A DNA stretch of 53,521 bases from the NCBI GenBank assembly GCA_030167865.1, contig JALAGF010002098.1, positions 1 to 53,521 on the forward strand, given 5' to 3'. Positions within the stretch are counted from its first letter, which is position 1. Each line of letters opens with the position of its first letter. The notes beneath the pieces are model-generated. The model was not told where the DNA came from. It was given only the letters and a program-made list of their open reading frames with translations, and did not search any database. This DNA comes from Craspedostauros australis. Taxonomy: Eukaryota. A program made the translations under genes and the position numbers. This document shows, piece by piece, positions 1 through 53,521 of this stretch.

Positions 1-1952
1 GAGCTCCATGCCGTGAAACCTTGGATGTCTGCGAACATCACTGTCGTGTGCGGAAATAAATCTGCGACAGGTGATCCGCCGGTACCAGCGCCATTTGTCA
101 CGTTGCTTCCTGTGAGCGTACCTTTCTGTGGCATGGCACCAAGTTTATTGGTGCTGCTGGCTCTAATTCGATTGTGGAACAATCGATCGCGGAACTCGGA
201 GGGGAAGAGTTCCGAGACAATGGCATCTGTCTTCGCGGCGGAATTCATCACTTTCTCCTGCCGTCGTTGAACGAGCTTGTCGTAACCAACGAACACCAAC
301 GAGGTCAACGCGAAGACGAGAGTCACGATGGTTGTGAACACGAACGGTGTTGATGTCATGTACGAATCATGGAAGTCCTGTGTTGGGTAGATCTCGATTG
401 AGTATGTGCATAATCCATAGTCACCGTCAGGAGGTATGAATGCTTCGATGATGGTTGACTGCTTTTGGTGCCGGAACTTTCGCTCTCGCATACTACCCAT
501 GCCAAGGAAAGTGACTGTTGGCCCTTGGACAAGGTAGGTGAAGCTGGATCCACAGCTTGTGGAGATGACAACGTTGATGTTACCGATGCCTTCTCCCAGG
601 AGACCAGACAGGAAGACGGTCCATGAAATAGGATTCAGCAAGAGACCGGCCACGATCGCGTCATCCGTGAAGTTGGACATAACTGGGATCATGTAGCTGC
701 AAGTTGGTTCTGTGTTCGTTGTGAGGGCACCCCCGCCGAAGTCACTCGCGACGTAGACGTCCGTCAGAATGGGCTTCTTGCTTCGATCAATTGGTTCCAT
801 GATGTTTGCGTTCTCTGGAAACGACAAAACGTCGGCATTCATGGCGAGCAGCATGTAAGGGATTGCTGGGCCGCCACCAGCAATCGGTGCCCAGGGTGGG
901 CTATCCTCCTTGACTCTCGGCCACCCGCCTGGTGGAGGAAACGCTGCCACGTCTGCATGCTTTTCAACGCTGAATACGTATGGCGTGAGCATGGTGTCGT
1001 TTGCCACGGGAACGCCAACATCTCGCATGTTGTCGGCGATGAATTGCTCCATAATCTCTGAGCTGAAGGCCTCGTACTGTTCCAATTCTGCTGTTGTTCG
1101 CAATAGCGGCGCAAAGCTAACTGCGACGGAGCCGGTCGTGATCTGGGTGTGGATGCTCAATCGGGTGAGAAACGGCATGGCGACGTTGGGCCATTCCAGC
1201 TCGTTGGATACGGCGTTGGCAGTGATGGTGGCGGCGAACCCAGCGTAGCTATCGGTGGCAACCTTTGCATTTCTATTGATCGCATTGGTGATCTCGGATG
1301 CGTAGGATCCAAACTTAGAGCAGAGTATGGCAATTTGAGTTTTTGGTACGAGTATGAATTGAACGGGAGGCGATGTGCGCATTGGGCGTCGTGAGAAGAT
1401 CGAGCGCGCCAATTAAAGTGAGAGAGAGAGAGAGAGAGAGAGAGTGAGTGAGTGAGTGAGTGGAAGAGACAGAGACCATACCAGCAGCGTGTGATGTGAG
1501 GTTTCATCGGTTGTTCAATAGAGTATCATTCGGTGGTGATTATTGGCTGGCACTCTCACCAGACAGAGTACTCCAGTTTGTCCTGTGACCTTGGGTTGCG
1601 CGCCACCTAGTACAACACGTATTGAAATGAATTTGACAAGCATTGGTGCACTACTTGAACTCACATCGTTCTCAAACTCGTTCTTCTCTGCTCGCGACGT
1701 GAACGAATAGGTGAGGCATGCGGCTCCGGCAGCAGCTGCGAGTAGCGCCCCAATGAACATGAACCGTCCTCGGATGACCGCTTTGTTTTCCTTCTCAGCG
1801 ATGAGGAACTGATTCTCGTTGGAATTGTCGCCATCGACGCTGCCCGAAGTCTCACTCGCAGGCTTGATTTGCTCATCATTTGCGCACGAAGCTGGAGCGA
1901 TGGTGAAGCTGGAATCTAGTTCGCTGCTTGGTGGCCGTGTTGCGTCAGTCAT
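1..1952 (-). CDS. Receptor-type guanylate/adenylate cyclase, diatom family (TM, extracellular sensor, TM, class III cyclase). Truncated at the window edge. Exons 1665-1952 and <1-1313.
   Basis: ATG at 1952 (MTDATRPP). TM1 is FMFIGALLAAAAGAACLTYSF. Donor GAT|gtgagt at 1664, acceptor ctaag|TTT at 1314. Exon 2 is open to base 1: FGSYASEI...WPNVAMP...CTYSIEIYPT..., TM2 FVFTTIVTLVFALTSLVFVGYD, then AIVSELFPSEFRDRL and PVADLFPHTTVMFADIQGFTAWS (start of cyclase domain). Exon 2 is missing from the ORF track because it runs off the edge. Confidence 0.9.
1417..1462. repeat. (AG)n/(AGTG)n compound microsatellite in the cyclase intron
   Basis: Directly visible: agagag... followed by agtgagtgagtg... Confidence 0.9.
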
Positions 1953-3777
1953 GATGGATGGATTGTTGTTGTTGTTGTCTTGCGCTTGTGCTTTGATCTC
2001 AACAACAGATGGTCTGATCGTTGTTGTATGCAAGTGTATCACGATGCGATTTGTTGTGCTGCGATGTGTTGTGCGCGTGTTGAGGGTGATGGTGATGGTG
2101 ATGGTGATGACCGAAACCGCAGCTGGCGTGATGCTCGATCTTGTGGCTTTGTCGATTTATGGCAAATGCCTGATGCGGAAAGAGTGAATACGAGTGCGCT
2201 CCCTGTGGTATTTGTGGCAAGCAAAGCTCTCCTTCTCTCCACGTTGCGCATACTCGTACTCGTATAGTGCTGTGCTGTGCTGCCGCTCTCCTTTTCATGC
2301 GGATGGACGAGAGCCGGAGCGACCACTCTTGCGGCTCGCCCAATCTCGCCACACCTGCGGGCGCAGAAGAAAGTTAAAATCGCCTTGTTGAACACTCTTG
2401 CGTCACATCCAGAGAGGTGACGAACGCATCGAGATGTGTCGCAACCGGCGGGGCCTTCTGCGTACATTCGCATGGAGTCATGGAATCACTTCCCTCGTGG
2501 GTTGTCCGACAACTTCGAAGTGAGAAGAAGCCCATCATGTGTGGCGCATGGCCTGGAACCTGGTTGCGCAGCTTTCGTCCACACGTCTACCGCGGCTAAA
2601 AGTTCGTATCGATCCCAACTCGGCATGCGAGAATGGCGGACTGTGTTGGCTCATCCGGTCCAATCTCTCGCGGCGCGAAGGTGATCTCGAAATCGATATT
2701 CTTCCAACGATGTTGTCAAGGGCCACATGCAACCATTCCGCCTCCTCTGGGATTGTTCCACGGGAGAGCCGCGTCTTGGAGATCATACCGAAACATAATC
2801 TGCTCTTGCCGGCAGATCCTCGCATTTGTACTCGTGGAGGCATGGGATGGGAGCAACGGACTTGCATCCGTCAATGTGCTGCCGCCAAAAGCCTGCAAGG
2901 CCAACTGGTAGAATGAGAAGCATTGCTGAATCATGGCAGAGTAGCTCGTATCATTGGTTGATAGTCATGTGCCCTTTGGGGTGTACGACTATGGTTGCCT
3001 TGGTTCGCGACGAACCCGGCTCCTCCCATGAGTACATGGTCGTGCGAATGTGGTTGTGCAAAATTGTGATTGCATCTGCATGAAGCAAGATCGCTTGGAA
3101 TGTGGTTGTGGCAAGTCCCGAGGGCTCCTCGGATTGATTCCACTTCGTGGATGCCGCAGCGTGAACGGAGAGAGAACACGCAAAGAAGAGGATGGAGAAA
3201 GTTGAAGAAAGAAGAAGCAATGCGACGCAAATTTGTGAGATGCCTTGCCGTTTTGGTGCACCCAAAAATGTCATTGGAACGTAAGAACTTAACTAGTCCT
3301 TCCTCCAGTTTGACACTTTGATGACATGCTGACGTCACGGTTTGACACACAGGATCGGAGTCTGTGACGCGATACGTGCACAGGCCCACGCGCGCTAGAA
3401 AACGCAGTGAAGAGTGACAAAATGATGTTGTCGGCAACAGCCACACAAAGGAAGGCATCAACGAAGAGATCACCGAAATCAAAAAGATCCTCCGATCCGA
3501 GCCATCACATCAACGTCATCTCCGATCCAAAGAGAGGTCTTTATGCTCGTCGCTCGGACAGCATCATCCTCGAACCATACTCTTGGACCGCAACATACCT
3601 ACGAACAGCTACTCCTCATAGCAATTGTTACTGCAAGCGATAGCGTAATCCATTCTAGGCTGCATCAAAGTTCGATCACCGCAATCATCCACGACAACAC
3701 AACACAATACAACACAACGCTCAACAGAACACGTTTTGCCACATCGCAATCCAGCAGCTCGCGCCATACTCTGCACA

Positions 3778-4200
3778 ATGTTGAAGGTGATCATCGCATT
3801 ACTGGCTGCCACCTTGGCTCTCCTTTCGCGTAATGCGGAGGCATTCTCGTTGGGTAGCAACAACAACAACAACAACAACCGCAACAGTGTGCATACCGTG
3901 GAATCTCCACAACCAGCGCAAGATGCCACGCTGTCGCGAACGGCCTTCCTCAACGTCATGTTGGCCGGCACTGCCGCGGCCGCCTGCGCGCCAACCCCCG
4001 TCCTGGCCAAGGATATCGATCCATCCCTCAAGGGCACCAAGAAGGACCCCAGCTTTGAATCCTGCCTGTCCAAATGCATATTCGAATGCACCAAACCCAA
4101 AGGTTCCGAACAACGATCACGCTCGGAGTGCCTTCCAGAGTGCCGTGAGAAGTGTGCCACCTCCAAGGCACAGCTGATGCGCGGTGAACCCAAGGAGTAG
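3778..4200 (+). CDS. Small plastid/thylakoid-lumen-targeted protein with a six-Cys Cx3Cx3C...Cx3Cx3C domain
   Basis: Signal peptide MLKVIIALLAATLALLSRNAEA|F (ASAFAP-like). Tat-like second signal SRTAFL...AAAACAPTPVLA|K. Mature part contains CLSKCIFEC and CLPECREKC. Codons are GC3-biased. Confidence 0.8.
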   Translation: MLKVIIALLAATLALLSRNAEAFSLGSNNNNNNNRNSVHTVESPQPAQDATLSRTAFLNVMLAGTAAAACAPTPVLAKDIDPSLKGTKKDPSFESCLSKCIFECTKPKGSEQRSRSECLPECREKCATSKAQLMRGEPKE

Positions 4201-4223
4201 ATCAACCAAGCGCAACCGATCAA

Positions 4224-4326
4224 TGAACGAACGAACAAACGAACGAACGAACGAACGAACGAACGAACGTGCAGTCGAGAAGTGATACAAACTAGAGGAT
4301 GTGGACGTGGACGTGGACGTGGACGT
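4224..4326. repeat. (GAAC)n and (GGACGT)n microsatellites in the 3' region
   Basis: Directly visible tandem repeats. Confidence 0.85.
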
Positions 4327-4851
4327 AAGATGTTCAGTGGTACGAGTGTATGCACTGGTACTGCAGGAGGCGAGTCCTCCTCTCTCTCTCTCTCGCTCGA
4401 CAGAGAGAGCACAAAGTACGCACCCAGCATTGCTCCGCTCTAGACCTGTGCAAATGACATCAATTGCGATGGGATGGAGTACTCTGCATACTACGACTAT
4501 GGAGGACATTTCATCCGATAAGGGTGCTGAAGACGAGATGGAGGTGGGTGATCAAGGTGACAGTACGCTCCTGTTCACTACATACGTTGGGAACGATACT
4601 ATTATACTTTCCTAGAGCGTTATGAACTACTTCTAATCCTCGTACGTCGTTGCAGACTTCAGCTTGGCGACTCCAACAATGTCCTATCATGGGACATGTT
4701 CTTTGCTTGTTCTCGTGTACGTTTGCAGGATGCTGTGTCCCTCTCTCGGAGTGGTGCTTACCTCTCGACCTGCACAGAATATCGAGTTAGATCCCGCCAA
4801 CATGTTGTGCAGTTGAACCGTCGCCACTCTGCGCGTTCCATCAGTTGACCT

Positions 4852-5415
4852 TCACTGCAGGACATCCATCCACTGCGGGTTCAGCTCGCTCCTCCCGACC
4901 GATTGCGCGGGACGCAGCTTGGGTTCGGAGAATTGGCGTTGCTTGGCGACTTCTTTCGGTGAGACGCAAGTGGCGCGGAAGCTGCAAGATCGACGGCAGC
5001 TCTCTTCCAACGCCGCGGCGCGCGTCGGTTTCAACAGGCGATGTTGGTACCGCACCGAGCACTGGTACGTGCAGGATGTCAAGCAGCCGTCGGCATCCTG
5101 CAAGTTGGTGGTGCGCAAGGGACGATCGACCAGGCTAGGGAGGAAGGCGGCAAGGAGAGCGATGCCTCCGATGATCAGGGCATTCTTGATCAAGATCGAC
5201 AAATTCGCGGAATGGTCGGACGTCGGCAACGATGAACCTGGCGTGGATGGTGCCAGTGGCGGTGATGTCTGTGGTGAAGGTTTGAAGAGATCGGTCGACG
5301 GCGCCCAGCGTGGTGGTTTTGGCATCTGCAATGCGGCCGCATTTGGGACGAATGCAAGGATGCAGGCGAGTAATATGACTGTGAGCATCTGTGGCGCGGC
5401 GGTGCGGTTTGTCAT
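4852..5415 (-). CDS. Hypothetical signal-peptide + TM protein with a Cys-rich C-terminal domain
   Basis: MTNRTAAPQMLTVILLACILAFVPNAAA|LQ signal, a Pro-rich linker, hydrophobic segment ALIIGGIALLAAFLPSLV, then CLTSCTYQC...CRRSC..C. Confidence 0.7.
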   Translation of the reverse strand: MTNRTAAPQMLTVILLACILAFVPNAAALQMPKPPRWAPSTDLFKPSPQTSPPLAPSTPGSSLPTSDHSANLSILIKNALIIGGIALLAAFLPSLVDRPLRTTNLQDADGCLTSCTYQCSVRYQHRLLKPTRAAALEESCRRSCSFRATCVSPKEVAKQRQFSEPKLRPAQSVGRSELNPQWMDVLQ

Positions 5416-5820
5416 GTTGGTATGTTGGTATACGTAGTACTGTTTGGTGCGATGGATTGTTGTTGGCGGTGATGTATTGTATGGCATTCGTAGATCGTAT
5501 GGCAATAGTGTACTGAGTGCAACGTGAGGCGTTTGTGAATTGTGCTTGATGTGTCATTTTGTGACCAGCGAAGACAGCTTGCGTCCATTTGCGCCGAACA
5601 GACGAGGTTGTGTTTGGGGAGCCGGTTCGTAATGTCATCCACTCATTTCGGGATGTACCAACAACGAAGGCATCCCTCTTTGGATCAAGCAGAAACGCAT
5701 CAAGCACATTGCGACTTCACTGCTCATTCTGTCCGCAGTCGCACCAGATACCCTACACACACAACTAATACTATGGAGGCTGTTCGTATTCACTTAATTT
5801 CTTTCGTTTAGTGTATCAGT

Positions 5821-6764
5821 TTACTCTTCTTCCTCTCCGGCAGCTGCTCTTGTGGCGGCACGCTTCTTGGCAACACGTCCTGGGGCACCCTGGCCGTATG
5901 GGGAGTTGACGGAGAAGTCAATGTGCTTCTCAGAAGATGTTCTGACATTGAAGGATGGGACATTGACGAGCTGGCTTCCGACGCGGATGTGACGCTGTCG
6001 GATCAGGACACGGGCGTGGTGGATGGACTTGGCGAGACCCTGCTTGTAGACCTTGGTCTGGAGGCGGCGTTCCAACAGCTTCTGGGTACTCAGCTGGAGG
6101 ACGAAATCGAGCTCCATCTCGTCGTCGGCAAGGAGCCCGTATCGGCTCATACGTCTCATCAGTGCGGCACCCTCGAAAATTCTCTTTGGATCCTTTGGGT
6201 CCAAGGTGAGGAGTGTGCGGGCAGCCTTACGGAGCTTGGCAAGAGCATACTGAACACGCCAGATTTCGCGCTTGCAGCGAAGTCCGTATTCTCCGACGAG
6301 CTTCAATTCAGCATCAAGACGTTCCTTCTCGTATGGGCGACGAGGAGTCTTGGAGGTCTTGCTGTCTGCAGGTGGTCAATACGCACGCCAGTTCGGTTCA
6401 GTTCAGTTTGAGGCAGTGCAACAGTTGCGGTGTGTCAAACGTGTGTTTGAGAGGATTTCATCAATCGTCCAGAGGAAGCAGTGATTTGTTCGAAAAGAGC
6501 AGATCGGAAACAGGTGAGAATCGGTGATCAACGTCATCATTGTAGTTGCTTCATACGGGTGCGCAGCCACACTGGCGGCCTGTTCCTCATCATCGTTCGT
6601 TTGGTGCTGGCGTGCCGGGTAGCCCACATGTCGCTCTTGGCAAGAGACATGTTCCTGGAGCTTGCCGTGACGGCACTGAGAACGCCGCCATTGCGCACTC
6701 GCACATCTGCATCCCTGCAAGTTCTTCGTCACTTACAGTTGCGGTGGACGGCACAGGTTGGCAT
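5821..6764 (-). CDS. RPS9: 40S ribosomal protein S9 (uS4); exons 6737-6764 and 5821-6365
   Basis: Spliced product MPTCAVHRN(Y)[37 protein letters not shown]...LERRLQT...[18 protein letters not shown]. Donor gtaagt at 6736, acceptor cag at 6366. Confidence 0.97.
6518..6598 (-). ncRNA. Candidate intronic box C/D snoRNA in the RPS9 intron
   Basis: C box AUGAUGA (6593-6587), D'-like AUGA (6554-6551), C' AUGAUGA (6540-6534), variant D CCGA (6524-6521), short terminal stem GAA/UUC. No rRNA target identified. Confidence 0.3.
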
Positions 6765-7478
6765 GGTGGAGGGATCAAACGACTACTTCTTGCGACTCTG
6801 GATGTGTCGATGATGCTGGTGGTGCTTGTTGGCGACGGTGTTGTTCGAGCAAGGACAATTCCGCTGGCTTGCCTTGTTGATGCTGTTCTACACGGTGTTT
6901 CGGTTCTGGGTGTCGGAGCTGTTCTTGTTGTTGACGTCGTCTCCATTTCCTCGTTGTTTTCTGCTCCTGTCTTTGGACGGACGGACGTACGGACGGATCA
7001 GTCGGGGACGAACTCTACGTGAATCCTACGTAAGTTATGTACTATGATAGTCGAGCAGTTATCGCGTTACTAACAAATTGAAGGAACATAAGTACACGCG
7101 CCAAATACGGACACCCATTCGTGGACTGCTTTCGACTGATACGAACATAACGGCCGCATCATTCTGGGATGTGCTGATAGACGGACAGACATGCGGCGAA
7201 AAGATTCGACAAACATCGAAGATCGCGGAGGGTGAACGAACAAGGCGATTTGTGATCCCGCACATCGGCCAACAACCACATCGGCTTCCTCCGACCCAAA
7301 CACACCCGGAAACCCACAAAGTGGGATACTCGCACCAAGCATCACACATAGGCGGCGTGAAGCGCAATAGATAACTCTGTTTCCACCTATTATACACTGG
7401 AGTATAATCGGTTCGGACTCCTCATACGATCTGTAGTCGGTCAATCAGCCAGTCAGCCAATCAAGCAATCAAGCAGTC

Positions 7479-8795
7479 ATGTTCATCCGCAATTCCATTG
7501 TCCCACGCATGAAACATGTGCACCAGAAATCGTCGGCAGCAACCACCAGCCTGGCATTGCGGTTGAGACACCGTCTGCGTCTCAATGGCAACGTTTATGC
7601 CAACGCAGCTGCGCATTCGAGCAAAGGAATCCAGCAGAACTTCTCATCGTCAGCCTCGGCTCCAGCTGCTTCGTCCTGGAGGCGCCAAGGCCGTGGTCGC
7701 AGCGGCTGGTCGTCGGAAAGCCAGGCTGTGAGGACAGCCACGTTAATGTCCCTGGCACCTGCGCTATTGGTGTCCAGGTATACCATGGATTCCACGCCCG
7801 CATCAACAGAATCCAGCACCGACGCTCCAGGAGGTGTCGAGCCAGGCACGGACGCGGATCCGTACGAAAACTTGCCGGAGAAGGATGAACCAACGCATTG
7901 CTCCATCTGTAAGACGTACCGACAGGGCCCATGCCGTCCATTCTGGCGCAAAGTCGAAGCCTGCACGAAGGACCATGCGCCGGAGGAGGATGAGAAGCCA
8001 TCGTCGTCGTCGTCGTCGTCGTCATCCAAAACTGCAGCAGACTCGGATGCCAAAGGCGACAAGAACAATACCAATGCCGATGACGACGATGGGCCCATCA
8101 AGGAACCGTCGTGCATGAAGTACATGATGCCATTTGTGGAATGCGCCACCGAGTTTCGCAACCTGTACAACCTGATCGAGATGGACACCAACTACACACT
8201 CGGTATTCAGGATCTCGAAAAAGAAGCTGCAAAGTCACTGTGCTGGACCAAAACCAATGGTCCTGTGGTGGATTGGACGGCGTGGGAAGAGTATGTCGCA
8301 GAGAATCCGGACTGGAAACCATCCCAGACAACGACTGAATCCAAATCAGACGCGGTGTCAGCGGGCATGCCATTGTGGAGGCAACTGAAGCAAGATGAAG
8401 AACCAAACGTCATTTCCATCGAGGTCCACGTCGCCCAAATCGAGCCCGATGAGGTTGGGCAGCTGGAATGTGCGTACGCGCTGGACCAGGACGGCCACGT
8501 CATCGGATTCGCATACGGCAACAGTCCCCCCGCGGCCTCCAAGTCGCAGGATGGGACGGCACCGCAAGAGCCTTTCGTCACCATGAAGGTTCGCATCATC
8601 GTGGAACGAGCAAAGCACTTCACAATCGGTGCCTCCTACCTTCGTGAGACCGAACCAGTGGCCAACGATGACGCCAAGGATGGCAAGGACGCACAGAAGA
8701 ACGAGAAGACGCAGAAAAAGAAGACCGCAAAGCCGGTGATCTCGCATATGTACAAAAGCCACGTCTACAATGTTCCTGTCGCCGCCAAGAAGTAA
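7479..8795 (+). CDS. Mitochondrial GCK-domain / twin-CX9C (CHCH-like) protein
   Basis: Arg/Ser-rich presequence-like N-terminus; HCSIC..GPCRPFWRKVEAC (CX9C) and CMKYMMPFVEC (CX9C); single exon. Confidence 0.75.
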   Translation: MFIRNSIVPRMKHVHQKSSAATTSLALRLRHRLRLNGNVYANAAAHSSKGIQQNFSSSASAPAASSWRRQGRGRSGWSSESQAVRTATLMSLAPALLVSRYTMDSTPASTESSTDAPGGVEPGTDADPYENLPEKDEPTHCSICKTYRQGPCRPFWRKVEACTKDHAPEEDEKPSSSSSSSSSKTAADSDAKGDKNNTNADDDDGPIKEPSCMKYMMPFVECATEFRNLYNLIEMDTNYTLGIQDLEKEAAKSLCWTKTNGPVVDWTAWEEYVAENPDWKPSQTTTESKSDAVSAGMPLWRQLKQDEEPNVISIEVHVAQIEPDEVGQLECAYALDQDGHVIGFAYGNSPPAASKSQDGTAPQEPFVTMKVRIIVERAKHFTIGASYLRETEPVANDDAKDGKDAQKNEKTQKKKTAKPVISHMYKSHVYNVPVAAKK

Positions 8796-9376
8796 AACAA
8801 GCAGCGGAGCATGCGGCGTGCATCAAGTTGCTCTCGCGTGAGCTACTACTCGATGCCGTACCCGCACCGTGTGTTAAATCTAGAGAGAGAGAGCACTGGA
8901 GTTAAAGATCCTCACACTCGTACTCGTACACACAAACACATGCACTCATAAGTACTTCACACGTGTTTGTCCCAGCACCCTCGTTGCTTGGTTTGGCATC
9001 ATGGACGACGTCCGCAATCCCAAACGCCGGTCTTCCTATCGACCTCTATCTCCGCATTTGTAGTCGGAGGTCGGGCTCGTTCTTTGGTCTGTCCATTGAC
9101 ACGACTTGAGTGTCCCGTGTGTCTCGATCTTGGTATGTCCGTCCGTCCGGATCAGCATCTCGAAACCAAGCAGAAAAGAACAAAAGCTGATGGGTTTTCG
9201 AACACGACACATCAAAGAGCCACCACAAGCATCCAACACATCAGTGCGGAACCCATCAGTTGACAAAAAATCATCGCCACCATTTCACAAACAACAACAG
9301 CCCGCACCAAATCCAAATTGCCCATCACATCACATCACATTGCATCACATCCAATCATCCAACGCAACGAAGCACA

Positions 9377-10714
9377 ATGAAGGAGTTCAACCTCGTTCTG
9401 ACATGCGTCCTTCCTTCGCTGGCGCGCTCCTTTGCGCCTCTGCACACAAGCAATCGTGTATCTTCCTTACTACCATCATCCGCGTTGGCGCAAAAGATCC
9501 CAACATCGAATGTCTCACTGAACGCCGCGAAGAAGAAGAAAGCCGATGATGGCGACGATGATGAGGCCCCGTACTTGGGACCGTCCGTGGAGGTTCCCGA
9601 CATCCTCGACTTCGATCTCACAGGCGGCCGACCCGGCGCCATCATCGAGTCGGAGGAGCATCTGCAGAGGAAGGAGGAGATGTTCGAAGAGATGGAAGAT
9701 GGGACCCGAACCTACCCCAAATGGACCAACGACTTCGGTAGCTTCATCGAGGAAGAAGAGGCCGAGTACAACACGAACGATCCGGATGCCATCGATGCCA
9801 GCACGCTCGGTAGCTACACCATCCGCGATCTGCAGTCCAAATTCGACTACGAATGGGATCCCGAGACGGATGACGATCCCAACATCATCGATCCTGCGAC
9901 TCGCCATGAGTACGTGCAAGAAGTCGAGGTGGATGAGGAGGGCGTGGAGGTTGGCTACAATCCGATCTACGGTCCGTCCAATCCCATCGACACGCGAACC
10001 AAGAGGGGCGCCATGGACTCGTTCATGATCGATGAGAAGTCGCGTAACGATGACATACTACCCAAGCAGTTCCTAGATGGCGACCTTGAGATTGGATTCA
10101 ACGAAGACGTCGTACGATTCCGCAAGTCCCTCGACATCATCGAGACCTACACCGACAAATTCCTTCCCGATGACATGCTAATCCCCCGACATGTCGCCGA
10201 ATGGTACGGATACCCCGAACAGTTAAGCTACCCCTCCCAGAACTACACCAACAACCGGTTCACCGATCCCAAGGACCTCACCAATTTCGATGCCATGACT
10301 CCGCAAAGGGCCCAAGAGCGGGCTATGGAGCTGGCGAGCGCCAAGAACGCTGAGTGGCTTCCGGATGGTATTTCGCAGGAGTGGCACAAGTCGCAGAGAA
10401 AGCCATACGAGGACATCGGAACCCTGGTGGGATCCGTGCTCGAGGGAGAATGCGATCCGGATATCGTCGAGTTGATCCAACCCGCCCTCAAGATCCTGGG
10501 CGGATGCGCCGACTTGCTCAGCATCGAGAATGGCACCGTCTTCCGATTCTACTACCACGGCCTCATCAAGAACAAGTTCGGCATGGCCGCATGGACTGAG
10601 ACATTGATCCGGGATTGCGGAGTCGAGGTGACGGGAGTCGTCTTTGAGACTGGATTCAGACAGCGTGATCCTTCTTATGACAGTGGCAATCCCTACTACG
10701 GGCCCCAATGGTAG
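9377..10714 (+). CDS. Acidic plastid-targeted protein of unknown function with a C-terminal NifU_C-like segment
   Basis: MKEFNLVLTCVLPSLARS|FAP bipartite presequence, strong GC3 bias, D/E-rich body. Confidence 0.8.
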   Translation: MKEFNLVLTCVLPSLARSFAPLHTSNRVSSLLPSSALAQKIPTSNVSLNAAKKKKADDGDDDEAPYLGPSVEVPDILDFDLTGGRPGAIIESEEHLQRKEEMFEEMEDGTRTYPKWTNDFGSFIEEEEAEYNTNDPDAIDASTLGSYTIRDLQSKFDYEWDPETDDDPNIIDPATRHEYVQEVEVDEEGVEVGYNPIYGPSNPIDTRTKRGAMDSFMIDEKSRNDDILPKQFLDGDLEIGFNEDVVRFRKSLDIIETYTDKFLPDDMLIPRHVAEWYGYPEQLSYPSQNYTNNRFTDPKDLTNFDAMTPQRAQERAMELASAKNAEWLPDGISQEWHKSQRKPYEDIGTLVGSVLEGECDPDIVELIQPALKILGGCADLLSIENGTVFRFYYHGLIKNKFGMAAWTETLIRDCGVEVTGVVFETGFRQRDPSYDSGNPYYGPQW

Positions 10715-10874
10715 CATGCATACGAGTATGGTGCGCTGCAAGAGATTGTGAAACGAAGTCGAGTACTCCGTAGGTAATGCCACTACTAATCGAATAGCTT
10801 TCGTCTGCAATAACTTGCTCCGCTCTCTAGAGTACATTTCTCGAAGAGCAGTAGTGCATGGTACGCCGACTATT

Positions 10875-12713
10875 CTATTTTCCAATGCAGAAGTCAGAGA
10901 ATAGGACATCCAGAACATCTTCCACGTCGACGGCTCCCGTAATCCTGCCAAGTTCCGACGCAGCCAATCTCAACTCCTCAGCCGCCATATCGACCGCCAT
11001 CGTGCCTTGCTGGCTCAGATCGCCGAAGCGCTCCAACGCAGCCGCCGCAGATTCCACATGACCGCGGTGTCGTTCTCGCGTGATCATGGCGCTTTCTCCG
11101 TCGTTGCTGCCGTTCTGGAGCTTGTCAGAGATGGTCCCCGTCAACTGCTCCAGGAAGGTGTCTATGCCTTCTTGCGTGACGCAGGATATGCTGAGACCTC
11201 GCTCAAAGGGGGCGATTGGATCCTCCTTGGTTTTGCCATCCATCAGATCGAGCTTGTTGCGTAGTAGCATGATGGAAGAGGCATCCAGCTCGGATTCTCG
11301 CAGGATATCTTGAATTGCATCAAGGCCACTGCGCGTCTGCGTGCCGTCCACGACACCGATCACGACATCCGCGTCTTCCGCCACGCGCCGGGCTCTCTTC
11401 ATGCCTTCCAACTCCAACTCGTCCGTGGTGTCCGCCCGAACACCTGCCGTGTCCTTCAATGTGCACTTGATGCCCGAAAGATCCAAGTCCACCGAAAGCA
11501 CATCGCGCGTAGTGCCTGCGACCGGCGAAACGATCGCCGCATCTTTGCGTGCTAAAACATTGAAGAGACTCGATTTACCAGCATTCGGCGGGCCCAGGAT
11601 GGCCACGCTGACACCATCGCGAATCAATTCGCCTTTTCGATCGTCTTGCAGATGCTGTTGCATGGAGTCCAGCAGTTGCTGCATGTTCGTGGCCACACCA
11701 CCCCACACATCCCATTGCGCCGAATCGTCATCTAAGATATCGTCCTCTCCAAGCCGTTCGTCGTCGCCGAAGTCGATCACCGCTTCGGCGTGGGCCAGGC
11801 CCGAAACCAGCTGCCGGCGCCAGTCTTCGTACAGGGCCGACAGCTTGCCGTCCAGCTGATTCAGCGCTTGCTGCAGTTGCGTCTGGGTTTCGGCCGATAG
11901 AATATCCGCCAGCGCCTCGACTTGGACCAGATCCAACTTGCCGTTCCCGAACGCGCGCTGCGTGAATTCACCCGGCTCCGCCAACCGACATCCCATGGTG
12001 GGCAGAACCTGCAGAAGCCCCTGAACAACGGCCCGGCTGCCATGGCAATGCAGCTCGATCAGATCCTCCCCCGTGAAGGAGTTGGGACCTTCAAAAAGCA
12101 ACACCAGCGCGCTATCCAAAGCTTGGGGCCTCTGTGCATCGACGTTGCTGTTGTAGAGTTTTCGCAACACAGCGCGACGGGGCGCTGGCAGCTTTAGCTT
12201 GGGATTGGTGAGACCGCGCAGGACAGCGTGCGCGTTGGGACCTGACACGCGTACCACCGCAAGCGCCGTTGCTTGCTGCCCGCTGTATCCGGATGACAGC
12301 GCGAAGATCGTGTCCTGAGACGGATCTGCGGATTGCGATGGCGATGCCGTGTCGCCTGCGCTGCTGTTGAGGCGTGTCGCCCTGCGGGCAAGGAAATTGG
12401 CTGGCATGAACGTAGCCGTTGTACTGGTCCTGGTGGGTGTCTTGCATCGCACGATTGAATGGACGCCAAATTGGGCGGAGGTATCACCCACATGCGCACC
12501 GTATCCGCGTTGTGTTGATGTGTCATGGAACAGCCCATGACGATTGGGCCGAGCATGATATTGTGGCGCAGTGATGGAGAAGGGGCGCAGCGCAAGCACT
12601 CGTGATCGCGATAGTGTGCGATATTGTGTGATCATCGTGACTATCAGCCAAAAACAGAAACGATGATGGGTATGGATGGACCGTCGTTGCTTCCGCTGCT
12701 GTCGTCGTATCAT
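10875..12713 (-). CDS. mnmE: tRNA modification GTPase MnmE/TrmE (GTPBP3/MSS1), organellar; start codon uncertain (12713 or 12635)
   Basis: DTIFALSSG, FEGPNSFTGED.IELHCHGS, AEPGEFTQRAF.NGKLDL, G1 GPPNAGKSS, G2 GTTRD, G3 DTAG, G4 NKLD, C-terminal FCIGK. Confidence 0.96.
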   Translation of the reverse strand: MIRRQQRKQRRSIHTHHRFCFWLIVTMITQYRTLSRSRVLALRPFSITAPQYHARPNRHGLFHDTSTQRGYGAHVGDTSAQFGVHSIVRCKTPTRTSTTATFMPANFLARRATRLNSSAGDTASPSQSADPSQDTIFALSSGYSGQQATALAVVRVSGPNAHAVLRGLTNPKLKLPAPRRAVLRKLYNSNVDAQRPQALDSALVLLFEGPNSFTGEDLIELHCHGSRAVVQGLLQVLPTMGCRLAEPGEFTQRAFGNGKLDLVQVEALADILSAETQTQLQQALNQLDGKLSALYEDWRRQLVSGLAHAEAVIDFGDDERLGEDDILDDDSAQWDVWGGVATNMQQLLDSMQQHLQDDRKGELIRDGVSVAILGPPNAGKSSLFNVLARKDAAIVSPVAGTTRDVLSVDLDLSGIKCTLKDTAGVRADTTDELELEGMKRARRVAEDADVVIGVVDGTQTRSGLDAIQDILRESELDASSIMLLRNKLDLMDGKTKEDPIAPFERGLSISCVTQEGIDTFLEQLTGTISDKLQNGSNDGESAMITRERHRGHVESAAAALERFGDLSQQGTMAVDMAAEELRLAASELGRITGAVDVEDVLDVLFSDFCIGK

Positions 12714-13392
12714 GCTGGAAAGTTGTGACGAATTTGATGGCGATACTCGTGCGTACCAATGGTGGAGCGATGGGTATGCGGGGGCGTGTTTGGTGAGCCC
12801 TTGCTGTTCTGTTGAGGTGGGTTGGCACTGGTGAGACCCCGAGTCAGCACGTATCTTTGATGTGTTGGCGAATTGGTTGGATGCCAACATGCAACCGTTG
12901 GCTCAAGATTCAATGAATCCCGCGTCTTTAATCACGGATTACTGGCCACATTGCAGAAAAGCTTGACTTTTCGTCGTGGTTGGGGTGTTTCCGCACAACA
13001 TCACTGATGCCATCCTCGCGTGGTGCACTCGAACATACGACTACTACACTTGCCGTACTCGTACGAGGACATCCAAGCATCATGTCTCATGCCACAAATT
13101 GGAAGCGGCAGAATCTCTTGAGCCGGCAGGATCATCAGCAGCAACAGAAGAAGCAGGAACAGAAGCAGTAGATCGAATAGGACACGCGCATCCATTTTGT
13201 CCTTTGCCCCGTCTTCCTCAACCATCTCAACCAGCTCATCCGTTCATCCATCCATTTGTCTCGATCAATTGGCTGCGGGCTGCACTGACCTGCTCGTGGG
13301 GACATCAACAGAAACAGAACTCTGCTCTCGCGCTCGCTCCCGCTTCCGTCCTCACCGGGATCGCCCAATCCGCAGAAGCAAAAGTTTCGAGC

Positions 13393-16233
13393 ATGATGTT
13401 ATGTGGTCCTTGGCTCGGCTCGGCGAAAATACCAACGGATGTCGCCCTGTACAAAGATGTGTTCAACAGTGCTGTGTTTTGGGATGCCAACCTCGACGAA
13501 GATCTGGCGGAGGAGATGCTATACAACGCAGTGCAGGCCAACGATGGTTACAACGGAGACATCTTTTGGGAGCCGTTGCTACAGACCAGGTGGAAAACAA
13601 TCGAAACGGCCGCGCTCAATGGCTGCACGCCCGTAGCTGTGTATGTAACAGCAAAATATTTACAACCTTCCCAGGCAGATGAACCTCTCAAGAAGTGGCT
13701 GATGGAAGACGACAAAGAATACAAGAACGCGGCGATCGCCCTCGTTTATGTCATGGGGTCCCTCGACCCCAAACTGAAACCGAAGACCATCCGTGAGTCC
13801 ATCTTGAGGGATTTAGGGTACCTCCATGACATTACCAGTGAGAACAGTGTGCACAAATTCGTCACAACCACAGGTGATTCAACATTCTTCGTTGGAATCG
13901 CTAGCTTCCGACACAGAGGTGAATCCACCGGGAAGCCTGCACAGGTCGTGTTGAAGGACAGCGAAGTGGCGACAACAGATACAGTGCTAGTGTACGCCTC
14001 CGAGAGCGGCACCGGCAAGACAATTGAGCTCGCCGGAAATGCACACGCACGAAAAGGTGTGCTCAGTATCATATGTAGCGTCACCAAGGACCTGGAAGCA
14101 AAAGATGCTGGCGATCAGCGAACGGACGAGTGCATCAAAAAGCTCACGTGTTGTTTGAAGAAGGCCATGAGGTTGAATGACACTGCGTTCACCATCATCA
14201 TCAATGCAATCAGGGAATGGGAAGGCCCTCCCAAGGAAGCGAATGAAGCTGAAGCAAAAGATCAACGTGACGCAGCCACAGGCGCAGCCACTGTCTCCAA
14301 AGAGAAGCCAACTCAACAGCCAAAGCCTGTTCGAATTGTCGTTTGTGTCGACGAAGCATCCATGTACCCAACCCTCGCGCATGAAATCATCAGGAACCAC
14401 AAACACATTGGTACAAACTTGGGAAAGTACATCCAGACCCGATGCGGAGACAAGCTCGAAAAGACGAGCCAAGAGATCGAAGTTGTATTCTCGCTCGCAG
14501 GCACAGGTGTGTATGGAGTGGCGATTGGATCTCACGGTACGACCTACGAGATCGTCGATCCCAGCGCGCGCCATGTGGATCAAGACGTATACAGCGCACT
14601 TCTTGCCGAGTACGACGACAAGGAAGAGGCACTTCCAAAATTCAATCAGCTGGTTGAAGCCAATCTTCTCGGGATCATCGTCCAACACAACGCAAGGATG
14701 GCCTCCATCCTGATCGATCAGATCAGCATCTCGATGCTCCAATACACCAATCCCAATGAGGAGGCCAGACTCATGGCAAGGGTCTTCAACAAGTTCATGC
14801 GATGCAACGGACTCAAAGAGCTTTTAAACAACAACGAAAAAGACGTCAAGGCAGAAGTTGACAGAGCAATCGAGCGGATGCTCGTGGCATCACAGGCACT
14901 AGCAGCCCTTCTCTACCAAAGGAGCTTCGAGTTGGGGAAGGATGATGCTGTGGCAGAGAAGCTGGTGGAACGACTCGACTACGTCATCAAGTTCCAGCAC
15001 TTCGGTGATCTCAAGCCCCAAGATGGACTTGGCATGGCCAACCCCGACGACACCACAGTCATGGAGGTTCTTGTCGGCACCTACGGATTGGTGGCACCGA
15101 AAGTGTTTCCACCGGGAGAGGAAGAATCACAGACCCTAGAGGAGCCGTTCCAGGTGAGCGAAGCCATGCAGCTGCTTTGCGTCTGGCTCTTGCAGAGTGG
15201 CACGCGCTTGAAGGATGCCGATGATTTCTTGGGAACGACACCGTTTGCGTTCGAGCTGCTTTCCACTCAGCTTGTGAGCTGTGTGATTTCCGCGGCCATG
15301 ACCGTCGAAGAGAAGGAGAGGAAGGACGTGCCATCCATCTTGACAGAAACCCTACAGATGTTCTCAAGAGAGAGTGTGGATCCACAACACAAAGGTTGGT
15401 ACCTGGATGGAGAAATAAAAGAGGCATGGGATGCGCTTGAGGGCGTGATTCCTGTGTCAGCTGAGTGTAAGCTTGCCTTGGATGGCATGTATCATCACAA
15501 GTGTGAAATGTGGCTGGAAGACTTCACAGAGACTCAGGAGGCAGATGGGAGGCAGAAAAAGGTAGGACAGGTACAGAAGAAGGATGAGCAGAACGATGAT
15601 GCATTCGCCAACATCTGGCAGAATATTCAGGCAACGAAAATCAAACGAGGCGAGGCTGTAGATCTTGGCAAGGTGGCCAACTTGGATAGCTTCGATGTTG
15701 AAGCAGCATTACGAGATAAGACTGAAATCCTTGCGGTCGACAAGGATTTCGTGGGTGGACTTGCAGACATCAGAAGGATGAAGATGATTGTATCACCCGG
15801 ACGATTCATTCCGCCCCTCACAACTGTGGCTGAGGGCAGCAGCAACCTGGCAGATGGGTGCGTCTCCTTCGTCGGTGCCAAGTGGAGGAATGGAACGTTG
15901 GTTGATCACGCGCTGTACACCATCTGTATCCAGTCCAAGGACTATTTCGGATCTTCTGCCGTCGACAACGACAAGGTGAGAGAGAACAAGAACAGAGTGT
16001 ACCACGATCTTCTCGACATTCCATTCGGAGAGAACCGTCTGTACTGTCTGGCAACCAGGTTGGAGAAGTTTGCGAAACGAAAGATCTCGGAGGGTCACAA
16101 CGCAATGCCGTACGTGTCGTACCCAGTTGATAAAGGGAAATTGCTGCCCAGCATGATGTCGACGCTCGACAAACGCCGCAACCGGCACGAGAAGATCGCA
16201 AATGGTGCGATCGCTTTCACGCTCGATGGATAG
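13393..16233 (+). CDS. Large intronless P-loop NTPase + putative PD-(D/E)xK restriction-endonuclease-fold protein (Crinkler/RHS-like); ORF open from 12976
   Basis: Walker A-like VYASESGTGKT, Walker B IVVCVDEAS, SLAGTG, QHNARMA; C-terminal LADG...ICIQSKDY. Confidence 0.65.
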   Translation: MMLCGPWLGSAKIPTDVALYKDVFNSAVFWDANLDEDLAEEMLYNAVQANDGYNGDIFWEPLLQTRWKTIETAALNGCTPVAVYVTAKYLQPSQADEPLKKWLMEDDKEYKNAAIALVYVMGSLDPKLKPKTIRESILRDLGYLHDITSENSVHKFVTTTGDSTFFVGIASFRHRGESTGKPAQVVLKDSEVATTDTVLVYASESGTGKTIELAGNAHARKGVLSIICSVTKDLEAKDAGDQRTDECIKKLTCCLKKAMRLNDTAFTIIINAIREWEGPPKEANEAEAKDQRDAATGAATVSKEKPTQQPKPVRIVVCVDEASMYPTLAHEIIRNHKHIGTNLGKYIQTRCGDKLEKTSQEIEVVFSLAGTGVYGVAIGSHGTTYEIVDPSARHVDQDVYSALLAEYDDKEEALPKFNQLVEANLLGIIVQHNARMASILIDQISISMLQYTNPNEEARLMARVFNKFMRCNGLKELLNNNEKDVKAEVDRAIERMLVASQALAALLYQRSFELGKDDAVAEKLVERLDYVIKFQHFGDLKPQDGLGMANPDDTTVMEVLVGTYGLVAPKVFPPGEEESQTLEEPFQVSEAMQLLCVWLLQSGTRLKDADDFLGTTPFAFELLSTQLVSCVISAAMTVEEKERKDVPSILTETLQMFSRESVDPQHKGWYLDGEIKEAWDALEGVIPVSAECKLALDGMYHHKCEMWLEDFTETQEADGRQKKVGQVQKKDEQNDDAFANIWQNIQATKIKRGEAVDLGKVANLDSFDVEAALRDKTEILAVDKDFVGGLADIRRMKMIVSPGRFIPPLTTVAEGSSNLADGCVSFVGAKWRNGTLVDHALYTICIQSKDYFGSSAVDNDKVRENKNRVYHDLLDIPFGENRLYCLATRLEKFAKRKISEGHNAMPYVSYPVDKGKLLPSMMSTLDKRRNRHEKIANGAIAFTLDG

Positions 16234-16568
16234 TGGACGAGGGTACTGGAGAGGTGACGGGATGAGTTGTATATACTCATGCACAGGGAGCAGTTCCATT
16301 CATGGACGCACATACGAGGAACGTTACCAATAATAGTACATGTGATGCATGCGACAGTGCTTCTGCTCGAGAGACTGGCTTTCCATTGCAAATATGAAAA
16401 TAGCGTGCCGATGCAACACATGATGTGTGTGTCTTCTACCATACTCGTACCAAACGATGATGTGCATATTGGAACGAAGAGTTGGACGACGCAGCGGGCT
16501 GCAAAGATGCAGCATGTATCATCTTGCCAATGCAGACTTTAGTACTACGTACATCATGTTACTCGAGA

Positions 16569-18973
16569 TTAGATCCTCTTCACGTGTCGGATACCGAGCA
16601 GCTCGAAGCACTGCTTCATGGCGATGGTGGTGACATGGCACAGCAGCAGGCGGCTCTTCATTTCATCACTCTTGAGGACGCGGCACTGCGTGACAAAGTC
16701 GGAAGCCGAGATGGCAAGGCTGTAGACGTAGTCGCAGATGTGGTACGGCAGCATATCTTCGAGGGTGATGTCGATGACGTCCGTGAATTGCTGCAAGGTC
16801 AGGGCGAGGTTGCGCTCGGATGGATGGGACAGGGCGATCTGCTCGCCGCTCTTGAGCAGCGCATCGAGGTCGACATCGCATTCCGCCTTGGCCTTGGCGA
16901 TGATGCTCTCCAATCGAACGCGCGCGTAGAGGAGGTAGATGGCGGTGTTGCCCTTCGTGTCGAGCATGGCATCGTAGGAGAACTTGTAGTTCGTCGTTGG
17001 GTTGCGGCGCAGATCGAAGTACTTGACGGCGCCGTATCCGCAGGCCTCGGCGACTTCGTGCAGTTCGGCTTCGGTGATGTTGGCCTTGCCATCGGTGATG
17101 CGCTGCTTGAGCGACTCCTCCATGCGGCCGACGGCCTCGTCGAGCAGATCGACGAGGCGGACGGTGTCGCCGGAGCGCGTCTTGAAGCGCTTGCCGTCCT
17201 CTCCCATGACGGTTCCGAAACCGATGTGCTGGAGCTTCTGGCCCTCGTTGATCCAACCAATGTCGGTGGCCGCCGTGTTGCACATGGTGAAGTGGTCTGC
17301 CTGTGTGAAGTCGGTGATGACGATGATGCGCTTGGCCTTGATGGTCTGGAGGCGGTGCTTGAGCGCGGCCATGTCCGTGCTGTCGTAGCCGTAGCCACCG
17401 TCGCTCTTTTGCAGCATGAGCGGGACCTTGAACTTGCCGACGAAGACGCACTTCGCACCACCCTCCTCGATGCGGATGAGTCCCGCCTTGTTGAATTCGT
17501 CGATGACTGCGGGGATCTTGTCGTTGTAGAAGGACTCGCCGCACTCCTTGACGTTGATGTCGAGGCGGTCGTAGACCTTCTGGAACTCCTTGCGGGAGAC
17601 GTCGCACAATATCCTCCAGATGTTCATGCACTCCTCGTCGCCTGCCTGCAGCTTGACGACGTTGAGCTGCGCCGTCTTCTTGAAGTCGGCGTCGTCATCG
17701 AAACGCTGCTTGGCCGCTTTGTAAAAGGCTGTGAGGTCGGTGATGTTGGGCATGTTGTCGCTGAAGTTGGGGTACTCCTCTTTGAGGAACTGGATGAGCA
17801 TTCCGAACTGGGTGCCCCAGTCGCCCACGTGGTTGACGCGCTCCACGGTGTGACCGACGAATTCTAGGATGCGGCAGACGGATTCGCCGATGATGGTCGA
17901 TCGCAGATGTCCCACGTGCATTTCCTTGGCGATGTTGGGAGACGAGAAATCGACGACGCACTGAATGGGCGTCTTGGCCGGCTTGGTGAGCTGCCCGGTC
18001 GTGACGATGCGCTGGACGTGCTTCTGGAGGAAGGCGGGCGTCAGACGGCAGACGATGAAGGCGGGTTTCTGCACGGCGAGGTCGCTGATGATGGGGTGCG
18101 ATGTGCCCAGATGGGCGACGACGGCGTCCGCGATCTGCTGCGGGCTGTTGATGTTCTGCGGCAGACCTCCTGTCTTCTTGAGAGTTCCGAAGAGCGCCAT
18201 CGCCGCAGTGCACTGGTAATCGCCGTGCTTGGAGTCCTTGCACTTGGCGACCACCTTGGCCGGGATGGTGGCGGCGGGGAAGAGCGTCTCGAAGGCCTCG
18301 ATGAAGATCTGCGTGACGACCGTCTGGAGGCTTGGGTTGTTGGGGTCCACGGCTGGCGGTGGGAGGAAGTCGGGCACGGCTTCGACGGCCTTCTGCAGCG
18401 CTGCGGCGTGGGCCTTGTAGTATTTGAGCACGGCGGCTGGCCACTTGGGCTTGTTGGCCTCGTCCTGGGACAGCATGACGATGATGCAGAGGTCCGCGAC
18501 GGTGTCCGCATCACCCACCAGGTGGATGCCGGTGCTGGAGGCCTCCAGGGCGGCGGCGATCTTGTCCAGCGGCAGCGATCCCGCTCTGGACGTGCGTTCG
18601 ATCTCGCACCATTCATCCACCATGAATCCGTTGGCCGTGCCGCAGCCAGCCATGGAGGAAACGGCCTTGGCCATGCAGTTGCCGCCGCCGCCGAGCACGA
18701 AGTCGTCGCCGAAGACCAGCGCTGGCTTGGTGCCCGCGAATCCGGTCGGCACATCCTTCTTCGTTCCAGCGCTGACCGCCACCTTGTAATGCAGCGATGC
18801 GTACACCAGCTTGAGGGTCGCAGTGCACTTCTCCGCGCCATTCACCAGCAGGAGCTTGGGGGCTGGGACTTCCACCTTGGGTGCGGCGGCAGCTGCCTTT
18901 GCTGCGCCCTTCTTGTTGCCATTGTTACTGTTGTTGTTGCCATTGTTGCCATTGTTTCCGGGGGGCCCCTTGC

Positions 18974-19006
<33 letters not shown>

Positions 19007-19130
19007 GCGCTCCTCCTCCACCACCTGCGGCAGCCGCCTTCGCCGCTTGCTTCTTGGCTGCCTTCTCGGCCTTCTTGGCAGCCTTTTTCAGCTCGTTCTT
19101 GGACGGTCCCTTCTTCTCGGCTTCGCTCAT
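16569..19130 (-). CDS. RARS: Arginyl-tRNA synthetase with a Lys/Ala-rich N-terminal extension and a GST-like domain
   Basis: GDYQC, VVDFSSPNIAKEMHVGHLRSTIIG, NHVGDWGTQFGMLI, GESFYN, KSDGGYGY, RFKTRSG, GNTAIYLLYA. Confidence 0.97.
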
Positions 19131-19859
19131 CTTGCAATCCAAAGTTGAGTACTTCTATTTGCACTTGTATTTGCGCCTGCACTTGTATTTGTGGCTCTAC
19201 CGTTCTGTGGATGGTTGTGTTGTTGACGTTGTGCAATGCAATTCGATGCAGTATAATACAATGGAGATTCAAGCGTGGACGAAGATCCAGATGTTTGTGT
19301 TGGTTTTGAGGCTTTGTTGCGCGGGATCTTTGGACGCATGCACCCATCGCGATGATCGCAGTGTTGTGGTTTGGAGCGTGTCCAAACACCGGTTGACGGA
19401 CTGATCAAATGCGTGACCAGGTTGGTGCCAACCGAAACGTGTGACATCTGCGATCAACTCGTTCACGTTTGGGACCACGCTGCTGCCTACGACTACGAGT
19501 AGAGAGGGAACGTCCTCAACGCAGGCGAGGCTGCATCCTCCACGGCACAAGCATGAGCGACGGCATCCAATGTTACTAATCCTCCACTCTTAAAGGAAAC
19601 TATCGAGATGAGGTGAGAATAATGCAAGTTATCTAGAGGACTCTGCTTACGAGATATTTCTGCTTCTTTGGGGATCTATGGTAAAAGTAGTGTGGTCGAA
19701 AGATGGTGCAGTTGTGATGACGTTCGTGTTGTTGCTGTCGCCATTGCTGCTGATGTTGGCGATGGTCGCAGTCCATAATTGGTGACGACGGAATGGGAAG
19801 GAATCAAATGGAATGGGGAAAGACAAAGGAGAGCATCATGCTGCGCTCTACCTGCCTGC

Positions 19860-21552
19860 CTACTGTTTGTCGCTGTCTGTGCCCGATGTCTGGCTCGCGC
19901 CTGCTTTCTGGGAAGATGTGACTGCCTCTGTAACGGCCGCCTCGTCGACTTCTCCATTGGTGGCGATGTCCCATTGCTCCCGGATGTCGGTCACGTTTTC
20001 GATGTCGTCCACCTTGCCGCGCACCGGCACGGCGATCTCATTGCGGCGCACGATGGGCAGCGTGTACGGTGGGTTGTACTGGAAGATAACATGTGGCACG
20101 ACGGCGCCGTGCGGCACATCGAGCTCCACACCATCGAGCTCCAGGGACTGCATCAGAGACTCCTTCTGACGGGCGATCTCGCCGTCGGTGACGAAGCCGG
20201 TGAACTTGCGCACTGCCAGCCTCGCGGCGGGGATCTCCACGATGCGGATGGAACCGCTCTCTGAGTCGATCGGGGCAGTGGATTTATCGAGCGGCTCCGG
20301 GATCTTGTTCTCTGACAGGTAGAATCTCATCTCACCCGCGCTGGTCGTGGTGACGGGGGTCGTCATGGGCATGGACTGCTGGTCTTCGTTGGCGCCGAAA
20401 ATGTAGGCGGCGAGCGAATTGAAAGCCTTGCCGGCGGATGCCACGTCGTCCAGCTTCCCCATGGCGGTCTCCGCCACGCTGTATCCACTGTAATCTCGGA
20501 TCTCGTACGACCCCTGGGTGCCGACCACGGTGTATTCTGGTTCCTCCAGCCCCTCCGGCGTTTCGAGGAAGACGTTCTTGGCCTCCTGCGCCAAGGTCTC
20601 GGTCTGCTCGCTGATTCGCTTGGGGATCTTGTTGAAGGGGTCTTTCAGATCCTCCTGCAAGTACTCGATGTTGCGCTGCACCTGGTTCGAAAACACCTCG
20701 AAGAGTCTCGTGCCGACCTTGTTCAGCGACGGTGGCTGCGGGACGCGTCCTGCGGGAGGTGCGATCTGCTGGATGCCTGGCAGGATATCATTGGTGATCT
20801 GCCTGGCGACGGCGCGAGTTCCATCCTGCAACTTTCTGCCGTTGGGTGTCAGCAGCGGATCGATCTGGCGGTGTCCGTATGAATCGAGGGTGTTTTGTGT
20901 GTGAAGTTACGTGGCAACGAGCCGCGGCGTTAGTGGAGCAGTTGCAGCAATGATTGTCGTGAGTTGGTTGCAGTTGATTTCATTTCATTTCAATTCGTTG
21001 TGCGTGTGCGATATAGTGCTCAGCCACTCGGCCGCTCATTTGGAAGTGGCTTGTTCATTTTCACTTTCACGGTATGGTGTGGTATGGTACATCATTGAAA
21101 TGACCAACAGAGCACAAATAGAACGCAAACATAGATCACAGTATCAACAGCATTAACAACAGCATTAACAACGGCAACACACAGTTCGCACTCACCTGCC
21201 GCTTCGACACGGCATCCACCACAGAATCTCGAATTGCTTGATTCGAGTTGAACAAATCTGAAATGAGAACCTGACGATCGGCCGCCGTCGTAAGCGGGTT
21301 GAGGACATCGTCCAACTTGGTCTGCCACGAGCGGTCTTCCTTTGGGGCCAACAACGTTGCGGTATTGTCTGCCTGCTGTCCCTGCTTTGTCTCGGTATCG
21401 AGCGAATCAGCAAAGGCCGAGAACGCAGCGTCGTTGGAGGAAAAGAGACGCGATTGTTGGTAGCTGGATGGCGTTGCAGAAGGAATGGTGAAAGATTCTG
21501 TTGTGGTTGCCAGCAGCAACGACAGCAGAGCTGCGAGGGATTCTTGCTTCAT
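19860..21552 (-). CDS. Plastid-targeted SOUL/heme-binding protein; exons 21196-21552 and 19860-20864
   Basis: Signal MKQESLAALLSLLLATTTES|FT; donor gtgagt at 21195, acceptor cag at 20865; SOUL motifs LEEPEYTV, YEIRDY, AFNSLAAYIFGAN, MPMTTPV, QYNPPYTLP..RRNEI. Confidence 0.9.
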
Positions 21553-22948
21553 GGTGACTTGTGTGGTTGTGGAGTTGAGTGGAATGGAATGGAGGGGAGT
21601 CGAGTGGTGCTCGATTCAAACTTGTGTGCCTTGTGTGATCTGCTGATTGTACGATCGTGTGTCTGCGATGTTTGTACCGACACGAGGAGAGTGTTGTCAG
21701 TGGCTAGGCCGTATAATACAATACGAGTATAATATGAGAGACTGCCTCTGTTGGAGAATGCCTTCTTCAGATTCCTTTTGGTGGAATTGCGGTTGCTATG
21801 ATGGTTCTTCTTCTTTGTTGCGAAGTGGAGGAAGAAGGATGTGCGGGTGGTTGTTGAATTTTGTGAGGAACCAACGATGGTGACAGCCGCACGAAGAACG
21901 ACGACAGCAGCTGCAACGAGCTGCTCTTCCTTCTCTCTCTCTCTCTCTCTCTCTGGCGATGTTGATGGACATCTTCTCTCTGGTTTGTTGTTTGTGTTGT
22001 TGTTGATCTTGTGTCGCGATGTTGACATCCGAAAGGATACGAAGAACAACAAATTCTGGGTTCAACATCCGGGTGCCATTTAAGTCATGGAAATGATCGA
22101 ATGACCATCTGCCTTTGGCCGGCTGCGACAGTTGGCCTCGTTCAAGATGAAAACAGCGCTCTTGGTGGCTTGTCGTGGAAGAAAGTCGATCTTGGGGCTA
22201 TTTACGAGACACACCATACGCGTACATGCCAACAAGTACTCGTGCGTACTTTATGAGTGGATCGTGCCGGTGCCAGGCAGAAGGCACAGAGAGAGTCACA
22301 AACATGATGTCTCCTTTCTTTGGTCGAACAGATGATGGCAGAAGGGGATGCGTGATGTTTGATGTGTGACGATGAGTCGTTGTTATCCCACCAATACGAC
22401 CTTTGTGCTGGTTTGGCCCCCTCTCTGTGCGACCGTCGAAGGATAGTTGGTGTCGGCGCAACAGCGGCTCCAGAGAAGAGGCTCCGTGAGGCACACACGA
22501 ACTACAGATGCTCTTGTGCTTGCGGAGGATCGGCTTCTCCTTCAAGATTGCCTCGGATCTTTGTGATGCTATCCTCTCTTGTGTGCGTCGTTCACTGTTC
22601 CAGCCCAAGATAGTCAAGAATACTGGAATACGACGATGGCGACGAACTGGAAAGGACAAGATCAAGTCTCTTCGGTCCACTCAGAACGGGGATAGAGTAA
22701 AGTACTGCGGTCATTTGGTTTAAAATATTGTTCTCTTGCAACCTCCCAGGTTGGCTGCAAGGATGGAAATGATCCAGAAGCTCGGCTCTGTGCGGGTGTT
22801 GTCCGACTTCTGAACGATGTTGGGAAGACAGGTGGAGTGAAATAATCACCCCATTTGATTGTGTTTGCTTTCATTTTCGCTTCCCAACAAAGGACCTTTC
22901 CGACGGTCCATTCAAGAAGGTGTGCAATCCATCGCTGTCTACCACTGT

Positions 22949-25418
<2,470 letters not shown>

Positions 25419-26259
25419 CCTTGCTTCTTCACTTCTGTACTTGGTTGATCCGGCGTTTGGTTATGGCGTTGATGGTGGAGCGTTGGTTGGATGGTGTGAG
25501 ATGTGATGTGGTGTGATCTGTTGCGATGCAATGCGATGCGATCCGGCTGGATGAGTGAGACCGAATCGTGACGGCGTCTTTTGTGTTCGATTGCGTTTGT
25601 GTTTGCGTCTGCTGTTCCCCGATGTGGCTGATGTGATCGTGTGGATGTGGTCTTGCTCCCTCTTCCATCCTTTTGCTTTTGTTCTTTTTTTCGTTTGGGT
25701 GGGAGATGGATGACGGTTTGGTGGTCGTCGACGTCTTGCGTTTGTCGGCGGGCTGCACGCAAACTGACAAGAACACATCGCGCAGCTCACAATGATCGGT
25801 TGGTTTGCAGAATCTTGTGTGCTCAGAACCTGATAAGGTATCTGAATAACGTCATTATAACCGTTAGATGAATCATCAGTCCGTTTCGTTCTTCGCGCAC
25901 CCTTCCGATTTTGCAAATAGCCTAGATTTCCGATTGGGTGTAGGCAGGCGCCACGATCGTGGAAATGTGGAGACTCCTCATCGAGTACTTGCACAATACT
26001 TCGCTACACTTAGAGCCACCCCCCTCGGATGGTGTCCTGTGCCATCGCATCCCTCGTATCATTCATGGTGAGAGCTTCGGTTGCATCAACTGCGCCTGCT
26101 CGTATCCATGCCAGTGCAATGGAGAAGCATGCTTGTTCCAGAGTTGTGCATTCGGACACGTATGAATGTCATGTCCTGGCGACGACAACGAAGACGACGA
26201 TCGTCGCTTTCGTAGGTACGGGTGGCATTGCAGGACGCTTCTGCCACTCCGAGCAAAGA

Positions 26260-27205
26260 TCACCACCACCACCACCAGGAACTTTGAACGGTCTTCGAGA
26301 AGGACTTGTTGGCCTTGCAAGTTTGCAACCAGCCGTGCAGACGTTCGCATCCCTCCTTCTCGAACGACCCATACGCATTCTCGATCCTCCACAGAAATGG
26401 AAATGCCGAGCAGTCCGCCACAGTCACTTCGTCTCCGCAAATGTAGGGACCGACCACATCGGCATCCATCTCGCGCAGCCGATCCCACATCTCTTTCTTG
26501 CTGCCTCCCAGGACGGCGCTCTTCCCGATCGGGAGGAAGGACTTCATCTTGCTTCGAAATTCAGCTATTTGTTGCGAATGCTTGGAATTGGTACTCAGAC
26601 CGCTGCTGTCGTCACCGCGTATCGTATCGATGCTGTCCAGGATTAGATCCGAATCGGCGTACACCTGCTCCTTGTCTGAATTGACGAAGACCGGCACCGT
26701 GCCCGCGGGGTTCAAGTCCCAGAACCAATCCGGTTTTCCATTCGGTCCGTACAACGAGATCTCTTGCAAGGTGTACGGTGTCTGGCTGACCTCCAGCGCT
26801 ATCCATGCCTTTTGGGCTGCGAAGGGGGCCGAAAGAGACATATCGTCGTATATTCGATGGAGCATGGAGTCGGACGGCCATGGCAACGTTGGGCATGCAC
26901 GGGGTGAGTGGAAGATGCGACCGCACATCGCCATTGGAGCAAGTTCCAATCGTATATTAGCTGTTACTACGTATTATGTAATATAATAGAATACAATAGT
27001 ATACGTATACTCCATTCATTCCGCATTGCATCAGATCCTTACCGAAGGGACACATCTTGTTGGTAATAAGCTTGCTCATCTTGCCATTCGTGGCCACCGC
27101 AAAGGCATCAACGGTTCCAAACAATGGCAAGAGAGACAGCAAATGGAGACCGAAGTATGGAAACAGCGAGACCAATGCAACCGTGCGGGTGGTGGACGAC
27201 CTCAT
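26260..27205 (-). CDS. Plastid-targeted Cys-type glutathione S-transferase (Lambda/Omega/DHAR-like); exons 27043-27205 and 26260-26816
   Basis: Signal ...GTVDA|FAV; spliced active site MCPF(A)QKAWIALE; KPDWFWDLNPAGTVPV, DSDLILD, GPYICGDEVTVADC..FPFLWR. Confidence 0.9.
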
Positions 27206-27953
27206 TTCGTCCCTGCTCGAGTCGAACCAGGCCAAACCAAGTCAACCTGATTCGGTGCTCCTCTTTACCTCGTTGATCTTGTGTGTGCGAATGAGATGAT
27301 GTGTGGCGCGTTGGATCCTTTCAGCTTCGTCCACTTCCCTGCATCTCCTGCGCGGTCGGTTGCCAGCTTCGCGTTGTGCGGGTGTTGCCACGACGCCAAG
27401 GAATTGGATCTTTGGGGCTTCTGGTACATTAACAGTCCCTTTCCGACATATGAGCTTGTTCATGACACGTTCACAACCTGGGCATTTCGCGCCATAGTGA
27501 CGATAGTAATGTCAGGGCTGGGACGCGAGGAAAGGTGGAGGACAGGCGATTCCATCAAACGGATACTGTGGCCTTGTGATACGATTGCGACTATGGTTCT
27601 CCACCAGAAGTCCAGCTCGTATTCGAGTGTCGGCAGTCAACCTGCGCACGACTACGATCGCAGCCGAATGGTCCTGGTGCCCAGTAATGCGTGATCCCTT
27701 TCGATTCTCGCGTGCTTGAAGGAAGTCAACTCCCGAACAAACTGATAACTCCGCAGGTCGGCAATTCTGTGACCAACTGAATCTCGTGAAATGAGGTGTA
27801 TCCTATTATAATATATACTCGTAATAGTACTATGAATGCATCCATTGCACGCTATTGTGTACGCCATTTTGTGCGTTATTCTACTCATTAATATAATAGC
27901 AAAGATCCATTGTACTCCCCCCACAATATCACAACCCCCCACGAAAAGTCCCA

Positions 27954-30900
27954 TTACAACCCCACTTCTGGATCCTGGCTGTCGCAATCCTTCGTCATCG
28001 TCGCCATGAACTCTTCCCCCCTGCGTTCCCATTCTGCGCGGTTGGCGATCGCGTAGTTCAAGTATTCGTCGCTGGATTTGCCGAACACGCCGCAGTCCTT
28101 CAATTTCTTCGCCAATGGAATGATGTAGAAGTCGAAGAAGCCCAGCTCCCCTTTGTACCAGCCGTCGACTGGGTTCGTTTCAGATCTGCCGCTGCGGTAG
28201 GCAGCGTAGCATTCCTTGAAGAAGCGCTCGTTCCACTTGCGGTACACGTGCCAGTGCTGCATCGTGTGGGCAACGTCCGAGGCTTGGATCAAGTGCTCGA
28301 TGACGATGGTCGCCTTGCGGTCGGTGGCGTCCTTGATGGATTCGTCGAAAGCGTTGTCCGAGAAGGCCTTGTCCCAGCGGCCGTTCCTCAGCTGCTTAAG
28401 ATCCTTGTCCACGATGTCTGTCGCCATGACTCCGTTGACGACAAGCTGTCGGAAGCGCTGCAGGTCCTCCCTGTTCCCGCAAAGGCAGTTGCGGAAGTCG
28501 GCGTACTGGTCGGATGTGAACAATTCCCAAGCCAGCGCCAAGGAGTTCTGCTCGGCGACGGATCGGTTGTCGTAGATGGCCGCAAGGCGCGTCTTCTCCT
28601 TGACCAGCTGGGCGTTCGGGACGCCTGGATGATCGACATCATGAATCATGGCAGAGAATGCGCATGCGAACTGCGTCAGCGGATCCGACGTGATGCCGTA
28701 GGTATGGTCGTGCAGCGATGCAGCGACATTCGCGCTACCGTCGGTGTGATTGCTGTTGCTGTTGCCGATGCCCGCGCTGTTTTTGTCGATGAAGTCGAGA
28801 TCGGACGGAGCAACGATGCGAGCAAGCAGCTTGATGACGGACATGGTCACGTGCGATGCGTGCTCGAAGTTGTGGAAGGGGTTGTCCTGGTACATCGACG
28901 CGATGGCTTCAACGAAGGATCGCAGCTGATCGATCACTTTCTGGTCGATATTTGGGGCGGAGTCGACGATTGAGTTTTGCTTGCGGGCGGCCCTCTGGTT
29001 GAATTCGGGGAGGTGGACGATCTCGCACACTTCATCCAACGGGGAGAAACTGCTAGACTCCACTGCTGAGCGAGAATGCACCATGCTTCGTAGATTGATG
29101 GGCATGCCGACCGCCTTCCTGTGTGCCACGACCTGTTGCAAGATCTGCGTGAGCATCACCACATTCCAATCCACCAACCGGAGCTGCTTTTCGTCCAAAC
29201 CACTCGATTGAACTCGCTGTTGGATCTCGGTTGATGTAAGGCTGTCTGGGAAAATGGTCTCATCATGGGTACTTTCCCACTCCATGCTGCTCCTGCTACT
29301 GACCATCGAACCACTTCTGGGACTTGACAATGATTTGGCGATCCAGTAGCTGAAGAGATGAGGCGAAGATCGTTCAGGAACGTGTACGTACGGCGGATGG
29401 CGGATTGTAGATGACATATAGCGGATGATCAATGAGGAGGAAGATGAGTAAGATATATTCCATGCAAATAGACCACGATGCGCAGAGTGAAGTACTGCAG
29501 AGGAAGCAGGTGTGGCGCCCGCCACGACAGGCAACAGCAATAATCGCAACAGCAAAATCAGCGACAAGGGCATCAACTTACGTTTGCATATCACCCTTGC
29601 CTTTGGCATGGACCGTCTCCGGTCTCTTCACCAGCCAGTACCCTTTTCCGCACTGTCGGATGCATTCAGCTGTGTCGCTAGACACATGGATGCGGCCATT
29701 CTCGCTCGTGCGCTCGATGCGAGATGCGGTGTTCATGGTGTCGCCGAACAGCTGAAATCGTGCTCGTTCTCCGCGCAGCACTCCGGCTGTCACCGGGCCC
29801 GAGTGCATGCCAATGCGGATGGAGAGATCGGCGGTGTCCGGGCCGTGCGTGATCTCCAACTCCTTCACAAGCACATTCATCCGCTTGAGGATATCGTGTG
29901 CAAAACGAACCATGATGGTGGCGTGATCCTTCTTTGGTTCTGGAATACCGGTGGCGGCCACGTAGCAGTCCCCAACAGTCTCAACCTTGAACACACGCCT
30001 TGCTTTGGCGATTTGATCAAACTGGGAGAAGACCGTTTCGAGCAAAGAGAAGACTTGCGTCGGTTCTTTTGGGGATAGATTTTGGTGTCGATTTTGTGCG
30101 TATGAGTATGGTGGCAACAACGGCGCAGAGGTGGCGTAAGCGCGAATGTTAGAGAAAGAGAGAGCGTCGATCGCCACAATTGTAGTTTCGCAAGCAAGGA
30201 GATCATCGTCCATTCGTCACGGCTGTCATCGCACCAAACACTCCTATATTTGCACACTTACCTCGAACTGAACTCCATGCGGTGAAACCGGAGATGTCAG
30301 CGAATAGGATTGTCGTCTCGAGGAAGAGATCAGCCAACGGCTGCCCTGTCTCCGTGTTCGCGTCTACCTCACCGTGCAAGAAGTTCTTAAGGTTGGAGAT
30401 GCGGATGTTCGCTGTATCACCACGCGCGTTCTTGTCGGAGAAGAGCCGATCTCGAATGGCGCTGGGGAAGAGCGCCGCCACGAGCACATTGGAGCGCGCG
30501 GCATTCTCAATGAGCGTTTCGTTGCGATGATTGACGAACCTGTCGTACATGAAGAAGATGGCAATCACAGCAAAGAATGCGCAGAAGATGACGATGGCGA
30601 ACGCCTCAGGGAGGAAGGTGTCATAGGGATCTTCGAACTGCTTTGATGGGTAGATATGCATCGTGTAGATGCAATGCCCGGGAGCACTGGTGTAGTCTGG
30701 ATGATCGGAAGGTGTGAGCACCCGCACCTTCTCGTACTTGTTGTAGCTTCTGTCGTGCAGGTCCTCTGTGAACGCGTGGGTGAGTATATTCCATTCCAAT
30801 GCACGGATGAGCGGAGTTAGGGCAGATACGTCCATGTACACACGCATCATACGAGGAGGCAAGAATGTGTAGAGAGGAGGCGTACCGTGCGTGCGCAGAT

Positions 30901-32797
30901 GATGGAAAAGAGAGCATACGTAGTTGGTGAGATGGGAGCTGAGTGTCGAGATGAGCAAAGCAGGTGCCAGACGCAAGGATGGAACACGTGCATGCGAGGA
31001 ATCAAGCATGCGGAGGAGATTGAATTGAGGTGGCGATTGATGTTTGCACTTACCGTATCCCTGGAAGTAGGCATTCTCTCCGTCAATGTTGTAAGTGAAG
31101 GTTTGGTTGCAGGTGTTGGTAATCACAGCCGTGATTCCCCGTACGTTGTTCGGAAGCAGTTGGTTCAAGGCCGCATCCCATGCTGTCGCGCCAACCAAAA
31201 TACCGACGATTTCGGAGTTTGGATCCGAAGCAACTTCGTACACTGGGTGGAAGACGAAGGTGTGCGGGTAGCTGATCTTGGAACCAGGCAATCTGGCGTG
31301 CATCACTTCGTGCTCCTCTTTCTTGAATGCAAACCCGCTGAACCTCCGTGCCGTTTGGAACAGCGTCTCGGTTCTCAGATGGATCAGACTGGCCTCCGTG
31401 ATTGGGGCACCAGATGCCTCCGTGGACATGAGGTTCCAGTTTAGGTAGTTGAAATCGAATGGTGCTGGCGCATACTCCCAAAGCGCGTACCAGCGCTCCC
31501 TCCCTTTGATGTCTGGGCCAAACCCGCGCTTTGCGCGATTCAGCGACGTAATGTAGGGGTGAAAGTTCTCAGGAGTGAAGTCGTCGAGGTTCCCATTCTC
31601 CTCGAGGTTGGCACTCTTCACGAGAGCATGGTGGTTCTTGATGCTAAAATCTACCCACTCATCATATGTCTCGTTCTTGACCATGTGAAGCAGCGTCACG
31701 GCTTCGGAGCGTGAGTACTTCAGAACCGTTTCTGCGGTTGTCCGGAAAGCCGGGATCGTGACGGCCGGCCAGGTCTGGTTTGTGGCAACGACGTAGTTGG
31801 AGACATGATCAGCTAGACCCGTGTACGCACTTCGAAGGCCGAGCTGTTGGCCAACAGCAGCGTCCCCCACAGTCCTCGCGAACTGCTCGAACTGCAGTTT
31901 GTTGGGGTGCGGGAGGAGTGTAGTGCAAAGGAGCGAAAACGCAAATAGGTTAGGCAAACGGGATTAGGGCTTGCGGGATGAAGAAGAGTATGACGTTTCT
32001 CCGTTTCTCGCACGCTTCGAACGGGAGGATGGTTTGGAACTTACTGCTGTCTCGAAGGTGTCTGTTTGCTGCTCTTCCAAGAACTGCGAAGCGAGGTGAC
32101 CAAGAGTGAATTGTTGACAAGAGGGAAAGCGGATGGAGAACGAGAACAGGGCAGAAGGTAGGCATGTATGTAGTTTATACGGTGAGAAAGAGAGGGGAGG
32201 CAGAGAAGCAGGACATGTTCCGCAGTCATCCACCATACAGGATTTGCATAGGAGACAAAGCAGAGTACGAGTAGATCGCAGGTGCCGACTGGACACGGCT
32301 CTGCATGAAAATGCGCAGGGCCACCAACCAACAACGAACCAAGGAAGAACGAAAAGTGAAGGACGAAATCAGCCAAACGAACATGGAAGGACAGTTTGAA
32401 CGCAAAGGCATGGTGTGGCACCACACCATCTGCCACTGCTCCATGGTGAAAGTCGACTTACGTGATGCGTTGTCCAGGTGACAGTAACGCCAGTTGCTAG
32501 GAGCGCAAAGGTCGTAGCAACTCGCCACAGCTGGACCTTCAGCGTGTCTTTCCGCGCAACGTTGCGGACTGCCTGTATCTCATCTTGGCTATGCTCTGCA
32601 TTGCTGCTGAGATCGCGGGAGCTTTCGTAGTCGACGGCATCCACCATTTCCTTGTCTGTGGCCGTCGTTCCTGTTTGGCCTTTTCTGTTGTTGTTGTTGT
32701 TGTTGCTGTTGCTGGTATCGTCTGTGTCACTCATGACCTCGCTGTCTGCGGAGGACGGCATGCCGCGAGAAAGGGGACCTTCGGTGCCGGGCGCCAT
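27954..32797 (-). CDS. Receptor guanylate cyclase-phosphodiesterase (GC/PDE) fusion; exons 32462-32797, 32045-32083, 31054-31891, 30262-30765, 29582-30065, 27954-29349
   Basis: Two TM segments flank a sensor region. Cyclase: LFADISGFTAWSSVR, FKVETVGDCYVA, IRIGMHSGPVTAGVL, FQLFGDTMNTASR, KGKGDMQTYW. PDE: NPFHNFEHASHV, HDVDHPG, ATDI, QASDVAH, FYIIPL. All five introns are GT-AG and frame-consistent. Confidence 0.93.
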
Positions 32798-34365
32798 GGT
32801 TGTGTCGTTCCTTCTGATTTGTGAACTTGGCGTTGCTTGTCGTTTGTGCGCTTCCATCTGCTCCCTATTTTGTCGGGAGAGAGGATTGTGGGTATTGGCT
32901 GAAATGAGATCCAGGGGCTGCTGTGTTGGGGCTCGGATTGCTCTGATACCTTTTATGCTGATTGGTGCGCCTTTCTGTGCACTCGTAACGTGGTTTTGTG
33001 TTGCGGCTTCTGGTTTGCTATTGTTTGCTTCGTTACCTCTCTGTTGGCAGGTCAGGTGGCGCCTGTTCTCGAACCTCCATTTTGTGGCGAGGTGGGGTGG
33101 ATTGCGAAAGTCGCTCCAGAATGGCAAGCCGATGGCACTCGATTGGACAACCGCGACACTGTCCTGCCCCACCCTTGATCCATTTGTTCCGCTCTCGCCA
33201 CCACGAAGCACGAGCGTGATTATCCCGCGAACATGTCAAGACTGTGTCCTCCCGCACAACATGGGTTGTTTCGCTTTTGTCATTCCTCGTTACCGGTTTG
33301 CCCCCTGAACCCGTCGCAACCTTCTCCCTTCGGGAATGCCTGTACCTCTATCGGCATCCCTCCTTCTCACGTGCTCGTGCACATTCTCCAAAGACCCAAG
33401 AGTGCTTGTTCGGGGAGGACCAATGCATCAAGGCAGCTCTTGACAACGAAGGTACTGATACCACGACCACCCCCTGGCCCTGCGACGATTCTCATCTTGA
33501 TTGGATGTGGTACCTCATCGAGGATTGTGCTCGTGCTGTGTCGCTCTTTGCGCCATACTGACGACACAATTTCACACAGCGTTCCGGGTACAAGCTTCAA
33601 GGGGTGATGTCCCTTCGCAACGCATCTCGTAGTCGCTCGTGAACCTTGCACCCGTGAATGAGATCGCGCCCAACCCTGACGAAGCCGCCGACGAGCACCG
33701 TTTCTGAAGTTAGTCAATCGCACTCAGCGGGTTCGTGGCCGGTTCTGTCAACGCTCCCTTCAAACCAGCCCAAGTTGCGCTTCGCAATCAACCCCTCCGC
33801 TGTGCCCATGGAGCACAGCGGCTTGCGCTATGTTCTAGAATACCACACAGCAGCAAACTGCACAGCCGCTTCGATCTTGTTCTTGTACCTGGTGGGGTTG
33901 GCAGGTTCGTCGAGAAGTGACGATCCCGTGAAACGTTTCACAGAGAGGTACTATAGAGGTAAAGAGAGAGAGAGAAGGACTGGGAGCAGAAAATACGGAT
34001 TGTGCTATTCGCATTCTTGACGGTTGCAGTCTTATCGAGATCGCAGTTCGCTTAATTCGCACGCGCGAATGGAATGATAACCGAAAATGGCGCCAAGACC
34101 GTCCGAGATAGTTGAAAATGTGAAAAAGATCTGCCTGATACTACCAGGCAATCAAATGCACCTCCAACATGGTATATTCGTATGAAACCAACAGCAACAA
34201 CCAAGTTTTTAGTCCGCTGGCCATGGGAAAATGGGTCGAGCGGCGGCCAACGAAAAACGGCAACGGCATCAACCAACGCAAGAGGGACATCACTGTCCAT
34301 CCCTCCCGACGAGAGAAGAAGAAGAACAACAACAAACGAGTGAGCAACCAGTCCACCCAGCAGCC

Positions 34366-35126
34366 ATGGCTTCCCTCCACCTCGCCAAACATGCGCGTCA
34401 AATGAACATCATCCATCGCCCGGCGATGCTCTACAAGCGCATTGTGAGGTACGGCCACGACTGATTTTTGTGCGAGAAGAAGAGCGGTGCGACAAGATAC
34501 TCTCTTGCCGCCTGGCTGCACGGTGCTTTTGGGTTAATGACGTCCTGCTCCGCCGCCTGGTGTGGCTTGATGGGCACCTGCTGCATCCCTCGTCGAACGT
34601 ATGGCAGATGTGCAAATGCCCATGCATTCGTAGACTGTGGCGTGCGCCTGTGCATGGTGTAATGTGTAGTGTGTAGCGTGTATCGTGTTTTTATCTCCCG
34701 ACGTTTGTGCTGCGGCACGAGTATTGGCATGTCCGGCGCCGACATGCTTGAATCCACGCTCATACTCAACTCGATATTGTTTTGCTTCATCGTCCATCCG
34801 AGTACCCTCACTCCTTGATCCGTCCCTTCGTTCCATAATGCAGAGAGCTGCCGAGAATTCTAACAATCTACGACATCGACATTCCGGTCGCTCAGGCGAA
34901 GGCACGCATTCGAGACAGCTTCAACGAGAATGCCGCCATCAAGGATGATCGCGTCCAGGAGATGCTCATCGAGCAGGGCTACTTCAGCTTGGAGACCACC
35001 ATGCTGCAGCACAAGCAGAAGGCCCACATCATGCACTACCTTGAGGGATACATGGTATCAGGCGAAGGTGACCGCAAGCGCCTCTCGGAGGAGGACTCCA
35101 TCGATGCTCAATTCGCTCGCAACTAA
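34366..35126 (+). CDS. NDUFA6: NADH dehydrogenase (complex I) accessory subunit B14/NDUFA6, LYR family; exons 34366-34448 and 34844-35126
   Basis: Spliced product MASLHLAKHARQMNIIHRPAMLYKRIVRELPRILTIYDIDIPVAQAKARIRDSFNENAAIKDDRVQEMLIEQGYFSLETTMLQHKQKAHIMHYL...ARN*; donor AG|gtac, acceptor cag|A; exon 2 is absent from the ORF track. Confidence 0.88.
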
Positions 35127-35710
35127 GCGCGGACGTATTGGTGAAACATGGCAGAGCACGAAGGCAGCCAAGGCACTGCTGGTATTGTTTCATTCTGCTC
35201 TACTTTGCAGTGGAGTACTCCGTTGTTTCCCACCTTATTCTCTGCTCCGATGGTCGTCATCTAGGCAACGAGAAGCTATGTCCATGCGATGCATAGCATC
35301 ATTGCATCACAACAACAACAGATCACGGACCGTTCGCATGGGGGTGTACTCTATCGCAATCCACATCCAAATCCTCTCTCTCTCTAGAGTCCAGCACATA
35401 CACCCAGTATATCTCTGTAGAGCTCTTTCTCTCTTTCTACCTACTATAGACAGAAAGAGAAGAGGATAGACTGCCACTGTATCTACTCCACAATCCCTCA
35501 CACTGGAGCGTGAGAGCACAGTGCATGATAAGATTCGCACATACGATTGCGTACGTAGGAGAGTGGCACGGTCCTTGTAGCGTTCTCCATCCACTCTGTT
35601 CAGTTTGGTGTGTGCCTTTTGTTCGGAAGAATGCAACGGTTATTGATTGCATGCTCTCCATCATTGTCACCCCGCGTGCGAGCAGCTCATGTCTCAGAAA
35701 CAGCGCTCAT

Positions 35711-36649
35711 CTATTTCCTGACACATGAAGTCAGTTGAATAATTTGGCCGGACGCCAACATCTGGAACGGCGTCATGCCATCCTCCACGCTCTTCCGATA
35801 CACCTTTTCCACATTCTCCGGCGTCACCATGACGTGCACCGACCGCAGGCATTCGATCGCATTGCGCAGTCTGCAGAGGGACTGTCGCTGCTCTATCGTG
35901 ACGGGTTCCGACGCATGCTTGGCGCGCAAATTCTCCTGCAACTCTGCCAGATCCTTGTTCGTTTCGTTGTTGCCGGATGATCCCAGTCCCAGTTTCCGCT
36001 GGATCCATATGTTGCCGTTCGTTCCCCACAGCACGTCTATCGTATCATCAATGAGAGACAGGAAGTGGTTCTTCATCCTTGGGATCAGCGACGGCGGCAC
36101 CGACACGACGACCCCGTTCTCCAGCTTGCTGTACCGGTATGACCGGGTGTGCAGCATGAGCGTGCCGTCGGCCGGTTGCACCTTGTGGACCTCGGCGCTG
36201 ATGAGATCGCCCTGCGCCAGGAAGTTGCGCATCTCCCGTTGATCCTGCGCCGTGCGAACTCGCTGCGCCCCGCCCGCCAAGTGCACACCGCTGAGGGGCA
36301 GCTGCGCTTCGCGTCCATGTGGCGTCAATCGCACCATCCACCGCGAATTCCCAACGCTGACGACGCGCCCCACCACCAGATCACCCACCTGACCTTTGTA
36401 GATGGACGTCGCGAAGGGAATCACGGTGACGAGCTTGTTGACGCGTTGCACCGTCCCGCAGACGCTGGCCACCAACCGATCCTCGTTCCCGACGCGTTCC
36501 ACGTACGTTCCGTGGCCGCGCAGGAAGCCATCTTCCTCATCATGTTGCTGCTGCTGTTGGTCCTGCTCCTGTTGCTTGCCATCGCCTCGGTTGTTGGACG
36601 ATGTTGCCACAACTTGTCCCGGGATGACCAGATGCAATGTGGATGCCAT
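35711..36649 (-). CDS. RRP4: Exosome complex component RRP4 (EXOSC2)
   Basis: VIPGQVV, FLRGHGTY, VASVCGTVQRVNKLV, GDLVVGRV, LPLSGVHLAGG.QR, GDLISAEV, LHTRS.RYSKLENG, WGTNGNIWI. Confidence 0.95.
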   Translation of the reverse strand: MASTLHLVIPGQVVATSSNNRGDGKQQEQDQQQQQHDEEDGFLRGHGTYVERVGNEDRLVASVCGTVQRVNKLVTVIPFATSIYKGQVGDLVVGRVVSVGNSRWMVRLTPHGREAQLPLSGVHLAGGAQRVRTAQDQREMRNFLAQGDLISAEVHKVQPADGTLMLHTRSYRYSKLENGVVVSVPPSLIPRMKNHFLSLIDDTIDVLWGTNGNIWIQRKLGLGSSGNNETNKDLAELQENLRAKHASEPVTIEQRQSLCRLRNAIECLRSVHVMVTPENVEKVYRKSVEDGMTPFQMLASGQIIQLTSCVRK

Positions 36650-37198
36650 TTCTCGAGAGATGGTGATAGTCCAGCGAGCGAGAAAGCAAACTGGTGGGTG
36701 GATCAACCAATCGAAGAGATGCACTCGTACTCAACGGCTACAAGTACCCGTATGGAAGAATAGCTCTGGATTCAGCTCAGATTCTCAATCTATCCGTGAG
36801 CACTTGTTGTGCTTGTTTCGTTTGTTTGGTGTAGCTTGTGTCGAGTTTGTGTTCTTCGTGTCTGTGTCTTTCCTTCTCTGTTTGCTTCGACTTTGCGCCA
36901 TTTTTGGAGATTTGTGGTTCGGATCGTTGGTTGTGGTCGTTTCTGCATTGATGTGAAGATCTGCAATTGTCATGGAATTACATTAATTCCCTGCAACTCC
37001 CACATCAACAACAAAATGACAATCGTCACAACACACATCAACCACTCACCAACCAACCACGAAATCAGTATTCTGCTCTTCATTCATTCATTCATTCATT
37101 CCTCCATGCATCCCCTCTGAAGGACGTACTGACAACAGTTCTCCGACATACTGCTGGAGACTACCATTCCGACACACATCCACCCAAGAATCAACACC

Positions 37199-38089
37199 AT
37201 GACATTCTCGCACTTCCGATCATCGACCCGCATAACGATCAGCCTCGCATGGCACATCGCCGCCATGTCAGCGACGGCCTTTGCGCCACCGTCCCATCCC
37301 ACCATCCGCATGCCGGAAATGCACGCCGTGCTCAAATCGGAACTGAAACGCCCCAGCAAGACCTTGACGGTGGGCGTGGAATTCGATCCACCAAGTGACG
37401 ACGCTGTTTCCAACGACGACATCACCTTGCTGTCCATGCAACTGCGCAACGCCAAGGTCTCGACGATCGTATGTTCGGATCCCGCCCACGTGCAATGCTT
37501 CGTGCAGGAGCAGGAGACAGCGCGCGGGAGCTTCCCCGGTCCGTGTCCTGTCATTTACGGTGGCGCGTTGGATGGCATCGCATCGGCCGTCGAGGCTGGT
37601 GCCTGCGGCGTGATTGTGGATGCGGATGATGCCGCGGGCGTTGCGGATATGGAACTGGGGGAGGTGGATGTGATCTGGAGGGTGCAGAGCATGGAGGAGC
37701 TTGAATCGGTTGTGGAATTGACGAAGGACGTGGATGAGGCCGACAAGCTGCTGCTGTTTGACGGGCCGACGGCGGAAGAACTCGCCGAAGCCTCATCTCC
37801 ATTGCCACGATCGGGCCTGATGATGGCGGCGGTGCCGTCGATGCAGGCGGATGGCGCGGAGGTCGAAGTTGGCCGCGGCTACAAGAGCAGCGGATGCGCA
37901 TCGATTTTGGTGAAAGGAGCCTGCGTGAGCGATGCCGAAGATGTGGACTACGCCAAGTTCGTGGTCGACGGCCTCACGAGCAAAGCTTCGTCCGAGTTCA
38001 CGTTCTCCGGTCTGACGGGCTCCACGAACGGTCACTTCGGCGGTGTCCAATCGAATGGATCTGTGAAGTGGAGACGCACAGAGCAGTAG
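37199..38089 (+). CDS. Plastid-targeted IGPS (TrpC)-like TIM-barrel protein, apparently lacking catalytic residues
   Basis: ATA|FAP presequence; LKRPSKTLTVGVE, FPGPCPVI, AVEAGACGVIV and VIWRVQSMEEL resemble IGPS strand/helix pattern. Confidence 0.6.
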   Translation: MTFSHFRSSTRITISLAWHIAAMSATAFAPPSHPTIRMPEMHAVLKSELKRPSKTLTVGVEFDPPSDDAVSNDDITLLSMQLRNAKVSTIVCSDPAHVQCFVQEQETARGSFPGPCPVIYGGALDGIASAVEAGACGVIVDADDAAGVADMELGEVDVIWRVQSMEELESVVELTKDVDEADKLLLFDGPTAEELAEASSPLPRSGLMMAAVPSMQADGAEVEVGRGYKSSGCASILVKGACVSDAEDVDYAKFVVDGLTSKASSEFTFSGLTGSTNGHFGGVQSNGSVKWRRTEQ

Positions 38090-38790
38090 GATGTTCTCTT
38101 GCAGTGTGATTGGCACAATAGTAGCAATGACAATCACACCAACGAAGAAATATATTGCATTGCGCTGTACTTTGGAGGATGTCACATATTTGGAATGGCA
38201 TTCTCGCTCTTGCGAGGTACGTTCTCCATTGAAATGCTCCATGCGAGACAACCATCGGTCCTACTCTTGTACTCCCATAATCGAGCAATGATGAAAGCGA
38301 GAGGCGTGCGGTAGAGTGCTCTGCGAAGAATTGAGCTGCGCTTGTTGCCAACTTCCTTCGATATCAGCGCCATTGTCTAGCTTCCATTAATTAGACTGTT
38401 TCGCATTGTGTTGAAGTTATTGCAGTCGGATGAGTCTGGTCGTGACACGACTTTCTTCTCCTTCGTTTGTTCTTTGGCGAAATCTGTGGTTCTTTTTCAG
38501 ATTGAACCAGAAGCGCTCCGAGTACCGAACGAACAACCGCAACAACCAATCACAAAGGCACACCACACCCCAATCAAAACGTGATGGCATCAATACAAGG
38601 GCGCGAGTTTGACATCGTGGTCGGACGAGCCGCGCGCACAAGTACGAACCACGCTGCGAACATTCCGCGCATCTCCTCGGTCTCTGCCGTGCTTTTGCAA
38701 CACACGACACAATCACAAAACGACGACACGAAGGTTCCCACAAAACCAAACACACAAGAGAAAGAAGGAACAGCAACAAAGCAACAGGAC

Positions 38791-38842
38791 ATATAATAGC
38801 ACACTCATATAATAGCACACTCATACTGATACTCATACTGAT
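38791..38842. repeat. Short tandem duplication (atataatagcacactc)x2 plus (atactgatactc)-like repeat in the FYVE gene leader
   Basis: Directly visible. Confidence 0.7.
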
Positions 38843-38906
38843 AGTCGTACAACGATAGGAAGGTCAAAGTCGGAAGCAAACGAAGACAAGGAGAGCCGAA
38901 AGAATC

Positions 38907-40766
38907 ATGGCGCAACCCACCATCGTCTCGGACATGCCTCCACCAAAGACGGAGGCTCCAGAGAGCAACGGCTCGTCGCTGCCCCCAGCAGGCGCCTCCA
39001 CGGCCGAAGCATCCAGCGCATCATCGCGGCCGACGACGAAGAAGGCCGAATCGAACGTCGCGACGCTGTCCAATGCCTGGGAATTCGACGACCTGCAGCC
39101 CAACTGCGTGGGATGCCGCAACGAGTTCGGCCCCCTCAACAGACGTCACCACTGCCGCTTGTGCGGGAAGATATTTTGCGGCAACTGCAGCGGCCAGCGC
39201 GCCTTGATCCCGCCCTCGTCCATCGTGCTCGTGCCAGACGGCGGCAAGAAGGCCAAGCCACGACGCGATGATACCGTCGATGCCACCGGCCTCATTTCCT
39301 TCAGTCCCGATCCGGACCCTGACCGCATGCTCACCTACCTCGACGAGAATCAGCAGCTCCTCTACGGAAAGGGATTGGAAGAGCGGTTCAAGCTCGCAAG
39401 AGAGCCGCTGCGGGTGTGCGGACCATGCTTTGAGAAGGTGATGCCGCTGCAGGAGGAGCTGCGCAATTCCAACTCCAACGCCATGCGATTCAACCACGTC
39501 GACCCCACGGATTCGAGACGGATGTTCAACTCGCCCTTGGCCTTCACGCTGGGTCACGAGGTCCGCAAGGCCGCCTACACCCTCAACAACCTCCTTCCCC
39601 TGCCAAAGAAGATGGGATCGGTTGTGGACGTCAACAGCATTAACGGGATGGAAGGCACCGGCATGCAGCAATGCAAGGAGGACTGTTCCACGGTTTCGCC
39701 ATCGCTCTCGGGAGTTGACGGTGTCCAAATCCCTGCCAAATTGCTGGAGAATGCTCGAGGAGTCGCCGTGCTCACCGCCATCAAGGGTGGATTCGGCCTT
39801 GCCGGTGCAGAGTTCGGAACCGGTCTGGTTGTTGCGCGGCTGGGCGATCGCTGGAGTGCACCATGTGCCATCGGAATGGCGGGTGTGTCATGGGGTGGTG
39901 AGTTTGCACTCTTGCTCATTCTTATCCATTCGATTGCCTCTTTGTTTCATTTCGGCTCGTGTGTCCGTTCGTTTGAGAAATGCGGCAGAACATTCATGCT
40001 TGTGCACTCACACTTGCACTTACACACACACTCACACTATGTCTACGCTATCTTCTTGTTACTGTGCTCGCGTCCGATGCGACTGCTATTACTTTGTGAT
40101 TTTTGAACGATGCTATTGCCAAATGCACATGGCATCAACAATTATGCAGCCCTCATTGGCGCGCAAGTTTCAGATCACGTGTTTCTGCTGATGACGGATG
40201 CCGCTGTCGACATGATGTTCAATGGCAGCGGCAGCGTGCAGCTTGGAGCTGATGTTGGCGTTGCAATTGGACCAGTAGGACGCGCGCTTGAGGCCGATTT
40301 TGGAGCCTCCCCTGGATCCATGGCACCGATCTACACATACAGTTTGTCGAAGGGATTTTACGCCGGCGTCTCGTTGGATGGCAAGATCCTCACGACGCGA
40401 CACCGCGTCAATGAAAGATTCTATGGACGCCTCGTTTCTGGCGCGGAGCTCTTGTCCGGCAGCATCCCCACACCTCCGGCAGCACGTCCTCTCTACGATG
40501 CTCTCACACGATGCCACGTCTACGCCAGCGGTTCTGTGCCCAATCTTCGCGACCTCCACGGAGGCCAGTACAATACCAACAATATCAACACTACCAACAC
40601 AAACATGAATGGCAGCCTCGATGCAAACGGCGAGAATGCATGGGAGAGTGAATATGGTGAAGTTGCTGGAGGCATGATCAATGGGATGGGTCCATCTCAT
40701 CCCCTCGCTCCCAGTGAGGAACAAATGATCGCCGCTTTCAACACCGCCTCGCATCCATCAGCATAG
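38907..40766 (+). CDS. FYVE zinc finger + SYLF (Ysc84/SH3YL1) domain protein; exons 38907-39897 and 40150-40766
   Basis: WEFD..NCVGC.NEF...RRHHCRLCGKIFCGNC...RVCGPC; SYLF motifs IPAKLLENARGVAVL, GTGLVVAR, WSAPCAI, GWG|ALIG, YTYSLSKGFYAGVSLDG; donor gtgagt at 39898, acceptor cag at 40149. Confidence 0.93.
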
Positions 40767-41308
40767 ATTCTTGCAGTTACACAGAACACGTACGAAAGGT
40801 ACAGTTGCGTATGGTACAGAATACGAGTAGCGAGGACACTCGTCGCACGGAGGAGGTTTGGCAAGGAGTACCACATACGAACTCAACTGGATTGCATTGC
40901 ATTAGATCGTATTGTACTCGAGAATCGTATCGACTCCACCATGAGTCGTATGCTCTATTCGCAAGACATTCCAGAAGTGGAGAGAACCACTCTTGCACAA
41001 GGACAACGTGAGCACTCTCTCCAGAGAGGAAGAAAGACACCATGACTCTCGTTTTCCGCAACGCGCAACGCCCAACCCATGATAAGAGGACGGTCCTATG
41101 TCGAATACATGCAAATAGAGTACCATAGAGTATGGTATTTACACTTTCACGCATACTGGTTTGGTGCGCCATTTGCCCTCAGGTTACGGCGGCTCGAGTC
41201 GAACTACGGTCGCCTTGCTCGAAACCATGATTCCTACCATACCTACGACCCATACCTATCCATAATACATGCGATTGTACGAGTATCCAGCCTAATCTAT
41301 GCAGCGGC

Positions 41309-44300
41309 CTAATCCCCGACTGCCGTGAAACCTGCCTTGGCGTGAATGTGGGAGATATCACTCTGGAAGGACACTGGGATCATGAAATCCTGCTTCTTCT
41401 CGACATCCATTGCGACATCATCGTCGTCAACCAAGTCATCGTCATTGTCGTCATCAGCCGTCGATGGGTTCTGCTGCGGCACGGCCATCGTGCGGGACAT
41501 CTTCATAGTGCCTTGGCCGTCGACGGCGTCGTCTCGGAAACGACCGCTGTACCACAGATCGTTGGCAAAGTAAATCGTGCCGCGTCCTTCGCGACGTCCG
41601 TGGCTGAACAGTCCGTCGTAGCGCTGGCCGTTGGGGTAGATGGCGGAACCACGACCTTCCATGGCGTTGTTGACCCACGTTCCGTCGTACACAAAACCAT
41701 CCGAAACCTTGAGCAGGCCGTTGCCATGGCGCTTGCCGTCCTTCCATTCCCCGTCGTACATGGACCCGTCAGACCAGGTGAAGATGCCACGGCCGTTCAT
41801 CGTCCCTTCTTTCCATTTGCCGGTGTATTCGCTGCCGTCGGGCAGGACGTACTTGCCGTGTCCGTGTCGCATATTCTCACGGAAATCGCCTTCGTATCGG
41901 CTGAGGACGGCATTGCTGTCGTCGTCATCTTTGCTGTCGTCATGCGATGAATGATAATAGTAGGCTCCCACGCCCTGCAACCGCCCGCGTTCAAAGTCAC
42001 CGCGGTAGATCATCCGTTTGCGATCGGATGACATCAGCGCACCTTTGCCATGCTCCTTGTTTCGCTTCCAATCGCCTTCGTACAACACATCGTTGCTGTA
42101 GAGGCAGATACCGCGTCCTTCTCGCATGCACTCGACCATCTCGCCTTCGTACACGAGGTACTTTGGGATATCCTTCTTGGAGCCATCGTCGCCGGTACCG
42201 TCGTTCTTGTTGTTTGGATCTGGCGAGAACCACTCAGGGATTGCATCGTTGCGTGGCTTGGCTGGCGGTGCTTCTGCTTCTGCTCCTACTGTCGCTGCCG
42301 CTGTCGTCGTTCCTGTTGCTGTTCCTCCTGCGATCTGAGCGGTTGCTGTGGTTGCTGCCGCCGTTCCAGAGGATGCTGTGGGTGCTGCAGTGGACTTGGT
42401 TGTCAACGCCGGAGTGGATGCCGCCGGCGCGATTGCCGCGGATGGATCAGACGCAGATGTGGCCGCGTTGTTTGTTGCCTGCGGGTCGGTGGTGGATGCA
42501 GCATTGGCATCTGGATCTGGTTGCGGCCGATGGTAATACAAAAAATGGGCCGATCGCCATCGTGCCATTTTTGGTTCTCCGCATAGCGGCAGCTCCATAT
42601 GATTTGCAGGTGCTGCTGGCGCTGGCGCCGTGGTTGCTGGGGCTGCGGGGGGTGTCGATCCGCTCGGTTTATGGGATGAGGATGGTTTCTTCTGCGGCGT
42701 CTTGGAGATGCTGGCATTCTTCTTCGCGCCACCCACATGCTGCCCGCCGGATTGCACTTGTGGCTGCGCTGCTTTTGATGCTGGTGTTCCTGCGATGGAT
42801 GATGATGTTGTGATGGAGGGGTCGGATTTGGATGATCTGATCCATTTTCCACCATGCGCAGATACTCCATGCGTGCCCGATGAAGAACCTGATCCGACAA
42901 TTTTGTGCTTTTGGTCTGCAGAAATGACATTGAGTTTTGCTGGAGACGACTGTGCGCCCTTCGCTTTGTTGTCGGCATCACCCGCCATGGCAGCAGCGGC
43001 GACACCGGTGGTAAGATTTGCCGGTGCGGATAAGGTGCCGGCGGACGGTTGCATGGTGCTATCGATGGACTTGGATCGCTTCATGCGACGCGCATCAGAT
43101 GCGGGGAAGTCGTCGTCCGGTTTGCGCTTCCAGCTGGGCACGGATCGGCGTTTCCTGGTGAAGTAGGGCTGGTCAGACTTGCTGGACGACGTGGACAAAG
43201 CACCTGCGGAGGTGGCATACGATTCCGCGGATGCACGGCGTCGTCGTTTGGGAGCCGGCGTCACTCCAAACAAGATGTACTGCCTCTGACATTCCAGCAC
43301 GCCCGTCTTTGTATCGAAACTTCCGACGAGCTCGAACTGGCCAAACGGATTCTCGCCCATTCCACGAACATGCACGATTCCCGCGGCTGTGTTGACCTTG
43401 TGCAGCGCCATAGTGTTGCTGGCACTGATACTGCTGGTGGAAGTAGTCCTGTTGCCACCGGCAGCAGGATGCATGAAGGCCCCGCCTTGGTCAGGGAACC
43501 TGGTGCGACAGGATATGCCAGGCGTGGCGTTGATGAAGAGGTAGAAATACTCTTCGATCCTCTGCGTCTTTGCTTTGGATTGATGGCCCCGAGAGCTCTT
43601 GGTAGGCACCGCATTTTCAAAGTGACCGACGAATTTTCCGGCAGGTGGGCATTTGTGAGGCAGTTGCTGAGAGGCATCAGTGAAAGGCGGTTCACCATTT
43701 GGAACATCCGCAAAGGTGTCAATTCCATTTCGGGACGAAGCTTCCTTTGCTTCGGACTGTTGCTGCTGCTGATGTTGCATTGCGTTGGTTGATGCCGTGG
43801 TGGTCCCGGCGCTCGCCGTTGGGTTCGTTGTGGAAGCAGCTTGCTTGCGAGTGTCTGTCTGGTGCTTTGCCCCATCTTCTTGTGCTGTTGGTGCTGCTGG
43901 TGCTGCCTGCTTGCTGGCGAGTGTAGCTTCTGCGGAATCGGCTGTATTCGCAACACCGCTTGCTGCTTGGGATTGATCCTGTGTAGATGTAGATGCAGAG
44001 GTCGATGATGATAATGGTGGCTGTGTAGACTGAGCCGTGTCCGCGTCTGCACCAGGTGCAGCAGTGGTACGGACAGCAGCACTAGCAGCAGCAGCCGGCG
44101 TAGATGCAGGCAGAACGATCGCACCTGCTTGATTCACATCGTCATCTCCCTCTTCTTGCTGTTGCTGAGCCTTCGCAACAGAAGACGGCACTTGCACGGA
44201 GGAAGGATCCACGGCCTGCGTCCAAGTGTAACAGAACGGCTGCTGCGGCTGGATCAGCTGCCTGCGATGCGAGTTTGGCAGATCCAAGATGTGCGTCCCG

Positions 44301-44560
44301 AAGGCCCAAACTCCCTTCCATTGCCACACCTGATTCTGCTTCTTCTCAGCAGTCGGTTCCTCGGCTGGCGCCGAAGCCTCGCCGTCTGCCGCTCCTCCTT
44401 CAGCTGCCTTGCTGCGGTTGCCTTTGCTCTTGCTGGTTCCCTTGCTCGCGCCCTTGTTGGTTCCCTTGCTCGCACCCTTTCCCTTGCTCTTGCTGCTGCC
44501 CGTGGCTTCTGTTGCTTCCACCAGCTCCAGGTTGCCACGCAGGGCGACCAGGTTGCTCAT
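41309..44560 (-). CDS. Large protein with C-terminal MORN repeats and low-complexity linkers
   Basis: About 8-9 YxGxW/F..G..HG.G repeats (e.g. YEGDFRENMRHGHG, YDGEWKDGKRHGNG) in 41500-42160; single 1083-codon ORF. Confidence 0.88.
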   Translation of the reverse strand: MSNLVALRGNLELVEATEATGSSKSKGKGASKGTNKGASKGTSKSKGNRSKAAEGGAADGEASAPAEEPTAEKKQNQVWQWKGVWAFGTHILDLPNSHRRQLIQPQQPFCYTWTQAVDPSSVQVPSSVAKAQQQQEEGDDDVNQAGAIVLPASTPAAAASAAVRTTAAPGADADTAQSTQPPLSSSTSASTSTQDQSQAASGVANTADSAEATLASKQAAPAAPTAQEDGAKHQTDTRKQAASTTNPTASAGTTTASTNAMQHQQQQQSEAKEASSRNGIDTFADVPNGEPPFTDASQQLPHKCPPAGKFVGHFENAVPTKSSRGHQSKAKTQRIEEYFYLFINATPGISCRTRFPDQGGAFMHPAAGGNRTTSTSSISASNTMALHKVNTAAGIVHVRGMGENPFGQFELVGSFDTKTGVLECQRQYILFGVTPAPKRRRRASAESYATSAGALSTSSSKSDQPYFTRKRRSVPSWKRKPDDDFPASDARRMKRSKSIDSTMQPSAGTLSAPANLTTGVAAAAMAGDADNKAKGAQSSPAKLNVISADQKHKIVGSGSSSGTHGVSAHGGKWIRSSKSDPSITTSSSIAGTPASKAAQPQVQSGGQHVGGAKKNASISKTPQKKPSSSHKPSGSTPPAAPATTAPAPAAPANHMELPLCGEPKMARWRSAHFLYYHRPQPDPDANAASTTDPQATNNAATSASDPSAAIAPAASTPALTTKSTAAPTASSGTAAATTATAQIAGGTATGTTTAAATVGAEAEAPPAKPRNDAIPEWFSPDPNNKNDGTGDDGSKKDIPKYLVYEGEMVECMREGRGICLYSNDVLYEGDWKRNKEHGKGALMSSDRKRMIYRGDFERGRLQGVGAYYYHSSHDDSKDDDDSNAVLSRYEGDFRENMRHGHGKYVLPDGSEYTGKWKEGTMNGRGIFTWSDGSMYDGEWKDGKRHGNGLLKVSDGFVYDGTWVNNAMEGRGSAIYPNGQRYDGLFSHGRREGRGTIYFANDLWYSGRFRDDAVDGQGTMKMSRTMAVPQQNPSTADDDNDDDLVDDDDVAMDVEKKQDFMIPVSFQSDISHIHAKAGFTAVGD

Positions 44561-44998
44561 GGTTTCGAATCAAACGGTGCCTTGCTGCTCGCGCGGTTCA
44601 CGTTGTTGGTTGCACATCAACGGCAGCTCACCGTTGTGCATGTTTCGTTTTGTTGTGCTGTGTCGTGCAGGACCGTGCTGTGTCGGATTTCGTTTTTGAG
44701 CGATGGTTGCGGCAAATTACATGTAGATAAAGTTGTCTGTTCAATTTTCGTATTCTCAAATATTTTCAGCTCAAGTCCCGTATTTGGGGTGGTTTCATGA
44801 TGAAGTTGATTTCACGAACTATTATAACGTCTTTAACCGCTAACGGTGTTGTCGTTAGCAACCGCGAAAACGACAATTCCGATCGCCAAACCGCCTCACA
44901 AAAGTGTCGCAACGACTGCACGATGATCCAAACAAACCAAACCCATCAACGACAACACAATCACCACAACCAACATCACTATCACCATCACTCTCGCT

Positions 44999-45046
44999 AT
45001 CACCATCACCATCACCATCACCATCACCATCACCATCACCATCACC
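44999..45046. repeat. (ATCACC)n hexanucleotide microsatellite upstream of CDC20
   Basis: About 8 perfect units visible. Confidence 0.9.
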
Positions 45047-45217
45047 ACCAAGGCAGGACACTTTCCACACCATCCGCAGCAGGAAGGAAACAGAACAATT
45101 CGGATCTCCACTCTCCCATTCATTGTCTCTCTCTTGTATTCCCACAGCCAATAGAAACATCAACAACAACATCCGCAGTACTATTACAGCACTATTAGAA
45201 CAGGACCAACATCAGCC

Positions 45218-46801
45218 ATGACCCGATCCGTCGTCGACTACGAATACCTCATCAACACCTCCTTCTCCGACACCAACCAGTCCATCAAGTCTGGTGTCCG
45301 TCCAAGATGGGAGCGCAAGCGTCAGCAGAGCCGTGGCGATAACCGCGTGCCGCTGTCGGCGTCGTCGCAACCGTCGCAAACGCAGGTGGGTGGTGATCGA
45401 TTCATTCCCAATCGGTCCGGAATGAACATGGACCTCAGCAAGCACATGATCCGATCGGATCAGTCGTCGTCCGCCTCGCAGATGGAGACCGACGGTGCAG
45501 CAGCCTCGTCCGGAGCGACGGATGGCAGCGCCCAGCAGGTCGGCGGCGTCAAGGCCGTGTCGGACGCCAGCAAGGATGAGTACGCATCGCGTCTGTCCGA
45601 GGCCTTGCTGGGATCCAGCGACAAGGCCAACCACCGCATCATGAGCTTCTCGGAGAAGGCACCCAAGCCCAAGGGTGACACCGTCAACAACCTCAACGTG
45701 CTGTACTCGGCGTCTGGAACGGCCAAGCAGAAGAAGACCAACGCCAAGCTCGTCACGAGACAGATCCCCTCCGTGCCAAGCCGGATCCTCGATGCTCCAG
45801 ACCTGATGGACGATTACTACCTCAACCTCCTGTCCTGGAGCGACACCAACATCCTCGCCGTTGCCTTGGGCCAGACCGTGTACCTGTGGAATGCCACTTC
45901 CGGCACCATCCAAGAGCTGTGCTCCTACGAGGGCGATGGCGCGCAGTCTCACATCTCCTCCGTAGCATGGGTGCAGGAAGGTGGAGCCCACCTGGCGGTC
46001 GGAACATCCGGCGGCACCACCCAGCTTTGGGATATCCACGCCGGCAAGCAGCTGCGATCCATGGATGGGCACAGCGATCGCGTGGGAGCATTGACTTGGA
46101 ATCGCCACATGCTCACCAGCGGCAGCCGCGACACCACAATCGTCAACCACGACGTGCGCGTCGCCCGCCACAACGTCGCCACGCTCCAGTGCCACGAGCA
46201 GGAGGTCTGCGGGCTGACCTGGAGCGGCGATGGCGAGATGCTGGCCAGCGGCGGCAACGACAACCTCCTGTGCCTTTGGGACGCCCGTGCCACCGCGGCA
46301 TCCACGCAGTCCCCGCTGTTCCGACTCACGGAGCACCAGGCCGCCGTCAAGGCCCTGGCGTGGTCGCCGCACGAGCGCAACCTCCTCGCGACGGGCGGCG
46401 GCACTGCCGATCGCTGCATCAAGTTCTGGAACACCCAGACGGGTGCCGAGCTGAACTCCATCGACACGGGATCGCAGGTCTGCGCGCTGCAATGGAATCC
46501 GCACGAGAAGGAGATCCTGTCGAGCCACGGCTTCGCGCGCAACCAGCTGTGCTTGTGGAAGTATCCCTCGATGGCCAAGGTGAAGGAGTTGGAGGGACAC
46601 ACATCGCGCGTGCTGCACATGGCGCTGAGCTCCGATGGCTGCACCGTCGTGTCGGCAGCCGGCGACGAAACCTTGCGGTTCTGGGATATCTTCGCGGCAC
46701 CATCCAAGTCGTCGAAGCACGCAGGTGCGGGGGCGTCTTCGTCCGTCGCGGACATGGTCCGCAATCCATCCAAGATGAGCTGGACGTCTCAGATTCGGTA
46801 G
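45218..46801 (+). CDS. CDC20: APC/C activator CDC20 (Fizzy), WD40 protein
   Basis: C-box DRFIPNR, KILR-like RIMSF, RILDAPDLMDDYYLNLLSWS, LASGGNDN, HQAAVKALAWSP, GGGTADR, AAGDETLRFW, C-terminal IR tail. Confidence 0.96.
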   Translation: MTRSVVDYEYLINTSFSDTNQSIKSGVRPRWERKRQQSRGDNRVPLSASSQPSQTQVGGDRFIPNRSGMNMDLSKHMIRSDQSSSASQMETDGAAASSGATDGSAQQVGGVKAVSDASKDEYASRLSEALLGSSDKANHRIMSFSEKAPKPKGDTVNNLNVLYSASGTAKQKKTNAKLVTRQIPSVPSRILDAPDLMDDYYLNLLSWSDTNILAVALGQTVYLWNATSGTIQELCSYEGDGAQSHISSVAWVQEGGAHLAVGTSGGTTQLWDIHAGKQLRSMDGHSDRVGALTWNRHMLTSGSRDTTIVNHDVRVARHNVATLQCHEQEVCGLTWSGDGEMLASGGNDNLLCLWDARATAASTQSPLFRLTEHQAAVKALAWSPHERNLLATGGGTADRCIKFWNTQTGAELNSIDTGSQVCALQWNPHEKEILSSHGFARNQLCLWKYPSMAKVKELEGHTSRVLHMALSSDGCTVVSAAGDETLRFWDIFAAPSKSSKHAGAGASSSVADMVRNPSKMSWTSQIR

Positions 46802-47400
46802 ACTGACAAATTCAATGCAACGCATGCGCTGTAATGCAGACAGAAGAGAGAGAGAGAGAGAGCAGGAGATGGGGCGAACAGGAGGGAGGAGACTAAATGC
46901 ATAAAATCAAAAACAGAAATACAGCAGATTGAGGAAGGAAGGAACGAACAACGTACGACAAGTAGTTATACCAATAACATAAACGAACAAGTAATAAACT
47001 ACAAGGACGAGGATGAGAGTGCAGGACGTGTTTTGGGACGAATAGACTGCGAACACGCGTGATCATGAATATGAACAGGAACATGAAGTCTGAACTGATC
47101 TGGCCTGGTCTAAGCCTGCACTAATTTCATTGGGGTGAGCTGAATCGGGTTGATCTCTCTCTCTCTCTGGATTTGTACCACAGCGCATGAAATGTGTGGG
47201 ATTGTGCCATTCTCGTATCTCATTTGAAACCAATGAAGCGGACCAACTCTTGATGCAGTTGATGATTGTGTCCACGAGTTCCAATCTCACTCATGTGCTT
47301 TCCGCATGCACCCCGGCCTCTCTTCCTCCCGAACATTGGCACTGCATCATCATTGCAGCACCATTCCAACAGATGCCTGCAGAACACTCTGATTCACACT

Positions 47401-47718
47401 CTATTTGCTCTTCATGCGATTCTTCTTTCGTCGCTTCCTCAACTTGTGCTTGTTCATCTTGGATCTTCGCTTCTTGAGAGTGCTGCTCATGCGCAAGAAC
47501 GTCTGCTGCACCTGCCTCAGGAGCATGCCAGGTACTTTATTCCACAAGGCCACAACTGTCGGCGCCGCTGTTTGTGTTTGCAGCGCGGACGTTCGCAAGG
47601 AACTCATGGGCATGGCCTTGGTCAACTGCGGCTGCTGGGCTCTTGCCATCGTCATCATGGAGCTGATGGCGGAGCGTTGGCTCGACGCCAGGCTGCATAA
47701 TCTTCGCACCGCGAACAT
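47401..47718 (-). CDS. Mitochondrial small ribosomal protein mS38 (COX24/AURKAIP1, DUF1713)
   Basis: Presequence-like N-terminus and C-terminal MSSTLKKRRSKMNKHKLRKRRKK. Confidence 0.88.
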   Translation of the reverse strand: MFAVRRLCSLASSQRSAISSMMTMARAQQPQLTKAMPMSSLRTSALQTQTAAPTVVALWNKVPGMLLRQVQQTFLRMSSTLKKRRSKMNKHKLRKRRKKNRMKSK

Positions 47719-48709
47719 CGTCCCTGTCTGCCTTCTTTGTTGCCGTTGAGATGGGATATCGAACGCCCGATCGAGATGCTTGGTCTTCTTGTGTTACGAG
47801 TATATCTCCGAATATCGGACGAGCGGATGATCAGGATAATCGTCTCGTCTCGTCTCGTATTGTATTCGTCACGAACACGAGTACAGGCAGTGGCTTGGGA
47901 AGGATCAGGTATAGCAAGCGAGAGTGTGTCCGTATCGTTGCCGTTTGGCTGTCTTGCTTCGTGTTGATTTCTGGAGGTCTTCGTCGTTTGCGGTGGGACG
48001 AGATGATGAGTCGAGAGATGCGCTGTCGCCGTCCGTCCGTGTACCCGCCAATTCAAGTTTGTCATCAAATCGATCGTTGAATCACGTTTTAGTCCTGTTA
48101 TGGAGCGTTATTTATCAGATTGAATCTGTCTTGTTGCTGTCCTTCCAATTTACTCCTGTTGGTTCTCGCCGGCGCTCGTCTGTCACACACATGTAATGCA
48201 TCCGTGTACGTATTCATACTTGAATACATTAATACATTTGTGGCGATAAGGTGCTCACAAAGATGATGTTTGGCGATGGAAAAAGCAAAAACAGAAGTCA
48301 CCAAAGGAAAGGAAACGCAACAAGTCGCCAAGACAACACCAACGCAAACCGCATGGCATCACACCAAGCGACGGCGAAACGCAATCTCAAGGAGAACAAC
48401 AACATCAAGAGGAGGCCTACACGGACAAAGCCACAACCATCCCAACCCACTTCGATTCAGTCCAGTTCAGTTCAGTTTAGTTCAGTTGTGTGTGTGTCTG
48501 TCGAGGCTCTCCACGTGTTGCTATCGACGCACTACAAATACTCTGGAAGAAGCACTCATCACGACCCCCGATCACAACAACTGCTCCAACACCAACCCTT
48601 GTGGAGATCCACACGCGAAAAAGACCGATTGCAGCAACGATTCAAGCAACCATCGTACCACACCAACTCCTACACTACGACTTCGGCCCTCGAGCTGCCC
48701 CGACCCACC

Positions 48710-51700
48710 ATGGTGCAGAAAGGAAATCGCCGAACTGGGCGTCATGCGGCAGCCCAAGGCGAAAGCGAGTGGAAATCCACGGATCGTGAGTACTACACCG
48801 CCGCCAACAGCTTCTATGGCGGCCGCGAGAAGATGATCAAGAGCTCACCGAAGCCTTTGGGTCTGGCGGATGTCTTCGAGTTCACGCCCGACCCAGAGGT
48901 GGACGACAGCCCGAGCGAGGCCGTCATCGAGAACATGCCCACCGCGGTGGAATACCATTCGGAGGATTCCGGCGACATGATGTGGGAGGAGCGTTCCCGA
49001 GCATCGCGGTACACCACCAACTTGGATAGCATCGATGAGGCAGAGGGATTCTTGGACGAGCATGGGACACGCGGTGTCGGCGCGAGCGGATCCGAACTCG
49101 ATGACGACGACGACCGATACTCACGAATCGGCAAACTGGCGCAATCGAAGAGCGCAAATCTGCCAACTGGCACCAGCGCGGAAGCAGCCGCCGACGGTAA
49201 CGGAAGCGGCAGGCCCATGAGCCGGCAGTATTCGAGAGGCTCCAGGGGCATCGTGCCCAGCGTTTGGAGTGACAGCACGGATGACAGCCGCGGCAAGCCA
49301 CTGTGGCGCAGCATGAGCATGGATTCACGAAGGGATCAGCCCGGAACTGCTGCACCAACTGCAAGAGAACTGGCGAATGAGATGAACCTCGACCAACGCA
49401 CGCTCAGCGCGAGCAGCTCGAAAGGGCTGCGCACCGACGAGGGGCAGTCGAACGTCCATGCAACACTCCAAAATGGCCCGTCGATCATGTCCATCTCATC
49501 GTCATCTCAGGAGGTCAGCACGCTGCGAGACTCCACCCTGAACACCCGCACGCTGTCCGAGTCCTCCCAATCCACGCACTCCTCCATGTGCGATCCACCA
49601 TCCAAGATCGCCCACAAGAACGCTTCGAAGAACGGACCCGGAAGGCGTGTCGTTGGCAGCAGCAACGCGAGCAACAGCAGGATCAATCACAAGCAATCGG
49701 CAGAAGGCAGCATCGGCAACGGAATGACTTCGTCTGTTGCCATGAAATCCAGGCAATCAACCAAACCTGTTGGTGGTTCCGGTACGACATCGTCTCGCCG
49801 TTCCAGTACCAAGGGCGAAGACGCGAACCGAAGTCGTAGCCGCAGTCGCAGTCGAAGCCGCCGGCAAATACGTGGCGACAACCAAAGCCTGACCGCTGCG
49901 AACTCGAGCGCGAACTCGAAGGATCGGTACGTATCCGACAAGGACGGAGACACCATCAGCGGCAACAGCAAGCGCAGTGGGCCAAGGCTTCCGGGTGCCC
50001 TCATGTCCATGATTCGCAAGAGGAGCACGTCGGACAAAGACGAATCCGTTGCATCCGATGCACGATCACGACGCTCCAAGGCACAATCCAAGACAGGATC
50101 AAAGAGCTCAAACTCCAAACGTACGAAGGCCAGCTTCACCACCAAGATGGTCATGGCCAAGAAGGCGCACAGCAAGATGAAGCTCAACAAATCATCTTCG
50201 GCAGGTGGCAGCGAGAAGAAGTCCAGTGCCAAGACCAAGGTCGCTGGGAACACCTCGCGGCAGCAGGCAGCACCCGCAGGCAACAGCAAGGACGGCGTGG
50301 CTCGGAGTGGATCCGCCAAGCCTGAAGCGCTGACGACGACCACGGTGGACGATTCGGCGACGACAACAGCAGTCGAGATTGCGCTGTCAAATTATCATGA
50401 GAAGAAGGGACGGCAGAACCCACACCCTACCCAAGAAACGCGCTTCGGAACCCCGCACGGCAACCTCTCCTGTAGAAATGAAAGTGGTAGCGTTTCACAT
50501 GGTGATGGGTCTGTCGAGGTTGTTGCAACAGATGCAGATATTGTCATCTCGGTCGCGAGCAAGGTCAGTTCTTCCAGCAACGGCGCGCGTGGAGCAGCAG
50601 TCGTTGGCCAGCAGAAAGACCTGTCAGGCAGCAGCAACGGCAACAACAACAACAGCAACAGCATCAAGATACTATCGCCATCGTCATCGCCACCAAATGC
50701 AACAGCTTCGCTGAAGCAGAACAGCGGCGCAACGATCCCAGTGGCTGATACGAAGAAAAGGACGAAGCAGGAGGATGGAACGTACGATGATCCACAGGAG
50801 ATAGTGGGAGGAGCAGCAGCAGGGAACGCAGCAACTGTGGTGGCGCGGTCAAACTCGAAGGATGCCGTCATGGAGTACAGGGAAGCCTTTTCGCCCATCG
50901 CCAGCAACGGTGCGCCGACACCGTTCCCGAAGCGGCAGACTTCCCAAAGAAGTGCCATCGTCCTAGAAATGGCGAGCGAGGATATGATATCGCAGATCCG
51001 AGCTAACCTGTCGGGAGGATCTGCTGATGAGCATACGTACCGTGAAGATCACACCGATGCACCCACGCAGACCACCAAGTCCACCGGAATCGTGCCTGGG
51101 GACTCAACCACCACAACACACAAGACAGCCACAACAACAAGCACGGACACCAAGCCCCGCGCGGCAGGGCAGAGAGTTGCTCCTGCCGACAGTGGGACGC
51201 TGTTCGGCACACTTTACAAGCAGCACTGCGCGACTGTCGCTGCGTGCGTGAGCGCCATCGAAGGAATGGCCGAAATCGGCACGAACGAACGCTGGTCGTT
51301 CTTGGATTGGGGGATGGACGCCACAGTCAAATCGGGCGGTGCGGCCGTCGTGGCCGACATCGAAGACGACGCCGATGAAAACAATGACAGTGGTGCTGCG
51401 GAAGTCGATATTGACGATAACGATGTTGGCGACGGCCCTGCTAATGGAATTGAGGGAGATGACAACATGGTGATCCATGAGGGAGGTGGATACGACGAGA
51501 ACATGTTGTCTCCGCGTGAAGGAGATGAAGCAGCCGCCGAACCCTCCCAACAGCACGTGGGCCCGCGGAGGAATGGAGACAGCAGCGGTTCTCCTCGGGC
51601 TGTTGCAACGACGCTATCTGCTGGCGCTGGCGCAGGAGGTGCTGCCCATGCAAGACCAATCCGCAACGTCGGCAGCCAAGCCTCCAAACATTCCAGAGCA

Positions 51701-52900
51701 TCCTCGCACCGACCAAGCCCTGCGCAGATGTACATCCAATCCAGCACCAGCAGCGGCAGTGGCCCAAAGCCCATCAACAAGGCGAAGCCACACAGCATGG
51801 CGTCCTCACCACCAGTCATGGGTCCCATGGTAGCGGAGCTTGCTGCCAGGTTCTCGGCATCCAACAGCCATGACGACATGCTTCCAACACCCAACCAGCA
51901 GAACGTGCACCAAGCCACCATCAACCCTTCGAAGTCAGCATCCACACGCCGATCGAATCCTCCTCCCGTCTCCAAAACCAGAAGCAGCGGCAACACTGAA
52001 GTCATGCGTTCCAACTCGCACCACTCCCAACAACACATCCAACACCAACATTCGCGTGCATCGAAGAGATCAACATCATCCTCGGCTCTGCGGAGAGAAC
52101 AGCAGCAGCATGGTGGCCGGCAGCAGGAGCAGCAGCGCAGGTTCAATTCGGCAGAGAATGACGACAAGGAGAACCCGGTGGTCATGCATCCGCCATCGTC
52201 CACCCGGAGCAGTGTCCGTGGTGGTGGCGGTGGTGGTGGTGGTGGTGACATTGTTTCCGCTACTGATAACGATGCCGTGCTCGTCGTCGCCGAAGACGTT
52301 GTCAATGACAGACCAACGCTCATGGAAGTGAATGGCATGAACCAACGCAACAAGCAACATCATCACCAGCAGAAACATCAGCAAGGTGATGATCGTCGTG
52401 ATGCGATTCCAACCACCATCGACATCGAGCTCATCCCAACTCCACGTGATACCATCTCCATTTCCACCATCGAAATCCCATCCCAAGCCAACAAGAGCAA
52501 GGCAACCTCACGTCACCACCAGCACAGCCGTTTCCAGTACGAGGAAGATGGATCCGTGAGCATCTTGGGTCTCGAGAAGAAGTCGTCATCGAACAAGAAG
52601 ACGAACAACAACAACAACAACAATAGCAACCGCCATGGAAGTCGCCTGGACAACGAAGATGCCAACCGTCTGTTCGATCAACATTCCAAACTGCAAATCA
52701 CTCAATCCAACCACGAACAAGGGTTGATGCATCCATCTATGGAGCTGGCAACACGATCCTTGGGCAGTGGTGGTGTTGGTGGTGGCGTATCAACATCGAA
52801 CAGCAACGCCAGCGGCAACGGCAAGAAGACGAAGAAGTCCAAGTTCTTTGGCAAGTTGCTGTCTCGCAACAAGACGACCAAGAAGGAGCAGCAGCAATAG
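48710..52900 (+). CDS. Large intrinsically disordered Ser/Arg/Asn-rich hypothetical protein (~1400 aa)
   Basis: Uninterrupted ORF (open from 48251; likely start accATG at 48710), low complexity, no recognisable domain. Confidence 0.75.
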   Translation: MVQKGNRRTGRHAAAQGESEWKSTDREYYTAANSFYGGREKMIKSSPKPLGLADVFEFTPDPEVDDSPSEAVIENMPTAVEYHSEDSGDMMWEERSRASRYTTNLDSIDEAEGFLDEHGTRGVGASGSELDDDDDRYSRIGKLAQSKSANLPTGTSAEAAADGNGSGRPMSRQYSRGSRGIVPSVWSDSTDDSRGKPLWRSMSMDSRRDQPGTAAPTARELANEMNLDQRTLSASSSKGLRTDEGQSNVHATLQNGPSIMSISSSSQEVSTLRDSTLNTRTLSESSQSTHSSMCDPPSKIAHKNASKNGPGRRVVGSSNASNSRINHKQSAEGSIGNGMTSSVAMKSRQSTKPVGGSGTTSSRRSSTKGEDANRSRSRSRSRSRRQIRGDNQSLTAANSSANSKDRYVSDKDGDTISGNSKRSGPRLPGALMSMIRKRSTSDKDESVASDARSRRSKAQSKTGSKSSNSKRTKASFTTKMVMAKKAHSKMKLNKSSSAGGSEKKSSAKTKVAGNTSRQQAAPAGNSKDGVARSGSAKPEALTTTTVDDSATTTAVEIALSNYHEKKGRQNPHPTQETRFGTPHGNLSCRNESGSVSHGDGSVEVVATDADIVISVASKVSSSSNGARGAAVVGQQKDLSGSSNGNNNNSNSIKILSPSSSPPNATASLKQNSGATIPVADTKKRTKQEDGTYDDPQEIVGGAAAGNAATVVARSNSKDAVMEYREAFSPIASNGAPTPFPKRQTSQRSAIVLEMASEDMISQIRANLSGGSADEHTYREDHTDAPTQTTKSTGIVPGDSTTTTHKTATTTSTDTKPRAAGQRVAPADSGTLFGTLYKQHCATVAACVSAIEGMAEIGTNERWSFLDWGMDATVKSGGAAVVADIEDDADENNDSGAAEVDIDDNDVGDGPANGIEGDDNMVIHEGGGYDENMLSPREGDEAAAEPSQQHVGPRRNGDSSGSPRAVATTLSAGAGAGGAAHARPIRNVGSQASKHSRASSHRPSPAQMYIQSSTSSGSGPKPINKAKPHSMASSPPVMGPMVAELAARFSASNSHDDMLPTPNQQNVHQATINPSKSASTRRSNPPPVSKTRSSGNTEVMRSNSHHSQQHIQHQHSRASKRSTSSSALRREQQQHGGRQQEQQRRFNSAENDDKENPVVMHPPSSTRSSVRGGGGGGGGGDIVSATDNDAVLVVAEDVVNDRPTLMEVNGMNQRNKQHHHQQKHQQGDDRRDAIPTTIDIELIPTPRDTISISTIEIPSQANKSKATSRHHQHSRFQYEEDGSVSILGLEKKSSSNKKTNNNNNNNSNRHGSRLDNEDANRLFDQHSKLQITQSNHEQGLMHPSMELATRSLGSGGVGGGVSTSNSNASGNGKKTKKSKFFGKLLSRNKTTKKEQQQ

Positions 52901-53284
52901 CGCAATAGCAACACAACAGCAATGTGAAGATGAGGAAGAGATGCGAAGTGAAGCATGAGGCCGACGCGCACACACACAAACACACACACAAACACAAGCA
53001 AGCAAGCAACTGTTTCGAAGACACTGTATTGAATATAGATGTTAAACGAAAATGAGAGAACTATTATACTATTATATTATTGTATCGTATCGCATTGTGT
53101 TGTATTATATTTTACAAGGACGGCACTCTGGCTTACATGGTTACATACAGTTAGTATTCCGTGTCTTCTGCACGTTGTCAGGAGGATAGTCTGTCCTTCA
53201 ACCGGTTTTGACGCCGTTTGATGTTGAGGACAAAGCTGTATCAGACGATGATGTAACTGTAGTAAACTCGGAAGTAAGCTGTGA

Positions 53285-53339
53285 ANNNNNNNNNNNNNNN
53301 NNNNNNNNNNNNNNNNNNNNNNNNNNNNNNNNNNNNNNN
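53285..53339. other. Assembly gap (N run)
   Basis: Run of n characters. Confidence 0.99.
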
Positions 53340-53521
53340 GAGTAAAAAGGTGGGGTTCGTGCTGTCGTACTTCAGCCGTTCTTTGTTGCGCAGCAGCATG
53401 CCGTGGTGATCCTGCACACATACAGCTTTCCAGTATCATCACCCGTAGAGCAGTAGCTGATCCATTTACATGGATATGCTTCAAGACAGATGCATGTTCG
53501 GCAGGGTGACGAGGTGGACAG

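Follow-up and report, generated by a model that had tools for sequence, protein, structure and literature searches.

Crinkler/RHS-type (CR) effectors share a core that, in the account of Zhang et al. (2016) as relayed in passages of PMC5289972, PMC11064341 and PMC11342252, runs from an NTPase through a helical or winged-helix, DNA-binding-type region to a C-terminal restriction-fold domain. Passages of PMC5289972 give NTPase, HTH and REase as the order of most Phytophthora Crinkler (CRN) C-termini, an order likewise supported by a portion of PMC11064341, and also report CR proteins in free-living eukaryotes; an excerpt of PMC11342252 refers to several numbered CR-NTPase and CR-REase families. 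Bacterial Avs proteins pair a STAND NTPase with a restriction-fold nuclease effector, and Mrr-like PD-QxK domains (Mrr_cat, PF04471; the N-terminal domain of Type ISP enzymes, e.g. LlaBIII) present a D, then QxK on the next strand, then a hydrophobic strand. Archaeal ATPase_2 proteins (PAB2304, PDB 2qen; SSO1545, PDB 2fna) combine an NTPase with a winged helix and are often fused to DUF234, which we take to have a restriction-type fold.

The gene described here, from the diatom Craspedostauros australis, encodes a predicted NTPase, a winged-helix-like region and a nuclease-like domain in that order, which therefore matches the Crinkler/RHS core. The NTPase-HTH-REase order is recovered at the level of predicted folds, with a weak REase assignment (Z ≤ 4.5). 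The likeness extends to a variable N-terminal region, a eukaryotic origin and the lack of a signal peptide. In contrast to CR effectors, the diatom protein carries no Crinkler Ubl/LFLAK header, has no RHSP match and no demonstrable sequence link to them, its gene appears at low copy number in a housekeeping neighbourhood, and its host is apparently a free-living diatom rather than a parasite. Searches for PF20147 (Crinkler) and RHSP retrieved none of 83 relatives at E ≤ 0.01, none of 53 members at E ≤ 10 and no match in the query at E ≤ 1; we know of no other Pfam model for CR headers. A first-pass annotation, made from the sequence alone, had read the gene as a Crinkler/RHS-like NTPase plus REase, with neither an LFLAK/ubiquitin-like header nor a signal peptide in sight. 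The domain order of that reading stands, as does the absence of header (PF20147 in 0/83) and signal peptide, whereas family membership is not supported, given the lack of PF20147/RHSP and of a sequence link to a curated family.

Gene model and genomic neighbourhood

The window, which is the whole 53,521-nucleotide stretch of DNA analysed, contains a single uninterrupted frame for this protein between two housekeeping genes:

12976..16233, + strand: whole open frame, 1085 codons from GTG with the stop included; in-frame TGA just upstream at 12964
13393..16233, + strand: probable coding sequence starting at the first ATG (946 aa, then stop); P0085 similarity
13393..13782, + strand: N-terminal helical region, residues 1-130; variable among relatives, low-confidence model
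15358..15729, + strand: variable linker, residues ~656-779; few columns conserved, gap-rich among relatives
10875..12890, - strand: MnmE/TrmE GTPase, upstream neighbour on the opposite strand (PF12631 3.9e-49, PF10396 6.2e-35)
16569..19142, - strand: arginyl-tRNA synthetase (ArgRS), downstream convergent neighbour (PF00750 3e-115)

The first ATG of the frame corresponds to frame residue 140, and the alignment to P0085, the closest full-length relative (37% identity), starts at frame residue 151 and is collinear to the C-terminus; the protein is therefore likely to comprise 946 aa. Because the alignment with a transcript-derived homologue is collinear and without interruption, the gene is consistent with being intronless, which agrees with the intronless ORF of ~950-1085 aa noted at first pass. 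By plain arithmetic, the probability of 1085 codons without a stop is ~2e-23, and this length together with motifs that are near-invariant across relatives excludes a chance origin of the frame. The N-terminus varies in length, with 46-434 residues preceding the FRHxG motif in relatives; its first 110 residues are predicted as helical at pLDDT <55, and neither a signal peptide, a known header nor a Pfam match was found in residues 1-130.

The placement between mnmE and ArgRS is confirmed by the Pfam matches of both neighbours. The gene is not bordered by terminal repeats, inverted or direct, as the first-pass annotation had also observed, the sole nearby pair being a CAG-type low-complexity repeat, and the 53.5-kb window encodes no transposase, integrase or second copy of the gene. 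Codon usage is ordinary, and base composition resembles that of the neighbours. Third-position GC is 0.62, inside the range of the window, against 0.84 for ArgRS, a difference that suggests low expression. Housekeeping neighbours and ordinary codon usage do not point to a conflict locus, and, with the absence of flanking repeats and the third-position GC, they do not bear out the earlier suggestion of a mobile element.

The NTPase half

The N-terminal 720 aa were modelled with a pLDDT of 78.7 and a pTM of 0.80 (N-part model). The features of this half are:

13840..14577, + strand: P-loop NTPase core of predicted AAA+/STAND type, residues ~150-395; structural matches at Z 10.6 (WRR4A) and 9.9-10.4 (PAB2304)
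13906..13920, + strand: FRHRG, a family signature that precedes Walker A by ~30 residues (F 40/44, R 41/44, H 43/44, G 44/44)
13996..14022, + strand: Walker A, ASESGTGKT (G206 47/47, G208 47/47, K209 44/47, T210 42/47)
14338..14355, + strand: Walker B, VVCVDE (D320 52/52, E321 48/52)
14491..14508, + strand: SLAGTG at a sensor-1-like position, end of strand 362-369 (G370 50/51, T371 49/51, G372 51/51)
14581..15357, + strand: helical lid and winged-helix-like region, residues ~397-655, from model secondary structure; STAND/ATPase_2 alignments extend to residues 598-656
14689..14709, + strand: NxRMxSI in the lid/winged-helix region (N433 50/50, R435 49/50, S438 51/51)
14689..14703, + strand: NARMA, the motif named at first pass, within NxRMxSI

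In the model, strand 198-201 precedes GxGKT, D320/E321 are found where strand 313-319 ends, the conserved GTG occupies the sensor-1 position and the lid carries the conserved R435 in a helix; E621 (60/63) and R643 (61/63) are also conserved in the lid/winged-helix region. Foldseek with this model gave five matches at E ≤ 1e-3, to NRC3 and ORC5. In an independent structure search of 48,161 chains, all of the best 50 rows were AAA+/STAND NTPases, with leading Z scores of 10.6, 9.9, 9.2 and 8.9 and top alignments of 270-310 residues. STAND NTPases (NB-ARC/NACHT NLRs, CED-4/Apaf-1) provided the best and longest matches, namely WRR4A (Z 10.6, 281 residues aligned, the best in the search), NLRC4 (Z 9.2) and CED-4 (Z 9.2). 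Second came the archaeal ATPase_2 proteins (Z 9.9-10.4), with 290 of 350 residues, almost the entire chain, aligned to PAB2304 at Z 9.9. STAND and classical AAA+ rows fall within ~2 Z units of each other among the best 50, and MuB (Z 7.6, 15% identity) and three TnsC structures (Z 6.7-7.1) also appear. On these models we confidently assign the N-terminal 720 aa to an AAA+/STAND-type P-loop NTPase, helical lid and winged helix included. The P-loop NTPase that had been proposed for this part is thus upheld by fold matches (Z up to 10.6) and conserved Walker A/B motifs, and every motif placed at first pass was found at the same coordinates.

Sequence profiles did not place this half in a described family. 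Pfam NTPase families, NB-ARC, NACHT and AAA included, matched none of 53 members, and in this, as in having no repeat-type sensor domain, the diatom protein differs from STAND NTPases. PF01637/PF03008-type families had no match in the 53 members at E ≤ 10, and hhalign against 28 archaeal ATPase_2-DUF234 proteins aligned the P-loop region alone (probability 2.8%), with no C-terminal alignment.

The C-terminal domain

The C-terminal features are as follows:

15730..16230, + strand: candidate restriction-endonuclease-like domain, residues ~780-946; predicted fold, conserved columns and weak nuclease-enriched matches
15847-15864, + strand: LADGCV, which includes the ADG named at first pass
15853-15855, + strand: candidate catalytic D821 (62/63)
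15922-15945, + strand: ICIQSKDY, named at first pass
15931-15942, + strand: QSKD (Q847 59/63, K849 61/63, D850 58/63)

Further conserved columns are S817 (60/62), G822 (62/63), G879 (61/61) and R882 (59/61). The model of this domain (C-part model; pLDDT 76.6, pTM 0.73) has a predicted alpha-beta-beta-beta-alpha-beta core (H64-75, E89-92, E102-112, E115-128, H139-158 and E161-168 in the numbering of the model), in which D821, Q847 and K849 are residues 101, 127 and 129, so that D821 lies just ahead of strand 2, with Q847/K849 where strand 3 ends. Q stands where the classical motif has an acidic residue; published excerpts describe PD-QxK as the Mrr-type variant of the PD-(D/E)xK motif, active in Mrr-like enzymes.

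No single structural match of the C-terminus to a nuclease was significant. The best Foldseek hit was MUS81 (E 9.1e-3). In a wide structure search ~25 of the 50 best rows were restriction enzymes or other nucleases sharing this fold, a count that reflects our reading of entry titles and fold classes that we assumed; they include the LlaBIII N-terminal nuclease region, Can2, NucS, FokI, MspJI, Cap4 and XPF, with the highest nuclease Z at 3.9 (1y88). A second structure comparison placed ~33 nucleases among its 50 best rows, led by Card1 (Z 4.5). Non-enzymatic ADF/cofilin folds took 12 and 13 of the 50 rows in the two comparisons, respectively, with Z scores that equal or exceed those of the nucleases (in the wide search 2i2q and 5y1z, both Z 4.0).

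Hhalign against 27 archaeal Mrr domains aligned D on D, QxK on QxK and the next hydrophobic strand, scoring 15.4, whereas 30 column-shuffled controls reached at most 14.6; the match is not significant alone (E 0.096, probability 0.6%), and Pfam Mrr_cat found no match in the query or in 53 members. The LlaBIII nuclease region is a structural match (Z 3.7), and both proteins are NTPase-coupled. Unlike in the Mrr-like domains, the D-to-QxK hairpin of the diatom protein is ~9 residues longer and its domain sits C-terminally behind an AAA+/STAND module, not beside a translocase; in Avs3 the matched nuclease region is N-terminal (chain residues 24-230). Taken from the models, the C-terminus weakly suggests a restriction-endonuclease fold with a Mrr-like D...QxK(D) centre. 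Of the PD-(D/E)xK domain claimed at first pass, the secondary-structure order and the conserved D...QxK hold, whereas the fold itself, which did appear in the prediction, did so only at weak scores (Z ≤ 4.5).

Family and distribution

The protein belongs to a diatom-wide family that is described by no curated library. With relatives taken at E ≤ 1e-3, the family comprises 83 clusters (50% identity), of which 15 reach E ≤ 1e-30. Both halves occur in the same order in 35 of the 83 relatives; the other 48 are mostly fragment-like (88-883 aa). Not one of the 83 reached a Pfam cut-off, and sequence matches in Pfam, NCBIfam, PADLOC, PHROG and PDB gave no support for any function. All named members are diatoms, from three diatom sources, and with 83 clusters 'lineage-specific', as the gene had tentatively been called, is too narrow; 30 of the 83 clusters were looked up, and those named include no fungal or oomycete protein. 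Relatives are found among MMETSP transcripts, and Seminavis robusta has one listed as an 'expressed unknown protein'.

Members are strongly diverged, with the nearest relative 37-41% identical and a median terminal branch of 0.68 changes per site. P0085 and P0038/P0108, which share the label MMETSP1442, give one transcriptome at least two divergent paralogues, one Bacillariaceae MAG holds two, and one Seminavis protein is found among the 10 matches listed. Diverged copies of the 3' part of the gene occur in a run (X1) in which the piece of ArgRS matches the window exactly. Copy number looks low and not expanded.

Proposed function and alternative explanations

This analysis establishes the open frame, the family, the conservation of its motifs, the fold of the NTPase and the order of the domains. 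The most probable reading, at roughly 60%, is that these proteins are a family-level addition to NTPase-gated restriction-fold nucleases, absent from curated libraries, in which an NTPase switch and a nuclease would act in genome conflict or defence. Nuclease activity, NTP gating and a biological role are what we infer for an intracellular 946-aa protein that would consist of a variable helical N-terminus, an NTPase with lid and winged-helix-like domain, a variable linker and a restriction-endonuclease-fold C-terminus. The NTPase may serve as a nucleotide-dependent switch that binds nucleic acid and/or oligomerises, and the switch would license a metal-dependent nuclease domain to cut DNA. The role might lie in genome conflict, as protection from viruses or foreign DNA or as descent from a selfish element, a suggestion made less firmly than the mechanism.

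It is possible, if rather unlikely, that the protein is instead a true CR-class member, its NTPase and nuclease drawn from a CR-NTPase and a CR-REase family and its recognisable header lost or never gained. The domain order common in Phytophthora CRN C-termini, the free-living CR hosts and the multiplicity of numbered CR families, as given in the excerpts cited above, would fit, as would a pre-NTPase region as variable as CR headers. Language-model look-alikes of both halves are eukaryotic clusters, most commonly from Mucoromycota (scores 0.98 and 0.95), and one cluster at 0.88 has PF20147 in 79% of its members, although these are leads only; the unmatched PF20147 and RHSP in relatives, members and query, the lack of a named fungal or oomycete protein among the clusters looked up and the apparently low copy number argue against membership. 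An active or recently domesticated mobile element, with a Tn7/Mu-like TnsC/MuB-type ATPase and a TnsA-type nuclease inserted between mnmE and ArgRS, is very improbable. CR modules are said to derive from Tn7/Mu-like transposons, and the MuB and TnsC matches and the diverged copies in run X1 would suit such an element, but dozens of unrelated AAA+ proteins score just as high as MuB and TnsC, the composition is that of the neighbours, and flanking repeats, transposase, integrase and a second copy are all missing from the window.

A diatom-specific, vertically inherited housekeeping factor of DNA metabolism (replication, repair or recombination), with an ORC/Cdc6- or clamp-loader-like ATPase delivering a structure-specific nuclease, would explain the housekeeping neighbours, the single listed Seminavis protein and the ORC5, Cdc6, RFC and MUS81/XPF-type nucleases among the structural matches. 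Over 83 clusters the architecture is fixed and the catalytic motifs are strongly conserved, which implies long-term purifying selection. This explanation is nevertheless distinctly unlikely in view of the divergence between relatives, the paralogues in MMETSP1442 and the MAG, the variable N-terminus and linker, the diverged 3'-part copies and the apparently low expression. Equally doubtful is a C-terminus that is no nuclease but a non-catalytic alpha/beta module (ADF/cofilin-like or binding), which would leave an NTPase switch or scaffold with another output. The cofilin Z scores, the lack of a significant nuclease match and the Q in place of an acidic residue speak for it; against it, the near-invariant columns (S817, D821, Q847, K849, D850, R882) hold polar or charged residues and fall at PD...(D/E/Q)xK positions in strands 2 and 3, the Mrr-like variant is active according to the excerpts, and nucleases outnumber cofilins in both comparisons.

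Diatoms are major primary producers whose populations are shaped by viruses and parasites, and to our knowledge hardly any of their genes for intracellular defence have been identified. Many immune and selfish systems of bacteria, plants and animals likewise join a switch-type NTPase to a nuclease-like domain. One specific form of this idea, which we consider unlikely, is a STAND-like receptor-effector of diatom innate immunity, in which a foreign-DNA or viral cue received through the variable N-terminus or linker would trigger oligomerisation and switch on the protein's own Mrr-like nuclease; if true, it would be a eukaryotic equivalent of bacterial Avs-type STAND-nuclease defence in algae whose antiviral immunity is almost unknown. 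Describing these 83 unannotated clusters would fill a gap in protein-family databases. Since the family is conserved across diatoms, present in the transcripts of other species and unseen by curated libraries, it is a concrete, testable candidate for an immune or selfish function.

An intact gene between the MnmE and arginyl-tRNA synthetase genes

The stop-free frame at 12976-16233 (+), which lies downstream of an in-frame TGA at 12964, comprises 1085 codons counted from GTG, and plain arithmetic puts the chance probability of a stop-free run of this length at ~2e-23. The earliest ATG occurs at 13393, which is frame residue 140. P0085, the nearest full-length relative, is a transcriptome-derived protein with 37% identity to the studied protein; their collinear alignment starts at frame residue 151 and reaches the C-terminus without a frame break. 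Because this similarity starts at frame residue 151, just after the ATG at 13393, the CDS was taken as 13393-16233, which encodes a protein of 946 aa. The gene is intact, and nothing in its sequence suggests an intron. The first-pass annotation had described an intronless open frame with NTPase and nuclease motifs lying between mnmE and the arginyl-tRNA synthetase (ArgRS) gene; every motif was found at its coordinates, the collinear P0085 alignment agrees with an intronless gene, and both neighbours were confirmed:

10875-12890, - strand, MnmE
12976-16233, + strand, open frame of the studied gene
16569-19142, - strand, ArgRS

The remaining genes of the window are ordinary nuclear genes, encoding a SOUL haem-binding protein, a cyclic-nucleotide phosphodiesterase, RRP4, a FYVE protein, CDC20/Fizzy and a MORN-repeat protein. 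In the MnmE homologue, ~190 residues precede the TrmE_N domain, and this N-terminal extension may be organelle-targeting. A large, unannotated open frame of 1545 aa at 48263-52900 (+) has no Pfam match at E≤1e-4, and three open frames of 438-493 aa, at 9260-10714 (+), 7479-8795 (+) and 30203-31684 (-), also have no Pfam match. Long frames antisense to ArgRS or CDC20 (16482-17867 (+), 17907-19148 (+) and 45212-46825 (-)) have an extreme first-position GC of 0.80-0.86 and, rather than being genes, appear to arise from the high GC that the real genes opposite them have at third positions.

A diatom family with a fixed architecture

The studied protein has no match in Pfam, NCBIfam or PDB sequences, and comparisons with PADLOC and PHROGs gave nothing usable. 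Searched exhaustively with phmmer, a set of 1.84 billion representatives yielded a family of 83 proteins at E≤1e-3, of which 58 reach E≤1e-10 and 15 reach E≤1e-30. None of these 83 relatives reaches a curated Pfam cut-off. When 53 members were compared with Pfam at E≤10, each Pfam family was matched by at most two members, and the Crinkler, RHSP, NACHT, NB-ARC, AAA and Mrr families were matched by none.

Of the 83 relatives, 35 combine the NTPase part with the C-terminal part in the same order, 20 feature the N part alone and 28 the C part alone or a small piece. These one-part relatives are mostly short (88-660 aa) and mostly look like fragments; the family architecture is therefore fixed, not shuffled.

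A source look-up covering 30 of the 83 clusters returned MMETSP transcriptomes, JGI, ENA and Logan assemblies, and all named members among these 30 are diatoms:

Seminavis robusta, a protein of 844 aa annotated as 'expressed unknown protein', gene span 2535 bases
Bacillariaceae MAG, two family proteins
Nitzschia sp. RCC80

The S. robusta protein length of 844 aa and gene span of 2535 bases fit a single exon. A transcriptome labelled MMETSP1442 contributes two divergent members, P0085 and P0038/P0108. A quick maximum-likelihood tree placed the studied protein with P0002 and P0085 (support 99) within an eight-row clade (support 98); the tree has long terminal branches (median 0.68 changes per site). 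Scans of metagenome contigs for family loci, using the family alignment A3 and the relative P0032 as queries, gave no confirmed locus. Collectively, this is a conserved diatom-wide family that is absent from curated libraries.

Several residues are near-invariant among the aligned relatives; positions are numbered on the 946-aa protein.

Conserved residues of the family (counts among aligned relatives)
FRHxG (172-176): G 44/44
Walker A: G206 47/47, G208 47/47, K209 44/47, T210 42/47
Walker B: D320 52/52, E321 48/52
GTG (370-372): final G 51/51
NxRMxSI (433-439): N 50/50, R 49/50, S 51/51
Middle region: E621 60/63, R643 61/63
C-terminal domain: S817 60/62, D821 62/63, G822 62/63, Q847 59/63, K849 61/63, D850 58/63, G879 61/61, R882 59/61

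Relatives have between 46 and 434 residues ahead of FRHxG, and the linker at ~656-779 has few conserved columns. In the relative P0019, residues 617-666, which lie in the linker that joins the NTPase to the C-terminal domain, show a weak SAM-domain match (E 8.8e-4, narrowly missing the Pfam cut-off), which suggests that the linker can take inserted modules.

The N-terminal part resembles AAA+/STAND NTPases

An AlphaFold2 model of the N-terminal 720 residues, built from a 53-row alignment, had a mean pLDDT of 78.7 and a pTM of 0.80; confidence was mostly >85 for residues 130-650, whereas residues 1-110 were helical with low confidence. Foldseek returned five PDB matches at E≤1e-3, comprising the plant NLR NRC3 and yeast ORC5, with Cdc6, CED-4, Apaf-1 and the archaeal ATPases 2fna and 2qen at lower ranks. 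An independent structural alignment agreed, in that the best 50 of 48,161 representative chains were all AAA+/STAND NTPases, and a second look gave the same picture.

Structural alignments of the N-terminal part
WRR4A: Z 10.6, rmsd 6.6, 281 aligned
PAB2304 (2qen): Z 9.9, 290/350 aligned
NLRC4: Z 9.2
SSO1545 (2fna): Z 8.9
Wheat resistosome: Z 8.9
Classical AAA+ proteins: Z about 7-8
MuB: Z 7.6
Avs5: Z 7.6
Avs3: Z 7.0
TnsC: Z 6.7-7.1

The longest alignments (270-310 residues, extending to model residues 598-656) were with proteins that combine nucleotide-binding, helical and winged-helix regions. In the model, Walker A follows the strand at 198-201 and Walker B lies at the end of strand 313-319, while GTG ends strand 362-369 in a sensor-1-like position and R435 sits in a lid helix. 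From this predicted structure we conclude that the N part is an NTPase of AAA+/STAND type that includes a region resembling a winged helix.

Archaeal ATPases resembling the N part are often fused to DUF234. Kinship with these ATPase_2 and DUF234 proteins was rejected at the sequence level by profile comparison against a set of 28 archaeal proteins: only the Walker A-Walker B region aligned, with a probability of 2.8%, and nothing in the same 28 proteins aligned at the C-terminus of the studied family.

A putative Mrr-like nuclease domain at the C-terminus

A model of the C-terminal 226 residues from a 35-row alignment (mean pLDDT 76.6, pTM 0.73) consists of a helix at 64-75, strands at 89-92, 102-112 and 115-128, helices at 139-158 and a strand at 161-168; this predicted order is that of the restriction-endonuclease core. 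D821 (model residue 101) falls directly ahead of the second strand, and Q847 and K849 (127 and 129) lie where the third strand ends; this third strand pairs with the beginning of the second.

Structural searches with this domain gave weak matches. Foldseek found none at E≤1e-3, the best being MUS81 (9.1e-3), followed by MspJI, EndoMS, Can2 and FokI, while the maximum was Z 4.0 in a wide structural search and Z 4.5 (Card1) in a second look. Among the best 50 rows of the wide search, ~25 are restriction enzymes or other nucleases which, from their entry titles, we take to have this fold: the N-terminal region of LlaBIII (Type ISP), Can1/Can2, NucS, EcoT38I, MspJI, FokI and BbvCI, as well as Card1, PaqCI, Cap4, XPF/Hef, SdaI, NotI and Cfr10I. 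ADF/cofilin-type domains account for 12 of the 50 rows, including the top two, and in the second look nuclease rows numbered ~33 vs 13 of this type. Chance is an unlikely explanation for the nuclease enrichment among these model-based matches, but no individual match is convincing. Among BFVD viral structures, one unnamed protein matched at E≤1e-3 and a few named nucleases at E>0.06.

Passages of PMC11037411 and PMC3874165 describe PD-QxK as the motif form in Mrr-like catalytic domains, including the Type ISP N-terminal nuclease. We compared the family C-terminal profile (59 rows) with 27 archaeal Mrr_cat domains. Over 89 columns, the family ADG aligned with the Mrr D, QxK with QxK and the next hydrophobic strand with its counterpart. 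The comparison was not significant (E 0.096, probability 0.6%), while its score of 15.4 narrowly exceeded 30 column-shuffled controls (maximum 14.6) and a reversed control (12.3), so kinship with Mrr is suggestive at the profile level, not proven. The C-terminal domain is fixed in the family, and both its predicted topology and its invariant D...QxK(D) fit an Mrr-like restriction-fold nuclease. For the PD-(D/E)xK nuclease proposed in the first-pass annotation, the predicted core order and the conserved D...QxK held up, but the structural matches stayed weak (Z≤4.5).

Gene copies and surroundings

It had also been proposed that the gene could be a toxin, defence or selfish element of a kind linked to mobile elements. 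No sign of mobility was found: the gene lacks flanking repeats, whether inverted or direct, the 53.5-kb window includes no second copy, and the GC and third-position GC (0.62) of the gene are inside the window range of 0.60-0.84, with third-position GC close to that of MnmE (0.64) and well below that of ArgRS (0.84). Near the gene, the sole repeat pair comes from low-complexity sequence of CAG type that matches the 5' end of ArgRS. CTG/CAG-like trinucleotide low-complexity repeats occur at 18900-19030 (ArgRS 5' end) and at 13122-13164 (the untranslated leader of the frame), and are the source of this 'inverted repeat', not element termini.

X1, the sole public sequencing run sharing words with the window, consists of contigs that are RNA by guess only and from which expression level is not readable. 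Seven of its pieces match the window. The ArgRS piece (16519-17161) has 0 differences in 643 bases, whereas four pieces over 15349-16226 differ at 1/236, 6/286, 11/112 and 22/355 positions, such that copies of the 3' part of the gene are 0.4% to about 10% different. Two longer contigs each match over ~36 bases, at the NARMAS motif (14685-14721) and at 15897-15932, and diverge on both sides. The 27 listed differences comprise 11 synonymous and 16 non-synonymous changes with no indels or stops, and G822, Q847 and G879 show synonymous changes only. X1 thus contains copies, either alleles or paralogues, that have diverged yet remain intact, alongside an ArgRS piece without differences; this hints at no more than faster evolution or a small family of genes.

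Proposed relationship to Crinkler/RHS-type effectors

The gene had been described as Crinkler/RHS-like. Part of a review gives NTPase, HTH and REase as the commonest C-terminus of Phytophthora CRN proteins, and the domain order of Crinkler/RHS-type (CR) effectors is the same as in the studied protein. The likeness goes no further: scans of the protein, of all 83 relatives and, at E≤10, of 53 members found no Crinkler header. Language-model look-alikes of both halves, which are leads and not tests, belong to eukaryotic clusters without names, most often from Mucoromycota (0.98 and 0.95), and one look-alike cluster (0.88) features the header in 79% of its members.

Literature searches found no paper with the S. 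robusta gene id, and nothing about this family among work on STAND/nuclease immunity in diatoms. The family appears to be undescribed in the literature searched; Zhang et al. 2016, the defining study of CR effectors, or its supplements could include it. The same design is already known from bacterial STAND- or AAA+-linked nucleases and from CR effectors. In the diatom protein, the NTPase may gate the putative nuclease via nucleotide-dependent DNA binding or oligomerisation, and the protein may act in genome conflict or defence.
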